From IMG/VR virus record IMGVR_UViG_2698536372_000020: DNA of 27,678 bases; one strand, 5' to 3'. The translations under genes and the position numbers were made by a program. This document shows, one piece after another, positions 1-27,678 of the stretch; the stretch's first letter is position 1; the number at the start of each line of letters is the position of its first letter. The notes beneath the pieces were generated by a model. The model was not told where the DNA came from. It ran no database searches and saw nothing but the letters and a program-made list of their open reading frames with translations. The DNA comes from a virus (taxonomy: Duplodnaviria; Heunggongvirae; Uroviricota; Caudoviricetes).

Positions 1-1178
1 TTCAGGGCGCTGAAGCTGTAGCGGAACGGCGCGCCATCATCCGGCATCACCACATTACTGCGGTTATAGGTCCACGCCTTATCCGACGGTCGGTTCTGCA
101 CGAACGTCAGCGTCTGCCCGTTCCATACCGGCATACAGCGCATCGCCGAGCAGAAATCACTGAGAACGTCCCACGCCTTGCGCTGTGTGGTCAGGTACGC
201 ATTACAGGTGATGCGCGGCTCCGTGCCGCCAAAGCCGTCCGGCACTGACTGGTCGCAATTCTGGCCGATGACATACAGCGCCCATTTATCCACATCCGCC
301 GCACCAAGACGTTTCCCCATGCCGTAGCGCGGATGGGTAAGCATATCCCACAGACACCAGGCCATGTTGTTGCTGTATGCCGGTTTTAACGTTCCGTCCC
401 AGATACCGCTGTATTGTCGCGTCTGCGGGTTATAATTCGACGGCACCTGCAGAATACGCCCGCGCAGATGATAATTACGGCTCACCTGCTGGCTGCCGAA
501 CTGCTCCGAATCCACCTGTACGCCGACCAGTGCCGTGTTCGGGTAGCACTGTTTCACATCGATGATTTCGGTGTATGACGACCAGAGCGTTTTGTTCTGC
601 AGCTGGTCTGTGGTGCTGTCCGGCGTCATCCTGCGCATCCGGATACTGAACGGGCGCGGCGGCAGGTTATCCACCACCACAGAGGCCAGATACTGCGAGG
701 TGGTTTTGCCTTTAATGGTGATGTCTTTTTCCGTCACCCAGCCACCGTTACGTTGTATCTGAACCAGCAGGCGGACTTCCGATGGATTCCTGTCCCCCTT
801 TGAGGTGGTTTCCACCAGTGCCTGCACACCGAAGGTAAAGCGCAGACGGTCGATGTTTGCCGACGTGATGGTCCGGGTGATCGGCGTGTCGTATTTCACT
901 TCCGTCCCCAGCACCGTCTCGGATCCGGAGGATTCAAATCCCTCCGGCGGTGTCTGCTCCTGCTCACCGGCCCGGAACACCACCGTGACGCCGGAGATGT
1001 TGGTATTCCCCTCAGTGTCCAGCACTGGCGTACTGTTCAGCAGCACGCTTTTTAATCCATCCACCGGACCTTCAATCGGCCCTTCGCTGATGGCATCGAT
1101 CACACTCAGCAACTGCGTGGACTTCAGGTTGTCCTTCGCTTCGCGCGGAGTATGCCCCTTACTGCTGCCTTTACCCAT
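1..1178 (-). CDS. J: Host specificity / central tail fibre protein J, N-terminal part only; the gene runs off the window start
   Basis: Reverse-complement translation from ATG at 1178 reads MGKGSSKGHTPREAKDNLKSTQ... with no stop before position 1; the window edge reads ...PFRYSFSAL. Matches the lambda J N-terminus as I recall it. Not in the ORF track because it has no stop. Confidence 0.85.
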   Translation of the reverse strand, partial: MGKGSSKGHTPREAKDNLKSTQLLSVIDAISEGPIEGPVDGLKSVLLNSTPVLDTEGNTNISGVTVVFRAGEQEQTPPEGFESSGSETVLGTEVKYDTPITRTITSANIDRLRFTFGVQALVETTSKGDRNPSEVRLLVQIQRNGGWVTEKDITIKGKTTSQYLASVVVDNLPPRPFSIRMRRMTPDSTTDQLQNKTLWSSYTEIIDVKQCYPNTALVGVQVDSEQFGSQQVSRNYHLRGRILQVPSNYNPQTRQYSGIWDGTLKPAYSNNMAWCLWDMLTHPRYGMGKRLGAADVDKWALYVIGQNCDQSVPDGFGGTEPRITCNAYLTTQRKAWDVLSDFCSAMRCMPVWNGQTLTFVQNRPSDKAWTYNRSNVVMPDDGAPFRYSFSAL

Positions 1179-1200
1179 TCCTAACGCTCCATAAACGACA

Positions 1201-1220
1201 AAACCGCCCGGAGGCGGTTT
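1201..1220 (-). other. Stem-loop in the I-J intergenic spacer (8-bp stem aaaccgcc / ggcggttt, 4-nt loop); possible attenuator
   Basis: Perfect inverted repeat read directly; on the minus strand it is followed by a moderately T-rich stretch just before the J start. Confidence 0.3.
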
Positions 1221-1238
1221 CACATAAAACGTTTTTCA

Positions 1239-1886
1239 TCAGCGACCAATCACTACAACCTGACCACCATCCCCTTCGTCTGCCGTGCTGATCTCCTGAG
1301 AGACCACCCGCGACCCCACGCGCATTTCACCGTACAGAACGGGCAGAACATTGCCCTGGGCAACCATGTTATCCAGTGAGGAGAAATAGGTGTTCTGTTT
1401 GCCGTTATCTGTACTTGCTGCCGTGGGCGTCCTGGCTTTCGGTGCCAGCATCTGCGCCACTCCGCCCAGGATCATACTGGCCCCTGCCGCATACATGCCC
1501 GATACAGCCGCGGCACCCAGCCAGCCCACAGGGTTCCACCATGCCACCGCAATCAGCGCCGCCCCCAGCACCACCTGAAACACACCGCCACTTTTAGCTC
1601 CCGCCAGACGCGGCACGATGTGGATCACGGCACCATTTGCCAGCGGCTCATTAAGACGGGCAGACAATTCGGTTTCACCTGCATCACGCCCGGCAATGCG
1701 TACCTGGTACCAGCCGTCGCTCAGTTTCTGACGAAACGCCGGGATCTGCATGGCCAGCGCCCGGATGGCTTCAGACCCCGTTTTCACTCGAAGGTCGATG
1801 CGGCGGCCAAATCGTTGTAAATCCCCGTAAAGGCAGATGCGTGCCATGCCCGGTGACGCCAGAGGGAGTGTGTGCGTCGCTGCCAT
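1239..1886 (-). CDS. I: Tail assembly protein I
   Basis: 215-aa ORF starting MAATHTLPLASPGMARICLYGDLQRFGRRIDLRVKTG and ending SQEISTADEGDGGQVVVIGR; closely matches lambda gpI as recalled. Sits between K and J as in lambda. Confidence 0.9.
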   Translation of the reverse strand: MAATHTLPLASPGMARICLYGDLQRFGRRIDLRVKTGSEAIRALAMQIPAFRQKLSDGWYQVRIAGRDAGETELSARLNEPLANGAVIHIVPRLAGAKSGGVFQVVLGAALIAVAWWNPVGWLGAAAVSGMYAAGASMILGGVAQMLAPKARTPTAASTDNGKQNTYFSSLDNMVAQGNVLPVLYGEMRVGSRVVSQEISTADEGDGGQVVVIGR

Positions 1887-2527
1887 TTGTCGGTATACCT
1901 CTCTCGTTTACTCAGTTGTTCAGGAATATGGTGCAGCAGCTCACCGTCGCCGCAGTAAATGGCGGCATGATTCGGCACCGATGAACCAAAACAGCACAGC
2001 AGCACATCGCCCGGTTGTGCTGATGACAACGCCACCTGATACAGCCCTGTGGCCTCCAGATTATCCAGATAGAGATTCTGACCGTTACGCCACCAGTCAT
2101 CCCCGCGATGAAAATCCGGCATCTCAATCCCCGCCAGATGATAAGCATCCCGGAACAGCGTGTAACAGTCCGTCACCCCGTGCTCAAAGCGCCGCCCGGT
2201 GAGATGCGGCACACAGCGGAACTTGTGAATCGCCCCCCGGCAGACCAGCCACCACGGCAAATCACTCTGCACCTGCAGCCGCCGGTCAGCCTCACTCAGC
2301 CAGGGCAGACCACCGGGATGACTGTGGACCAGTGCCACAATCTCACCCTGCATCTCTGCCTGCAGCCAGTCCTCCGGAGCCATCCGGAAATAATCCTCCG
2401 GCTCACCGGAAATATTCACGCAGGGAAAATATCTTTCCCCCTCCGGCGCTCTCACCACGAAGCCGCACGACTCCGCTGGCGCACATCGCCGGGCGTGCGC
2501 CAGAATCGCTGATTCTGTCTCTGTCAT
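1784..2527 (-). CDS. K: Tail assembly protein K (JAMM/MPN-like motif HSHPGG plus NlpC/P60-like C-terminal region)
   Basis: Start placed at internal ATG 2527 (MTETESAILAHARRC...), 4 nt after the L stop. The track ORF start at 2569 would overlap L. The 3' end overlaps the I start by about 100 nt. Confidence 0.8.
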   Translation of the reverse strand: MTETESAILAHARRCAPAESCGFVVRAPEGERYFPCVNISGEPEDYFRMAPEDWLQAEMQGEIVALVHSHPGGLPWLSEADRRLQVQSDLPWWLVCRGAIHKFRCVPHLTGRRFEHGVTDCYTLFRDAYHLAGIEMPDFHRGDDWWRNGQNLYLDNLEATGLYQVALSSAQPGDVLLCCFGSSVPNHAAIYCGDGELLHHIPEQLSKRERYTDKWQRRTHSLWRHRAWHASAFTGIYNDLAAASTFE

Positions 2528-2531
2528 GGGA

Positions 2532-3230
2532 TTACTGCGAAAGTTTGTTAATGGAAAGGAAGCCGCCAAAGTTGCCGACGTTATTGCGAAACTTACAGCC
2601 GCTCAGGCATTTGCTGCATTTATCCTTCGTGATATCGGACGTCGGCTGGTCATATTCATCCGCGACTGCCGGACCGTGATAACCGCACTCATCACCGCGA
2701 TAGGTCCAGGTGCAGGTGTTGGCCAGCATGATACGTCCCGGAAAAACAGCGCCGTCCGTTTCCGTCGGCGTGGACAGTACAAAAGAGGCACTCACCGCGC
2801 TCAGTTCGCTGCACTGCTCAATGCGCCAGCGGCTGATCACCTCCTGCTCCGGATCGGCGTCACTGTTTCCGTTGACGAAGTTCACCGCATCCAGAAAACG
2901 GGCGTAAACCTTACGCCGGACCACCGTTCCGCCGACCAGACTCTGCAGATCTTCCGCCATCCCGGTGACCATACCGTACAGGTTAGAAACCGTCAGTGTC
3001 GGACGGGCAGCACTGCCCTTGCCGTTCAGTTCAAATCCCGTCCCCTGAATGGGGTATACCTGATACTGCCGCCCCTGCCAGATAACCGGCTCACCTTTTT
3101 CGTTCTGCTCATTACAGAAAAAATAACGTTCACCACCGACCTCTGTCAGATCGATTTCCCAGAGCACCACCTGGGCTGACTGAGTGAGGCGTGTCGTCTC
3201 ATGATGTGTTTCCTGTGGAATATCCTGCAT
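2532..3230 (-). CDS. L: Minor tail protein L
   Basis: 232-aa ORF (MQDIPQETHHETTRLTQSAQVVLWEIDLTEVGGERYFFCNEQNEKGEP...), near-identical in length and sequence to lambda gpL as recalled. Confidence 0.9.
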   Translation of the reverse strand: MQDIPQETHHETTRLTQSAQVVLWEIDLTEVGGERYFFCNEQNEKGEPVIWQGRQYQVYPIQGTGFELNGKGSAARPTLTVSNLYGMVTGMAEDLQSLVGGTVVRRKVYARFLDAVNFVNGNSDADPEQEVISRWRIEQCSELSAVSASFVLSTPTETDGAVFPGRIMLANTCTWTYRGDECGYHGPAVADEYDQPTSDITKDKCSKCLSGCKFRNNVGNFGGFLSINKLSQ

Positions 3231-3239
3231 CAGAGCCTC

Positions 3240-3569
3240 CTATGCCACGACCTGTTCAAAATCTGCCGTTATGGTTACCCACAGCGCCCCCACGCTTGCC
3301 GACCATTTACGACAAACCACCCTGATCGGTTTCCAGTCATAAGGTGGCGTCCACTGAAATGCACGGACGCCACCGTGCCGTTCCAGAAAGGCTTTTAAAG
3401 ATGGGTGGTCACATTTACGAACACGTATCGTCACGCTGTAAGTCGACAACTGGTTATTCAGTCCCGCCGCACGACGCTGTTCATAACCATCGCCCAGCTT
3501 CACTGTCACCACTTTCGGCTCTGATACCACATTCATATCCGGGCGCACTTTCCAGTGAAACGTCTCCAT
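3240..3569 (-). CDS. M: Minor tail protein M
   Basis: 109-aa ORF (METFHWKVRPDMNVVSEPKVVTVKLGDGYEQRRAAGL...), same size and position as lambda gpM; its start overlaps the H stop at 3569. Confidence 0.88.
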   Translation of the reverse strand: METFHWKVRPDMNVVSEPKVVTVKLGDGYEQRRAAGLNNQLSTYSVTIRVRKCDHPSLKAFLERHGGVRAFQWTPPYDWKPIRVVCRKWSASVGALWVTITADFEQVVA

Positions 3570-6500
3570 TACCGATATGCTCCACTTAACCGACCACCAT
3601 CACGGGCCTGCTGTTGCATAAAGTCCGCTGCCGCTTTTTTCCCGAGGTCATAAACCGCCTTCAGGGCAGCCGGACCTATCTGCCCGTTCGTGCCATCGTT
3701 ATTGATCTCGATGTTGTACTGCGGGGAAAACATCGCCATACCTGACCCCCCAATATCCGCCACAACCCCCAGCTTACCGTCAGCACCACGACGCAATGGC
3801 AGAATGGCTTCAGGTCCCGCTTCCCCCATCACACCCGCGCCTTTTGCAAAAGCAAAAAACGTCGGACGGTTAACCACCGTGCCACTGTAACGACTCAAAT
3901 CAGCAGACTGATAAATCCCCCCATTGGCATTCAGGGAAAGGCTGCTGAGATCAAATCCCAGTACACTGCCAATCCCTTTTATCGATTTCATCATGGTTGC
4001 CTGCGCCAGGATTTTCGCCATATCTGACAGCACAGAAGAGGTGAAGGATTTGAAATTGAGTTTGCCGGTAGTGACAAAAGTTGCCAGGCCATTTCCCATG
4101 TTGCTGAAGGCTGACGAGAACACCTGTTCTGCTGTTTCTGCCGTATTATCTGCATCCACGGTAAAATCCTGAAATGCACGCAGGACTCCGTTTTTCCAGT
4201 TACCCTGCACAACTTCAAGCTGTTGCCAGTAACGGCGATTCTCATTCAGTTGTCGGTTCAGGCTCTCCGTCAGCGCCTGCTCGGCCTTTCTGTAGTCATC
4301 CGTGTTATATGTCCCTTTCTGCTCACTATCCCGCCTCAACTGCTCCAGCTGTTGCTGGTATTTCTGGCGAAGACTCAGTTGTACCTGATATCGCTGTCGC
4401 TGCTGATCACCCATACCCACCGTGGCGATATCCAGGTCATGTTGCTGACGCTGAGCGCGCTCTTCTTCAGCCAGTTGACTGGTCAGCTGAATTGTTTTTT
4501 TCTTCAGCTCGTTGAGTGCCGTCTGTTTCTGAAGCTCCTGCTGTTTTACATCCAGCAGCGTCAGTGCCTGAATCAGTTCATCTTTACGGGCCAGCACACT
4601 CTTTTCATCTGCCGTCAGTTTTTTCCCGTCCAGGTCGCTGATGCGCTGCTGCAGAGCCAGAAGCTGTTTATGCGCTTCTGTCATCCTTTCCGTGGCAATG
4701 CCTGCTGACTGTCTGGCAGCAGCAATCTGTCCTTCCACCTGTGCCTGTTGCTGACTGTACTGCAGCAATAACCGGGTGGCCTCATCATTACGGGTTTCGC
4801 GTGTTTTTTTCTTACCGGATGCCAGGGCTTTCTCGTAACGTTCATTTTCACGTTGTATCGCCGCATCCCTGACAGCCTGATCGGCGTACTGCATGGCATT
4901 AATACGCGCAATTTCACGCTGATGTCGTGCTGCTTCCGTTTCATTCATCCGGTTCAGTGCAGCATTTTCAGCATTACGGCGTTTCTGTTGCTCCTGATAA
5001 TTCCGCTCTGCCTGCTCTTTTGCATCCTGCAAATCCTTCTGGCGTTTTTTCTCCTGAAGATCGTTAAGACGCTGCTGATCGTATTCAACCTGAGAAGATG
5101 ATGCCGTCCAGGGGAGTCTTTTCGCCCGCGACACTTTCTCCTGTAAAGCGGCAATCTGTTCATCCAGCGAGTCTTCACGACCAATATTCATGGCCGCATC
5201 CCAGAAACGACTCCACAAATCAGACAGATACTTCAGCGTACTGCCAAGCGCATTGAGGTTATTATCAATATCCGCAGTACGCCGACCGGTTTCCTCTGCC
5301 AGTGCAGACATGGCTATCCGTGCAGCATCACTGGACCGCCCCTGCTCCCCAAGGACGCGTATCTGCTCAAGCTGAGTGGCAGTAAGAAAATGCAGCTCAT
5401 TGTCCAGAGCCTTCGCGGCATTTACAGGATCATCCTTCAGCCGCTTAAACTGATTTATGGTATCGCTGACCGACTGGCCAACCGATCGCTCCATCTGTGC
5501 GGCAACTCTCGCCACCATACCGATATCGTTTCCACGAAATGCACCACTCCCCACCACCTGAGCCAGCGCACCGGCTGCAGCATGTTGCGTGATACCATTC
5601 CCGGAAATAGCACGACTGAGCGTCCACAGCTGCCCGGCAGTGACTCCGGCATAATGCCCCGTCAGCGACAACTGGCGGTTAAATTCTTCCCCCTCCTTCT
5701 GACCGTCATACCAGGCTTTACCCAGACCATAGACGGCCGCGGCAATACCGCCAATAACCCCGCCAAGCATCATGCCTTTCGGTGACATCAGTGTGTCTAT
5801 CCATCCGGCACGGTTAGCCAGCGTTATCCCGGATCCCCTCAGCGCCCCTAAATTGCCGCGGGCCAGTTCACCTATCAGAACGCCTATCTCCTGGCGGGCT
5901 GCTGCACTTTTCAGACCCAGCGAATGCGTGGCTTTTCCTGCCTGCTCCATTTTGCGGATATACACTTCTGCAGCACTGCTTACCCCCAGCTGGGCTGCCT
6001 TAGCACGAAGCAACTCAGAAGATGAAAGATTCAGGCGGGTTGCCTGCTCTTTAAGCTGACGGATAAACGCCACTTTCTGTCGGGTAGCCTCTTCCTCAGC
6101 CTGTGTAAGAACACGGGTTTTCGCAGTAACCTCAGAAATCAGCGCCAGATAATCCTGCTGACCAATCCCGCCACTGTTTCTGGCCTGTCGGATCTGCTGC
6201 TGAATACGCTGTAATTCCTGCAGCCCCGCACTGGCCTGTTTCACACTGTCAATCTGACGATAAAACGCAGCAGCCGCTTTATCCTGAGCCTCCGCCAGAG
6301 CCATGGCCTGCGCCTGTTCCTCGCGCATTTTCTGGCTCAGTGCCTCCATGCGCTGGCGGGTTTTCTCCACCTCGCGGGCCATGCGTTCATGAGCCTGTGC
6401 GTTCTTCTCCACCGTCTGCGCATGGACGGATGCGGCTGTTGCAGCCGAAGAAGCTGCCTGCGTTGTCTGCCGGGCGGCCTGAGTCTGACGCTCCATAAAA

Positions 6501-6634
6501 CGCTGCATACGGGCAGAAGACCGTTCTGCATCGCTGGCTGCACCATTCAGAAGGTTTTTGATACGGGGAATTTCATTTTTAAACTCTGCCGCATCAATCC
6601 CCAAATCAATGACCAGGTTGGCTATCTGGTCCAT
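3569..6634 (-). CDS. H: Tail tape measure protein H
   Basis: Long coiled-coil-rich ORF; C-terminus NNDGTNGQIGPAALKAVYDLGKKAAADFMQQQARDGG matches the lambda gpH C-terminus. Start placed at ATG 6634 (MDQIANLVIDLGIDAAEF), preceded by GGAGGTG; the track start is 6664. Confidence 0.88.
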   Translation of the reverse strand: MDQIANLVIDLGIDAAEFKNEIPRIKNLLNGAASDAERSSARMQRFMERQTQAARQTTQAASSAATAASVHAQTVEKNAQAHERMAREVEKTRQRMEALSQKMREEQAQAMALAEAQDKAAAAFYRQIDSVKQASAGLQELQRIQQQIRQARNSGGIGQQDYLALISEVTAKTRVLTQAEEEATRQKVAFIRQLKEQATRLNLSSSELLRAKAAQLGVSSAAEVYIRKMEQAGKATHSLGLKSAAARQEIGVLIGELARGNLGALRGSGITLANRAGWIDTLMSPKGMMLGGVIGGIAAAVYGLGKAWYDGQKEGEEFNRQLSLTGHYAGVTAGQLWTLSRAISGNGITQHAAAGALAQVVGSGAFRGNDIGMVARVAAQMERSVGQSVSDTINQFKRLKDDPVNAAKALDNELHFLTATQLEQIRVLGEQGRSSDAARIAMSALAEETGRRTADIDNNLNALGSTLKYLSDLWSRFWDAAMNIGREDSLDEQIAALQEKVSRAKRLPWTASSSQVEYDQQRLNDLQEKKRQKDLQDAKEQAERNYQEQQKRRNAENAALNRMNETEAARHQREIARINAMQYADQAVRDAAIQRENERYEKALASGKKKTRETRNDEATRLLLQYSQQQAQVEGQIAAARQSAGIATERMTEAHKQLLALQQRISDLDGKKLTADEKSVLARKDELIQALTLLDVKQQELQKQTALNELKKKTIQLTSQLAEEERAQRQQHDLDIATVGMGDQQRQRYQVQLSLRQKYQQQLEQLRRDSEQKGTYNTDDYRKAEQALTESLNRQLNENRRYWQQLEVVQGNWKNGVLRAFQDFTVDADNTAETAEQVFSSAFSNMGNGLATFVTTGKLNFKSFTSSVLSDMAKILAQATMMKSIKGIGSVLGFDLSSLSLNANGGIYQSADLSRYSGTVVNRPTFFAFAKGAGVMGEAGPEAILPLRRGADGKLGVVADIGGSGMAMFSPQYNIEINNDGTNGQIGPAALKAVYDLGKKAAADFMQQQARDGGRLSGAYR

Positions 6635-6958
6635 AACGCACACCTCCGGAAATACCTTCCCCAAGATGCATCAGTTCTTCGTCCGTTCGCTCCGGTATCC
6701 CGTTCTCTTCCGGTAAAAGGCTGAAATCAGCCACCGCAGCATCACTGCTGCCGGACACCATTCTCACGATCAATGCCTTCAGCGAGGCAAACTGCGCATC
6801 CATCCACACATCACTGAAGCTCTGCATCCGGAAATAATCGCCCCACTCACCAAGCTCAGTGGCCGACATTTCCGACAGCATCCGCCGCCAGTCTGCCCGC
6901 CGGAACTCCCGGGCAAGCCGCATGACAAACTGCATTTCCCGCGTCAGGACTTTTCCGG
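6606..6958 (-). CDS. T: T-frame part of the G-T tail assembly chaperone, predicted to be made as a G-T fusion by -1 frameshift near the end of G
   Basis: The -1 frame relative to G is open from 6968 to 6606 and overlaps the last 8 codons of G. Same gene order (V, G, T, H) as lambda, where G-T is made by programmed frameshift. The exact slip position is not established. Confidence 0.55.
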
Positions 6959-7333
6959 CGTCAGCGCCTCATGCTCATCATCCACGGCATTATCAATGGC
7001 CCCCATACCGCTCAGCGACAGAACCATCTCCGCCCCCGCACCCAGGGCATCATACGACCATGTTGTAATAACGGATGCGCAAAGCGTCTCTACATCCTTA
7101 GACTGATCCGCATTCCACAGTGAGCGGGAAACCAGCCAGGCATTGATATCCATCCCCATCCGCAGAAAAGCAATCTGTCGTTCAGCCTCCGGCAGTTCTC
7201 CCTCCCCGGCATCAAACTTTGCCGTTCGCTGCTGAACAAACGTCAGATATTCAATTCTCTGCAGCCCGGACAGCTCACTGAGCACCACGGACTGTTTTTC
7301 ATAATTAAACGTGTCCTGTTTCAGAAACATCAT
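6944..7333 (-). CDS. G: Tail assembly chaperone G
   Basis: Start placed at ATG 7333 (MMFLKQDTFNYEKQSVVLSELSGLQRIEYL...), preceded by GGTGGAG; resembles lambda gpG (…VTLSELSALQRIEHL…). The track start 7372 lacks an SD and crowds the V stop. Confidence 0.82.
   Translation of the reverse strand: MMFLKQDTFNYEKQSVVLSELSGLQRIEYLTFVQQRTAKFDAGEGELPEAERQIAFLRMGMDINAWLVSRSLWNADQSKDVETLCASVITTWSYDALGAGAEMVLSLSGMGAIDNAVDDEHEALTPEKS
6950..6958 (-). other. Candidate -1 frameshift (slippery) site for G-T, minus-strand CCGGAAAAG
   Basis: A-rich run 11 codons inside the open T-frame and just upstream of the G stop. It resembles but is not identical to the lambda heptamer GGGAAAG as I recall it. Confidence 0.4.
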
Positions 7334-7346
7334 GTTCTCCACCTGC

Positions 7347-7370
7347 AAAAAAGCCCCGAATAACCGGGGC
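7347..7370 (-). terminator. Intrinsic terminator/attenuator between major tail gene V and chaperone gene G
   Basis: Minus-strand GC stem GCCCCG / CGGGGC (6 bp, 6-nt loop) immediately followed by six T, lying between the V stop (7391) and G start (7333). Confidence 0.5.
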
Positions 7371-7390
7371 AAATGATGAGTATCGTCCTG

Positions 7391-8134
7391 TTAACCTGCT
7401 GCGCTGACAGTCACCGCAGTCACAGCCACAAAATTCCCGTCAGCGGTCATGCCCACAATGCTGACACTGCCCTGCTTCACGCCTTTTACCGTGGCCACAA
7501 GTCCGTTCAGGGTAACCGTGGCAGTCTGTGGATCTGACGAATGCACACTGATCGCTTTGTCACTGGCTCCGTCAGGTTTTACTGTAAAGGTCAGCGTGGT
7601 GGTTGCTCCCACTTTTACACTGGCAGACGCCGGTGATACTGTCAGCCCGGTAACGCTCACGGTTTCAGTGCCTTCCTCTGCCAGATACGGACGCCCCACA
7701 CCGCTGATTTTCACAGTGCGGGTCATCACGTCTTTTGAGGCAATGGTTTTACCCAGTGAGCTCAGCCAGCCACGGAAAACATCAACAGTGCCGTTGGGAT
7801 ATTTGATACGAAACGCGCAGACTTCACCGGAGTCGAACAACTGAACCAGTTTTTTCTGCCCGCTGTCACCCGGACGCCAGGCCAGCGTCGCCGAAGTATC
7901 ACCAACGGATTTCTGCCCCTGGGTTGTCGTTTTCCAGTCTGCATCTTCATCATCGAGATAAGTGTCATCTTCTGCATCAGCGGTCATTTCGCCAGGTTGC
8001 AGATCCTTCACCATCGCAAGACGCAGCCAGTCAGTGTCCGACAAAGGGTTCGCAAACGCATCGCCGTTGCCGGTATACATCCAGAACGTCGTCCCCGCAC
8101 CTTTCGTCTTTGCCAGTGGATTTGGTGTGGTCAT
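7391..8134 (-). CDS. V: Major tail protein V with C-terminal Ig-like (Big_2-type) domain
   Basis: Start placed at ATG 8134 (MTTPNPLAKTKGAGTTFWMY...), preceded by TAAGGAGGTGG. The C-terminal beta-rich repeat (VTVSPASASVKVGATTTLTFTVKPDG...) is typical of Ig-like tail domains. Confidence 0.85.
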   Translation of the reverse strand: MTTPNPLAKTKGAGTTFWMYTGNGDAFANPLSDTDWLRLAMVKDLQPGEMTADAEDDTYLDDEDADWKTTTQGQKSVGDTSATLAWRPGDSGQKKLVQLFDSGEVCAFRIKYPNGTVDVFRGWLSSLGKTIASKDVMTRTVKISGVGRPYLAEEGTETVSVTGLTVSPASASVKVGATTTLTFTVKPDGASDKAISVHSSDPQTATVTLNGLVATVKGVKQGSVSIVGMTADGNFVAVTAVTVSAAG

Positions 8135-8144
8135 TACCACCTCC

Positions 8145-8546
8145 TTAATTCGTGTACGTGATCTGGTACGTGATTTCCGCCATCGCCCAGGTGGCCATCT
8201 CATTATCACGTTGATAGTTAAAACCGAGTGGGATCAGGGTGTCGATGAGTCCGGAAAGTGCCGGTATATCATTCAGGGCAGGGAAAATGGTGCTCTCCAT
8301 CCACATATCCAGCTCTGAATCCGGTGCCTGTGCCCGGATGAAGACGGCAATATGCAGAACAGCCTGCCAGTCATCTTCATCCGTCATTTTTCCGGTGTAC
8401 TGAGCATCACTCAGCCACACCGCCACGGCAGGCAGTTCCTGCGCATCAATAAATGCCGGAAGCCCGTCAAAAAACGTGGCGCTGTCTCCACACTGTTCCC
8501 GAAGGCGTGCCAGTACGGCCTGGCGGATTTGTGTATGTCGGTTCAT
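8145..8546 (-). CDS. U: Tail terminator protein U
   Basis: From ATG 8546 (MNRHTQIRQAVLARL...ATFFDGLPAFIDAQELPAVAVWL...); aligns with lambda gpU (MKHTELRAAVLDAL...ATFFDGRPAVFDEADFPAVAVYL). ATGA overlap with the Z stop. Confidence 0.85.
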   Translation of the reverse strand: MNRHTQIRQAVLARLREQCGDSATFFDGLPAFIDAQELPAVAVWLSDAQYTGKMTDEDDWQAVLHIAVFIRAQAPDSELDMWMESTIFPALNDIPALSGLIDTLIPLGFNYQRDNEMATWAMAEITYQITYTN

Positions 8547-9121
8547 CGGGTCAGCCATAACCTCAGTTGTTGTTTTAGTGCATACCCCAGCTGTTTCGGC
8601 ATTTCCGCAGCAATGATGTGGTCGCGGGCATCTTCAAATGCCTGTGTCAGCGATCCGGACAGCGGGATTTTCACCACATCAATGGGGTAACGATTTTTGC
8701 CATCAATACGTCGCATCACATGCCAGCGACCATTCGCCAGTTGCTGAATAAACGCATCCCGGAAAAGATATTTACCCACCTTCAGCACACTGCCACGGTA
8801 CTGCAGTTTTCCACCACGCCGGGCCAGTCTGACCCGGGCTGTCCCCAGCTTAATGGCGGGCAGATTGCCCCGGTTAACGCGGATCCTGACCGTCATTTTT
8901 CCTGACGGACTGGCTTTAAACACCCGGACACGCTGACGTACCAGTTTCAGGGGGATCCCTTTCACCTGGTTATCTCCCGCAACGGTATTCCCGGCAACCT
9001 GCCGGGTGGCAACCGAGACCGCTTTCTGTGCCACACGGTTTATCGCCCATGCGCTGGCCTGTGGCACCATACGGGTATCAAGGCTGTTCAGATTGCGGAT
9101 GGCATTCTCAAGCCCCTTCAT
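8543..9121 (-). CDS. Z: Minor tail / tail completion protein Z
   Basis: 192-aa ORF (MKGLENAIRNLNSLDTRM...) in the lambda Z position, same length as lambda gpZ as recalled. Confidence 0.78.
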   Translation of the reverse strand: MKGLENAIRNLNSLDTRMVPQASAWAINRVAQKAVSVATRQVAGNTVAGDNQVKGIPLKLVRQRVRVFKASPSGKMTVRIRVNRGNLPAIKLGTARVRLARRGGKLQYRGSVLKVGKYLFRDAFIQQLANGRWHVMRRIDGKNRYPIDVVKIPLSGSLTQAFEDARDHIIAAEMPKQLGYALKQQLRLWLTR

Positions 9122-9132
9122 CCCACACCTCT

Positions 9133-9408
9133 TTACTCAATAAAGATCATTGGCTTACCGTTAAAACGTTCATGCCGTGTGACCGTCCATTGTTGTCCGT
9201 CATAAACAACGCGATCCCCGCGCCGTGGGCGGTATCCCGAAGAAAACACCACCAGAGAGACCGCAGGTCCGGACAGAGCATTCAGCTCTGCCAGTGTTTC
9301 TCCCGGGATCACAATCATATCGACATCATTAATCGAGGCTGTCTTTCCCATCTTTCTGACCGTGATCGCATCCATACGCGCTGCCAGCCGGGAAAAGGGA
9401 TCAGACAT
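9133..9408 (-). CDS. Head-tail joining / connector protein (FII-like position)
   Basis: 91-aa ORF (MSDPFSRLAARMDAITVRKMGK...DGQQWTVTRHERFNGKPMIFIE) between the capsid module and Z; assigned by position and general resemblance to small head-tail adaptor proteins. Confidence 0.55.
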   Translation of the reverse strand: MSDPFSRLAARMDAITVRKMGKTASINDVDMIVIPGETLAELNALSGPAVSLVVFSSGYRPRRGDRVVYDGQQWTVTRHERFNGKPMIFIE

Positions 9409-9724
9409 TGAGTTTTACCGGCACTTCTTCTGCACTGGTTCCGGCATCTGCCCAGACAACCCCGACCAGCGGCTCAGAGCCGCTGTTAGTCAGCTGAACT
9501 TTTCCTGACTTCAGATAAACCTTCTTACCCGTTTTCATGTCATCCGTTTTCAGCTTAGGCAGCATAAACACACCTTCGGTTATGCCGTCGCCTGTTTCTC
9601 CCTGTGGAATATCGGTCAGCGCCACCGCAAAAACATCCCCCACCTGCACCAGATCTCCGCTGCTGATGGCTGCACTGGCAACAATCGCCACCGTTTTTCC
9701 TTCTTCTACAAAATTCTTTGCCAT
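9401..9724 (-). CDS. Small capsid-associated protein (DUF2190-like; possible head decoration or cement protein)
   Basis: Start placed at ATG 9724 (MAKNFVEEGKTVAIVASAAISSGDLVQVGDVFAVALTDIPQGETGDGI...), preceded by GGAG, directly downstream of the capsid gene. Confidence 0.45.
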   Translation of the reverse strand: MAKNFVEEGKTVAIVASAAISSGDLVQVGDVFAVALTDIPQGETGDGITEGVFMLPKLKTDDMKTGKKVYLKSGKVQLTNSGSEPLVGVVWADAGTSAEEVPVKLNV

Positions 9725-9767
9725 AACTGTCTCCGCACAGCCCCGTTCAGGGGCTGATTTCAGGTAC

Positions 9768-9786
9768 AAAAAAAGCCCTTACGGGC
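9768..9786 (-). terminator. Intrinsic terminator/attenuator just downstream of the major capsid gene
   Basis: Minus strand reads GCCC-GTAA-GGGC (GNRA-type tetraloop) followed by seven T, about 25 nt after the capsid stop at 9811. A second hairpin (9738-9756) lies just before the next start. Confidence 0.45.
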
Positions 9787-9810
9787 CATCAGAGTTGTTG
9801 TCTGCGACGT

Positions 9811-11769
9811 TTACGCCGTACATTTCACCAGGCCGCGGTGATCAACTGGCGCAACACCAGCGTCAATACGCACTTTCGTTGTCACGCCATCCACACTGAA
9901 GCCCTCCATCTGATCAATATATGGCGTATCCACACCGTTGAGATAAGCCACTTCAATCGTATCGGAGCCTTTGGACGCAGCCAGGTAGAAGGTGGTCTGG
10001 CTGTTATCATCAAGACGAGGCTCTGCAATAACGGTCGCAAAATCTTTCACCGGGTTAATAATACCGGCGTTAATGTCAGCCCCCTTGACACTTGAGGAGC
10101 GAATGACCTGGTTAGCAACAGACTCCATCGCCGTCGGTACCAGTACGAACGCAGGACGAATATTCAGATGACGCTCACCCTCTTTCTGAACGCGCATCAA
10201 CTGGCGGGCTTTATCCAGCGATGCCACGTCCATTGCCGCGCTCTCCAGTACGTTTGCATGTTTCGCTTTATCGAACAGACTTACATTATCTGTGGAGATT
10301 TTCGGGTTAGACGTCAGAATGGCATAAACCAGATCGGCAATAGTGGATTTCGCCGCACGGCCCAGCTTCATCGGGACATCGGTCAGCATATTCAGATCAT
10401 CATTGATAATGGCCTGACGGGTGATACTGAACAGCTCGCCATAGGTCGCCAGTGCAATAGTGGCCTGTTTATCTCCGGTGGTGACGTATTTATATTCTGC
10501 CCCTTCACGCACCTGACGCAGAGCACTGAAGCCCCCCATACCCACACGATGGGCAATTTTAAAATCAGACAACTGACCTTTCCGCGTCCACTGTTCATAG
10601 GTTTCAGGGGCATCTTCCCAGCCCTGCAGAATGGCTTTGTTCGCAACATCCAGCAGAATATTACCGAAGTCAGACGTACTGTGTGTGAACGCCGCACCGA
10701 CCATCTGCATCGGGTTATAACTGGAAACACCAATACCACGTTCAGTCAGTGACATACGGGCATATTCACGCAGGGTCATCCCGTTGTAGACATTATCACG
10801 TTCAGTTTTTTCAAACCCGGCGCGCGCCATCAGCGCCTGGCGGATCCCGTCCCCCACAAAATTACCGTTACCGGCATAAATATGAGCCGGGGTATTTTTA
10901 TTGGATGGCGTGGACTCGCGCCCCATCTCGTTCAACAGCTTTTCGCGGGCCTGCTCCAGCGAACATTCAGGATCGGCAAGACACTGAGCCTGCAACGACT
11001 GATAACGCCCGCCAAACATGGCAAACAGATCATTAATACCGTTTACACGCGCTTTTTGCTCTGCCAGGACCTGCGCACGGATGCTGTTTTCATCCACCAC
11101 GGGTGCTGCTGCCTGCACTGGCGTCCGGGAGGCTGCAGGTCCATCATCCTGTACGCGTGGAGCACTGTTGCGTGGCGGAGTAATCATATTTCGAATGGAT
11201 TCCGGCATCTTTTTAAATTCCTCTGTACGTTTTGACTGAATACATGCCATTGCCTTAACGGCTGGTGTCACCTGATCAGCAAATCCCTGTGCCAGACATT
11301 CGGCACCGGACATCCAGGTCTCATCCGCCAGCATGGCAGCAATTTCATCGGTGGTTTTCCCGGTTTTCTGTGCATAAGCGGGTAACAGAACCGCCTCAAC
11401 TTTATCGAGCAGGTCGGCATAGGTGCGCATGTCCTCCGCATCACCGCCCGTAAAGCCAAATGGTTTATGAATCATCATGAAGGAGTTTTCCGGCATAATG
11501 ACCGGGTTTCCTACCATCGCAATGACCGACGCCATTGACGCCGCCACACCGTCGACATAAACGGTAATGGACGCACCATGTGTTTTCAGCGCATTAAAAA
11601 TGGCGATGCCTTCAAAGACATCGCCACCCGGTGAATTAATATGGAGATTAATGTGGGTGATATCGCCCAGTGCATTCAGATCACTGATAAACTGCTTCGC
11701 TGTAACACCCCAGAAACCAATCTCGTCATAAATATAAATATCCGCGTCACTCTGGTGACCAGCCTGCAT
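9811..11769 (-). CDS. Prohead protease (ClpP-like) fused to HK97-fold major capsid protein
   Basis: Start placed at ATG 11769 (MQAGHQSDADIYIYDEIGFWGV...). The N-terminal ~200 aa show ClpP/S14-peptidase-like motifs (HINSPGGDVFEGIAIFNAL...MASVIAMVG...MMIHKP); the C-terminal ~350 aa resemble a major capsid protein. The track start 12030 lies deep inside the portal gene. Confidence 0.78.
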   Translation of the reverse strand: MQAGHQSDADIYIYDEIGFWGVTAKQFISDLNALGDITHINLHINSPGGDVFEGIAIFNALKTHGASITVYVDGVAASMASVIAMVGNPVIMPENSFMMIHKPFGFTGGDAEDMRTYADLLDKVEAVLLPAYAQKTGKTTDEIAAMLADETWMSGAECLAQGFADQVTPAVKAMACIQSKRTEEFKKMPESIRNMITPPRNSAPRVQDDGPAASRTPVQAAAPVVDENSIRAQVLAEQKARVNGINDLFAMFGGRYQSLQAQCLADPECSLEQAREKLLNEMGRESTPSNKNTPAHIYAGNGNFVGDGIRQALMARAGFEKTERDNVYNGMTLREYARMSLTERGIGVSSYNPMQMVGAAFTHSTSDFGNILLDVANKAILQGWEDAPETYEQWTRKGQLSDFKIAHRVGMGGFSALRQVREGAEYKYVTTGDKQATIALATYGELFSITRQAIINDDLNMLTDVPMKLGRAAKSTIADLVYAILTSNPKISTDNVSLFDKAKHANVLESAAMDVASLDKARQLMRVQKEGERHLNIRPAFVLVPTAMESVANQVIRSSSVKGADINAGIINPVKDFATVIAEPRLDDNSQTTFYLAASKGSDTIEVAYLNGVDTPYIDQMEGFSVDGVTTKVRIDAGVAPVDHRGLVKCTA

Positions 11770-11782
11770 CCTGAACCAGGAA

Positions 11783-13291
11783 TTATTCTTCGGACTGGTC
11801 GTCGGTGTGCTGCGGCTCCTGTCGTTTCGTTGCGGCACTACTGCCTCCTTTATCACTGGCCGGATCGGTATCAAATACCAGATCCAGCTTGCGGTTTTCA
11901 TCAATTTCGGCCTTGCGCCGACGTTTGACATCATCCGGATTACGACCACCAGCACGTACCCAGTCTGATTCTGTCGCCGCTCCACCACGAATCTGGATTT
12001 TCCAGGCCTCAGCCTCCTTAACAGGGTCAATCCACGGCATCACTGGTCCGGAATACACCGCGGTATACAGTGAAGAACGGTCAAGATCGCGGGGTAGCCT
12101 GATAACACCGGATGCCACAGCCTGTTTCAGCCATGCACGATACATCGGGCGGGTGACGGCACCAATAAACCAGTCCTGCAGGATCAGGTAGCCATCAGTG
12201 GATTCAACCAGCTCCTGACGCTGGGCGCTGTAAGTGCCGTTATAGTTGCGCGCTGTACTGGAAAAACTCAGACGACTGCCCGCCGCCACGGCACGCAACT
12301 GACCATTACGAAAAGTTTCAAGGTTAGGATTGGGGCGATCCGACTTCACCATTCCGATTTCTTCGCCGGGTTTCAGATCGTCGTAAATAATGCCCGGCTG
12401 AATGGTAAGCTCACGTTCATTCTCCTTTCTGCCATTACCATCCGGTTCATAGCTCTGCCCGTCGCCTTTCCGGATGTACATCCCCAGAGCAGCGGCGATC
12501 CTTGCTGCAGTCAGCTCAGAATCTTCATATTCTTTCAGGGCACTGAGGCGGATCAGCACACCGGACAACAAAGACGTCCCGCGCATCTGGTGCAGACGGC
12601 GAACAAATTTAAGATGCAGCATTCGCTCTGCATCCACTTCTTTGGTTTCCATCTGCCGTCCGGATACGGGACGGCTTTTATACACCAGATATTTTTCGGG
12701 ACGCCCCCAGTCATCAACAAACACGCCCTGATTCAGCCTGTTGCTCTCATCACTAGTCATGGGAATAAAGTCCGGCTCGAGCGCCTCCAGCCAGAAATGA
12801 ACACCGGCAGAAGGCGCCAGGCTGTTTATGCGCCCGGAAACCATCTGGGCAAACACCTCACCATCGCGCAGCCAGGTACGAAGCATCAGACGTTCCAGCA
12901 TCGGACGGGTAAACTGCCCGGTGACTTCCGGGCTGACAGACCATTCACTCCATCGGGTGCGAATCTCCGCAGCCAGGTCACGGGCAATGGCCCCATTGCG
13001 TAATACCGGATGTGGCTCGACAATAATCCCGTTTTTCCCCACCACCCGTTCTTCCAGCTTGTCAAATACACCAATAACCAGATCGTGGTTGTTATCAAGG
13101 TAACGGGCCTGCTCACGTAACGACACGGCCCCGTACTGGCTTAACTGGTCGGCAGTTCGGTTCTCCCGTCGGGCTTTGTGTGTCCGCGTCGTTTTTACGG
13201 CCTCATAAGCCTGGATCACCGCACGGGAACGCAGCCTTGCCGCTTTCCATCCTGGTGAAAAAACGCCAATCACATCATCAAGAATTGCCAT
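11783..13291 (-). CDS. Portal protein
   Basis: About 500-aa ORF between the gpW-like gene and the capsid gene. Start placed at ATG 13291 (MAILDDVIGVFSPGWKAARLR...), in TGATG overlap with the upstream stop. Confidence 0.85.
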   Translation of the reverse strand: MAILDDVIGVFSPGWKAARLRSRAVIQAYEAVKTTRTHKARRENRTADQLSQYGAVSLREQARYLDNNHDLVIGVFDKLEERVVGKNGIIVEPHPVLRNGAIARDLAAEIRTRWSEWSVSPEVTGQFTRPMLERLMLRTWLRDGEVFAQMVSGRINSLAPSAGVHFWLEALEPDFIPMTSDESNRLNQGVFVDDWGRPEKYLVYKSRPVSGRQMETKEVDAERMLHLKFVRRLHQMRGTSLLSGVLIRLSALKEYEDSELTAARIAAALGMYIRKGDGQSYEPDGNGRKENERELTIQPGIIYDDLKPGEEIGMVKSDRPNPNLETFRNGQLRAVAAGSRLSFSSTARNYNGTYSAQRQELVESTDGYLILQDWFIGAVTRPMYRAWLKQAVASGVIRLPRDLDRSSLYTAVYSGPVMPWIDPVKEAEAWKIQIRGGAATESDWVRAGGRNPDDVKRRRKAEIDENRKLDLVFDTDPASDKGGSSAATKRQEPQHTDDQSEE

Positions 13292-13503
13292 CAGAACCTC
13301 GCCAGCCGGTACCCGGGATGCCCCCGTCGTCGTGTAATCAGAGCCGCAAGGCGGCGCTCCCACTCCTGCCGTCCCTGCCGGATCTCAGATAAGTTTTCCA
13401 TGGTCATCTGCTGACCATTAAAGGTGACGGATTTTCCGTCCAGCACCGCCATTTCAGCTTCCGTATAACGCTGAATCATGGCTTCGATATCATTCTGGTT
13501 CAT
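13291..13503 (-). CDS. W: gpW-like head-tail joining protein
   Basis: 70 aa from ATG 13503 (MNQNDIEAMIQRYTEAEMAVLDGKSVTFNGQQMTMENLSEIRQGRQEWERRLAALITRRRGHPGY...), preceded by GGAGGA and in ATGA overlap with the terminase stop. Resembles lambda gpW (…QRRRGPAGFYV). Confidence 0.7.
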   Translation of the reverse strand: MNQNDIEAMIQRYTEAEMAVLDGKSVTFNGQQMTMENLSEIRQGRQEWERRLAALITRRRGHPGYRLARF

Positions 13504-15599
13504 AACCATCCTCCGGAAGTCAGCCAGGGGTTAACATCGTCAGTTACTGTTTTCTTCCGTTTTTGTTTTTTAACAGGCGTGGATACCGGTTCCGGTGAGG
13601 ATGACGGTTCGGTACTGTCCTGGACACACTCCAGCCAGGTCTCCCGGCTCGCCCACTCCGGTGCATCCGGCCAGCGGATCTTTTCGTATCCATGCAGAAT
13701 GACCAGAGCCTCGGCATACACCATCAGGTCAAAAGCTTCGTTGGCACCGCGACCCGGCTTACTCCATTTCCCGTCACTGCTCCGCTCTTCATACGTCAGT
13801 TCGTCGTAAAACCAGCTCCCCAGCCAGTCAGGGAAATGCACATAGCCTGGACCTGGCGAGTCACGCCATAACGCGTTATTCACCCGGTCTTTCAGGGCAT
13901 CCGTCTGAAGAAGCCAGAGCGGCACATCACCTGCGGCCTGCGCCCGGCGGCCCGTTCGTCCGGTGTTATCAGGGAATGTACGGCTGATCAGTTTTGCGCG
14001 CCGGATGCTGTCACCCTTAAACAGGTAAATACGTTTACCAAGGCCATCACGACGGCAACGACGCCAGAATTTATAGGCATTATCAGTGACCCCGTCTTCA
14101 CCGCCGGAGTCCACCGCCATTGCCATCAGTCGCATTTGTTGAGAAGGATCGGAGGCCAGCGGCCAGCTTTTATGAAAAACATCCGTCAGCAGGACATCCC
14201 AGTCTTCCGGATAGCTGGCCGGATCAATTCGCTGGCTCTCCCCGTCGCAGTCACTGCGCAATGACTGCGTGATGTTGTAACGATCAATAATCCAGCGTTC
14301 GCCACGACTGCCATAGCCCGTTACCTGAACCACAAAACGGCGATGACGTCCCGCCTGCACATCCACTGTCGCCACAAGGAAATTAACGCCATCCGGCACA
14401 CTGCGGGAAGGAACTGGCTCTGCCCGCTGCTCAAGCAGTTCACTTTTTCGTTGCTCCATGCTGGCACGAGGAAGATAAGGCAATCCCCAGTCGGTGTTGA
14501 TAACCGCCCTGAGTGTTTCTTCGCTTCCTGTCGCTTCATACTCCTGTTCTGCAGTCAGTAATTTGTAAACCAGTTGCGCCCAGGTCTGATACGCAGCAGC
14601 TGGCCCTTCCATCCAGAAACTGGCGATACGGGAGCGGCGCGGTTCACCGGAAACGTTGCCGTTACGATCAATGACCTGACCTTCACGCAACCAGACTCCT
14701 GCACTATTGAGCTCACGCTTTTTCTCCGCAGTGATAATGCCGCTGCAGTGCGGGCAAAGTAGATACGCCGCCTCACTGGCTTTAAAGGGATCCGGTTCAT
14801 TACGGTAGCCGGTCATGGCATCCATGGCTGGCTGAAAATATTCACCGCAGTGCGGACATGACCAGTACCAGCGGCGGCGGTCACCACGATTGTAAAGGGA
14901 AAGAATACCAGTCGTCGGTGGCGCTTCATGAGGCGACTTACGTCGCCATTTGCTGTCGCAGATGTCACGTCCCGGCGAGCTCTCCACCAGAGTCATCCCA
15001 GCGGACATAAATGTGGTGGTACGTTTTGAGGCCAGGGAGAAACCATCACCCTCGCTGTCGATATTCTCCGGAAAACGGTCGTAATCGGTTAAGGCGACAA
15101 ACCGGTAATCCGACGACGACATAATGTTGACCGAGGGCCAACCAATTTTAAGGAACGAGCCATCCCTGAACGTCTTATCATGGACATTATTGTCGTTACG
15201 ACGTGGACTCATTCTTTTCTTTACCGCCGCACTGCTTCTGAACGTTCTGTCGAGGCGCTTTTTAGAATGCTCGCGGGCCTTATCTTCGGTCATCTGCACA
15301 ACGAGCATGTCCGAAGGATCGCAAACGATGGTATAGACAATCCATCCATCGATCAGACCAATGGTCTTCCCTGTTCGCGCAGGACCAACAAAAATCACCG
15401 CATCGTATTCACGCGATGCCAGGCAGTTCATGGGCTCAATGATGTAGGGTGTCAGTTCAGGATCCCATGGCACCGAGTTACCAGCCCCCTTGGGAACACG
15501 CATGAATTTTTTAACAGCCTCCGAAATCGGCATGCGACGTGGTGGGGAAAATCCTGCCGATATGTCCCTTCCCAAATTTCGGGCTGATGAAAAACCCAT
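13500..15599 (-). CDS. Terminase large subunit (lambda gpA family)
   Basis: 699-aa ORF with a P-loop-like VGPARTGKT motif and a CPHC...CPHC zinc-finger-like segment, directly downstream of the Nu1-like gene. Confidence 0.9.
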   Translation of the reverse strand: MGFSSARNLGRDISAGFSPPRRMPISEAVKKFMRVPKGAGNSVPWDPELTPYIIEPMNCLASREYDAVIFVGPARTGKTIGLIDGWIVYTIVCDPSDMLVVQMTEDKAREHSKKRLDRTFRSSAAVKKRMSPRRNDNNVHDKTFRDGSFLKIGWPSVNIMSSSDYRFVALTDYDRFPENIDSEGDGFSLASKRTTTFMSAGMTLVESSPGRDICDSKWRRKSPHEAPPTTGILSLYNRGDRRRWYWSCPHCGEYFQPAMDAMTGYRNEPDPFKASEAAYLLCPHCSGIITAEKKRELNSAGVWLREGQVIDRNGNVSGEPRRSRIASFWMEGPAAAYQTWAQLVYKLLTAEQEYEATGSEETLRAVINTDWGLPYLPRASMEQRKSELLEQRAEPVPSRSVPDGVNFLVATVDVQAGRHRRFVVQVTGYGSRGERWIIDRYNITQSLRSDCDGESQRIDPASYPEDWDVLLTDVFHKSWPLASDPSQQMRLMAMAVDSGGEDGVTDNAYKFWRRCRRDGLGKRIYLFKGDSIRRAKLISRTFPDNTGRTGRRAQAAGDVPLWLLQTDALKDRVNNALWRDSPGPGYVHFPDWLGSWFYDELTYEERSSDGKWSKPGRGANEAFDLMVYAEALVILHGYEKIRWPDAPEWASRETWLECVQDSTEPSSSPEPVSTPVKKQKRKKTVTDDVNPWLTSGGWL

Positions 15600-15607
15600 T
15601 ATTCCTC

Positions 15608-16165
15608 CTAGAGACTCTCTCCTTCCTCATCAGGAATTAATTCAGCAGCACAAGCCTCGTAGGATTTTTCCTGAAGAGTGTATCGCAGGTCATCAATGGC
15701 CTGCTGTACAACGCCGACGGCCTGAGGAGTCAGGGCGCAATCGCGTTCAAGAACATCCGGAATTGTCTCCAGAACCTGGACGACAGCCTTTCTCATGGAC
15801 GAATAGACGATGACTACTTCATCAACGGGGATGAGTTTTCGCTGCTCCTTTTCCAGCTTGATCCTTTCATTTTCAGATTGGTACCAGTCCTTTCTCTCTT
15901 TCGGCTCCATACGGGATGGATCATGAACAGAGTCTGCTGCCTCATGCTTCACACTAAACAGGGCTGGCCCGACATGCTGCAGGGCGTAAACGGGGTTCCC
16001 CCTGACAGTCGCAGCCACAGGAGTGTTAGCCGCGAGGAGCCGTTTTTTTACTGTGTCCCGGTGAAGCCCAAAGGCCTCAGCGATTTTAAAAACACTCCAG
16101 TAATAAGCATCACCGATCCCGCTCACATTTGACATAAGCAACTCCATCTGGCAGGTGAAAATCAT
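15608..16165 (-). CDS. Terminase small subunit (lambda Nu1-like DNA packaging protein, N-terminal HTH)
   Basis: HTH-like segment SVFKIAEAFGLHRDTVKKRL near the N-terminus; C-terminus ...AELIPDEEGESL echoes lambda Nu1 ...DELIPGLL. The true start may be an internal Met (MELLMSNVSG, GGAG upstream). Confidence 0.75.
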   Translation of the reverse strand: MIFTCQMELLMSNVSGIGDAYYWSVFKIAEAFGLHRDTVKKRLLAANTPVAATVRGNPVYALQHVGPALFSVKHEAADSVHDPSRMEPKERKDWYQSENERIKLEKEQRKLIPVDEVVIVYSSMRKAVVQVLETIPDVLERDCALTPQAVGVVQQAIDDLRYTLQEKSYEACAAELIPDEEGESL

Positions 16166-16319
16166 GTTTATTTATATATTTCAATTAATTGCAAACTGGT
16201 CTAATGACAGGGAGAAAGAAATATTGTACAGGTGAAAAGAGAAATAACTTTTAATTATCAATAAATTACCAAACATGCTGCCGCCGCCATGGAAATGCAA
16301 AAACTAGCCTTTTTCCGCG

Positions 16320-16331
16320 ACGCTCCCGCCC
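16320..16331 (-). other. Candidate cosN-like cohesive-end site (minus strand GGGCGGGAGCGT)
   Basis: Matches 8 of 12 positions of the lambda cosN sequence GGGCGGCGACCT as I recall it, about 160-200 bp upstream of the Nu1-like start, where cos is expected. Speculative. Confidence 0.3.
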
Positions 16332-16360
16332 CGTGGCAGGGGCCCCCACCGGGAGGACCC

Positions 16361-16383
16361 GACAGCCTGACAGCCTGACAGCC
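16361..16383. repeat. Short tandem direct repeat, GACAGCCT x2 plus partial third copy
   Basis: Read directly: gacagcctgacagcctgacagcc, next to the cos-like GC-rich segment. Confidence 0.7.
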
Positions 16384-16519
16384 GTGATGAGCATCTGATA
16401 CAGCGCTTTACATAATGGCATAGGAATAATTCAGAAGGACATCACAGCATGCCCACACAAATTAGTGTGAGTGTCCTGTTTCTTCCTACGCACAGGACTG
16501 ACGAGCATGAGGGGAAAAT

Positions 16520-16687
16520 ATGCGAACCATAAATGCCTCATCTTCAGCAATGCAACCGGCATCCGAACAGGACGATATTGTAAATTCACCTAATTACGAG
16601 GACATTGCAGTAGTTGAATTGCAGCTCTGTATTAGCCTGACAGTGACAGAATGCGATATTGACTCTGTCACAGGTGAAATAGTTTGA
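16520..16687 (+). CDS. Candidate small protein, 55 aa (MRTINASSSAMQPASEQDDIVNSPNYEDIAVVELQLCISLTVTECDIDSVTGEIV); not in the ORF track because it is under 60 aa
   Basis: ATG at 16520 preceded by GAGGGG 5-7 nt upstream; open to TGA at 16685-16687; converges on the 68-aa minus-strand gene with a 20-nt gap. Confidence 0.3.
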   Translation: MRTINASSSAMQPASEQDDIVNSPNYEDIAVVELQLCISLTVTECDIDSVTGEIV

Positions 16688-16707
16688 ATGATTAGCAGTT
16701 ATGGTGC

Positions 16708-16914
16708 TCAGTCAACCACCAGGGAATAATCCTTCGAATTCTTATCGTGCTTCACCAACGCTGCCTCAATTGCCCTGAATGCTTCCAGAGACACCTGATG
16801 TTCTATACATGCAATTACAACATCCGGGTAACTCATAGAAATGGTGCTATTAAGCATATTTTTTACACGAATCAGATCCAACGAGACTTCATCAGCAGAT
16901 TGTTCTTTATTCAT
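16708..16914 (-). CDS. Hypothetical 68-aa protein (moron; possibly YnfO-like by position)
   Basis: ORF with ATG at 16914 preceded by GGAG at about 8 nt spacing; acidic, soluble-looking; no recognisable motif. Confidence 0.55.
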
Positions 16915-17214
16915 TTTGTCGCTCCATGCGTTTGCTCGTCATCTAGCGGTTAAAATATTACTTCAAATCTTACTGCATAAAAGAGGAAAAGTATGAAAGT
17001 TTGAGTACATCGACCTTACATACATCTGTCGGTTGCATATCCCTCCTGGATGCCAGCAAGGCTCAATTTTGTTACGCAATCAACACTATTCATTAAAAAC
17101 AGGCTTAATATTTGACATAAATCATCAACAAAACACAAAGAGGTCAGACCAGATTGAAACAATAAACACGATAATGCTAACTACGCGCCATCGTATCACA
17201 TGGAAGGTTTACCA

Positions 17215-17625
17215 ATGGCTCAGGCTGCCATTTTTAAAGAAATATTCGATCAAGTGCGTAAAGATTTAAACTGTGAATTATTTTATTCTGAGCTAAAACG
17301 TCACAATGTCTCACTTTATATTTACTATTTAGCCACAGATAATATTCACATTGTGTTAGAAAACGACAACATAGTGTTAGTAAAAGGACTCAAAAAGGTT
17401 GTAAATGTTAAATTCTCCAGAAACAAACATCTTATAGAGACCTCCTATAATAAGTTGAAATCAAAAGAAATCACATTTCAACAATACAGGGAAAATCTTG
17501 CTAAAGCAGGAGTTTTCCGATGGGTTACAAATATCCAGGAACACCAAAGATATTACTATGCCTTTGATAACTCATTACTATTTACTGAAAGCATCCAGAA
17601 AACTACACAGATCTTACCACGCTAA
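17215..17625 (+). CDS. ydfO: DUF1398-family protein, YdfO-like
   Basis: Start placed at ATG 17215 ([43 protein letters not shown]...), with GGAAGG 7 nt upstream, giving 136 aa. Assigned by recalled similarity and by position next to the GnsB-like gene. Confidence 0.65.
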
Positions 17626-17633
17626 ACCATAAC

Positions 17634-17662
17634 GTCCGGCTTCTCTCACTCCTGAGCCGGAC
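17634..17662 (+). other. Stem-loop (8-bp stem gtccggct / agccggac, 13-nt loop) between the convergent ydfO-like and gnsB-like genes; possible terminator
   Basis: Inverted repeat read directly; weak T-tract; location between convergent genes. Confidence 0.3.
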
Positions 17663-17776
17663 TGCATTGGTTTAATAAAAACCATCAACAATTGTGATTT
17701 AGATATTCGGAACCATTCAAATATAACAAAACCCCGAAAAAACGAGGTTTATGGATAAATTTTATTATTGAATACA

Positions 17777-17950
17777 TCAGATTAAATTAATCTTGACATC
17801 ATAGCTTTCAAGACCCGTCATTTTTTCCCGTGCGGTAAACTGAATACTGGTAACTTCTTTCCCGGTCTTTTTCTTAAGTTCAATAATTTTTTTTGTTATA
17901 TATTCAGAAATATCTGCTTCTGCTTTTGTTTTTAAGTTTTCAATATTCAT
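17777..17950 (-). CDS. gnsB: GnsA/GnsB-family small protein, 57 aa; not in the ORF track
   Basis: Reverse-complement translation M(M)NIENLKTKAEADISEYITKKIIELKKKTGKEVTSIQFTAREKMTGLESYDVKINLI, stop at 17777-17779, SD AAGAGGAA upstream. Matches the Gns family as recalled. Confidence 0.75.
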   Translation of the reverse strand: MNIENLKTKAEADISEYITKKIIELKKKTGKEVTSIQFTAREKMTGLESYDVKINLI

Positions 17951-18121
17951 CATTTCCTCTTTTAGTCTGTTATGACTTTCCAGTTACACAGTAAGTCGAT
18001 TATATGGTGCAAACGTGTAAAAGATAAGATGAAACATCGCAATAATCAACATACGATAGTCTAAATTTTACACAAACAGACAAAGAGAATTTTCCTGAAT
18101 TATCAATACAATAGCATCAAA

Positions 18122-18352
18122 TCAACTCAAGAGCCTTATTGCTGCTTCCAGAATTTCTTCTGAAGTAACATGTCGATCCGCGGCTACATAAATGACTTTA
18201 TGATCTCCGGTCAGAGATGGAAACCCTGCGGCCATTACAGTAAGGTGTGTTTTTTCGCCATTTGGATATTCACGCATGATGGTGTTAACTCCAGTCATCG
18301 CTGGCACTACCACTGCTGGTTCAGAGTTAAAAAAAACTATGATTTTTTTCAT
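18122..18352 (-). CDS. Hypothetical 76-aa protein between the GnsB-like gene and cspI
   Basis: Start placed at internal ATG 18352 (MKKIIVFFNSEPAVVVPAMTGVNTIMREYPNGEK...). The track TTG start at 18394 lies inside the upstream terminator T-tract. Confidence 0.5.
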   Translation of the reverse strand: MKKIIVFFNSEPAVVVPAMTGVNTIMREYPNGEKTHLTVMAAGFPSLTGDHKVIYVAADRHVTSEEILEAAIRLLS

Positions 18353-18396
18353 GATGTTACCGTAGTATGTGAGTATCCATCGAATAGATACCAAGC

Positions 18397-18416
18397 AAAA
18401 AAGCTCCCGAAGGAGC
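18397..18416 (-). terminator. Intrinsic terminator downstream of cspI
   Basis: Minus strand: 5-bp GC stem with UUCG-type tetraloop (GGCTCC-TTCG-GGAGC) followed by six T. Confidence 0.5.
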
Positions 18417-18623
18417 CTTCATTTTCACTTTTTTAAATCCAACGACAGACGGCTGGCATTTAAGTATTGTGAAATATTATCAAATGTAATCATCATTGAT
18501 TTACAAAAGATACATTTTGCCCCGAAAGGATTCATGTCAGAAACATCAAAAGATGATGTTCTATACTGGGAACCATGACAACACGGGCATCTAAAGTGAA
18601 TATGGTTTGTAATATTGTCTACC

Positions 18624-18836
18624 TCAAAGCGCCACTACATGAACAGCGGCAGGACCTTTAGGTCCGTTCTCAATACCAAATTCAACTTCCTGATTCTCAG
18701 TTAATGTTTTGAAATCGTTGCTCTGAATTGCTGAGAAATGGACAAACACATCTTTGCTGCCATCTTTCGGCGTGATGAAACCAAAACCTTTTTCAGGGTT
18801 AAACCATTTCACTAAACCAGTCATTTTGTTAGACAT
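18624..18836 (-). CDS. cspI: Cold-shock protein, CspA family
   Basis: 70-aa [73 protein letters not shown] with RNP1/RNP2-type motifs; long 5' leader typical of csp genes; matches CspI as recalled. Confidence 0.9.
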
Positions 18837-19198
18837 AATTATTACCTTTTGAAGAAATTAGCCCTTGGGCAGAATGGTCCGAAAAAAAATATCAGAGAGA
18901 AAAACCAACAAGGAAATCTCAAGAGGTACAAATAATAAAATTATAACAATGACTGCTTCAGATAAATTTGTAACAAACCAGAACACCATTAACGCATGAT
19001 TAACCACCCATAGCAAGGATTACTTTTGTAAAGAAAAACACAGCAATGAAAGAATAGCTTTATTTATTAATAAAACGTGTCATTCTGATTAAGACCTTTT
19101 ATCTTACCCTTAAGATTTCAGGAATTTTGGCTCATGGAAGAGTCCTTTTTATTTAAATTTTACATTCCGCGATGTAAATGTTCCGATTTAATATTACC

Positions 19199-20222
<1,024 letters not shown>

Positions 20223-20226
<4 letters not shown>

Positions 20227-20534
20227 ATATATTTATGATGAGGACGCTCGTGCTTATTGGCAGGATTTTCAATCTTAAAGGAGTACTGATGCTGCAGATA
20301 AGACTCAACTTTTTCTGACAATTTTTCTGCTACTTCCAGGAAGACTTGCCGGACGCTCCTTCTGGCTGCTGCCTCATAAAACTCCAGCGCAGCTCCTTCA
20401 ACACGGTCCATGGCGACATCCAGGTCAAAAATTTCACCGTCAAAGCGTTCCTTGTCCTGTAAGGCTACAGTTACCGTAACTTTATTCTCAAAATTACGGA
20501 CTCCTTTCACAACCAGTTCATAGTCTTGAGTCAT
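20223..20534 (-). CDS. ydfR: YdfR-like protein (DUF1327) inserted between holin and endolysin
   Basis: 103-aa ORF (MTQDYELVVKGVRNFENKVTVTVALQDKERFDGEIFDLDVAMDRVEGAALEFYE...), same length and position as Qin YdfR as recalled. Confidence 0.7.
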
Positions 20535-20538
20535 TGGA

Positions 20539-20754
20539 TTACTCTCCTCTCGCAGCCTTACGCCTGTCTTCTTTAATCTTGAAATAAAGATTTGTCAGAT
20601 ACGTCAGCAGGCCAAAAACCAGGCTACCCAGCACACCGATTGCAGCCCACTGTGACGGAGTTACTTTATCGAGTAACTGTAATGCCCAGAAACCAGCATT
20701 ACCCGCCGATGTGCCATAGGCAACACCTGTTGTTAACTTATCCATTGATTTCAT
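20539..20754 (-). CDS. essQ: Class II holin (S21-like pinholin) with dual-start motif MKSM
   Basis: 71 aa from ATG 20754 ([71 protein letters not shown]), SD GGTGAGGAT upstream, two transmembrane segments. Met1/Met4 arrangement as in the phage 21 antiholin/holin pair. Confidence 0.85.
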
Positions 20755-20943
20755 ATCCTCACCCCGATGTACACGGATGGTGCAATATGTTTGAAAAAGA
20801 TCGGAGTCTACGGGGTAGTTTTGACAGCACACGTTGTTCTCAACGGCGCTAAAGAAACATACACATTAAAAATGTGAGTAATTATTTTGAAAGAAAGTCA
20901 TATATAAAATAATAATACGAGAAATGTTTTCATATTTAGTGTA

Positions 20944-20964
20944 CTGTATACGGCCATTATACAG
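20944..20964. promoter_or_regulatory. Inverted repeat CTGTATA-N7-TATACAG overlapping the RBS of the zinc-ribbon gene; possible operator or translational control hairpin
   Basis: 7-bp perfect inverted repeat read directly, 10-30 nt upstream of ATG 20974. Confidence 0.3.
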
Positions 20965-20973
20965 GAAAAGCCT

Positions 20974-21144
20974 ATGTCAGAACGTAAAGACTCAAAATCA
21001 CGCCGTAATTATCTCGTTAAATGTTCCTGCCCAAACTGCACCCAAGAGTCAGAACACAGTTTTTCAAGAGTACAAAAAGGTGCCCTTTTGATCTGCCCTC
21101 ATTGCAACAAAGTATTCCAGACAAATCTTAAAGCTGTAGCCTGA
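20974..21144 (+). CDS. Small zinc-ribbon protein, 56 aa (two CxxC pairs), YnfU-like; not in the ORF track
   Basis: ATG 20974 with AGGAAAAG SD; MSERKDSKSRRNYLVKCSCPNCTQESEHSFSRVQKGALLICPHCNKVFQTNLKAVA; stop 21142-21144. Confidence 0.6.
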   Translation: MSERKDSKSRRNYLVKCSCPNCTQESEHSFSRVQKGALLICPHCNKVFQTNLKAVA

Positions 21145-21206
21145 TTGATTTTATTAGTAACAAGTATTTTTTATATTTTAATAATATATTTAAAGCAGAT
21201 AATAAA

Positions 21207-21226
21207 AAACCCGCCTGAGCGGGTTT
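21207..21226 (-). terminator. Intrinsic terminator (8-bp stem, 4-nt loop) with A-tract on one side and T-tract on the other; likely terminates cspB and may act in both directions
   Basis: aaaaaacccgc-ctga-gcgggttt read directly; on the minus strand the stem is followed by TTTTTTATT. Confidence 0.5.
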
Positions 21227-21507
21227 GAGATTGTGGTGCTTTTTGTGGGAGTCATCCACTTACGCACTTTGTTTTGCGATGCCAGCAGTTAGCTTCTGCT
21301 GTGAAACTATTCATGCAGCAAACCTGCACTTCACCACAATGGTTAGCATACTTTTCCTGATTAAGATTTTGCCAAATATGCTAGCCATTGTTTCATGTAT
21401 TGGACCTCCTTACTTTTTATTAAAGAGATCCAATATTCACTACTCTGTCCGTATCTCTACTCAGGCATCAGCCTTCTTCGTTATCGTATACAGACGAGCG
21501 ATGAATT

Positions 21508-21723
21508 TTAATCAGTAATGATGACATTTGCTGCTGCAGGACCTTTAGCACCTCTCTCTATAGAGAAGGTAACCTTTTGACCTTCAAATAAGGTTCGATA
21601 ATTATCATTCTGAATCGCAGAAAAATGCACAAACACATCTTTACTACCATCAACAGGAGAAATAAAGCCGAAACCTTTATCAGCGTTAAACCATTTTACT
21701 AAACCAGTCATTTTATTTGACAT
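21508..21723 (-). CDS. cspB: Cold-shock protein, CspA family
   Basis: 71-aa [74 protein letters not shown]; matches CspB as recalled; divergent from cspF. Confidence 0.9.
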
Positions 21724-22023
21724 TCTACATTCCTTAACTTGAGCCTTTCGGCATAAATGGTTTGCATAACAGAAACGACTTCGTACTTAATTGGAGAGAC
21801 TCAAAGAAGGAATAAGTGAATAACACCTGAAATGAGAACTGCTTTAGTAAACTACTTCGTATATCGTCTGTTCTTCAAACCGACGCAATCATTAACGCAT
21901 AGTTGAACATATGAAGCAATGTTTATTTTAGACATCCAGCCATCTTCAACCCCATCAAAAAACTATAGCTTTCTTCAGGAACGTGTGTATAGTGCGCCAA
22001 GTTATCAGTATTAAGGAATTTTT

Positions 22024-22236
22024 TTGTCCCGTAAAATGACAGGAATTGTCAAAACCTTTGACGGCAAAAGCGGCAAGGGTCTTATCACCCCATCCGATGG
22101 TCGTATCGATGTCCAGCTTCATGTTTCAGCGCTCAATCTCCGCGATGCAGAAGAAATTACCACCGGATTACGCGTGGAATTTTGCCGGATAAATGGTCTG
22201 CGTGGCCCTTCAGCTGCCAATGTTTACCTTTCATGA
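22024..22236 (+). CDS. cspF: Cold-shock-domain protein, divergent CspF/CspH type
   Basis: 70-aa [73 protein letters not shown]; apparent TTG start at 22024; resembles CspF as recalled. Confidence 0.85.
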
Positions 22237-22290
22237 GCTATATTAAAGCTTTAATTTCAGGCCCCATCGGATCACACATGGAGAGTTTTT

Positions 22291-22380
22291 ATGAATAACC
22301 CCGTCTGTCTTGATGACTGGTTGATTGGCTTTAAAAGCTTATGCTGTACTTTGGCCGTAATAGCTCTGCTAATAATATAA
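22291..22380 (+). CDS. Candidate 29-aa hydrophobic peptide ([29 protein letters not shown]) downstream of cspF; not in the ORF track
   Basis: ATG 22291 preceded by GGAGAG about 7 nt upstream; C-terminal half is a predicted membrane helix; stop at 22378-22380. Confidence 0.3.
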
Positions 22381-22528
22381 TAAGCAGACTCATTGTGTTT
22401 AGGGACATTGTACTGGAAGAAAACATTTTAAACATCAGGCAAATAACCAAGTCACCAGCTAAATAATAAGTTAACAGACATGAGTCCCGGGATGAGATTC
22501 AACATTACCATTGCCCCATTTAAAGCAC

Positions 22529-22552
22529 AAAACCCGCTCATCAGCGGGTTTT
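22529..22552. terminator. Strong bidirectional intrinsic terminator: candidate tR' for the late leader (minus strand) and terminator for cspF (plus strand)
   Basis: Perfect 10-bp stem aaaacccgct / agcgggtttt with 4-nt loop, followed on the plus strand by a T-rich run; lies about 40 nt downstream of the predicted late promoter start. Confidence 0.5.
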
Positions 22553-22597
22553 CTACTTTTTCTTAACGTCGGGTATACAAAGCCCATCGTTGAAAAA

Positions 22598-22626
22598 ATT
22601 TTATCCATATTTTTTGAAAAATGCAA
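22598..22626 (-). promoter_or_regulatory. Candidate Q-dependent late promoter (pR'-like sigma70 promoter; the qut site would overlap)
   Basis: Minus strand -35 TTGCAT (22626-22621), 17-bp spacer, -10 TAAAAT (22603-22598), about 30 bp downstream of the Q stop, as in lambdoid pR'. Confidence 0.5.
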
Positions 22627-22657
22627 ACATCATGTCGCCATCTTCAGCAAAAATCAT

Positions 22658-23410
22658 TTATCTCGTCACCTTCCTCAATTGCGCTTCCGCGTATGCTTCT
22701 TCCTGCCAGCACTTTGTTACCAGTTTACCAATGACGTCCGCATACCCCTTATACCACTGATAATCGGTCAGGTCTGGTACCAGCTTCTGGACATGACGTC
22801 GTGCCAGCGTGGTCGGTAAACGACTAAACCGGTTTCCATTACAACGCCCACAAATCTTATATACCGGTACGCCATGAAACCGGGTTCTTTTTTCATCCAG
22901 AACAATCCCTTTACCCTTACACCCTCTGCACGCTGTGCTGACTTCACCCTTACCATGGCAATGCTGACATAGTTCCTTCACCCATTCTTCCTTGATTACA
23001 GATTCCCCGCGTCGGTAGTGTTTCACCACTTCGCGCAATACATTATAAAATCCCGTACCTGAACAATGCTCACAGCGAGCCTTACTTGCCGCAGACCTGG
23101 AGTAATCAGCAAAGGCAAAATTCACGAGGTAAGGAATAATCTGTAACCGGATTTCTTCACTCAATTTGTTCAATGTCGGGTTATCCAGTGCCATCGCGTA
23201 ATTTAGCAGGCCTTCAATCGCAAACTGAGGGTCCTGAACACCAACTTTTGCCAGAAATAAGGCCAACCCAAGTGGTGCTTTCGACTGCACCATCCCCTGC
23301 GCTGCCATTACATCCGTAATTGTTAAACAACCGGTGCCTGTCGCTGGAGCGTCATCGCTCAATTTTGGAGATTTTGGGGAGTAATATTTTGGTAAGGCTT
23401 CAAGGTTCAT
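22658..23410 (-). CDS. quuQ: Late-gene antiterminator Q
   Basis: 250 aa from ATG 23410 (MNLEALPKYYSPKSPKLSDD...), GGAG upstream; Cys-rich zinc-binding region (CEHCSGTG...CQHCHGKGE...CRGCKGKG...CGRCNG) typical of Q proteins. Confidence 0.82.
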   Translation of the reverse strand: MNLEALPKYYSPKSPKLSDDAPATGTGCLTITDVMAAQGMVQSKAPLGLALFLAKVGVQDPQFAIEGLLNYAMALDNPTLNKLSEEIRLQIIPYLVNFAFADYSRSAASKARCEHCSGTGFYNVLREVVKHYRRGESVIKEEWVKELCQHCHGKGEVSTACRGCKGKGIVLDEKRTRFHGVPVYKICGRCNGNRFSRLPTTLARRHVQKLVPDLTDYQWYKGYADVIGKLVTKCWQEEAYAEAQLRKVTR

Positions 23411-23423
23411 GCTCGTTCTCCAC

Positions 23424-24512
23424 TTACGCCAGTACGCCAATTGCCAGCGCGCGATCGATAAAACGAAATATCAGCTCCAGTTGGGAGCCATACTTATCTT
23501 CAAATGCCACTGTATCCGTATGCAGCTCGTTGTGATGCTTTCTGCACAAAGGCAACACAAAGAGATCATGTGCTTTTGTTCCCATTCCGCCCTGCCCGTG
23601 ACCAATCAGATGATGCGGATCGTCGGCTGGCATACCGCAGCAAGCACACGGCTGTGTCTTAACCCAACGTGTGTATTTCTCCTTAACCCAGCGGCGACGT
23701 TTAGGCAGCTTCATGAAAGATTCCGGAGACTCTGGATCAACGGTGATGCTTACCACCGTCTTTTCCTGTGGTGATTTTTGTTGCTGGTGGGCGTAAGGCA
23801 ACGGTGCAAGATTTTTTGTGCGTTGTTTCAATATGCTGGTGGCGGTCTGCTCTCCCGGTACGATGTCGCTTTCGCGGTACACCGAGCAGATTTTTTCCGC
23901 TGGTAATCCCAGCGAACGACGCGATACAGCCTCAGGTAGTGCATCCACCACCTGATTGCAGACCGCCCACCAGGATAATTCAGCCAAAGATAATTCCCGC
24001 TCCTGCGTACCGCTTATTGCGTGACGGATGACGTCAATCACCCATGCTGTCAGATTTTGTTGAGCAAGCAGCTCCAGTGATTCCGATGTCTGGTCACGCA
24101 GTTGGTTGTCGCAGTGCCAGCACAACACCATTGCGCCGGTACCATAACGGTGAATGACTGTTTCAGTGTGATGGTAATCGCCATTAGGCCACTGGCAGGA
24201 TGTAACATGACGTAATAGCCAGTCGGACAATGCGCCAACGCCGCCAGCAGCACGAATCACCCGTTCGTTACTAAAAAACGGCAGCAATGTTTTGTCTTCC
24301 GCCAGCGGCTGGCGAACGGCAGGAACGACTCCGGATGGCAGATTACGCATGCTTTTTGGTTCCGGTTCCACCAGCACTCGAGGATTATGAAATATCTGTA
24401 TGGATTCACGGCCCGGCTTAAGGACCACCAGCCCAAGCTCAGGCACCAGAACAGGTCTAAGTAATACCCGCACGTTACCTCCAGATCCGTTGCTGGAAAG
24501 TGCGGGACGCAC
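23424..24512 (-). CDS. ydfU: HNH-nuclease-like protein (DUF968 type), YdfU-like
   Basis: C-terminal motif CACCGMPADDPHHLIGHGQGGMGTKAHDLFVLPLCRKHHNELH resembles an HNH nuclease motif. Start uncertain: ATG 24512 overlaps the upstream ORF by 38 nt; internal Met at 24350 is an alternative. Confidence 0.65.
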   Translation of the reverse strand: MRPALSSNGSGGNVRVLLRPVLVPELGLVVLKPGRESIQIFHNPRVLVEPEPKSMRNLPSGVVPAVRQPLAEDKTLLPFFSNERVIRAAGGVGALSDWLLRHVTSCQWPNGDYHHTETVIHRYGTGAMVLCWHCDNQLRDQTSESLELLAQQNLTAWVIDVIRHAISGTQERELSLAELSWWAVCNQVVDALPEAVSRRSLGLPAEKICSVYRESDIVPGEQTATSILKQRTKNLAPLPYAHQQQKSPQEKTVVSITVDPESPESFMKLPKRRRWVKEKYTRWVKTQPCACCGMPADDPHHLIGHGQGGMGTKAHDLFVLPLCRKHHNELHTDTVAFEDKYGSQLELIFRFIDRALAIGVLA

Positions 24513-24753
24513 GTGGTGGGCGTTCGGAATAAGGCAGCCTGACAGAGATTATCCAGTGCCGATAGTCGAGACTGAGAGCTTTCTTAACCTCGAACCCGCG
24601 CCTGCGGTAAGAATGAATCAGCCATTCGGCCTGTTCTGCAGTGCATGGAGGGTGCTGGAACCATTCAGACTTGAATGCGTGAGAATACCGCCCGTGCGTG
24701 CAGGCAAGAACGGGCGAATTATCAGAATTGTAATATTTTGCGTTGCGTGCCAT
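24475..24753 (-). CDS. Hypothetical 92-aa protein between the rem-like gene and the HNH-like gene
   Basis: ORF from the track (MARNAKYYNSDNSPVLACTHGRYSHAFKSEWFQHPPCTAEQAEWLIHSYRRRGFEVKK...); different frame from ydfU; could be a separate gene or a frameshifted N-terminal piece. Confidence 0.4.
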   Translation of the reverse strand: MARNAKYYNSDNSPVLACTHGRYSHAFKSEWFQHPPCTAEQAEWLIHSYRRRGFEVKKALSLDYRHWIISVRLPYSERPPRASRTFQQRIWR

Positions 24754-24819
24754 CGGTTTTCTCCGGTGGCACGGTGTTACTCAGCGGGAGTTCAGCCCCG
24801 CGCAAGATTGTAGATGAGT

Positions 24820-25071
24820 TTATTCTCCTGAAAAAGCAGAAAAGCCAGCTTTTATTCCGATCTCTTTCAATGCCTGTAATGAAGTGACAAACTCACCTTC
24901 GCGCAAGATAAATCCGTCCGTGACCCGAGCATCCACAAAATTAATTAACGCAGCCCCATTCTTTCGCAAACACATAATGCGGTAATGACTAACAAGATTT
25001 CCATTTTCAACGCACACAGCATAGAGGCCATCTTCACAAAAAATTTTACGCAGTTCTTCGATGTTCATCAT
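24820..25071 (-). CDS. rem: Rem-like protein, 83 aa
   Basis: ORF MMNIEELRKIFCEDGLYAVCVENGNLVSHYRIMCLRKNGAALINFVDARVTDGFILREGEFVTSLQALKEIGIKAGFSAFSGE; GGAAGGA SD; in the position and of the size of Qin rem as recalled. Confidence 0.65.
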   Translation of the reverse strand: MMNIEELRKIFCEDGLYAVCVENGNLVSHYRIMCLRKNGAALINFVDARVTDGFILREGEFVTSLQALKEIGIKAGFSAFSGE

Positions 25072-25191
25072 CAGAATCCTTCCGGATAATTAGCTCTCCC
25101 CTTTAAGGGACCATCCCTCTTATCCCTGCGCGCTACTTAAGTATTTTTGATTCTATTCCGGCACCGTCCAGAACTTCAAACGCGTTGAAAA

Positions 25192-25219
25192 TAAAAACAA
25201 AAACCCGCCGAAGCGGGTT
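25192..25219 (-). terminator. Intrinsic terminator ending the relB-relE-hokD operon
   Basis: Minus strand: 7-bp stem AACCCGC / GCGGGTT with UUCG-type loop followed by TTTTTGTTTTTATTTT, about 70 nt after the hokD stop. Confidence 0.6.
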
Positions 25220-25287
25220 AAGTGCGGGTGCGTTGAGGATGCCTGCCACATCAGAGGTGGCGAGGGATTTCTCCCCCGCCGGGTCTC

Positions 25288-25443
25288 TTACTCCTCAGGT
25301 TCGTAAGCTGTGAAGACAGCGACCTCCGTCTGGCCGGTTCGGATTCGTACCTCGCAGAGGTCTTTCCTCGTTACCAGTGCCGTCACTATGACGGTTAAAC
25401 AGATGACGATCAGGGCGATTAACATCGCCTTTTGCTGCTTCAT
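25288..25443 (-). CDS. hokD: Hok-family type I toxin (HokD/RelF), 51 aa; not in the ORF track
   Basis: Reverse-complement translation MKQQKAMLIALIVICLTVIVTALVTRKDLCEVRIRTGQTEVAVFTAYEPEE, ATG 25443, stop 25288-25290; single transmembrane helix; matches HokD as recalled. Confidence 0.9.
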   Translation of the reverse strand: MKQQKAMLIALIVICLTVIVTALVTRKDLCEVRIRTGQTEVAVFTAYEPEE

Positions 25444-25514
25444 AGCCTGCTTCTCCTGTCAACGCAAAGCAGAAGTGTCACCTTCGGTGCGAAACAGAGA
25501 TGTCATGCTTTGGT

Positions 25515-25802
25515 TCAGAGAATGCGTTTGACCGCCTCGCTATATACTTCCGAGCGTTCTCTTTTCCCAACAGAAATCACGAAAACGACAACTTTCTCGT
25601 CTATAACCTGGTATACAAGGCGATAGCCTGAAGACCGGAGCTTAATCTTGTAACAATCAGGCATACCACGGAGCTTGTTTGCTTCAATCCGGGGTGACTC
25701 AAGTACTTCAACCAGCTTCTTTTTCAACTGTTCACGTACCGTCGAGCCCAGCTTTCGCCATTCCTTTAGTGCCCGCTCGTCAAAATCCAGAAAATACGCC
25801 AT
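25515..25802 (-). CDS. relE: RelE toxin (ribosome-dependent mRNA interferase)
   Basis: 95-aa ORF MAYFLDFDERALKEWRKLGSTVREQLKKKLVEVLESPRIEANKLRGMPDCYKIKLRSSGYRLVYQVIDEKVVVFVISVGKRERSEVYSEAVKRIL; ATGA overlap with the relB stop. Confidence 0.95.
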   Translation of the reverse strand: MAYFLDFDERALKEWRKLGSTVREQLKKKLVEVLESPRIEANKLRGMPDCYKIKLRSSGYRLVYQVIDEKVVVFVISVGKRERSEVYSEAVKRIL

Positions 25803-26041
25803 CAGAGTTCATCCAGCGTCACACGTACTGGCTTAGGATTACGAAGCCGTTCTTTCACTATCTCCACAAGTTCAGCATCTTCATCACTCAGGAGTGTCTG
25901 TTTGAACGGCAAGCGTTCATTGTCAGCGATATACTCGAGCATGAGACGAAGCGCTTCAGAAGGAGTTACACCCATTTTTTCAAGCGCGGCGTAAGAACGC
26001 GCTTTAAGTTCATCGTCAATACGCAGGTTAATGCTACCCAT
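25802..26041 (-). CDS. relB: RelB antitoxin
   Basis: 79-aa ORF MGSINLRIDDELKARSYAALEKMGVTPSEALRLMLEYIADNERLPFKQTLLSDEDAELVEIVKERLRNPKPVRVTLDEL; GAGGTG SD; directly upstream of relE. Confidence 0.95.
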   Translation of the reverse strand: MGSINLRIDDELKARSYAALEKMGVTPSEALRLMLEYIADNERLPFKQTLLSDEDAELVEIVKERLRNPKPVRVTLDEL

Positions 26042-26053
26042 GTCTTACACCTC

Positions 26054-26078
26054 TTGTAATTACAAATGTCATTACAAG
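26054..26078. promoter_or_regulatory. relBE operator-like palindromes (relO) in the promoter region
   Basis: Perfect 12-bp palindrome TTGTAATTACAA (26054-26065) followed by a related half-site repeat TGTCATTACAAG, immediately upstream of the relB start. Confidence 0.6.
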
Positions 26079-26371
26079 TATCGCACTACAACATGCTTAG
26101 GGCAAGTCACGAAGGAAGTCAGAAAGTAGTCGTAAGAACGGTGATCACTGTCCGCTTTGTGCCAGGAGCAGCCATTGCTAAGTCCATCCTGTATTGTGCA
26201 GGTCAGCTCGTTTTTAAAGAGTCCGGCCATCATCTTACTGGTACAGACACCATATACTTTGTGACGGTCAGGCTACATATGCACAACTCAACTTATTCAT
26301 CTATTTTTTGCTTTAGCATGTCAGTGTTGCTTTCTCGTCGGCGGGTGAGCGGTGACCTGACCTGTCGATAA
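26066..26371 (+). CDS. Hypothetical 101-aa ORF divergent from relB (YdfV-like by size and position); coding status uncertain
   Basis: ORF from the track; ATG lies within the operator palindromes and has no obvious SD. Confidence 0.3.
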   Translation: MSLQVSHYNMLRASHEGSQKVVVRTVITVRFVPGAAIAKSILYCAGQLVFKESGHHLTGTDTIYFVTVRLHMHNSTYSSIFCFSMSVLLSRRRVSGDLTCR

Positions 26372-26523
26372 AGGAACGTAGCACGTTTTATGCAACACCC
26401 GCATGCGGCAGAAAATTATTGCCGAACGTTTACCCCTGTCAACAAGCTTTACTTTCTGAGGCGCGCCAGCCCGCGAGGAAAACAATCTGAACATCAAACA
26501 ATTAATGACACAAGAAATACGAT

Positions 26524-26550
26524 TAAAGATTTTTTTGTGCATGCCGATAG
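26524..26550 (+). promoter_or_regulatory. Sigma28 (FliA)-type promoter for flxA
   Basis: TAAAGATT (26524-26531), 11-nt spacer, GCCGATAG (26543-26550); fits the class-3 flagellar consensus TAAAGTTT-N11-GCCGATAA; followed by SD AAGGAG and ATG 26574. Confidence 0.65.
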
Positions 26551-26573
26551 TGCTTTTTTAAAAGGAGAAATCT

Positions 26574-26906
26574 ATGTCTGTCACAATTCAGGGAAATACC
26601 TCAACCGTTATTTCAAACAACTCCGCCCCGGAAGGAACATCAGAAATAGCCAAAATCACAAGACAAATTCAGGTGCTGACTGAAAAGCTTGGGAAAATCT
26701 CATCGGAAGAGGGGATGACGACACAGCAGAAAAAAGAAATGGCTGCATTGGTACAGAAGCAAATTGAAAGCCTCAGGGCTCAACTGGAGCAGTTGTTAAG
26801 GCAGCAGGCAGAGAAAAAGAATAAAGACGCGACAGTTCAGCCTGATAAAAAAGAAGAGAAAAAAGACGATACAAATACCGCTGGCACCATTGATATTTAC
26901 GTCTAA
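26574..26906 (+). CDS. flxA: FlxA-like protein (FliA-regulated, coiled-coil-rich)
   Basis: 110-aa ORF MSVTIQGNTSTVISNNSAPEGTSEIAKITRQIQVLTEKLGKISSEEGMTTQQKKEMAALVQKQIESLRAQLEQLLRQQAEKKNKDATVQPDKKEEKKDDTNTAGTIDIYV; matches FlxA as recalled. Confidence 0.88.
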   Translation: MSVTIQGNTSTVISNNSAPEGTSEIAKITRQIQVLTEKLGKISSEEGMTTQQKKEMAALVQKQIESLRAQLEQLLRQQAEKKNKDATVQPDKKEEKKDDTNTAGTIDIYV

Positions 26907-26920
26907 GTGACAGCCGTATT

Positions 26921-26943
26921 GTGGCCCTCATCGGGCCACTTTT
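26921..26943 (+). terminator. Intrinsic terminator of flxA
   Basis: Stem gtggccc / gggccac with 5-nt loop followed by TTTT, 15 nt after the flxA stop. Confidence 0.65.
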
Positions 26944-27342
26944 CGCCATCAGCCTTTTCTTTAAAGACATATTATCTTTGTATCATTTCTGATAGTTAAC
27001 ATTACAAGATATAAGTAATGGACGCACTCCCAATTAGTCTATTTAAATCGCCACGAGTTTAACTGACAACCCATGATCAATTATGAATTGCAACTATTTC
27101 TGTAGTCACTTTTGTGGGGACAGTCCACAAAACTGCCAACTTCCGCTTCTTGCTCTTAGCGGACATTAGCATAGGCTATTTACCATAACGCCTCATTACG
27201 CGCACCGCCCAGACTGACTCAGCGCGTTTCTGGCATATCCCCGGTAAAACAAGTAACAAACCACCCGAAAATGAACATCAGAAACGCGACTTAAGAATCT
27301 ACCCTATGAATGGATATGCACTCAACCGAATCGATCTTGGTT

Positions 27343-27636
27343 TCAATCTATTTTATCGGGATCAGGCTTCTTTTTAGGTAACTTCGGGGGCTTAACTTGC
27401 TGATGACTTTGCGTTCGGCGCGTAAGCCAGGGATGGTCAGCTTTAGATTTAACATAGTATTTTGAGCGTAAATCAATACGGGCATTATCCACTCGTTCAT
27501 GGACACTCTTTTCATCATCCAGTGGTATAGGCTCCGGGCCATCAACATACTTTTCCCAGCCCAGCGCTTTCCCGTCATACAGAACGTTAATTTCACCGTC
27601 AAAGTGAGGTGTACTGGCAATAGCGGACACTACCAT
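27343..27636 (-). CDS. Hypothetical 97-aa protein
   Basis: ATG-initiated ORF from the track (MVVSAIASTPHFDGEINVLYDGKALGWEKYVDGPEPIPLDDEKSVHERV...); no clear SD; an overlapping alternative-frame ORF (27348..27620) starts with TTG and is less likely. Confidence 0.3.
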   Translation of the reverse strand: MVVSAIASTPHFDGEINVLYDGKALGWEKYVDGPEPIPLDDEKSVHERVDNARIDLRSKYYVKSKADHPWLTRRTQSHQQVKPPKLPKKKPDPDKID

Positions 27637-27678
27637 TTGTTCTTTTTTTAAGCAGCCATCTGATGATATTTTTCCCTG

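What the first reader, a model, noticed from the sequence alone, without database searches (positions are those of the whole stretch)
6944..6968. G-T chaperone overlap lacks the canonical lambda slippery heptamer
The -1 frame is open across the last 8 codons of G and continues to 6606, so a G-T fusion is expected. The only A-rich run in the overlap is CCGGAAAAG (6950-6958) rather than the lambda GGGAAAG I recall, suggesting a variant slip site or mechanism.
Basis: partly seen in the sequence, partly recalled or inferred. Interest (0 to 1): 0.45.

Follow-up and report, generated by a model that had tools for sequence, protein, structure and literature searches.

The report
Tail chaperone G-T frameshift site
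This is the ordinary ribosome-slipping site through which a lambda-like E. coli prophage should make its fused tail-assembly chaperone (G-T); its slippery sequence GGAAAAG differs from phage lambda's GGGAAAG by one base, is the commonest version in the relatives sampled here, and is already annotated as a frameshift site in phages N15 and LLS.

Summary
On the minus strand, G (7333-6944) is overlapped by the -1 frame, which opens at 6968 and runs to 6606. The only slip-prone sequence in that overlap is G_GAA_AAG (6956-6950), not lambda's G_GGA_AAG.

It is not a new mechanism. G and T are homologues of lambda G and T (Pfam PF06894 and PF06223). The heptamer sits at exactly the position of lambda's and differs by one base.

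Across 27 sequence clusters of relatives:
- The site is always NNA_AAR, mostly G_GNA_AAR.
- GGAAAAG is the commonest form (13 clusters). Lambda's form is in one.
- Conservation of the T-frame protein starts exactly at the heptamer.
- The ATG at 6935 is present in only 2 clusters, so T is reached by a -1 shift, not by its own start.

The GenBank records of phage N15 and phage LLS already mark GGAAAAG as the -1 slippery sequence. Gifsy-2 has the identical local sequence and is annotated as a frameshift hybrid.

Open points: in vitro, G_GAA_AAG was used as the "less slippery" comparison sequence. An SD-like GAGG lies 10 nt upstream, the spacing seen in a dnaX-mimic mRNA, but the evidence that it stimulates is only suggestive. 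No downstream structure was found.

Verdict: a known kind, not annotated in this lineage, of low interest.

The parts
6944..7333 (-). Gene G, tail assembly chaperone. 129 aa from ATG 7333, or 128 aa from ATG 7330. Stop TGA at 6946-6944.
   Evidence: Translation. Pfam PF06894 Phage_TAC_2, E=3.8e-40. 32% identity to lambda G. RefSeq names it 'phage tail assembly chaperone G'.
6606..6968 (-). T reading frame, -1 relative to G. Open from 6968, stop TGA at 6608-6606. Only the part from 6950 downstream (114 codons) is predicted to be translated, as the C-terminal half of GT.
   Evidence: Translation. Pfam PF06223 Phage_tail_T, E=5e-15. 38% identity to lambda T. The coding signature starts at the heptamer.
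6950..6956 (-). Slippery heptamer G_GAA_AAG in the 0 frame, read as GGA_AAA_G after the -1 shift. Predicted junction: ...ALTPEK|VLTREMQF...; GT is 242 aa (128 + 114).
   Evidence: Sequence. Ungapped T-frame alignment with lambda and 25 other clusters. The same heptamer is annotated as a -1 slippery sequence in N15 and LLS. GT length.
6969..6971 (-). TGA closing the -1 frame upstream. It sets the 5' limit of the window in which the shift can occur.
6967..6970 (-). SD-like GAGG, 10 nt upstream of the heptamer. A candidate stimulator, not shown to act.
   Evidence: Anti-SD duplex energy -5.6 to -5.8 kcal/mol. Positional enrichment across clusters. Same 10-nt spacing as the SD-like AGGGAG in the dnaX-mimic mRNA printed in PMC6924986.
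6933..6935 (-). ATG used by database annotations as the start of a stand-alone T. Probably an internal Met codon of GT.
   Evidence: Annotated as the T start in RefSeq and Tritos. Met in only 2 of 27 clusters; elsewhere L, R, H or I.
3569..6634 (-). Tape measure protein (lambda H homologue). Its ATG at 6634 overlaps the end of T by 29 nt.
   Evidence: Pfam TMP_2, Tape_meas_lam_C and TMP_4.
7345..7370 (-). Terminator-like hairpin plus T-run between the major tail gene V and G.
   Evidence: Equivalent features are annotated in phage Ayreon and N15.

Best explanation
This is the programmed -1 ribosomal frameshift site of a lambda-type tail assembly chaperone pair in an mEp460/cdtI-like lambdoid prophage of E. 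coli.

Most ribosomes translate G to its stop at 6944. A minority slip back one base on G_GAA_AAG (6956-6950). tRNA-Lys re-pairs from AAG to AAA, a cognate match. The neighbouring tRNA-Glu moves from GAA to GGA, giving G:C, a G.U pair at the middle position, and A:U. Translation then continues in the T frame (GTC CTG ACG ...) to 6606 and yields a 242-aa GT fusion with the junction ...TPEK|VLTRE....

By analogy with lambda, the G part binds the tape measure protein and the T part recruits the major tail protein. A low GT:G ratio is set by the slip frequency.

Shown here: gene identity, frame geometry, positional homology of the site, family-wide conservation of NNA_AAR, T-frame coding that begins at the heptamer, and prior annotation of the same heptamer in N15 and LLS.

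Inferred: that slippage really happens here, its frequency, tandem versus single-tRNA slippage, and any help from the upstream GAGG or the nearby stop codon.
For: 1. Gene identity. G is PF06894 and T is PF06223, lying between the lambda-type major tail protein and the tape measure protein. Identity to lambda G and T is 32% and 38%.

2. Frame geometry. T is in the -1 frame. That frame opens only 22 nt before the last sense codon of G and has no ATG, GTG or TTG before 6935.

3. Positional homology. In an ungapped T-frame alignment, the window's GGAAAAG lies on lambda's GGGAAAG (AGK|V... in both).

4. Family-wide pattern. 429 loci reduced to 148 unique contexts and 27 clusters. The heptamer by cluster is GGAAAAG 13, GGCAAAA 5, GGAAAAA 2 (one of them mixed with GGCAAAA), AGAAAAG 4, GGGAAAG 1, GGGAAAA 1 and GGTAAAG 1. 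The invariant is NNA_AAR. All 34 unique contexts in the window's own cluster keep GGAAAAG.

5. P-site signal. Heptamer base 1 is G in 23 of 27 clusters even though the codon it ends differs (CCG, CTG, TTG, ATG, GCG, AAG). That points to nucleotide-level selection for re-pairing of the P-site tRNA.

6. Coding signature. In the T frame, K is invariant, codon +5 is R in 23 of 27, and codon +6 is E in 27 of 27 with GAA/GAG variation. Upstream of the heptamer the T frame is unconserved and contains stops.

7. Prior annotation.
- N15 marks GGAAAAG as 'slippery sequence for -1 translational frameshift'.
- LLS has a joined CDS plus a feature 'minus-one programmed translational frameshift site GGAAAAG'.
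- Gifsy-2 has the identical ACGCCGGAAAAGTCCTGA, and its T is annotated as part of a frameshift hybrid.
- phi80 and mEp237 also carry GGAAAAG.

8. Literature. A_AAG is the most shift-prone tetramer in E. coli. NNA_AAG motifs and intermediate heptamers are described. G:U re-pairing of tRNA-Glu from GAA to GGA has been proposed for tail chaperone sites.
Against: No experimental detection of GT for this lineage was found. Every database record of this lineage annotates T as a separate ORF. No correctly joined GT protein is in the protein collection; the only G+T single ORFs are singleton deletion fusions.

In a reconstituted E. coli system, AUG GAA AAG (that is, G_GAA_AAG) was chosen as the 'unfavorable' sequence and gave mainly 0-frame product (PMC6924986). 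A_AAG tetramers without a stimulator are near background in vivo (PMC4066793).

No significant downstream RNA structure was found in this clade: z = -0.5, and +0.9 and -0.4. Rfam gave nothing. So the source of adequate efficiency is unproven.
Confidence: 0.85

Rival explanations
1. T is made as a stand-alone 109-aa protein from ATG 6935, for example by re-initiation 8 nt after the G stop. No fusion is needed.
For: An in-frame ATG lies 8 nt downstream of the G stop. RefSeq, mEp460 and Tritos annotate T this way.
Against: The ATG codon is Met in only 2 of 27 clusters. T-frame codons upstream of it (K, R, E) are conserved with synonymous third-position variation. The frame always stays open back across the end of G. 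In 17 of 27 clusters no ATG, GTG or TTG was seen in the T frame in the codons just after the heptamer; this was read by eye and not counted. There is no good SD at proper spacing: GGGAA abuts the ATG. N15, LLS and Gifsy-2 annotators treat the pair as a frameshift.
Confidence: 0.06
2. The shift is a single-tRNA event. Only tRNA-Lys slips on A_AAG, either in the P site while the next codon waits or by the hexanucleotide NNA_AAG route. tRNA-Glu does not re-pair productively.
For: The family invariant is only NNA_AAR. The P-site codon varies (GAA, GCA, GGA, GUA), and 4 clusters carry A_GAA_AAG, one of them with a C_GAA_AAG variant. In 17 of 27 clusters a stop codon follows the heptamer directly, which would favour a P-site slip during slow termination. 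NNA_AAG hexanucleotide shifting is established.
Against: G at heptamer positions 1 and 2 is kept in 23 of 27 clusters, regardless of the amino acid of the preceding codon. That is what selection for first-position re-pairing of the P-site tRNA would give. In this window the stop is one codon further away. This is a sub-variant of the main explanation, not an alternative identity.
Confidence: 0.3
3. The fusion arises from transcriptional slippage by RNA polymerase on the A4 run, not from ribosomal slippage.
For: The site contains a run of four A residues.
Against: From established knowledge, productive RNA polymerase slippage in bacteria needs runs of roughly 7 or more A or T. Here the run is 4, and 4-5 in relatives. 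The conserved feature is codon-phased (NNA_AAR), which fits tRNA re-pairing.
Confidence: 0.02
4. The overlap is fortuitous. T in this prophage is a decaying remnant and no GT is made.
For: No frameshift is annotated in any record of this lineage.
Against: The locus is 95-100% conserved in 1847 of 5426 complete E. coli genomes and is present in plaque-forming phages such as mEp460, Tritos, Ayreon and HannyBb. T matches its Pfam domain over the whole profile, positions 1-73 of 73. Third codon positions vary about 2.5 times more than first and second positions across clusters.
Confidence: 0.02

Closest known systems
Phage lambda G/GT programmed -1 frameshift (G_GGA_AAG; Levin, Hendrix and Casjens 1993; Xu, Hendrix and Duda 2004, 2013, 2014)
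   Same: Homologous G and T proteins and the same gene order V-G-T-H. T is in the -1 frame overlapping the 3' end of G. The slip site is at the same aligned position, with A_AAG in the A site.
   Different: Heptamer base 3 is A, not G, so the P-site codon is GAA (Glu) rather than GGA (Gly). Post-slip pairing has a G.U at the middle position instead of a third-position wobble. The overlap is 22 nt against 49-61 nt. The 0-frame stop is 1 codon after the heptamer against 5. T is shorter: 120 codons in the open frame against 144.
Phage N15 genes 14/15, and also LLS, phi80, mEp237 and Gifsy-2
   Same: The same family and the same heptamer GGAAAAG at the same position. N15 and LLS records mark it explicitly as the -1 slippery sequence. 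Gifsy-2 has the identical 18-nt local sequence ACGCCGGAAAAGTCCTGA. N15 also has a terminator between V and G.
   Different: T identity to the window is only about 43% for LLS, mEp237 and phi80 and 54% for Gifsy-2; N15 was not compared. The N15/phi80 type has the stop 5 codons after the heptamer and no SD-like element at -10.
NNA_AAG hexanucleotide and intermediate-heptamer -1 sites (IS1222 G_CGA_AAG, IS3 C_CAA_AAG, B. subtilis cdd A_CGA_AAG; G_GA-type sites of insect flaviviruses)
   Same: Slippage of tRNA-Lys from AAG to AAA, with a 5' codon that cannot re-pair perfectly.
   Different: Those IS sites depend on strong downstream pseudoknots or hairpins. None is detectable here.
E. coli dnaX frameshift signal (SD-like AGGGAG, 10 nt, A_AAA_AAG, hairpin)
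   Same: A_AAG in the A site. An SD-like GAGG lies 10 nt upstream of the heptamer, the spacing seen in the dnaX-mimic mRNA.
   Different: The SD-like element is a weak 4-mer. There is no downstream hairpin. The expected efficiency is a few percent or less, against about 50-80% for dnaX.

Membership tests
Lambda-type tail assembly chaperone pair G/GT made by -1 programmed frameshifting | The upstream ORF is a gpG-family chaperone. | tested here: met
   PF06894, E=3.8e-40, profile positions 1-123 of 126. 32% identity to lambda G.
Lambda-type tail assembly chaperone pair G/GT made by -1 programmed frameshifting | The downstream ORF is a gpT-family domain in the -1 frame that overlaps the 3' end of G, between the major tail gene and the tape measure gene. 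| tested here: met
   PF06223, E=5e-15. Frame geometry. Neighbours V (Phage_TTP_12) and TMP.
Lambda-type tail assembly chaperone pair G/GT made by -1 programmed frameshifting | A slip-prone sequence lies inside the overlap, conserved in position among relatives. | tested here: met
   G_GAA_AAG at 6956-6950. NNA_AAR is invariant in 27 of 27 clusters at the aligned position.
Lambda-type tail assembly chaperone pair G/GT made by -1 programmed frameshifting | T has no conserved start of its own, and T-frame coding begins at the slip site. | tested here: met
   Met at the window's ATG position in only 2 of 27 clusters. K, R and E are conserved upstream of it.
Lambda-type tail assembly chaperone pair G/GT made by -1 programmed frameshifting | A GT fusion protein is produced at a low ratio to G and is required for tail assembly. 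| not testable with these tools
   Needs a western blot, mass spectrometry or genetics. No correctly joined GT is in the protein collection.
Canonical X_XXY_YYZ tandem-slippage heptamer | Positions 1-3 are identical, so the P-site tRNA re-pairs with only a third-position change. | tested here: not met
   Positions 1-3 are G, G, A. Re-pairing from GAA to GGA puts a G.U at the second position, described as a second-position mismatch in PMC6924986.
Canonical X_XXY_YYZ tandem-slippage heptamer | Positions 4-6 are identical, with cognate A-site re-pairing. | tested here: met
   A_AAG to AAA. It is the best tetramer in E. coli.
NNA_AAG hexanucleotide / 'twofour' non-canonical -1 motifs | AAG (or AAA) is preceded by a codon ending in A. 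The 5' tRNA re-pairs imperfectly or not at all. | tested here: met
   GAA_AAG. The class is described in PMC5009743 and PMC10885494.
dnaX-type stimulated -1 frameshift signal | An SD-like sequence about 10 nt (range 6-17 nt) upstream of the heptamer. | tested here: inconclusive
   GAGG lies 10 nt upstream at -5.6 kcal/mol, but 36% of synonymous recodings do as well. Family-wide, the mean is -5.2, against -3.1 to -3.7 at shifted positions and -4.5 for the synonymous null, P about 0.05. It is absent in lambda, N15 and phi80.
dnaX-type stimulated -1 frameshift signal | A stable hairpin or pseudoknot 5-9 nt downstream. | tested here: not met
   z = -0.5. For this clade z = +0.9 over 50 nt and -0.4 over 80 nt. 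No Rfam match.

The most novel reading that the evidence does not exclude
The sequence that ribosome biochemists use as a poorly slippery comparison, G_GAA_AAG, is the predominant natural GT slip site in lambda-like phages of enterobacteria. On this reading it reaches useful efficiency in vivo without a downstream RNA structure. It would do so through second-position G.U re-pairing of tRNA-Glu, helped by an SD-like element about 10 nt upstream and/or a 0-frame stop codon zero or one codon downstream. That would be a compact, structure-free stimulatory architecture conserved across many clades.
Probability: 0.25. Interest if true: 0.4.

Novelty: already known. Interest (0 to 1): 0.17.

Why it matters
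There are three modest practical points.

1. Annotation. In 1847 of 5426 complete E. coli genomes, and in phages such as mEp460, cdtI, Tritos and Ayreon, T is annotated as a stand-alone ORF from an ATG that is not conserved. The correct product is very probably a 242-aa GT fusion joined at GGAAAAG.

2. Motif finders. Tools that accept only X_XXY_YYZ will miss most sites of this family as sampled here. Only 2 of the 27 clusters have a canonical heptamer.

3. Mechanism. The family offers a natural series, G_GNA_AAR with N = A, C, G or U, with or without an adjacent stop codon or an SD-like element. It could be used to test how second-position mismatches in the P site affect -1 slippage. The published thermodynamic model says it does not cover that case (PMC6787027).

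Tried and rejected
- Downstream stimulatory structure. Folding 6975-6850 gave z = -0.5. The 50-nt and 80-nt segments after the heptamer gave z = +0.9 and -0.4 for this clade. Rejected for this window.
- Rfam scan of 6500-7450 at E<=10 returned only noise hits.
- GGGAAAT at 6940-6934 as a second slip site. It lies after the G stop and is phased as a G_GGA_AAT heptamer only in the third frame, not in G's or T's. Rejected.
- Search for an already joined GT protein. Only four singleton G+T ORFs were found, all caused by internal deletions, none with the TPEK|VLTRE junction.
- Literature search for the string GGAAAAG with frameshifting gave no paper on this phage family. It did turn up PMC6924986, which used it as the less slippery control.
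- Licznar 2003 and Xu 2004 could not be read because they are not held. Where GAA ranks among NNA codons, and Xu's table of sites, could not be checked.
- SD-like stimulator. It is positionally enriched, but mostly explained by the acidic, Ala/Gly-rich tail of G, and it is only marginal against a synonymous-codon null. Kept as a hypothesis only.

Full report
**1. What is in the sequence**

The relevant genes are on the minus strand.
- G runs from ATG 7333 (or 7330) to TGA at 6946-6944 and ends ...GAG GCG CTG ACG CCG GAA AAG TCC TGA.
- The -1 frame has a TGA at 6971-6969. It is then open from 6968: GGC GCT GAC GCC GGA AAA GTC CTG ACG CGG GAA ATG(6935) ... to TGA at 6608-6606.
- The tape measure gene starts at ATG 6634 and overlaps the end of T by 29 nt.

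Every coordinate in the finding checks out: the overlap 6968-6944, CCGGAAAAG at 6958-6950, ATG at 6935, and the end of T at 6606. No GGGAAAG lies in the overlap. In phase, the only slip-prone sequence is G_GAA_AAG (6956-6950). A phase-correct A_AAG occurs at about 0.33% of codons in this window's genes, so finding one in a 7-codon overlap by chance has a probability of about 2%.

**2. Identity of the genes and the element**

- G matches Pfam PF06894 (lambda gpG chaperone, E=3.8e-40).
- The -1 frame matches PF06223 (minor tail protein T, E=5e-15).
- The flanking genes are a lambda-type tail tube protein and a lambda-type tape measure protein.
- Identity to lambda G and T is 32% and 38%.
- The 851-bp G-T segment is 97.6-100% identical to phages mEp460, cdtI, Tritos, Ayreon, HannyBb and others.
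- It occurs in 1847 of 5426 complete E. coli genomes.
- All inspected records annotate T as a separate ORF. RefSeq and Tritos start it at the ATG equivalent to 6935, and Ayreon starts it further downstream. None annotates slippage.

**3. Positional homology with lambda**

Lambda reads ...TCT GCG GGA AAG TGT... in the G frame and continues GTG TTC GAC GGT GAG CTG AGT TTT in the T frame. In the T frame, without gaps:
- lambda: G-K-V-F-D-G-E-L-S-F-A-L-K-L-A-R-E
- window: G-K-V-L-T-R-E-M-Q-F-V-M-R-L-A-R-E

The window's GGAAAAG therefore lies exactly on lambda's GGGAAAG and differs only at heptamer base 3.

**4. Comparison across relatives**

I collected 429 loci with T-protein queries from the window, Proteus, Pantoea, Kluyvera, Providencia and lambda. 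They reduced to 148 unique 257-nt contexts and 27 clusters at 85% identity. This sample was drawn mostly with relatives of the window, so it is not an unbiased survey of the family.

Heptamer at the aligned position, by cluster:

| Heptamer | Clusters |
|---|---|
| GGAAAAG | 13 |
| GGCAAAA | 5 |
| GGAAAAA | 2 (one mixed with GGCAAAA) |
| AGAAAAG | 4 (one also has a CGAAAAG variant) |
| GGGAAAG (lambda) | 1 |
| GGGAAAA | 1 |
| GGTAAAG | 1 |

- The invariant is NNA_AAR, which is the A_AAR tetramer on which tRNA-Lys can re-pair.
- The usual form is G_GNA_AAR.
- All 34 unique contexts of the window's own cluster keep GGAAAAG, while flanking codons vary (TCC/TCA/CCC/CCT after it; GCG/GTG, ACG/ACA/TCG/TTG before it).
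- Heptamer base 1 is G in 23 of 27 clusters, although it is the third base of different codons (CCG, CTG, TTG, ATG, GCG, AAG). This suggests nucleotide-level selection for first-position re-pairing of the P-site tRNA.

**5. Where T-frame coding begins**

Across the 27 representatives:
- Lys at the heptamer is invariant.
- Codon +5 is Arg in 23 of 27.
- Codon +6 is Glu in 27 of 27, with GAA/GAG alternating.
- Codon +9 is Phe in 27 of 27.
- Upstream of the heptamer, the T frame is unconserved and contains stop codons in several clusters.
- The window's ATG (codon +7) is Met in only 2 of 27 clusters. Elsewhere it is Leu, Arg, His or Ile.

So the stretch between the G stop and ATG 6935 is translated in the T frame. 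It has no start codon of its own (GGC GCT GAC GCC GGA AAA GTC CTG ACG CGG GAA). Entry into the T frame must therefore happen by a -1 shift at the heptamer.

**6. Prior knowledge**

- The N15 GenBank record has a misc_feature 'slippery sequence for -1 translational frameshift' at 10027-10033. That sequence reads GGAAAAG.
- Phage LLS has a joined chaperone CDS and a feature 'minus-one programmed translational frameshift site GGAAAAG'.
- Gifsy-2 carries the identical local sequence ACGCCGGAAAAGTCCTGA. Its T is annotated as 'part of G+G' frameshift hybrid protein', with cdtI proteins cited as homologues.
- phi80 and mEp237 also have GGAAAAG.

In the literature:
- A_AAG is the most shift-prone tetramer in E. 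coli (PMC4066793).
- NNA_AAG hexanucleotide sites (IS1222, B. subtilis cdd) and intermediate heptamers are reviewed in PMC5009743. These include the G_GA type in insect flaviviruses and C_CA(A) in IS3.
- PRFect lists a 'twofour' motif among tail-chaperone slip sites. It notes that tRNA-Glu can re-pair from GAA to GGA if G:U pairs are allowed (PMC10885494).

The finding is therefore a known kind of site in a lineage where it has simply not been annotated.

**7. Mechanism and what remains uncertain**

The best-supported model is a -1 ribosomal slip on G_GAA_AAG.
- tRNA-Lys moves from AAG to AAA, a cognate match.
- tRNA-Glu moves from GAA to GGA, giving G:C, G.U and A:U.
- The next codon read is GTC.
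- The predicted product is a 242-aa GT (128 + 114 residues) with the junction TPEK|VLTRE.

Efficiency is the open point.
- Peng et al. used AUG GAA AAG as the unfavourable comparison to G_GGA_AAG and obtained mainly 0-frame product (PMC6924986).
- A_AAG alone is near background without a stimulator.
- Lambda needs only about 1 GT per 30 G.

Tests for stimulators gave the following.
- Downstream structure: none in this clade.
- Upstream SD-like sequence: the window has GAGG at 6970-6967, 10 nt before the heptamer. That is the spacing of AGGGAG in the dnaX-mimic mRNA.
  - Across the 27 clusters, anti-SD affinity peaks at 6-10 nt upstream, with a mean of about -4 kcal/mol against -1.4 background.
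  - The best energy in the 5-12 nt range averages -5.2, against -3.1 to -3.7 at shifted control positions. It is only marginally better than a synonymous-codon null (-4.5, P about 0.05).
  - It is absent in lambda, N15 and phi80. This is suggestive, not established.
- Stop codon: the 0-frame stop follows the heptamer directly in 17 of 27 clusters and after one codon in 8, including this window. A nearby stop may favour slippage. That rests on general knowledge of 'shifty stops' and was not tested.

Whether slippage is tandem or by tRNA-Lys alone cannot be decided from sequence. G_G conservation favours some P-site contribution. The variable middle base and the A_GAA_AAG clade show it is not essential.

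**8. Verdict**

The site is the commonest member of a known family of slip sites, already annotated in N15 and LLS. Its value lies mainly in correcting annotation and as a natural test series for P-site second-position re-pairing. Interest is low.

Noticed in passing
window 7345-7370 (minus strand): A strong terminator-like hairpin, GCCCCGGTTATTCGGGGC followed by TTTTTT, sits between the major tail gene V and G. The same feature is annotated in phage Ayreon and in N15. It may lower transcription of G, T and the tape measure gene relative to V.
   Followed up: partly
window 6606-6650 (minus strand): The tape measure start ATG 6634 and its SD (GGAGGTG) lie inside the conserved C-terminal GGVRYG motif of T, and T runs 29 nt past the start. 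Lambda has two GGVR(F/Y)G motifs in T, and its tape measure gene H starts at the second. In the window, T ends just after the single motif.
   Followed up: no
L198, L189, L141, L127, L139 (Proteus-type and AGAAAAG-type relatives), about 22-75 nt after the heptamer: A long predicted stem (for example AUCCUGCGCC...GGCGCAGGAU, about 11 bp) gives z = -1.8 to -4.5 for the 80 nt after the heptamer (L189 is the weakest). Lambda also scores z = -3.6. The AGAAAAG clade, which has the poorest P-site re-pairing, additionally has an 8-bp hairpin about 8-9 nt downstream. The window's clade has neither.
   Followed up: partly
window about 7219-7225 (minus strand), G codons 37-38: A second phase-correct G_GCA_AAG lies inside G. 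A -1 slip there would meet a TGA two codons later (GGC AAA GTT TGA) and give a truncated product. Conservation in relatives was not checked.
   Followed up: no
proteins P0001, P0002, P0003, P0016: Four singleton ORFs carry both the G and the T domain in one frame because of internal deletions around the junction. They are either assembly errors or natural in-frame G-T fusions.
   Followed up: partly
L086 (MAG labelled Bacillota) and L091 (MAG labelled Proteobacteria, soil): These carry G-T segments whose T proteins are 98-100% identical to the E. coli prophage's. This probably reflects contamination or mis-binning of the metagenome-assembled genomes.
   Followed up: no

Follow-up and report, generated by a model that had tools for sequence, protein, structure and literature searches.

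Among the described relatives of the locus analyzed here, the Qin prophage of E. coli K-12 has the gene order nohA-ynfO-ydfO-gnsB-ynfN-ynfR-ynfQ-cspI-rzpQ, while the right ends of lambda and DLP12 are arranged as Rz-bor-ybcV(p78)-ybcW(p79)-(ylcI)-cos-nu1, with ylcI sitting between ybcW and nohD in DLP12. Escherichia phage Tritos (OV696610), which is prophage 3 of the AIEC strain LF82, carries morons that were defined through transcriptomics (PMC9928086). Finally, the E. coli chromosome contains, in K-12 as well, a paralogous locus, cspG-ymcF-ymcE-gnsA, which lies outside any prophage.

We analyzed a 27,678-nucleotide stretch of viral DNA (IMGVR_UViG_2698536372_000020; the window), with a focus on the interval 16166-18416. 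NC_013361.1 (E. coli O26:H11 strain 11368) matches the DNA of this interval at 100% identity, and phage Tritos does so at 99.7%, with 93% of the query covered. Judged by these matches, the window is a lambdoid prophage of E. coli O26:H11. Gene content and cos position agree between Tritos and the window, which differ by a few SNPs; the Tritos annotation gives a 51-aa ynfN and omits ynfR. Qin shares with the window the gene order, the spacing, the T1 hairpin (see below) and the gnsB terminator, and the GnsB, YnfQ and CspI proteins of K-12 and the window are 100% identical, with YnfR at 95%. It differs in that ynfO (DUF3950) and ydfO (encoding a 78% identical DUF1398 protein) replace the window's ybcW and ybcV-type DUF1398 gene. 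In addition, ynfN of Qin is frameshifted to 51 aa whereas that of the window is intact, and the terminase region of Qin is a lambda-type nohA remnant, while the window encodes an intact DUF1441 small subunit and a 699-aa large subunit.

Lambda and DLP12 resemble the window in the ybcV/ybcW pair (~90% DNA identity, including the PdhR box and the spacer downstream of ybcW), but both possess bor and lack the cold-shock cassette. Lambda also shares the cosN and cosQ motifs, whereas its cosB region and small terminase belong to another family (Nu1 in lambda, DUF1441 in the window). The cspG locus parallels the cassette in having a CSD gene, an ATT-start gene for a YmcF-like zinc-ribbon protein, a hairpin past the stop codon, a 76-aa ORF and a Gns protein, with identities of 79% (CspI/CspG), 66% (YnfQ/YmcF) and 65% (GnsB/GnsA). 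However, its middle 76-aa gene encodes the hydrophobic YmcE and overlaps both neighbours, where the cassette has YnfN, and there is neither the 170-nt gap nor a separate -10 element before gnsA.

Composition and limits of the region

The interval had been described as an AT-rich island of morons between the packaging and lysis modules. The shift from GC-rich to AT-rich DNA is real, since the GC content is 0.379 over 16166-18416 vs. 0.54 in the packaging genes. The flanking genes are also as described, namely the small terminase gene (DUF1441/phrog_141) on one side and cspI on the other, and the listed genes for a 68-aa (YbcW-like), a DUF1398, a GnsB and a 76-aa (YnfN) protein are all present. 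The limits, on the other hand, have to be redrawn. The left 400-540 bp constitute a cos site (core 16280-16400, GC 0.645) and not AT-rich moron DNA, while the true AT-rich tract runs from ~16600 to ~19200, with cspI and its 5′ UTR inside. The right limit at 18416 splits ynfR and leaves outside ynfQ and the cspI leader, which form one transcription unit with ynfR; both ynfQ and ynfR had been overlooked.

Gene orientation hardly alternates, contrary to what had been proposed: the + strand carries the DUF1398 gene alone, the sole real gene to run against phage late transcription. A separate Shine-Dalgarno (SD) sequence, ascribed to every gene, was found for ybcW (GGAG), the DUF1398 gene (GGAAGG before the ATG at 17215) and gnsB (AAGAGGAA), but not for ynfN. 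As for the terminators ascribed to several of the genes, a canonical one follows gnsB (17750-17729, - strand), while the elements after the DUF1398 gene and inside ynfR, the latter with a U-tract, are hairpins.

Instead of a single island, we find a cos site and two independently assorting modules. The interval is very likely the virion right end of a cos-type, Tritos-like lambdoid prophage, and a mosaic of three unrelated pieces. The first piece would be packaging DNA (16136-16707), with cosB-cosN-cosQ and a conserved non-coding spacer. The second would be a lambda/DLP12-type divergent pair, ybcW (-) and a DUF1398 gene (+), around a PdhR operator, and the third the distal two thirds of a mobile cold-shock cassette, with gnsB, ynfN and ynfR. 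The gene products had been considered uncharacterized, but every gene of the interval has a RefSeq name in the annotation of strain 11368, and a GnsB phenotype, cold induction of YnfR and YnfQ, and PdhR activation of ybcV and ybcW have all been published. The interval therefore holds already-known morons and not a hidden new system.

The cos site and its spacer

The small terminase gene starts at the ATG at 16135 (RefSeq start) and is preceded by a putative cosB-equivalent spacer (16136-16319, - strand) whose length is shared with Tritos. The linear Tritos record begins at the cohesive end and has its small terminase CDS at nt 197, and the same 196-nt spacing is found in the window. At its left end the record reads as the reverse complement of 16320-16331 in the window, and at its right end it abuts 16332. 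Together with an alignment to lambda cos, these termini place the cosN cohesive end GGGCGGGAGCGT at 16320-16331 (- strand), where it matches lambda GGGCGGCGACCT at 9/12 positions. Alignment to the lambda right end further locates a cosQ-like heptamer, GGGTCCT (16354-16360, - strand), which is 22 nt from cosN in the window vs. 23 nt in lambda. For lambda, we take cosQ to be the element at coordinates 48473-48479 (Wieczorek and Feiss). These alignments identify a lambda-type cos site beside the small terminase gene, with a predicted G-rich 12-nt cohesive sequence and cosQ upstream. Next to the heptamer is a tandem GACAGCCT repeat of 2.9 copies (16361-16383), which has one copy less in related prophages in an alignment of the window, L009, L010, L011 and Tritos.

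The original prediction also listed a 55-aa ORF (16520-16687, + strand), which we regard as having arisen by chance within conserved non-coding DNA, as its reading frame is not conserved in relatives. In L010 and L011 (~90% identical), ACG replaces the ATG and two 1-nt deletions are present; L012 carries a deletion and a stop; and lambda and DLP12 have +1/-1 indels, with homology limited to the 3′ half. PGAP called the ORF in none of 30 sampled genomes, and its sole match is phrog_4035, a family built from automatic phage annotations. On these comparisons, the ORF is not a gene. The spacer further includes an inverted repeat downstream of ybcW, GTGACAGA-N13-TCTGTCAC (16643-16671), with a variable loop between arms that are invariant across the window, Tritos, L009-L012, DLP12 and lambda. 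It folds at -15.5 kcal/mol (z -1.7) and is not followed by a U-tract.

The ybcW-DUF1398 pair

The ybcW homologue (16708-16914, - strand) encodes a helical protein of 68 aa of the lambda p79/DLP12 YbcW type, which is 91% identical to K-12 YbcW and matches phrog_657. It has no match in Pfam, NCBIfam or PDB. Its AF2 model (pLDDT 74) contains 3-4 helices and finds no match with Foldseek, and among 1.84 billion representatives no relative is less than 49% identical, all those found being at least 49% identical. The DUF1398 gene (17215-17625, + strand; RefSeq start 17215) encodes a protein of 136 aa of the YbcV/YdfO/YcgX family, whose identity is 90% with YbcV and 78% with YdfO. It matches PF07166 over profile positions 1-119 of 119 (E 1.7e-43, 147.9 bits vs. 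a gathering score of 22), as well as PDB 2HH8, the solved YdfO structure (E 1e-69). Another possible start, the ATG at 17200 upstream, lacks an SD. The stop codon is followed by a GC-rich hairpin with a 9-bp stem (17634-17662, + strand; -20.1 kcal/mol, z -2.97), in which the canonical U-run is missing.

A predicted PdhR operator, ATCTGGTCTGACCTCTT, lies between the two genes (17138-17154, - strand) and is the single exact match in the window, with 0 expected by chance. Its letters are those of the DLP12 ybcV/ybcW gSELEX site, and in a pdhR mutant ybcV mRNA is down 10-fold and ybcW mRNA 8.9-fold, i.e. both are PdhR-activated (PMC7660256). Since an exact operator for PdhR, the host pyruvate sensor, lies in the region common to both genes, the pair appears to be tied to host carbon-status regulation.

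Phage-phage exclusion had been put forward as a function of the interval, and an anti-phage defence would most plausibly involve this pair or YnfN. YbcW, the DUF1398 protein and YnfN are without known biochemistry, the moron content of the junction is variable, and ybcW is expressed in the lysogen. One phage-resistant APEC mutant lost ydfO (PMC8711792), but this is a single case in which other genes were lost as well. PADLOC gives a weak match between the DUF1398 protein and the type II restriction-enzyme model REase_II (E 3e-4, 18.3 bits); however, it aligns 80 residues to a model with 313 positions, and 2HH8 is annotated as nothing similar. None of the 9 proteins has a significant PADLOC match, the other best scores in PADLOC-DB being YbcW against Mem_04 (12.4 bits) and CspI against a generic CSD model. 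Furthermore, the proteins are tiny and carry no enzymatic or sensor domains, and lambda too has ybcV and ybcW homologues; we know of no exclusion phenotype mapped to this part of lambda. We find no support for exclusion here and consider a defence function highly improbable.

The cold-shock cassette and its distribution

The cassette has the order cspI - ynfQ - [terminator T1 inside ynfR] - ynfN - gnsB. Its head (18597-18982, - strand), which is outside the interval first delimited, comprises cspI (CDS 18624-18836) and a leader predicted to be a cspA-type thermoregulator from its match to Rfam RF01766 (112.8 bits; gathering score 78), although the 3′ terminator hairpin of the model is missing at cspI. 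ynfQ (18425-18613, - strand), mostly outside the interval as well, encodes a YmcF-like protein of 62 aa from an ATT start at 18613, with two CxxC motifs (CPCC...CIFC) and a match to PF23641 (E 7e-32, 109.9 bits vs. 27). The genes are compactly spaced, with gaps of 10, 2 and 4 nt for cspI/ynfQ/ynfR/ynfN. Since the ynfQ SD, GAGGT, overlaps the stop codon of cspI, ribosomes would pass from cspI to ynfQ by coupling.

Directly 3′ of the ynfQ stop is the terminator-like hairpin T1, GAAGGCUCC-UUCG-GGAGCUUUUUU with a U-tract (18396-18420, - strand; -14.5 kcal/mol), which is spanned by ynfR, a RefSeq-annotated small ORF of 21 aa (18357-18422, - strand). ynfR is a 12-codon truncated form in L010 and L012 and is missing in Citrobacter, while the hairpin is kept in all of these. 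T1 is 100% conserved among Qin-type loci, and elsewhere its stems change in a compensatory manner (AGGCCCC/GGGGCCT in Citrobacter, AGGCTCC/GGAGCCT at the cspG locus). Among 80 YmcF-like loci surveyed, a T1-type hairpin follows the ymcF-like gene in 51, the stem arms occurring in 27 different versions, and 51 have an upstream CSD gene. The hairpin is found in all 23 gns-bearing loci of this survey, with YnfN between hairpin and gns in 13 of them and YmcE in 9. ynfN itself (18122-18352, - strand) encodes the intact 76-aa protein, of which the K-12 form is a remnant. No SD precedes its ATG, which is 4 nt from the ynfR stop codon, an arrangement suggestive of translational coupling. No fold relatives of YnfN were found.

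The cassette block (17700-18990) is present in 2152 of 5426 complete E. coli genomes (~40%), at least 80% of it being held by 2094 of those 2152, and seven isolated-phage records carry the whole block. In Citrobacter prophages with another lysis cassette, CSD-YmcF-YnfN-GnsB still adjoins the DUF1441 terminase, and farther loci retain CSD-YmcF-YnfN. From this linkage, we read the cassette as travelling as a block. The ybcW-DUF1398 block occurs in 2688 genomes, with at least 80% of it in 1402 only. The junction is indeed a variable site, as its content differs between prophages: the DUF1398 gene is missing in L010 and L012, ybcW in Qin, and the cold block in DLP12 and lambda. Because such variants lack one or the other, the two modules are separable, and the presence/absence variants also indicate that the genes are dispensable among related phages, as is characteristic of morons.

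Expression in the lysogen

The expression data are those of the Tritos lysogen LF82, with its 99.7%-identical prophage, at 37°C (PMC9928086 S1/S4), and not of the O26 strain. The log2(fpkm+5) values are 9.0-12.7 for cspI, 7.6-12.3 for gnsB, 4.8-8.4 for ynfN, 4.7-10.0 for ybcW and 2.8-5.2 for DUF1398, compared to 2.3-4.5 for the neighbouring lysis and terminase genes (PMC9928086). By these tables, transcript levels of cspI, gnsB and ybcW exceed those of the silent adjacent late genes by a factor of 30 to 500. Within the interval, gnsB shows the highest expression and exceeds ynfN by 4- to 64-fold, and DUF1398 is just marginally above background. In other published work, AZT co-induces cspI, ynfQ and ynfN by 6.5-, 5.9- and 5.8-fold, with equal SspA dependence (PMC11228462), and cspI and ynfN levels move together over growth phases (PMC7406224). 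Cold-shock induction is known for YnfR and YnfQ (PMC6001520, PMC11228462), and is strong for YnfR-SPA in K-12 (PMC6001520). The published data thus demonstrate autonomous expression, i.e. transcription independent of the late genes, and the moron reading of the original prediction is right in substance. The distinct base composition (GC 0.36 vs. 0.54 and 0.47 in the flanks) and the presence of own signals, namely T1, the gnsB terminator, the cspA-type leader and the TATAAT element as a candidate promoter, are further moron features.

It could be argued that the minus-strand genes serve the lytic cycle, as the last Q-antiterminated late genes before cos, by conditioning the cell at low temperature; conditioning here means RNA chaperoning and membrane fluidity for late expression, packaging or lysis. 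cspI, ynfQ, ynfR, ynfN, gnsB and ybcW are all co-oriented with Q, the lysis genes and terminase. For lambda, read-through of terminators by Q-modified polymerase is established. A second cold-shock cluster (cspB, cspF) lies between Q and the holin gene, and the block is kept by seven plaque-forming or induced phages. However, the cassette is also retained in defective prophages, e.g. Qin, and has a non-phage chromosomal paralogue, and its strong expression in the uninduced lysogen contrasts with adjacent late genes at background. A primarily lytic function is therefore rather unlikely in our view, although a lysogen role and a lytic role of the cassette could coexist.

GnsB and membrane lipids

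gnsB (17777-17950, - strand) encodes a protein of 57 aa of the GnsA/GnsB family (PF08178; E 3e-35, 120.2 bits vs. a gathering score of 27, residues 2-55 of 58); the PDB entries 4XO1/4XO2 are of its paralogue GnsA. Both a terminator scan and the fold identify an intrinsic terminator after the gene, AAACCTCG-TTTTTT-CGGGGTTT with a T-rich tail (17729-17750, - strand), which is kept in K-12 Qin, L009, L010 and L012. A perfect -10 hexamer, TATAAT (17999-18004, - strand), recognized by eye ~45 nt upstream of gnsB, is a candidate promoter; it is conserved in 5/5 aligned loci, with a weak -35, and was not called by a consensus promoter scan. A separate gnsB promoter is required because gnsB is ~64-fold above the upstream ynfN in the condition B6 RNA-seq data, and gnsB would be transcribed mostly from this promoter.

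As cited in later reports, GnsB overexpression, besides increasing unsaturated fatty acids, suppresses both fabA6 and the secG-null cold-sensitive phenotype (Sugai 2001, cited in bioRxiv 10.1101/2024.03.27.586906, PMC10607373). This phenotype belongs to K-12 GnsB, the protein identical to that of the window. In relA fadR strains, cold-sensitive growth is rescued by gnsA or gnsB plasmids, and gnsA expression brings back 16:1 and 18:1 (bioRxiv 10.1101/2024.03.27.586906; PMC10607373). Every GnsB lipid phenotype derives from multicopy overexpression, and we infer that GnsB at native levels alters lipids in the lysogen. It would shift membrane lipids to unsaturated acyl chains and acidic phospholipids, i.e. 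homeoviscous adaptation.

A different role is suggested by the title of PF08178, 'GnsA/GnsB toxin', and by the RefSeq label 'addiction module toxin': GnsB could be the toxin of a prophage-stabilising toxin-antitoxin module, with YnfN as its antitoxin, as YmcE for GnsA. ymcE-gnsA is among the listed type II TA pairs (PMC8484670), gnsB overexpression leads to more persisters and less ATP (bioRxiv 10.1101/310961), YnfN occupies the exact place of YmcE at an equal length of 76 aa, and YnfN or YmcE precedes gns in 23/23 surveyed loci. Yet YnfN has no sequence similarity to YmcE and is a soluble beta-rich fold where YmcE is hydrophobic, a YmcE homologue was not found in the window, and an adjacent co-transcribed antitoxin of the YmcE type, as in a type II TA module, is absent. 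Furthermore, the excess of gnsB over ynfN from a separate promoter is the reverse of an antitoxin excess, yet cells grow; gnsA and gnsB plasmids rescue growth instead of killing; and a gns gene is missing from 13/26 YnfN loci. An addiction module is thus very unlikely.

The role of these morons is probably cold and membrane-lipid adaptation rather than phage exclusion. The net effect would be a lysogenic conversion that benefits the bacterium at low temperature, during stationary phase and within host cells. Our literature search found no paper reporting cold induction of gnsB itself, and gnsB is high at 37°C and uncoupled from cspI in the Tritos lysogen; it may therefore not be cold-specific at all.

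A possible attenuator between the cold-shock and lipid responses

Upon a temperature downshift, and some other stresses, the cspA-type leader would stabilise and open the cspI mRNA. T1 would end most transcripts, with a minority reading through, after which ynfN would be translated by reinitiation 4 nt past the ynfR stop. From this anatomy and the expression ratios in another strain, we infer that T1 is a regulated attenuator. More broadly, T1 might act as a conserved attenuator instead of a plain terminator and control expression of the genes at the distal end of a mobile csp - ymcF - T - (ynfN / ymcE) - gns cassette, a proposal that we hold tentatively and at low probability. New Csp proteins, which in the cold would melt RNA hairpins and serve as transcription antiterminators, and/or ribosomes translating ynfR across the stem, would let polymerase reach ynfN. 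If this proposal is true, RNA-chaperone induction would feed forward to the membrane-lipid response, and YnfN would be a new partner or regulator of GnsB.

Content and limits of the interval

The original prediction took 16166-18416 for an AT-rich moron island of uncharacterised small genes. Using 16166-18620 as a megablast query against complete E. coli genomes (n=5426), we find that many O26:H11 chromosomes match it full length at 100% identity (e.g. NC_013361.1 2145071-2147525); some part of it is present in 3410 of the 5426 genomes, and at least 80% of it in 440. The best match among isolated phages is Escherichia phage Tritos, prophage 3 of the AIEC strain LF82, which aligns to 93% of the query with 99.7% identity, and phage lambda matches 16562-17644 at 89.5%.

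In RefSeq, the minus strand carries the DUF1441 small terminase gene (15608-16135), a 68-aa hypothetical protein gene that is the ybcW homologue (16708-16914), gnsB (17777-17950), ynfN (76 aa, 18122-18352), ynfR (21 aa, 18357-18422), ynfQ (62 aa, 'cold shock small protein YmcF', 18425-18613) and cspI (18624-18836), with the lysis genes further on. Gene orientation hardly alternates as had been claimed, since the plus strand is used by the DUF1398 gene (17215-17625) alone. Every gene is already named or annotated, and the arrangement recurs in thousands of genomes.

The described shift from GC-rich to AT-rich DNA is confirmed, with a GC of 0.54 in the packaging genes vs. 0.379 in the interval. 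Its limits lie elsewhere: the first 400-540 bp are not AT-rich, their core (16280-16400) having a GC of 0.645, and the AT-rich tract (GC 0.357) extends from ~16600 to ~19200, taking in cspI together with its leader. On the right, the boundary at 18416 is the end of a hairpin inside ynfR and excludes ynfQ and the cspI leader, which are parts of one unit.

The cos site lies at the left end of the interval. In the linear record of Tritos (OV696610), the first bases are GGGCGGGAGCGTCGCGGAAAAAGG, which correspond in reverse complement to window 16320-16331 together with the adjoining bases on the left, and the opposite end of the record abuts window 16332. Alignment to the lambda cos junction pairs lambda cosN (GGGCGGCGACCT) with the 12-mer GGGCGGGAGCGT, and lambda 48473-48479, which we take to be cosQ, with the heptamer GGGTCCT, at 22 nt from the cut vs. 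23 nt in lambda. On the basis of the record ends and this alignment, we assign a cosB-equivalent region to 16136-16319, cosN to 16320-16331 and, from the alignment, a cosQ-like site to 16354-16360. Adjoining the latter is a tandem repeat of GACAGCCT (16361-16383), with 2.9 copies in the window and Tritos and one copy fewer in three related prophage loci (L009, L010 and L011).

A 55-aa ORF at 16520-16687(+), previously counted among the island's genes, is not a gene and does not merit annotation. Among database families it matches phrog_4035 alone, which derives from phage annotations, and in 30 genomes chosen to span the full range of similarity PGAP never makes a call over this DNA. In L010 and L011 (~90% identical) the ATG is ACG and two single bases are deleted, L012 carries a deletion and a stop, and in lambda and the K-12 prophage DLP12 homology is limited to the 3′ half, with +1/-1 indels. 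Nor is the ORF a diverged YlcI/YnfO (DUF3950), the occupant of that position in the K-12 prophages DLP12 and Qin, to which it has no similarity. The underlying DNA is conserved though the reading frame is not. It includes, downstream of ybcW, an inverted repeat (GTGACAGA-N13-TCTGTCAC, 16643-16671) whose loop varies and whose arms are invariant across this prophage, lambda (~47990-48020) and DLP12. No U-tract follows the repeat, which is possibly a protein-binding or packaging-related site.

The ybcW/DUF1398 pair

With DLP12 YbcW, the 68-aa protein shares 91% identity, and the DUF1398 protein, which matches PDB 2HH8, shares 90% with YbcV and 78% with YdfO. Between the two genes, 17138-17154 matches base for base the site reported for PdhR at DLP12 ybcV/ybcW; this sequence occurs once in the window, where chance predicts 0 matches. 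In a K-12 pdhR mutant, the ybcV and ybcW mRNAs fall ~9- to 10-fold (PMC7660256). The pair is most likely a moron in its own right, apart from the cold-shock genes and controlled by host PdhR. The two-gene block occurs in 2688 genomes, at least 80% of it in only 1402. Its members are separable from each other: ybcW occurs without DUF1398 in L010 and L012, and ydfO without ybcW in Qin.

For YbcW, no match is found in Pfam, NCBIfam or PDB. Its structure model is helical and of moderate confidence (pLDDT 74), with no Foldseek match at E < 7, and an exhaustive HMMER search of 1.84 billion representatives returns relatives that are all at least 49% identical, with no distant family. Hundreds of 'YbcW' database proteins lie on ENA contigs of ~3.5 kb and differ from one another through errors scattered along them. 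These contigs resemble assembled copies of the lambda control amplicon (3.6 kb) of nanopore sequencing, which inflate the apparent size of the family.

The cold-shock cassette

The remaining genes form the series cspI-ynfQ-ynfR-ynfN, followed by gnsB. ynfQ begins with ATT 10 nt after the cspI stop, its SD (GAGGT) overlapping the cspI stop codon, and ynfR begins 2 nt after the ynfQ stop. Of the SDs originally ascribed to each gene, those of ybcW (GGAG), DUF1398 and gnsB (AAGAGGAA) are present; that of DUF1398 (GGAAGG) belongs to the ATG at 17215, and the ATG further upstream, at 17200, lacks one. No SD is seen for ynfN, whose ATG lies 4 nt past the ynfR stop.

An Rfam search of 16100-19300 at a permissive E-value returns the cspA thermoregulator alone (18597-18982, 112.8 bits vs. 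a gathering score of 78), and no sRNA or anti-sRNA family. At this locus the terminator hairpin that closes the Rfam model is absent. A second thermoregulator (21492-21884, 161.6 bits) accompanies cspB in another AT-rich moron cluster (20755-22657, GC 0.38; cspB, cspF and ynfU) between the Q antiterminator and holin genes, so that the lysis cassette has cold-shock genes on both sides.

Directly past the ynfQ stop, inside ynfR, lies a terminator-like hairpin, T1 (GAAGGCUCC-UUCG-GGAGCUUUUUU, 18396-18420(-), -14.5 kcal/mol). T1 is 100% conserved in Qin-type loci, including L010 and L012, where a stop truncates ynfR. Citrobacter has the hairpin AGGCCCC-TTTTT-GGGGCCT and no ynfR ORF, and cspG-ymcF has AGGCTCC-CTCGT-GGAGCCT, across which the YmcE N-terminus is read. 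YnfR (MKAPSGAFLLG...; window 18396-18422) and the YmcE N-terminus (...RLPRGAFFIS...; 2348-2400 of L005, the K-12 ymcE-containing locus) both translate the same hairpin and U-tract; RNA structure, not protein function, dictates their common GAF(F/L) motif.

The T-run near 18329-18336 is T7 in K-12 (NC_000913.3, ~1638110-1638190) and T8 in the window and other strains. The 51-aa K-12 reference YnfN is therefore a frameshifted remnant, and the 76-aa protein is the intact form. Residues 1-25 are conserved down to 52% identity, K3, F7, F8 and N9 being invariant, and the N-terminus of the intact form is conserved into Citrobacter. YnfN is not a diverged YmcE, to which it shows no similarity.

A sigma-70 consensus scan finds sites less often than in shuffled DNA, and none for gnsB or ybcW, so the promoters are called from conservation and RNA-seq. 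A perfect, conserved TATAAT (17999-18004(-)) is a candidate -10 for gnsB.

Expression of the genes in a lysogen

The morons of the LF82 prophages, Tritos included, have been defined by RNA-seq (PMC9928086); the same region of a nearly identical phage has thus already been profiled as morons. From the supplementary tables of that study, which also provide coordinates and lengths, we give approximate mean log2(fpkm+5) values for B1/B6/BLB/MB1/MB6, where BLB is LB stationary phase, MB6 is LF82 inside macrophages at 6 h, and B6, without a definition in the S4 header, is taken here as bacteria without macrophages. The values are: ybcW, 6.8/9.0/5.0/9.9/9.7; DUF1398, 2.8/4.1/3.1/4.8/4.6; gnsB, 9.9/12.2/8.0/11.2/10.0; ynfN, 6.0/6.2/5.5/8.1/7.0; and cspI, 9.3/9.0/9.7/12.6/11.3. 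The neighbouring lysis and terminase genes lie at 2.3-4.5, so these genes are autonomously expressed in the lysogen.

ynfN lies ~10- to 30-fold below cspI, which indicates that T1 stops most transcripts, and gnsB exceeds ynfN, the gene upstream of it, by as much as 64-fold, which requires a promoter of its own. The Pfam and RefSeq names imply that gnsB is the toxin of a toxin-antitoxin module; this reading is contradicted by the lack of a YmcE homologue and by gnsB transcription that far exceeds, with no harm to the cells, that of the gene upstream.

ybcW (LF82_2580) is ~30-fold up in MB6 vs. BLB (log2FC 4.94, q 8e-32) and is also raised in B6 (log2 ~9.0 vs. 5.0 in BLB) (PMC9928086 S4 Table). 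If B6 is macrophage-free, this points to a medium or carbon-source effect, not a macrophage-specific one, and would be consistent with PdhR control.

Among the Tritos morons, the entry 'YnfN, 27-fold above background' (PMC9928086 Table 1, S1) is gnsB, because its coordinates (LF82_0907, CU651637.1 1610202-1610375) and 174-nt length fit that gene; the S4 Table labels LF82_0907 GnsB. ynfQ is missing from the LF82 annotation, which seems to have displaced the S1 labels by one gene.

In K-12, AZT co-induces cspI, ynfQ and ynfN 6.5-, 5.9- and 5.8-fold, and their SspA dependence is 38-, 42- and 51-fold, respectively (PMC11228462). The levels of cspI and ynfN run parallel over growth phases, and a cspI knockout is outcompeted in long-term stationary phase (PMC7406224). 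YnfR-SPA is strongly cold-induced (PMC6001520). Plasmids carrying gnsA or gnsB rescue the cold-sensitive growth of relA fadR cells, and gnsA expression restores 16:1 and 18:1 (bioRxiv 10.1101/2024.03.27.586906); the molecular mechanism of GnsA is stated as unknown (PMC10607373). The literature searched gives no direct evidence of gnsB cold induction.

Distribution of the cassette

Among 80 YmcF-like loci sampled from Enterobacteriaceae, 51 have a CSD gene directly upstream and 51 a terminator-like hairpin at most 70 nt from the stop, with 27 different stem arms. A gns gene follows in 23, all with the hairpin; between hairpin and gns lies YnfN in 13 and YmcE in 9. The E. coli block 17700-18990 occurs in 2152 genomes (at least 80% of it in 2094) and in seven isolated-phage records. 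In Citrobacter prophages whose lysis cassette is unrelated, CSD-YmcF-YnfN-GnsB still adjoins a DUF1441 terminase gene. The cassette cspI-ynfQ-T-ynfN-gnsB is thus both conserved and mobile, and it has a paralogue on the chromosome. The least ordinary feature left is the conserved architecture csp-ymcF-terminator-(ynfN/ymcE)-gns.

Discussion

Most likely, the cassette is a module that modulates the host under cold and stress. In this scheme the leader of cspI, which is thermoregulated, would drive cspI and ynfQ, a minority of transcripts would pass T1 and allow ynfN to be made by translational reinitiation, and gnsB, from its own promoter, would move membrane lipids towards unsaturation. The phage exclusion first suggested for these genes has no positive evidence, and PADLOC defence profiles give no significant match for nine proteins. 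A lytic-cycle role may coexist with the lysogenic one. By analogy with lambda, all the minus-strand genes, lying in the path of Q-antiterminated late transcription, should also be expressed in lytic growth.

The result is mainly one of housekeeping, namely: the cos site is located, the 55-aa ORF dropped, the intact YnfN recognised and the cassette defined. That T1 is a Csp-dependent or ribosome-dependent attenuator we consider improbable; if true, it would provide a small, prophage-borne link from the Csp RNA-chaperone response to membrane-lipid adaptation.

Follow-up and report, generated by a model that had tools for sequence, protein, structure and literature searches.

Analysis of the window (the whole stretch of DNA under study, 27,678 nt) indicates that the region immediately downstream of its Q antiterminator gene is very probably the late regulatory module, composed of promoter pR′, a Q-utilisation site and terminator tR′, of a Qin-type lambdoid prophage encoding a Q protein of the lambda-Q family. 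Strong support for this identification, already put forward in a preliminary description of the sequence, comes from homology to lambda pR′, from conservation among relatives of Q and from a minus-strand RNA 3′ end in Escherichia coli K-12. The positions of the elements, their conservation, the family membership of Q and the 3′ end of a terminated RNA in K-12 are demonstrated by the data presented below and in Table 1. The module represents an unannotated example of a well-known element type, and the understanding of Q antitermination is left unchanged by it.

Within the 3.1 kb compared (20400-23500), the window is 100% identical to the chromosome of E. coli O26:H11 str. 11368 and to other EHEC chromosomes, and its prophage is a lambdoid one of the Qin type. 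The prophage Qin of K-12 (quuQ/ydfT-cspF-cspB-ynfU-essQ), from which the Term-seq evidence used here was obtained, shares 99.7% identity with the window over 6.8 kb around the site, and the module itself is identical in both. K-12 Qin is annotated as cryptic, whereas the window copy retains a full-looking terminase-to-tail late operon. All late functions are annotated on the minus strand, down to position 1, and follow the order Q, holin (20539-20754), ydfR, lysozyme, Rz-like gene, a second accessory cluster, terminase, portal, capsid, tail and J; the lysis and morphogenesis genes are therefore located downstream of the module and on the same strand. In two RefSeq records (K-12 and O26:H11 str. 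11368) the site carries no annotated promoter, terminator or RNA, and no description of this promoter was found in the literature on quuQ, ydfT, cspF and Qin.

Table 1. Features of the putative late regulatory module and of the downstream late region (positions within the window).
Feature	Position	Strand	Basis
Q antiterminator gene (ydfT/quuQ), 250 aa	22658..23410	-	Pfam, PDB match, annotated antitermination protein
-35 hexamer TTGCAT, late promoter (pR′ equivalent)	22621..22626	-	sequence; 31 nt past Q stop
17-nt spacer TTTTCAAAAAATATGGA, candidate Q-binding element (QBE)	22604..22620	-	lambda likeness, conservation
-10 hexamer TAAAAT	22598..22603	-	sequence
Predicted +1 (A 22591) and sigma-dependent pause element (AACGAT plus GGG, +1..+9)	22583..22591	-	lambda pR′ identity
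Stretch complementary to +1..+9 (+19..+27), candidate 5′-terminal RNA stem	22565..22573	-	MFE fold
tR′-equivalent intrinsic terminator: stem 22552-22529, tail UUUUGUGC, RNA 3′ end 22525	22520..22552	-	hairpin, Term-seq
Predicted constitutive 67-nt pR′-tR′ RNA	22525..22591	-	3′ end from K-12; 5′ end inferred from promoter geometry
cspF-ynfS cassette, antisense to late transcript	22024..22380	+	annotation; Pfam CSD match
cspB moron, sense: cspA-type 5′-UTR thermoregulator, CDS 21508-21723, hairpin 21226-21207	21207..21884	-	Rfam, terminator scan
ynfU zinc-ribbon gene, antisense to late transcript	20974..21144	+	Pfam PF23499, annotation
Promoter-like site TTTATA-16-AATAAT upstream of holin	20881..20908	-	consensus scan; sigma-70 SELEX
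Lysis cassette: holin (S21 type), ydfR, lysozyme, Rz-like gene	19199..20754	-	Pfam matches, annotation
Remaining late operon: cspI-ynfQ-ynfR-ynfN and gnsB morons, terminase, portal, capsid, tail, J	1..18836	-	annotation

The Q protein matched the Pfam profile PF03589 (E = 3.9e-54) as well as Q-lambda in PDB entry 7UBM (E = 6.9e-36), with 41% identity to the latter in an alignment. On these sequence grounds it is a member of the lambda-Q family, and the module lies immediately downstream of its gene. The 44 N-terminal residues, which in Q-lambda form the exit-channel “nozzle” (PMC9388147), are well conserved between the two proteins, G39 included. The zinc-ribbon arm of the Qin protein carries a 47-aa insert, resulting in a total of four CXXCXGXG motifs (DnaJ_CXXCXGXG match, E = 8.4e-9). 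Q-lambda lacks this insert; thus a second CXXCXGXG pair has been added to the DNA-contacting arm, which in Q-lambda touches positions 11-13 of the QBE (PMC9388147).

The arrangement TTGCAT-17-TAAAAT, reported in the preliminary description about 30 bp past Q on the minus strand, was found there, 31 nt after the Q stop codon (TAA, 22660-22658, minus strand). Its designation as a near-consensus promoter was, however, overstated: the -35 hexamer matches the consensus at 3/6 positions (TTG only) and the -10 hexamer at 5/6 (8/12 in total), and a consensus scan of positions 19500-24000 returned 10 promoter-like sites compared with 7.9 ± 2.8 in shuffled sequences. Since this count is not enriched, the hexamers alone do not rise above chance.

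Comparison with lambda was more informative. The window contains TTGCAT-17-TAAAAT-TTTTTC-AACGATGGG and lambda pR′ contains TTGACT-17-TAAATT-TGACTC-AACGATGGG, i.e. the 9-mer AACGATGGG has the same sequence and the same distance from the -10 hexamer as the pause element at +1..+9 of lambda pR′. It follows the 6-nt gap and starts with A 22591, 7 nt past the -10 hexamer. The window contains a single copy of the pattern TAAAWT-N6-AACGATGGG, which is found in 0/100 shuffles; therefore the match to lambda is not a chance one. A -10-like pause element, identical to that of lambda, is thus present in the sequence of the initial transcribed region. Sigma-dependent pause elements are -10-like sequences, often followed by a discriminator-like one (PMC9191641), and the general layout in lambdoid phages combines a QBE, placed between the -35 and -10 hexamers, with a pause signal resembling a -10 hexamer at the very start of the transcribed sequence (PMC4914094). 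The 17-nt spacer of the window is identical to the lambda spacer at 11/17 positions (by-eye count on aligned sequences), its core TTCAAAAA..TGG is nearly invariant among relatives, and it is a candidate QBE. The consensus of the pause site, T-N-Y-G, lies around +14..+17 (PMC9191641), as it does in lambda; in the window it is displaced, with TTTG at +11..+14 and TATA at +15..+18, where most relatives have TATG. The match to AACGATGGG, absent from the preliminary description, is what lifts the site above chance.

Two collections of mapped 5′ ends were inspected at K-12 position 1642422 (-), the equivalent of window position 22591; neither the ROSE (in vitro run-off) supplement nor the SMRT-Cappable-seq supplement has an entry there. 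A 51-aa ORF (22471-22626), annotated as a hypothetical protein in PhiR42_1, was rejected: it spans the -35 and -10 hexamers and the terminator, and the similarity among relatives ends at the U-run.

The conservation of the module was examined in 97 loci of Q relatives taken from viral and genome collections and in five annotated records (102 in total). The exact pattern TTGNNN-16/18-TANNNT-5/8-AACGATGGG was present in 93/102 loci. The nine remaining loci comprised two oppositely oriented copies, one locus ending at the Q gene, and six variants whose pause element departs from the pattern at one or two bases (AATGAT, AAAGAT or GACGAT). Promoter, pause element, hairpin and U-run were found in all loci that extend past the Q gene (101/101), and the module is kept down to about 40% Q identity. 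Its carriers include Escherichia and Shigella phage SfV, as well as seven other genera (Kosakonia, Mangrovibacter, Phytobacter, Atlantibacter, Buttiauxella, Scandinavium and Entomohabitans). Every relative retains the TTG of the -35 hexamer (variants TTGCAT, TTGCAA, TTGTCA, TTGATT and TTGCTA) and the TA...T of the -10 hexamer, at a fixed spacing of 17 nt. At ≥99% identity (i.e. at least 99%) the module was detected in 1,246 records, and it is carried by about 30% of complete E. coli genomes (1,628/5,426), K-12 included.

A G+C-rich hairpin followed by a U-run is located within +28..+69 in 29 of 30 distinct relatives, the exception being lambda (tR′ at +193). The stems themselves differ (CCCGCU/AGCGGG, CCUCGC/GCGGGG, CCCGCC../GCGGG, GCCUCGC/GCGGGGC). 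Similarity between loci ends within a few bases past the U-run. Such a boundary is to be expected where a control module linked to Q, and travelling with it, borders on cargo that can be exchanged.

In the window, the perfect 10-bp stem placed after the promoter in the preliminary description was confirmed: the hairpin AAAACCCGCT-GATG-AGCGGGTTTT has a 4-nt loop, occupies 22552-22529 (starting at +40), has a folding energy of -19.5 kcal/mol and is followed by a U-run. A 72-nt RNA comprising this region folds with -30.4 kcal/mol (z = -6.4).

Term-seq data for K-12 (Adams et al. 2021, PMC7815308, supplementary file 1) contain, for each of three growth conditions, a minus-strand 3′ end at 1642356, with about 103,600 reads in LB at OD 0.4 and about 55,400 in a later tab; these counts are comparable to those of known small RNAs in the same table (66,698 for sokC, 6,222 for sgrS). 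The printed sequence ends with ...AGCGGGTTTTGTG[C]. Since the K-12 module is identical, this position corresponds to window position 22525, 8 nt past the G+C stem, and a start at 22591 with an end at 22525 would give an RNA of 67 nt. The 3′ end was classed as “orphan”, i.e. assigned to no gene. A 3′ end at this place is what a constitutive pR′ stopped at tR′ predicts, and its abundance in uninduced K-12, 67 nt past the predicted start, implies that initiation takes place nearby. The promoter of the window is thus followed shortly downstream by an intrinsic terminator that ends a short RNA. The terminator may be leaky, since its U-tract (UUUUGUGC) is short and another minus-strand 3′ end lies 168 nt on (K-12 1642188, window 22357; tab of the second growth condition).

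The same hairpin could be read in a different manner, namely as chiefly the terminator of the convergent cspF-ynfS genes on the plus strand, with the promoter hexamers as a chance match. The terminator scan did call it terminator-like on the plus strand (tail CTACTTTTTC) and not on the minus strand, and an A-run before the stem together with a U-run after it gives the look of a bidirectional terminator. However, a bidirectional terminator should yield 3′ ends on both strands, and those of K-12 were on the minus strand only, in three conditions: the Term-seq tables contain no plus-strand 3′ end at the hairpin (164238x or 164239x), cold shock lying outside the sampled conditions. Moreover, a hairpin and U-run with unchanged spacing from the promoter occur in relatives without cspF (SfV, mEp460, the Stx2k phage, other genera, and locus L090), and the match of AACGATGGG to lambda (0/100 shuffles) opposes chance hexamers. 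A role solely as the cspF-ynfS terminator is already contradicted by these data, and the reading as a whole is considered highly improbable, although a secondary use of the hairpin by cspF in the cold is possible.

The origin of the hairpin was considered separately. In Escherichia sp. E1V33 (L090) the cspF cassette is absent altogether, and loci of the L006 type carry a 259-bp deletion and a frameshifted cspF; the hairpin is kept in both cases. It therefore belongs to the Q module and not to cspF, and its origin as cspF’s own terminator was rejected.

The 67-nt RNA is predicted to be the counterpart of lambda 6S RNA and of StxS. In its predicted fold, a 5′-terminal stem joins +1..+9 to +19..+27. 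Over 20 distinct relatives, 98.8% of the cells of this stem are paired, compared with 27-53% in slid controls; the changes are one-sided transitions only, and constitute weak evidence that the stem is conserved. The unpaired linker between the two RNA stems is not conserved among relatives. A search against Rfam (E ≤ 1, positions 19000-24000) gave nothing at the site; apart from two chance matches, it returned only the cspA thermoregulator, which belongs to cspB.

Such an RNA might itself be the functional product in lysogens, acting in trans in the manner of StxS, with antitermination secondary or lost in cryptic copies. Its 3′ end is abundant in the cryptic Qin of K-12 (about 104,000 reads against the values for sgrS and sokC given above), the module is widely maintained (the 1,246 records and 1,628 genomes mentioned earlier), the 5′ stem is conserved, and there is a precedent in StxS, which is derived from the pR′-tR′ of Stx phages and binds Hfq (PMC7547250). 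On the other side, the RNA ends in ...UUUUGUGC, which resembles a U tail of the Hfq type only poorly, the linker varies, Rfam provides no match, and the conservation would be equally well explained by a DNA-level role in Q loading. We therefore regard this reading as unlikely. Apart from any replacement of antitermination, the proposal that the 67-nt RNA has its own regulatory role, like StxS, is likewise a tentative one of low probability. In that case, the conserved 5′ stem, built from pause-element sequence, would have helped the RNA to acquire such a role.

The identification as a pR′-qut-tR′ module leads to a mechanism whose further steps are modeled on lambda. RNA polymerase carrying sigma-70 would start constitutively at A 22591, and sigma region 2 would re-bind the -10-like AACGAT (+1..+6), pausing the complex at about +13 to +17. 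Without Q, the polymerase would escape, stop at the hairpin and free a 67-nt RNA ending at 22525. After induction, Q produced from the early transcript would bind the spacer between the -35 and -10 hexamers and engage the paused complex, probably together with NusA, rendering it resistant to terminators. The Q-modified polymerase would then pass tR′, proceed antisense through cspF-ynfS, sense through cspB and its hairpin and antisense through ynfU, enter the holin gene at +1838, and continue across the lysis and virion genes for more than 20 kb.

The geometry on which this route depends was largely anticipated. The holin ATG had been placed at 20754, about 1.8 kb away, with accessory genes in between; it lies at +1838, behind such genes. 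The intervening cargo does include cspB in the sense orientation, with its hairpin, as stated, but the count of antisense genes is three (cspF, ynfS and ynfU) rather than two. cspF (22024-22236, +) and ynfS (22291-22380, +; encoding a 29-aa protein) form a cassette flanked by short ATGGGG repeats. The cspB 5′-UTR matches the thermoregulator family RF01766 (161.6 bits), and a K-12 plus-strand 3′ end (1641060) maps to the cspB hairpin, which fits its use as the ynfU terminator. A fourth antisense gene (DUF1398, 17215-17625, +) and terminator-like hairpins on the minus strand (17750-17729, 9787-9774 and 7370-7353) are located farther along the late operon. Two deposited phage genomes, PhiR42_1 and 2H10, have the same order of Q, pR′, tR′, cspF, cspB and holin, and cargo between tR′ and the lysis genes, partly antisense, is a known and common arrangement.

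Two consequences for this cargo were proposed in the preliminary description. [quoted passage not shown] An antisense effect on cspF, ynfS and ynfU may be envisaged from the geometry. That Q would in this way operate a switch, silencing cspF, ynfS and ynfU while cspB and cspI are co-expressed in lytic growth, is a separate proposal, to which we assign a rather small probability.

Whether the late transcript has to cover the whole distance depends on the DNA just upstream of the holin gene. The lysis genes may use their own promoter there (TTTATA-16-AATAAT), in which case read-through linked to Q would be unneeded, at least in Qin-type elements. This site scores 9/12 in the consensus scan, and in a genomic SELEX of K-12 with the sigma-70 holoenzyme the same hexamers, located in the essQ-cspB spacer, were proposed as a constitutive promoter of essQ--rrrQ-ydfP (PMC3946193). 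In vitro binding to the essQ-cspB spacer has also been reported for holoenzymes carrying minor sigma factors (PMC5493296). The resolution of SELEX is, however, coarse, and at that time ynfU was unannotated; a divergent promoter-like site of ynfU (TTGAAA-18-AATAAT, 10/12, 20887-20916, +) overlaps the proposed promoter and could explain the binding. Since this site overlaps and ynfU was then unknown, the SELEX binding may belong to ynfU. The sequence is, furthermore, AT-rich, and the site in the essQ-cspB spacer was flagged as bound by H-NS (PMC3946193). An unregulated holin-lysozyme promoter would also be expected to harm the lysogen.

Relatives with other cargo provide a further argument. In these loci the similarity upstream of the holin ATG covers only about 30 bp, and in several of them the holin gene is immediately preceded by a terminator of the cargo (L067, L069 and L071; in SfV a terminator is annotated before S). 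Owing to both features, the relatives fit a dependence of their lysis genes on antiterminated read-through. We consider an independent lysis promoter improbable, and the assignment of late transcription to the Q-linked module is preferred.

Recognition of the module fills an annotation gap, namely a promoter, terminator and RNA site carried by 1,628/5,426 complete E. coli genomes, and accounts for a 3′ end that Term-seq had left as an “orphan” in K-12. The module also offers a natural lambda-Q variant for mechanistic work, having the same pause element, a terminator 40-67 nt from the start and an enlarged two-zinc arm in Q. In addition, the Qin region constitutes a tractable case of late transcription meeting convergent accessory genes.

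The closest known system is pR′/qut/tR′ of lambda, in which a homologous Q gene is likewise followed directly by the promoter, then by a terminator and by late genes on the same strand. Over -40..+30, lambda and Qin are identical at 37/70 positions, concentrated in the hexamers, the spacer and +1..+9. They differ in the -35 hexamer (TTGCAT in Qin, TTGACT in lambda), at 6/17 spacer positions, and in the terminator, which lies at +40..+67 in the Qin module and at +193 in lambda (PMC4914094), so that the predicted Qin RNA is 67 nt long compared with about 194 nt in lambda. The cargo preceding the holin gene amounts to 1.8 kb in Qin compared with about 0.6 kb in lambda (+1 at 44587, S at 45186). 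The lambda late region also contains an antisense moron, bor.

A similar organization is found in Shiga-toxin phages, where a constitutive pR′ is terminated at once and the stx and tRNA cargo, placed before the lysis genes, is expressed by antitermination (Sy et al. 2020, PMC7547250). The cargo of these phages consists of stx and tRNA genes, whereas that of Qin consists of cold-shock-family and small-protein genes, each apparently with its own signals. Phage phiSTEC1575-Stx2k carries a Q of the same subfamily and the same module in front of 4.3 kb of cargo (three tRNA genes, stx2AB and an antisense iraM-like gene). In Shigella phage SfV (GenBank U82619), Q is 95% identical, and neither the promoter nor the pause element differs; the equivalent place is annotated as a “putative rho-independent terminator”, and a second one is located directly before the holin gene S. 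The SfV cargo is composed of orf47 and orf48, without csp genes and without antisense genes.

Positions of RNA 3′ ends in the near-identical cryptic prophage Qin of E. coli K-12, determined by Term-seq (PMC7815308), were transferred to the window. The main minus-strand 3′ end near cspB (K-12 1641224/1641226; 0.6–1.2 million reads) corresponds to window positions of about 21393–21395 (-), 113 nt past the cspB stop codon, where the DNA encodes a long stem-loop without a U-run. No minus-strand 3′ end is listed in the K-12 Term-seq tables for the canonical cspB hairpin; a plus-strand 3′ end (K-12 1641060) is found there instead, in keeping with a role of the hairpin as ynfU terminator. Beyond tR′, the terminator of the late promoter module, an orphan minus-strand 3′ end (K-12 1642188), listed on the second growth-condition tab with about 88,000 reads, maps to window position of about 22357, 168 nt past tR′ and antisense to ynfS, after the stem TCTGCT...AGCAGA. 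Its presence suggests either that tR′ is leaky and is read through or that the RNA is processed.

Features of the late promoter region and the accessory gene cassettes (window coordinates)
Feature	Position	Strand	Context or basis
Second moron cluster	17215–18836	mixed	between the Rz-like gene and terminase, inside the late operon
Hairpin in second moron cluster	17750–17729	-	sequence match to a K-12 3′ end site
Canonical cspB hairpin	21226–21207		
cspF-ynfS cassette	21963–22520		
51-aa ORF	22471–22626	-	"hypothetical protein" in PhiR42_1
Candidate 5′ stem of predicted RNA (+1 to +27)	22565–22591	-	complementarity
Stretch also recognizable in lambda and SfV	22627–22657	-	Q stop codon to -35
Q gene	22658–23410	-	
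ydfU (DUF968/HNH-like)	23424–24473	-	adjoins Q on the upstream side

The cspF-ynfS cassette is bordered by short ATGGGG repeats. It is missing from the Q locus of Escherichia sp. E1V33 and has decayed in a common E. coli variant (locus L006; 259-bp deletion and a frameshift), and it behaves as an independent insert. Of the genes in the second moron cluster, cspI, ynfQ, ynfR, ynfN and gnsB are sense to the late transcript, and one gene, of the DUF1398 family, is antisense. The hairpin within it differs in no more than a few bases of the loop from the sequence found at the K-12 orphan 3′ end 1637558.

The interval between Q and the promoter contains the stretch ATGATT..GATGGCGACAT..GATG. A recognizable counterpart (ATGATT..GATGGCAACAT) is located upstream of lambda pR′, and the stretch is likewise recognizable in SfV; such similarity could be due to common descent, or the stretch could serve as an upstream promoter element. 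The 51-aa ORF spans the -35 and -10 boxes and the terminator; since conservation ends at the U-run, this ORF was rejected as probably a spurious gene call. A DUF968/HNH-like gene is also placed directly upstream of Q in the Stx2k phage (the observation takes in loci L004 and L104, which encode Q relatives), and SfV, mEp460 and 2H10 carry next to Q a gene similar to ydfU in length and position. The ydfU-type gene and Q seem to be a pair moving together.

The Q protein of the window shares its length of 250 aa with those of SfV, mEp460, 2H10 and the Stx2k phage. Compared with Q-lambda, this subfamily has a 47-aa insert (residues about 116–162), due to which the number of CXXCXGXG motifs is doubled (four versus two), and the resulting region is similar to the zinc domain of DnaJ. 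The insert is located within the arm that, in lambda, contacts the Q-binding element (PMC9388147).

In the predicted RNA, counted from A 22591 (-), the pause-element bases +1 to +9 are complementary to +19 to +27. Among 20 distinct relatives, 98.8% of cells were paired, compared to 27–53% in slid controls, and variation on the 3′ side of the stem was confined to transitions, all compatible with pairing. This candidate stem may protect the RNA 5′ end, or the pairing may merely reflect constraint at the DNA level. Lambda has an analogous AACGA/UCGUU stem, in which +1 to +5 pair with +19 to +23.

Follow-up and report, generated by a model that had tools for sequence, protein, structure and literature searches.

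The window, a stretch of 27,678 nucleotides, represents an E. coli lambdoid prophage of the Qin-like type and is 100% identical to O26:H11 strain 11368. The initial annotation had described two open reading frames on its minus strand, of 362 aa (23424-24512) and 92 aa (24475-24753), lying in different frames and with 38 nt in common; the longer one was taken as an HNH nuclease gene of the DUF968 type located directly upstream of Q, and the pair was placed in a nin-like slot. The longer frame corresponds to ydfU, an uncharacterised 'y' gene of E. coli K-12 with close or distant copies in most E. coli genomes, and a 2.6-kb query comprising ydfT, ydfU, the small gene and rem was matched by 4924 of 5426 complete genomes. 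Both statements on position were correct: the Q antiterminator gene is the next one downstream in the same operon-like row and starts 13 nt after the ydfU stop codon (Table 1), and relatives of the small gene were found directly before NinG, YbcO, RusA or YdfU genes, upstream of Q. The relBE, hokD and rem genes adjoin the pair, and the terminase genes (13500-16135) are about 7 kb from ydfU, beyond the lysis cassette, ydfU itself belonging to the early or nin region. When the region was scanned for promoters and terminators, the number of sites was not above that of shuffled sequence. The two genes are ordinary, largely known prophage genes, and ydfU is already annotated; a search of one literature library found no biochemical or genetic study of YdfU and no functional study of YdfU or DUF968.

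Table 1. Features of the ydfT-ydfU-small gene region of the window
Feature	Position	Strand	Basis
Q-type antiterminator (ydfT/quuQ)	22658..23410	-	Pfam Antiterm E=3.9e-54; annotation
ydfU CDS, 349 aa, GTG start, TAA stop	23424..24473	-	RefSeq WP_001265198.1; Pfam DUF968; phrog_96; conserved N-terminus
HNH (His-Me finger) nuclease module of YdfU, residues 266-331	23481..23678	-	hhalign, BLASTP, conservation in 36 homologues
Middle region of YdfU, residues 160-265, matching the N-terminal part of the DUF968 model	23679..23996	-	Pfam alignment
N-terminal region of YdfU, residues 1-155	24009..24473	-	no Pfam family in 36 homologues
Predicted structural zinc site, C93-Q94...[C/H]101...C118-W-x-[H/C]121-D122-N123	24105..24197	-	counts in 36 homologues
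13-codon extension of the 362-aa frame, outside the gene	24474..24512	-	no ribosome-binding site; unannotated; missing in homologues
Ribosome-binding site of ydfU, GGAGG, formed by the final two sense codons (Trp-Arg) of the small gene	24478..24482	-	read from sequence
Small gene, 92 aa, ATG start, TAA stop	24475..24753	-	RefSeq 'hypothetical protein' WP_012304870.1
Conserved 66-aa core of the small protein, residues 27-92	24478..24675	-	strand-helix-strand-strand; basic tail PRxxRxxQxxxW
N-terminal extension of the small protein, residues 1-26	24676..24753	-	Escherichia/Shigella-type copies only; unconstrained

The 38-nt overlap turned out to be an artefact, because the start of the 362-aa frame had been set by the longest-ORF rule at the first GTG after the preceding stop codon, while RefSeq annotates the 349-aa gene listed in Table 1. 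On the minus strand the junction reads ...ATC TGG AGG TAA C GTG CGG..., with GGAGG placed 4 nt ahead of the GTG at 24471-24473; the GTG at 24512 has no ribosome-binding site of this kind ahead of it. The nine homologues compared, a diverse set with P1 PdcB and a protein of a Vibrio phage among them, all begin at the equivalent methionine with MR(A/V)LL, the consensus of 36 homologues begins at the equivalent residue, and for the copies of Shigella flexneri and E. albertii the mechanically called ORF itself starts at this position. The junction TGGAGGTAACGTG was identical in 79 of 80 related viral contigs, the remaining one having AGGAGG and so retaining the site, and analogous junctions were found in other genera (TGGGGGTGAnnATG). 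The real start of ydfU is the GTG at 24471-24473, and the two genes are 1 base apart; the two ORFs and their different frames were correctly described, but the genes do not overlap. The gap between the small gene and the nuclease gene is 2 nt in other lineages instead of 1 nt, and the relation between the two frames varies accordingly among lineages. A real overlap, or a programmed frameshift joining the frames, was considered and rejected in view of the conserved start 1 nt after the stop codon. The 92-aa frame is not an N-terminal fragment of YdfU detached by a sequencing-type frameshift, a possibility that had been raised together with the overlap: a single fusion protein was found (P0122), a singleton explained by a 13-nt deletion.

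The 92-aa gene is a real, separate and conserved gene whose core is under purifying selection, with a dN/dS of 0.11 in the 66-aa core versus 0.94 in the N-terminal extension. Its conservation extends from Escherichia to Citrobacter, Kluyvera, Enterobacter, Cronobacter and Klebsiella, and its ATG has GGAG (24761-24764) 7 nt ahead of it. The phrog_1212 profile matched the small protein with E=1.7e-35, its 66 positions being spanned entirely by residues 27-92; 66-aa homologues without the extension occur, and the AF2 pLDDT was below 50 at residues 1-23. Database searches returned 129 and 533 relatives, all of them unnamed and without a Pfam domain except for a few chimeric or fused entries. The core did not match any known fold, and a BFVD fold search returned only an uncharacterised N15 ORF. 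The ninD, ninE, ninF and ninH genes of lambda and DLP12 have the size class and position of the small gene, and a short gene between an Orf-like/DUF1367 gene and the nuclease gene is a described synteny (PMC4118853). Kinship with NinD, NinE, NinF or NinH was rejected at the sequence level (hhalign ≤0.2%), Pfam NinE and NinF did not match the small protein, and P1 PdcA is unrelated as well. By our own reading, the tail of the small protein (...Q-Q-R-I-W) bears a loose likeness to clamp-binding peptides of the QxxLF type.

The longer product was recognised by Pfam DUF968 (PF06147) with 256.6 bits against a gathering cut-off of 27.8 (E=1.5e-76), positions 1-171 of the model aligning to residues 160-346 of the 349 residues of YdfU, and phrog_96 ('HNH endonuclease') matched the protein over its full length (E=2.8e-171). 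The C-terminus of YdfU reads ...PCACCGMPADDPHHLIGHG...LPLCRKHHNELH. In the module, C276, C279, C310 and H313 are the predicted zinc ligands and H288, H314 and H318 the predicted catalytic residues. Among 36 homologues, C276 was present in all, C279 in 30 and C310 in 31, position 313 was C or H in 30, and each of the three histidines was found in 32. All the catalytic and zinc residues are intact in the YdfU of this prophage, as they are in 32 of the 36 homologues. Profile comparison of the C-terminal module with the YbcO family (PDB 3g27) using hhalign gave a probability of 94.7% (E=6e-8), and BLASTP of YdfU against YbcO gave E=5e-4. The similarity to Gp16 of Staphylococcus phage phiNM1 was of the same order in hhalign (94.9%, E=4.8e-8), with 41% identity over 59 columns in BLASTP (E=3e-10); similarity to P1 Ref was lower (BLASTP 32% identity, E=1e-3; hhalign 54%, E=1.3e-4), and that to NinG was marginal (hhalign 16%, E=1.6e-3). 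Judged by this homology, the C-terminal module of YdfU is of the HNH (His-Me finger) type, of the YbcO, P1 Ref and Gp16 kind. The assignment to HNH and DUF968 was therefore well founded, and it had been made before, YdfU being placed in group 7 (DUF968 and DUF1364) of the His-Me finger classification (PMC5714182).

Pfam NinG (PF05766) matched neither YdfU nor any protein in the scan of 36 homologues, and the scores of RecA_dep_nuc (17.6 against 26.9 bits) and HNHc_6 (26.2 against 26.6 bits) on YdfU were below their cut-offs, RecA_dep_nuc giving a weak match in 7 of the 36 homologues. Gp16 itself passes the cut-off of DUF968 (29.1 against 27.8 bits) and that of HNHc_6. Sequence searches of the PDB returned nothing when the single protein or a 9-sequence profile was used, and only 3g27, with a weak E of 0.95, when a 36-sequence profile was used. 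In the AF2 model of YdfU the strands 285-288 and 306-309 and the helix 311-319 were formed, with block pLDDT values of 33-83 there, and the mean pLDDT of the whole model was 47.9, the alignment consisting of near-identical sequences only. A Foldseek search of the PDB with this low-confidence model gave nothing with E<1, four of the six top weak matches containing HNH domains. As structure prediction failed and the fold search was not significant, the HNH fold assignment rests on homology.

Upstream of the nuclease module, a Pfam scan of 36 diverse homologues (E≤1) gave nothing recurrent outside the C-terminal half, and phrog_11007, a family with no assigned function, covered residues 2-134. 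The N-terminal region carries a Cys/His signature in which C93 and C118 were present in all 36 homologues, position 101 was C in 18 and H in 17, position 121 was H in 24 and C in 12, and D122 was found in 34. This pattern probably binds a structural zinc; the AF2 model of this region was unusable. A more speculative proposal is that the N-terminal 155 residues constitute a new zinc-binding domain for DNA recognition. An Orf/NinB-like domain has been proposed for DUF968 proteins of Gram-positive origin (PMC4118853). Such a domain was not detected N-terminal to the HNH module of YdfU: residues 1-60, 60-160 and 130-255 compared with lambda NinB, YbcN and a phiES15 homologue gave hhalign probabilities of at most 0.3%, and the N-terminal and middle regions compared with NinB/YbcN and Gp16 gave less than 6%; the profiles were small, and a very distant kinship would be possible. 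By eye, the motifs CQ...[C/H]...CWx[H/C]DN and CxxC...HH...CxxHH look alike. The idea that the N-terminus is a degenerate duplicate of the HNH module was not supported, hhalign giving the same register but P=0.12, and P=0.39 against YbcO. Longer 'fusions' carrying the N-terminus of YdfU in the representative library were assembly chimeras with tail-fibre sequence and not domain architectures.

Among the closest parallels is Gp16, a RecA-dependent nickase that was found in experiments to bind RecA and to be stimulated by this protein (Xu et al., NAR 2026, PMC12817073). Six of its residues examined by mutagenesis in that study (C148, C181, H184, H157, H185 and H189) align to C279, C310, H313, H288, H314 and H318 of YdfU, its C145 aligning to C276. 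The two proteins have the same spacing, CxxC-(8)-H...CRxHHxxxH; all six mutagenised residues are conserved in YdfU, and each of the six YdfU counterparts is conserved in at least 30 of the 36 homologues. Both are products of early-region genes of temperate phages, and phiNM1 carries a RusA gene too. However, Gp16 has 223 aa, a NinB/Orf-like N-terminal domain and a Gram-positive host, whereas YdfU has 349 aa, no NinB-like part and a Gram-negative host. From this residue-by-residue link a concrete functional hypothesis follows for YdfU and, more generally, for the YbcO/DUF968 group. P1 Ref, described as an HNH nuclease that depends on RecA and cleaves D-loops (PMC3973344, PMC4330346), has a core motif in common with YdfU, PCxxC...HH[IL]xG...LPLCRxHH...KY (PDB 3PLW for Ref); a disordered basic N-terminus of 76 residues is given for Ref in PMC4330346, versus the 265 residues that precede the module in YdfU. 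Two parts that YdfU lacks, a NinB-like domain in Gp16 and a basic disordered N-terminus in Ref, may be those that confer RecA dependence.

YbcO of prophage DLP12 (DUF1364) shares group 7 of the His-Me finger classification with YdfU (PMC5714182) and occupies the same nin position, adjoining RusA and before Q, and the small gene precedes YbcO in other genera. With 96 aa, YbcO is the nuclease module alone, and its function, too, is a predicted one (PMC4999995). P1 PdcB is a full-length homologue of YdfU (26% identity over 91% of YdfU), but it does not have the HH pair and the helix histidines; the loss of the catalytic histidines in this lineage suggests that part of the function of the family may not need cleavage.

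The Rap/NinG gene of lambda, a known branch-specific endonuclease and His-Me finger family member (PMC5714182), holds the slot of YdfU before Q. In Enterobacteriaceae prophages the small gene was always immediately 5' of a NinG, YbcO, RusA or YdfU gene, and in 29 loci the gene starting a few bases past its stop codon encoded NinG (13), YbcO (6), RusA (6) or a DUF968 protein (5). Among 45 loci, which were sampled through the small gene and whose counts are not phylogenetically independent, NinG was alone in 16 and never together with RusA, YdfU was accompanied by RusA in 13 and alone in 6, and YbcO was followed by RusA in 6. RusA is absent from the YdfU locus studied here. That NinG stands alone and that YbcO and YdfU usually have RusA beside them suggests how the work of processing recombination intermediates is shared out between two proteins in lambdoid phages. 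As for the small gene, its place beside four unrelated nucleases may reflect no more than the set order in which genes are arranged in mosaic lambdoid genomes.

The computations establish the limits of the genes, their homology, the residues that are conserved, the selection acting and the synteny; the nuclease activity of YdfU, its substrate, its dependence on RecA, the binding of zinc and the coupling of the two genes are inferred. Taken as a whole, the explanation that we favour, and hold to be reasonably probable, is that of two translationally coupled nin genes, in which YdfU would most likely be a metal-dependent nickase and the small gene would be independent. YdfU would most likely nick DNA at recombination or replication intermediates, e.g. 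D-loops, and by analogy with Ref and Gp16 it may be stimulated by RecA. In related phages a nuclease of the YdfU class is usually accompanied by the Holliday-junction resolvase RusA, the two together filling the place that NinG/Rap holds alone. With its last two codons the small gene supplies the ribosome-binding site for the nuclease gene behind it, whichever that is, and the small protein and the nuclease are for this reason probably co-produced. Of the three roles proposed initially for the nuclease, recombination was the one favoured by our results, and packaging support and exclusion were not, the terminase genes being distant and PADLOC models giving no match.

YdfU could also be a stand-alone structure-specific endonuclease or Holliday-junction resolvase, a RecA-free substitute for Rap/NinG or RusA. 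This proposal would agree with the place of YdfU in the NinG/RusA slot, directly between the small gene on the 5' side and Q on the 3' side, with the lack of any other nuclease from the slot in this prophage, phage Tritos and a Klebsiella phage, and with the grouping of YdfU with recombination functions by neighbourhood in the His-Me classification (PMC5714182). We regard it as unlikely, since the match to the NinG profile is the weak one given above and RusA was present in 13 of 19 YdfU loci versus none of 16 NinG loci, a co-occurrence which argues for an activity of YdfU that is complementary and not redundant. A primarily DNA-binding or regulatory role of YdfU tied to late gene expression, its nuclease activity being secondary or lost, seems to us very unlikely. 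Even in distant phages a gene of this family does directly precede the late regulator, which is Q in lambdoids and, downstream of PdcB in P1, the late-gene activator Lpa, and PdcB and three other proteins without the catalytic histidines keep the N-terminal zinc signature, D303, K258 and C276; but the full set of catalytic and zinc residues is intact in this prophage and in most homologues, and the adjacency of ydfU and Q is explained by the conserved order of nin genes (PMC4118853).

The neighbourhood of the pair, with relBE, hokD and rem in the window and with the phd-doc toxin-antitoxin pair preceding PdcB in P1, would suit a module for exclusion or defence, or else a nuclease paired with an immunity-type partner, that benefits the host as relBE and hokD do. 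The toxicity of overexpressed Gp16 (PMC12817073) and the tight coupling of the small gene to the nuclease gene point in the same direction. However, neither YdfU, the small protein nor Rem matched any PADLOC model (E≤0.01), and the small gene also stands ahead of nucleases that have no structural kinship (RusA as against the HNH types), an argument against a specific inhibitor. Such a small gene is moreover missing upstream of many YdfU homologues (SfV, YeP1, BZS1, a Vibrio phage and P1), and functional temperate phages carry both genes, located within their conserved early region, so that a defence role appears highly improbable. A packaging-associated protein that aids the terminase in the manner of HK97 gp74 is extremely improbable: the terminases of cos phages are commonly helped by HNH proteins (PMC12817073), but the genes of the gp74 type adjoin those of the terminase, from which ydfU is well separated, and the closest relatives of YdfU (YbcO, Ref and Gp16) are not packaging proteins.

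For the small gene we also considered, as a distinctly doubtful proposal, that the 66-aa core protein is a dedicated accessory factor of the DNA-junction nucleases of the nin region, whose invariant basic tail would deliver the nuclease to a host target common to all of them, such as RecA filaments, SSB or the sliding clamp. The small protein would then be made in a fixed ratio with the NinG, YbcO, RusA or YdfU that follows. If this were true, it would be an unrecognised component of phage recombination modules and a functional, unannotated gene of K-12. The small gene is missing from the K-12 MG1655 reference annotation and from Pfam, which amounts to a modest annotation gap and not to a discovery.

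Both ORFs of the initial annotation were present, and the Cys/His pattern of the long one (YdfU), with HHNELH at its end, was confirmed. The reported 38 nt overlap between them is not real, being the product of taking the earliest possible start of the long ORF, and the length of 362 aa repeated an old database version, identified as such in a note in the P1 record and since corrected. Four lines of evidence place the true ydfU start at a GTG codon, one base after the stop of the small 92-aa gene. RefSeq uses this start, giving 349 aa, and the minus-strand junction reads ATC TGG AGG TAA C GTG, where GGAGG, within the last two codons of the small gene, lies four bases 5' of the GTG. The equivalent Met opens an MR(A/V)LL start in each of nine diverse homologues, P1 PdcB and a Vibrio phage protein among them; a 36-homologue consensus begins at that residue too, and in the copies of Shigella flexneri and E. 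albertii the ORF cannot be read any further upstream. The GGAGG-TAA-C-GTG junction was kept in 80 of 80 related viral contigs (with AGGAGG upstream in one) and was followed by a YdfU homologue in 78, the other two stopping before that point. These are two separate genes, with the ribosome-binding site of ydfU contained in the end of the small gene, and the nuclease and the small protein are probably translated together.

The finding itself is ordinary: ydfU has already been named and catalogued within a known superfamily, and RefSeq lists the small gene as a hypothetical protein. Added here are the corrected ydfU boundary, a residue-by-residue tie of YdfU to a newly characterised RecA-dependent nickase, a putative zinc signature in the N-terminal region, the contrast between solitary NinG and YbcO or YdfU paired with RusA, and a conserved small gene in the pre-nuclease slot that is missing from the K-12 reference.

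Coordinates of the features in the window and in the comparison loci
Feature	Sequence	Position (strand)	Remark
ydfT/quuQ (antiterminator Q)	window	22658-23410 (-)	
ydfU	window	23424-24473 (-)	349 aa
ydfU, initial version	window	23424-24512	362 aa
ydfU GTG start	window	24471-24473	
small gene	window	24475-24753 (-)	92 aa
N-terminal extension of small gene	window	24676-24753 (-)	
promoter-like site before small gene	window	24807-24834 (-)	
rem	window	24820-25071 (-)	
promoter-like site before rem	window	25150-25179 (-)	
terminator-like hairpin directly 3' of hokD	window	25202-25219 (-)	
92-aa ORF of K-12 MG1655	L009	1307-1585 (-)	NC_000913.3, about 1644306-1644584
phd to lpa of P1	L014	1592-3989	AF234172.1, 88046-90443
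DUF1367, 66-aa gene and nuclease	L101-L125	about 2390-3000 per locus	

The HNH (DUF968) assignment was borne out by Pfam DUF968 (residues 160-346, E=1.5e-76), by a profile of residues 255-349 built from 36 homologues, which matched the YbcO family with a probability of 94.7% (E=6e-8), and by BLASTP with Gp16 of the S. aureus phage phiNM1 (41% identity over YdfU residues 273-328, E=3e-10; hhalign 94.9%). The same profile gave 54% with P1 Ref (E=1.3e-4) and only 16% with NinG; pairwise BLASTP of YdfU gave E=1e-3 with Ref and 5e-4 with YbcO. The Pfam matches to HNHc_6 and RecA_dep_nuc were both sub-threshold, and PHROG 96, 'HNH endonuclease', covered YdfU in full. DUF968 and DUF1364 form group 7 of the His-Me finger superfamily, in which YdfU is named (PMC5714182), and YbcO (DUF1364, PDB 3g27) is a predicted nuclease related to P1 Ref (PMC4999995). 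The family is moderately large: when clustered at 50% identity, 2885 clusters matched YdfU at E<=1e-3, mainly through the HNH module, and 96 at E<=1e-30.

Gp16, the best characterised relative of YdfU, is a strong HNHc_6 member that also exceeds the DUF968 cut-off. This nickase is expressed early and binds host RecA, which enhances its activity; efficient phage replication depends on it (PMC12817073, 2026). The residues mutated in that study, C148, C181 and H184 of the zinc site and the catalytic H157, H185 and H189, align to YdfU C279, C310, H313, H288, H314 and H318, each kept in at least 30 of the 36 homologues; YdfU carries an intact Ref/Gp16/YbcO-type HNH module. Four homologues (P1 PdcB and the database proteins P0349, P0361 and P0416) lack the catalytic histidines at alignment positions 287/288, 314 and 318 and retain the N-terminal Cys/His site, K258, C276 and D303; judging from the alignment, they probably form a nuclease-dead sub-lineage.

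Outside the HNH module, no known family accounts for YdfU. Residues 1-155 had no recurrent Pfam match in any of the 36 diverse homologues and bear a clear metal-site signature, with C93 and C118 invariant, Cys or His at position 101 in 35 of 36 and His or Cys at position 121 in all. The profile comparison of this region with the HNH zinc finger, of which it was suspected to be a degenerate copy, was not significant (P=0.12). The Orf/NinB-like domain proposed for Gram-positive DUF968 proteins (PMC4118853) was not detected in YdfU by profile comparison. The structure prediction (mean pLDDT 47.9) was unusable because its alignment held near-identical sequences only, and a fold search with this model gave nothing informative.

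The 92-aa ORF is a real gene. Its core (residues 27-92) matches PHROG 1212, a family of unknown function, and hundreds of unnamed relatives were found, without any Pfam domain bar a few chimeric or fused entries. The gene is present in phages deposited as isolates (mEp460_ev081, Tritos and HannyBb), and a 66-68 aa form corresponding to the core occurs in phages or prophages of Citrobacter, Kluyvera, Enterobacter, Cronobacter, Klebsiella and Salmonella; the frame is conserved across genera. Among 42 different alleles of the 92-aa form, dN/dS was 0.11 in codons 27-82, 0.04 in the last ten codons and 0.94 in the N-terminal 25 codons; the core is under purifying selection. The N-terminal extension, with dN/dS near 1, had a synonymous divergence of 0.155 versus 0.346 in the core, which could reflect recombination history or nucleotide-level constraint. 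A fusion to YdfU turned up in a single contig, created by a 13-nt deletion, and therefore the small gene is not a frameshifted ydfU fragment. An identical ORF lies between ydfU and rem in K-12 MG1655, where the RefSeq record leaves it unannotated; in other strains it is a hypothetical protein.

The survey of the small gene, with one genome per species, gave 36 loci, all from Enterobacteriaceae except one 22.9-kb contig in a Veillonella parvula MAG bin (L097, JAGZPX010000007.1), which bears the E. coli module (small protein 91% identity) and is almost certainly mis-binned. The next gene begins a few bases after the small-gene stop, the junction typically being TGG GGG TGA nn ATG, and in 29 loci it encoded NinG (13/29), YbcO (6/29), RusA (6/29) or DUF968 (5/29). 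The presence of the same small gene beside structurally unrelated nucleases speaks against a specific inhibitor; the small protein may be a partner of the nuclease or no more than its neighbour within a mosaic genome. DUF1367 lay upstream in most 66-aa loci, mostly with a 5-nt gap, and a compact cassette of DUF1367, the 66-aa gene and the nuclease was observed in Citrobacter, Kluyvera, Enterobacter and related prophages. Among 45 mutually related loci, whose counts are descriptive and not independent, NinG occurred alone in 16 and with RusA in none, YdfU with RusA in 13 and alone in 6, as in the prophage of the window, and YbcO followed by RusA in 6. The YdfU/YbcO family usually accompanies the junction resolvase RusA in the slot that NinG/Rap fills alone.

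YdfU is very probably an HNH-type DNA nuclease or nickase, and we favour a role in the processing of recombination or replication intermediates; dependence on RecA is a tentative proposal. The protein would be a zinc-containing, metal-dependent nickase. Because Ref and Gp16, the two characterised relatives, work on RecA-bound DNA, and because of the companionship with RusA, its probable substrate is an intermediate of recombination or replication, for example a D-loop, and RecA may stimulate the reaction. A Rap-like resolvase that needs no RecA is a possible alternative, although YdfU occurs so often with RusA that the fit is poor. The constant place before Q or P1 Lpa and the existence of nuclease-dead PdcB-type members suggested a regulatory or DNA-binding role, an unlikely alternative; the catalytic residues are intact in the YdfU of the window. 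Defence or exclusion by the two genes found no support in PADLOC and is improbable, and help in packaging is extremely unlikely, the genomic position being wrong for it.

Over the 2.6 kb around both genes, identity to the chromosomes of E. coli O26:H11 strain 11368 and of many further strains was 100%. Coordinates of the whole 27.7-kb window, extrapolated from this match, delimit a Qin-like lambdoid prophage in 11368 that is collinear with the window. The same module occurs in the cryptic prophage Qin of K-12 MG1655. The annotated minus-strand order is relB, relE, hokD, rem, 'hypothetical protein', ydfU and ydfT, followed by cold-shock genes, a lysis cassette, terminase, and head and tail genes; the position of ydfU before Q is fixed. 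P1 mirrors the part from relBE/hokD through rem, the small gene and ydfU to Q with phd, doc, pdcA (66 aa), pdcB (homologous to ydfU) and lpa (late activator). PdcA bears no similarity to the small gene, and no relation of the small protein to PdcA or to lambda NinD, NinE, NinF or NinH was found. Promoter- and terminator-like sites were seen near hokD, rem and the small gene, in numbers not above those in shuffled sequence. Rem matched solely PHROG 340, of unknown function, apart from a far sub-threshold hit to the model of the SocB toxin. In some phage records the small gene adjoining rem is called 'toxin to Rem', with no evidence behind the label.

Finally, some database entries join the YdfU N-terminus to tail-fibre sequence or carry internal tandem duplications (P0295, P0339, P0340, P0406, P0337; P0121, P0127, P0130, P0227), which probably arose in assembly or by rearrangement at prophage repeats. 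Rare 607-aa gene calls (P0123, P0124 and P0126) join YdfU to the downstream Q and carry the Pfam family PF27659, a match probably due to the N-terminal half of Q and not to YdfU.

What the first reader, a model, noticed from the sequence alone, without database searches (positions are those of the whole stretch)
25192..26078. One operon encoding two unrelated toxins (RelE and Hok-family HokD) under a single antitoxin and operator
relB, relE and a 51-aa Hok-family toxin gene are co-oriented, separated by an ATGA overlap and a 71-nt spacer, bounded by operator palindromes upstream and a strong terminator downstream. It sits in the nin-like region upstream of Q, where it could affect prophage maintenance or superinfection outcome. 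No separate antisense RNA for hokD is evident to me in the sequence.
Basis: partly seen in the sequence, partly recalled or inferred. Interest (0 to 1): 0.45.

Follow-up and report, generated by a model that had tools for sequence, protein, structure and literature searches.

The report
Known relB-relE-hokD (relBEF) prophage operon
This is the long-known relB-relE-hokD operon of the E. coli Qin-type prophage, base-for-base identical to the laboratory strain K-12, so nothing in the flagged stretch itself is new.

Summary
The genes are real, all on the minus strand. They are relB 25802-26041, relE 25515-25802 and hokD 25288-25443. The relO operator lies at 26054-26077 and a terminator at 25193-25219. 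One detail is wrong: relB and relE overlap by one base (TGATG), not ATGA.

Window 23849-26380 is identical at every base to E. coli K-12 MG1655 (Qin prophage, b1562-b1564).

Published northern blots in K-12 show one relBEF transcript from the relB promoter.

hokD is a 5'-truncated hok/sok locus. Only 14 nt upstream of its ATG (including the ribosome-binding site), the ORF and the 3' UTR remain. The hok promoter, the tac/ucb elements, the mok start, the Sok target and the sok gene are replaced by relBE.

This truncation is already in the literature (hokD inactivated by a genomic rearrangement; relBE integration shortened the ancestral hokD/mok ORF).

RelB can control hokD only as a transcriptional repressor. 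Nothing indicates it neutralises HokD protein.

Side observation: relBE is a sharply bounded unit of about 715 bp, found in many species. In 15 of 26 copies its right end abuts hok-locus DNA, involving several hok alleles and both orientations.

Verdict: already known, low interest.

The parts
26054..26077 (-). relO operator: two adjacent 12-bp half-sites (minus strand TTGTAATGACAT + TTGTAATTACAA), containing four [A/T]TGT[A/C]A hexads
   Evidence: Sequence read; repeats D5 and I5; exact match to the mutationally and footprint-defined relO of K-12 (PMC2812701).
26077..26105 (-). Probable relBE promoter: -35 TTGCCC (26105..26100), 17-nt spacer, -10 GATACT (26082..26077), overlapping relO
   Evidence: Read from the sequence. 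It matches 8 of 12 consensus positions, so it falls below the 9 of 12 threshold of the promoter scan. The position agrees with the published statement that relO spans about -10 to +17. The hexamer assignment is inferred.
25802..26041 (-). relB, 79-aa ribbon-helix-helix antitoxin and autorepressor
   Evidence: ORF; Pfam RelB E=1e-32; identical to K-12 b1564.
25515..25802 (-). relE, 95-aa ribosome-dependent mRNA endonuclease toxin; its ATG shares one base with the relB stop (TGATG)
   Evidence: ORF; Pfam ParE_toxin E=2e-13; full-length match to PDB RelE chains 4FXE, 4V7J and 4V7K; identical to K-12 b1563.
25457..25514 (-). 58-nt non-coding tail of the relBE unit, ending ...CTTCTGCTTTGCGTTGACA; its last base, 25457, is the breakpoint with hok-derived DNA
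   Evidence: Homology to complete hok loci stops here. relBE units in other species end at the same base, followed by unrelated DNA. Column conservation drops from 0.81-0.93 to 0.43.
25444..25456 (-). Retained hok leader remnant: Shine-Dalgarno GGAG (25456..25453) plus a 9-nt spacer to the ATG
   Evidence: Identical in complete hokD/hokW-type loci (alignment A1). Predicted unpaired probability of the four SD bases in the full-length mRNA model is 0.09-0.40.
25288..25443 (-). hokD (relF), 51-aa Hok/Gef-family membrane toxin ORF
   Evidence: ORF; Pfam HOK_GEF E=1e-23; identical to K-12 b1562; toxic when overexpressed according to the literature.
25302..25305 (-). TACG motif at the Tyr47 codon (TAC 25305..25303): published TadA A-to-I editing site, Tyr to Cys, called position 46 in the papers' alignment numbering
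   Evidence: Sequence read; editing of hokD mRNA in K-12 reported at about 6% (PMC5630033; PMC12214031).
25224..25238 (-). fbi (fold-back inhibition) element of the hok 3' UTR, CCUCAACGCACCCGC, now without its 5' tac partner
   Evidence: In a complete locus (L002) the minimum-free-energy fold pairs this element with the 5' end GCGGGUGCUUGAGG (z=-7.8). That 5' sequence is absent from the window. In the full-length relBEF model no partner exceeds probability 0.47.
25193..25219 (-). Intrinsic terminator of hokD and hence of the whole relBEF transcript
   Evidence: stem 25219..25202 AACCCGCTTCGGCGGGTT followed by TTTGTTTTTA.
25457..26171 (-). The whole horizontally moving relBE unit (about 715 bp: promoter, operator, relB, relE, 58-nt tail; no terminator of its own)
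   Evidence: 83-99% identity inside these limits across 12 distinct unit sequences, with 15 different left flanks and at least 12 different right flanks. Column conservation is 0.87-0.99 inside and 0.39-0.51 outside.

Best explanation
The region is the relBEF operon of a Qin-type lambdoid prophage.

relB and relE form a canonical type II toxin-antitoxin pair. RelB dimers, with RelE as co-repressor, bind the four hexads of relO and repress the promoter. When RelB is lost or RelE is in excess, transcription rises. This part is shown in K-12, and the sequence here is identical.

The relBE unit carries no terminator, so transcription runs on through hokD to the hok terminator, giving one mRNA of about 0.88 kb (shown in K-12).

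hokD is what remains of a complete hokW/sokW-type type I locus after its 5' half was replaced by the relBE unit. The replaced half held the hok promoter, the tac and ucb elements, the mok ribosome-binding site and start, the Sok target and the sok gene. This is shown here by alignment and by the covariance-model search.

It follows that:
1. hokD has no RNA antitoxin and cannot be regulated by Sok RNAs made elsewhere in the genome, because the Sok target region is gone.
2. Its only control is transcriptional, through RelB/RelE at relO, plus whatever limits its translation.
3. RelB is not an antitoxin for HokD protein.

I infer that HokD is translated poorly from this mRNA. Hok translation normally depends on coupling to mok translation, and the mok start is missing here. 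The hokD ribosome-binding site is also predicted to be mostly base-paired. hokD therefore behaves as a largely silent passenger whose 3' UTR supplies the terminator of the operon. That last step is inference, not shown.
For: - Identity: window 23849-26380 equals MG1655 without a single mismatch. The annotated K-12 context is rem-hokD-relE-relB-ydfV-flxA.
- Families: Pfam RelB, ParE_toxin (RelE) and HOK_GEF; RelE structures in the PDB.
- Operator: exact relO.
- Single transcript from PrelBEF, with the relF part accumulating after mRNA cleavage: PMC3598666. Co-transcription with the 71-nt spacer is also tabulated in PMC5120126.
- Truncation: no sok hit in the window at E<=10, against 112.7-120.5 bits immediately upstream of hokD in three complete loci. 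Alignment A1 shows identity starting at AGGAGAAGCAGGCTATG. BLAST hits to hok-only loci end at window 25457.
- K-12 sokC lies 49-107 nt upstream of the hokC ATG, a region that hokD lacks.
- Published statements: hokD inactivated by genomic rearrangement and lacking canonical components (PMC12214031; PMC5630033); relBE integration shortened the ancestral roughly 70-codon ORF (PMC6379469).
- Predicted pairing of the ribosome-binding site: unpaired probability 0.09-0.40.
- Decay of hok downstream of relBE in other lineages: the ribosome-binding site is lost in L023 and L034, the ORF is truncated in L021 and L038, and an IS sits in the 3' UTR in L008.
Against: - Whether native HokD is made was not tested here, and I found no paper that measures it.
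- The hokD ORF and its ribosome-binding site are intact and identical in the 1162 complete E. coli genomes that carry the whole locus at 80% coverage or more.
- hokD mRNA is present, is edited at the Tyr-to-Cys site and is induced in mixed biofilms.
- HokD is toxic when overexpressed.
- The start codon is predicted to be accessible (unpaired probability 0.79-0.92).
- The local hairpin that would mask the ribosome-binding site is no more stable than shuffled sequence (z=0.12) and is not conserved in diverged relBE units. The structural argument for poor translation is therefore weak.
- The recurrence of relBE-hok junctions in other species could mean that the arrangement is selected.
Confidence: 0.9

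Rival explanations
1. hokD is a working second toxin whose expression was deliberately re-wired. With Sok and Mok control removed, HokD synthesis is tied to relBE derepression (RelB loss under stress or phage attack) or to read-through from the prophage early-right operon on induction. It then acts as a membrane-damaging back-up for abortive infection, prophage retention or lysis timing, as reported for the complete hokW-sokW locus of prophage Sp5.
For: - The ORF, ribosome-binding site and 3' UTR are perfectly conserved in 1162 genomes, and the locus is also present in a deposited 48.7-kb phage genome (PhiR42_1).
- The relF part of the mRNA is the most abundant fragment after toxin-induced cleavage.
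- HokD is toxic on overexpression.
- hokW-sokW speeds growth arrest and doubles phage release after induction (PMC8621323).
- relBE is followed at the same point by hok ORFs of several alleles in 13 of 80 species-level loci.
- relBEF is co-oriented with the replication-to-Q transcription direction.
Against: - There is no direct evidence of HokD protein from the native locus.
- Hok translation normally needs mok coupling, which is gone.
- Several relBE-hok copies elsewhere have lost the ribosome-binding site or part of the ORF.
- The literature treats hokD as inactive.
- The conservation in E. coli may only reflect the recent spread of one prophage segment.
Confidence: 0.25
2. A Sok-like antisense RNA, or another dedicated hokD regulator, is still present but too diverged to be recognised, so hokD remains a normal type I toxin-antitoxin system embedded in the operon.
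For: Only the general expectation that an unregulated hok gene would be lethal. The promoter scan is crude: it even missed the known relB promoter.
Against: - The whole region homologous to mok, sok and the Sok target is physically absent, not diverged.
- No Rfam sok match at E<=10.
- No promoter-like site on the antisense strand in 25288-25520.
- Deleting PrelBEF abolishes the induced relF signal in K-12, and no relF-specific small RNA is reported.
Confidence: 0.03
3. hokD is retained only because its structured 3' UTR and terminator end and stabilise the relBE transcript, which has no terminator of its own. The coding sequence itself is neutral.
For: - The relBE unit ends 58 nt after relE without a terminator in every context examined, in line with PMC5120126.
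- The hok 3' UTR folds strongly (z=-3.4 for the relE-stop-to-terminator segment).
- The relF-containing 3' fragments are the most stable part of the mRNA.
Against: - About 11 of 26 relBE units are followed by unrelated DNA and evidently persist.
- In plasmid L008 an IS removed the hok 3' UTR and terminator while relBE stayed intact.
- A neutral ORF would be expected to accumulate changes, yet within E. coli it has not. Recent spread could also explain that.
Confidence: 0.3

Closest known systems
relBEF (relB-relE-relF/hokD) operon of the Qin cryptic prophage, E. coli K-12 (b1564-b1562)
   Same: Everything: 100% nucleotide identity over window 23849-26380, including promoter, relO, all three ORFs, the 71-nt spacer, the 3' UTR and the terminator. 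The neighbours are also the same: rem, ydfU and ydfT/Q on one side, ydfV and flxA on the other.
   Different: Only the wider setting. Here the segment sits in a larger prophage with a full set of head, tail and terminase genes, 100% identical to E. coli O26:H11 str. 11368, rather than in the 20-kb K-12 remnant.
hokW-sokW type I toxin-antitoxin locus of Stx2 prophage Sp5 (E. coli O157:H7 Sakai) and the equivalent complete 'hokD' loci of other lambdoid prophages
   Same: - Same Hok peptide (WP_000813254 in L002 and L003), ribosome-binding site, 3' UTR with the fbi element, and terminator: 98-99% nucleotide identity over window 25100/25193-25457.
- Same position upstream of rem/ydfU/Q.
- Both published hokW primers match those complete loci: YO-349 matches L002 and YO-350 matches L003.
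   Different: The complete loci keep about 175 nt upstream holding the hok promoter, tac, ucb, the mok start, the Sok target and sok (Rfam sok 113-120 bits). In the window all of this is replaced by relBE.
hok/sok of plasmid R1 (the paradigm type I system)
   Same: Hok/Gef-family toxin. The 3' fbi element followed by a terminator is retained.
   Different: No mok, no Sok, no tac/ucb switch and no promoter of its own, so the defining post-transcriptional control and post-segregational killing logic cannot operate. The protein is only about 40-45% identical.
mazEFG, and other type II toxin-antitoxin operons that co-transcribe the next gene because the mobile unit has no terminator
   Same: Same architectural reason for a third cistron (PMC5120126).
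   Different: Here the passenger is itself a toxin gene from another toxin-antitoxin type.

Membership tests
RelBE type II toxin-antitoxin system (E. coli relBE) | Antitoxin of the RelB ribbon-helix-helix family encoded first | tested here: met
   Pfam PF04221 RelB, E=1e-32, covering residues 1-79; identical to K-12 RelB.
RelBE type II toxin-antitoxin system (E. coli relBE) | RelE/ParE-superfamily toxin immediately downstream, overlapping or abutting the antitoxin gene | tested here: met
   Pfam PF05016, E=2e-13; full-length match to PDB RelE chains 4FXE, 4V7J and 4V7K, E about 1e-57; 1-nt TGATG overlap.
RelBE type II toxin-antitoxin system (E. coli relBE) | Autoregulatory operator relO with four [A/T]TGT[A/C]A hexads overlapping the promoter | tested here: met
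   Exact TTGTAATGACAT + TTGTAATTACAA at 26077..26054 compared with PMC2812701.
RelBE type II toxin-antitoxin system (E. coli relBE) | RelB degraded by Lon; conditional cooperativity; ribosome-dependent mRNA cleavage by RelE | not testable with these tools
   Taken from the K-12 literature. It applies through sequence identity.
[quoted passage not shown] | Hok/Gef-family small membrane toxin ORF | tested here: met
   Pfam PF01848 HOK_GEF, E=1e-23.
[quoted passage not shown] | Sok antisense RNA gene with its promoter, complementary to the mok translation-initiation region | tested here: not met
   No Rfam RF01794 hit at E<=10 in 24800-26400, against 112.7-120.5 bits in L002-L004. The homologous DNA is absent. 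No antisense promoter-like site was found.
[quoted passage not shown] | Overlapping mok reading frame with its own start and ribosome-binding site, to which hok translation is coupled | tested here: not met
   Only a 55-codon remnant, opening at TTG 25462 inside the relBE tail, with no ribosome-binding site upstream. That it is the mok frame was not checked. The upstream part of the leader is replaced. Published as a shortening of the ancestral ORF.
[quoted passage not shown] | Own promoter and the 5' tac/ucb elements that pair with the 3' fbi element | tested here: not met
   The tac sequence GCGGGUGCUUGAGG is present and pairs with fbi in L002 but is absent from the window. fbi has no dominant partner in the relBEF model.
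[quoted passage not shown] | 3' UTR with the fbi element and an intrinsic terminator | tested here: met
   Window 25193-25287 is 98-100% identical to complete loci; terminator.
Transposable element or mobile insertion cassette (considered for the ~715-bp relBE unit) | Terminal inverted repeats and target-site duplications at the ends | tested here: inconclusive
   - The ends are sharp.
- A gapped similarity can be seen by eye between the left end TGGCACAAAGCGGACAGTGATCACC and the reverse complement of the right end, TGTCAACGCAAAGCAGAAGTGTCACC. It was not found by the gapless repeat finder and was not tested statistically.
- No consistent target-site duplication was seen in 12 contexts.
- One pair of junctions (L011 and L020) is what a 15-bp duplication with insertion in both orientations would give, but the matching left junctions were not found.

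The most novel reading that the evidence does not exclude
The ~715-bp relBE unit (window 25457-26171) may be a mobile cassette whose conserved right end (...CTGCTTTGCGTTGACA) preferentially joins the translation-initiation region of hok loci.

This would repeatedly create hybrid type II/type I modules, in which a Hok toxin stripped of Mok and Sok control is expressed only when RelB repression is lifted. The K-12/Qin relBEF operon would then be one instance of a recurrent, possibly selected design rather than a one-off accident.

The general idea that relBE integrated into hokD is already published. The precise ends, the multiple hok alleles and the inverted junction are, as far as I could find, not.
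Probability: 0.25. Interest if true: 0.5.

Novelty: already known. Interest (0 to 1): 0.1.

Why it matters
For the finding as written, it matters little. relBEF has been studied since the 1980s, and the sequence here is identical to the studied one.

The practical point is a caution. hokD is annotated as a 'type I toxin-antitoxin system toxin', but it has no RNA antitoxin and no mok. Deleting or derepressing relBE therefore necessarily changes hokD transcription as well.

If the side observation holds, it would give a concrete case of one toxin-antitoxin module rewiring another. It would also offer a handle on how bare type II toxin-antitoxin units move between genomes.

Tried and rejected
1. 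Hidden Sok. I ran Rfam at the gathering threshold and at E<=10, a promoter scan and an alignment to complete loci. Nothing was found, because the region is physically absent.

2. Anti-SD hairpin. In the full-length model the 3' end of relE (25506-25525) pairs with 25449-25471, including the hokD ribosome-binding site, with probability 0.5-0.8. This suggested relE-to-hokD translational coupling. I rejected it as unsupported. The 97-nt hairpin is no more stable than shuffles (z=0.12), and the pairing breaks without compensation in diverged relBE units L039, L042 and L044.

3. A substitute tac element. UGCGUUGA at 25466..25459 is perfectly complementary to the fbi element, and it closes the hokD segment in a partial-transcript fold. 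Only 0.5% of shuffled spacers reach 8 nt. However, the 8-mer belongs to the conserved end of the relBE unit whether or not hok follows. The pairing disappears in the full-length model, and the R1-type hok 3' UTR fused in L007 shows no matching fbi sequence. I left this unexplained and do not claim it.

4. Integron attC reading of the 58-nt tail. The R''/R' core sites fit poorly (TCTGAAC and GTTGACA against RYYYAAC and GTTRRRY). The homology boundary lies after TTGACA rather than after the G, and the contexts are not integrons.

5. The isrK hit (25.1 bits against a threshold of 50). It recurs in complete hok loci and is driven by the 3' stem-loops and terminator. I did not pursue it.

6. Evidence for native HokD protein. 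Literature searches found only overexpression, tagged constructs and mRNA data.

7. The MMBR review PMC2593563 is not held in the library.
Full report
**What is there**

All features lie on the minus strand.
- ORF listing and direct reading give relB 25802..26041 (79 aa), relE 25515..25802 (95 aa) and hokD 25288..25443 (51 aa).
- Pfam assigns them to RelB (E=1e-32), the ParE/RelE toxin family (E=2e-13) and HOK_GEF (E=1e-23).
- RelE matches the solved E. coli RelE chains over its whole length.
- Upstream of relB, 26054..26077 carries two adjacent 12-bp palindromic half-sites (D5 and I5).
- Downstream of hokD, a 7-pair G+C-rich stem (25219..25202) is followed by a T-run.

**Comparison with K-12**

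- A megablast of 25100-26200 against 5426 complete E. coli genomes found 100.0% identity over all 1101 nt in K-12-type chromosomes, with the annotation hokD, relE, relB, ydfV. The complete locus is present in 1162 genomes.
- I fetched NC_000913.3 directly and extended the exact match. Window 23849..26380 is identical to MG1655 without one mismatch.
- The neighbours are those of the Qin prophage: rem, ydfU and the Q-like antiterminator ydfT on one side, ydfV and flxA on the other.
- The window as a whole is 100% identical to a large composite prophage of E. coli O26:H11 str. 11368 and related strains. The setting is therefore a fuller prophage than the K-12 remnant, but the locus is the same.

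**What is already shown for this sequence**

- The operator is exactly the published relO: half-sites TTGTAATGACAT and TTGTAATTACAA, four [A/T]TGT[A/C]A hexads, bound cooperatively by RelB2-RelE (PMC2812701).
- In K-12, probes for relB, relE and relF detect one full-length transcript. Induction disappears when the relBEF promoter is deleted. After cleavage by several toxins the relF part is the most abundant fragment (PMC3598666).
- Co-transcription across the 71-nt spacer is also tabulated in PMC5120126. That paper notes that horizontally moving type II units carry a promoter and operator but no terminator.

**The nature of hokD**

- Most E. coli genomes carry sequences that match only window 25100 or 25193 to 25457, that is hokD and its 3' UTR.
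- I fetched three such loci. All have an Rfam sok match of 112.7-120.5 bits directly upstream of hokD. The window has none even at E<=10.
- The alignment shows near-identity from AGGAGAAGCAGGCTATG onward, and no homology upstream of about 25457.
- In a complete locus the predicted fold closes the mRNA by pairing its 5' end (GCGGGUGCUUGAGG, tac) with CCUCAACGCACCCGC (fbi) near the 3' end (z=-7.8). The window keeps fbi (25224..25238) but not tac.
- The K-12 annotation places sokC 49-107 nt upstream of the hokC ATG, so the Sok target region is also among the lost DNA.
- hokD is therefore a Hok-family toxin gene but not a hok/sok system. It has no promoter, tac/ucb elements, mok start, Sok target or sok.
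- The complete relatives correspond to the characterised hokW-sokW locus of prophage Sp5: both published hokW primers match them, YO-349 matching L002 and YO-350 matching L003.

None of this is new. hokD is described as inactivated by a genomic rearrangement that removed canonical components (PMC12214031; PMC5630033, both citing Pedersen and Gerdes 1999). PMC6379469 states that integration of relBE shortened the ancestral roughly 70-codon ORF to 51 codons.

**Mechanism**

Shown, in K-12 on identical sequence:
- RelB/RelE autoregulation at relO.
- One mRNA covering the three genes.

Shown here:
- Absence of every hok-specific regulatory element 5' of the ribosome-binding site.

Inferred:
- HokD is translated inefficiently, because mok coupling is gone.
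- The GGAG (25456..25453) is predicted to be mostly paired in a model of the full-length mRNA (unpaired probability 0.09-0.40). The AUG, however, is open (0.79-0.92).
- I do not lean on the structure. The local hairpin is no better than shuffled sequence (z=0.12) and is not conserved in diverged relBE units.
- RelB can only be a transcriptional repressor of hokD. 'Two toxins under a single antitoxin' overstates it.

Whether native HokD is ever made remains open. The mRNA exists and is edited at the TACG Tyr codon (25305..25302). The peptide is toxic when overexpressed. I found no measurement of the native protein.

**Beyond the finding: the relBE unit**

I fetched relE homologues from one genome per species.
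- The relBE unit has sharp ends at window 26171 and 25457. Column conservation is 0.87-0.99 inside and 0.39-0.51 outside, across 12 distinct unit sequences.
- There are 15 different left flanks and at least 12 different right flanks. Identity to the window is 83-99%.
- The right end is always ...CTTCTGCTTTGCGTTGACA, 58 nt past the relE stop.
- Of 26 copies with this end, 13 are followed at once by a hok ORF, one by a hok start remnant (L021) and one by the sok/mok half of a hok locus in inverted orientation (L020, Rfam sok 94.7 bits). The last type is also present at 92% identity in three Citrobacter freundii plasmids.
- The attached Hok proteins include HokD, a HokC-like, a HokE-like and several R1-like alleles. 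The junctions lie 2 to 14 nt before the ATG.
- Some of these junctions may share one origin and differ through later recombination. L034 is a roughly 90%-identical orthologue of the whole relBE-hokD. The HokE-like and the inverted junctions cannot share that origin.
- The relE 3' end up to the same boundary matches about 640 plasmids at 99% or more.
- I could not establish the mobility mechanism. I found no clear target duplication, only an untested gapped end similarity, and a left-end hairpin GTCCGCTT(N8)AAGCGGAC in many copies.

I record this as an observation with a modest chance of being a real targeting or selection phenomenon. The basic idea, that relBE integrated into hokD, is already published.

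**Verdict**

The feature is already known and is identical to the K-12 locus.

Noticed in passing
window 25457-26171; loci L010-L044: relBE behaves as a sharply bounded unit of about 715 bp (promoter, relO, relB, relE and a 58-nt tail, no terminator). It is found at 83-99% identity in 15 different left-flank and at least 12 different right-flank contexts across Enterobacterales. The last roughly 20 nt (CTTCTGCTTTGCGTTGACA) stay nearly invariant even where the unit is only 83% identical.
   Followed up: partly
L011, L013, L016, L019, L023, L034, L038, L007, L008 (right end of the relBE unit, locus position about 1846); L020:1846-2011: In 15 of 26 species-level copies the relBE right end abuts hok-locus DNA. 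This includes hok ORFs of several alleles (HokD, HokC-like, HokE-like, R1-like) starting 2-14 nt after TTGACA. In L020 it is the sok/mok half in inverted orientation, also seen in three C. freundii plasmids at 92% identity. The L011 and L020 junctions lie exactly 15 bp apart on opposite strands of the same hok ribosome-binding-site-to-ATG segment (GGAGAAGAAGGCCAT).
   Followed up: partly
window 26066-26371 (+), annotated ydfV in K-12: The ydfV ORF runs across the left boundary of the relBE unit (26171/26172) and overlaps the relB promoter and relO region. It has no Pfam match. It looks like a chimeric ORF created by the junction rather than a conserved gene.
   Followed up: no
window 25459-25466 and 25224-25238 (-): UGCGUUGA at the end of the relBE tail is perfectly complementary to the core of the hokD fbi element. 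Only 0.5% of shuffled spacers reach 8 nt. The pairing closes the hokD segment in a partial-transcript fold but not in the full-length model. It is unexplained and may be coincidence.
   Followed up: partly
window 25198-25279 (-); L002:2599-2680; L003:2505-2586: There is a sub-threshold Rfam match to isrK, a Salmonella Gifsy-1 prophage Hfq-binding sRNA: 25-27 bits against a threshold of 50. It covers the hok 3' UTR stem-loops and terminator and recurs in all hokD/hokW-type loci examined.
   Followed up: no
window 25302-25305 (-): The hokD Tyr47 codon sits in a TACG motif. This is the TadA A-to-I editing site reported for hokC, hokD and hokE, which would recode Tyr to the conserved Cys (about 6% editing for hokD in K-12 according to PMC12214031).
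   Followed up: no
window 21492-21884 (-) and 18597-18982 (-): Two full-length matches to the cspA thermoregulator 5' UTR family (161.6 and 112.8 bits). They belong to prophage cold-shock genes downstream of Q (the cspB region in K-12 Qin).
   Followed up: no
L009 (Escherichia phage PhiR42_1, PV340562.1): A deposited 48.7-kb phage genome from E. coli ECOR13 carries the identical relB-relE-hokD segment between the replication genes and Q. This was the only one of 50,697 phage records with the whole locus.
   Followed up: no
L007 (Enterobacter IncFII plasmid) and about 640 plasmids: A flxA-ydfV-relB-relE block identical to the prophage segment sits on Enterobacter, Citrobacter and Klebsiella plasmids. 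There it is joined at the same point to an R1-type hok, with an IS1202-like ISEsa1 next to flxA. Prophage and plasmid copies have evidently exchanged this segment.
   Followed up: partly
left end of the relBE unit, e.g. L010 about 1122-1145; degenerate in the window at 26152-26175: Many copies have a perfect 8-bp hairpin at the left end, GTCCGCTT-CTGGCACA-AAGCGGAC, usually preceded by AAT or AAC in otherwise unrelated flanks. In the window the outer arm is changed to GGCTGCTC. Its significance is unknown.
   Followed up: no
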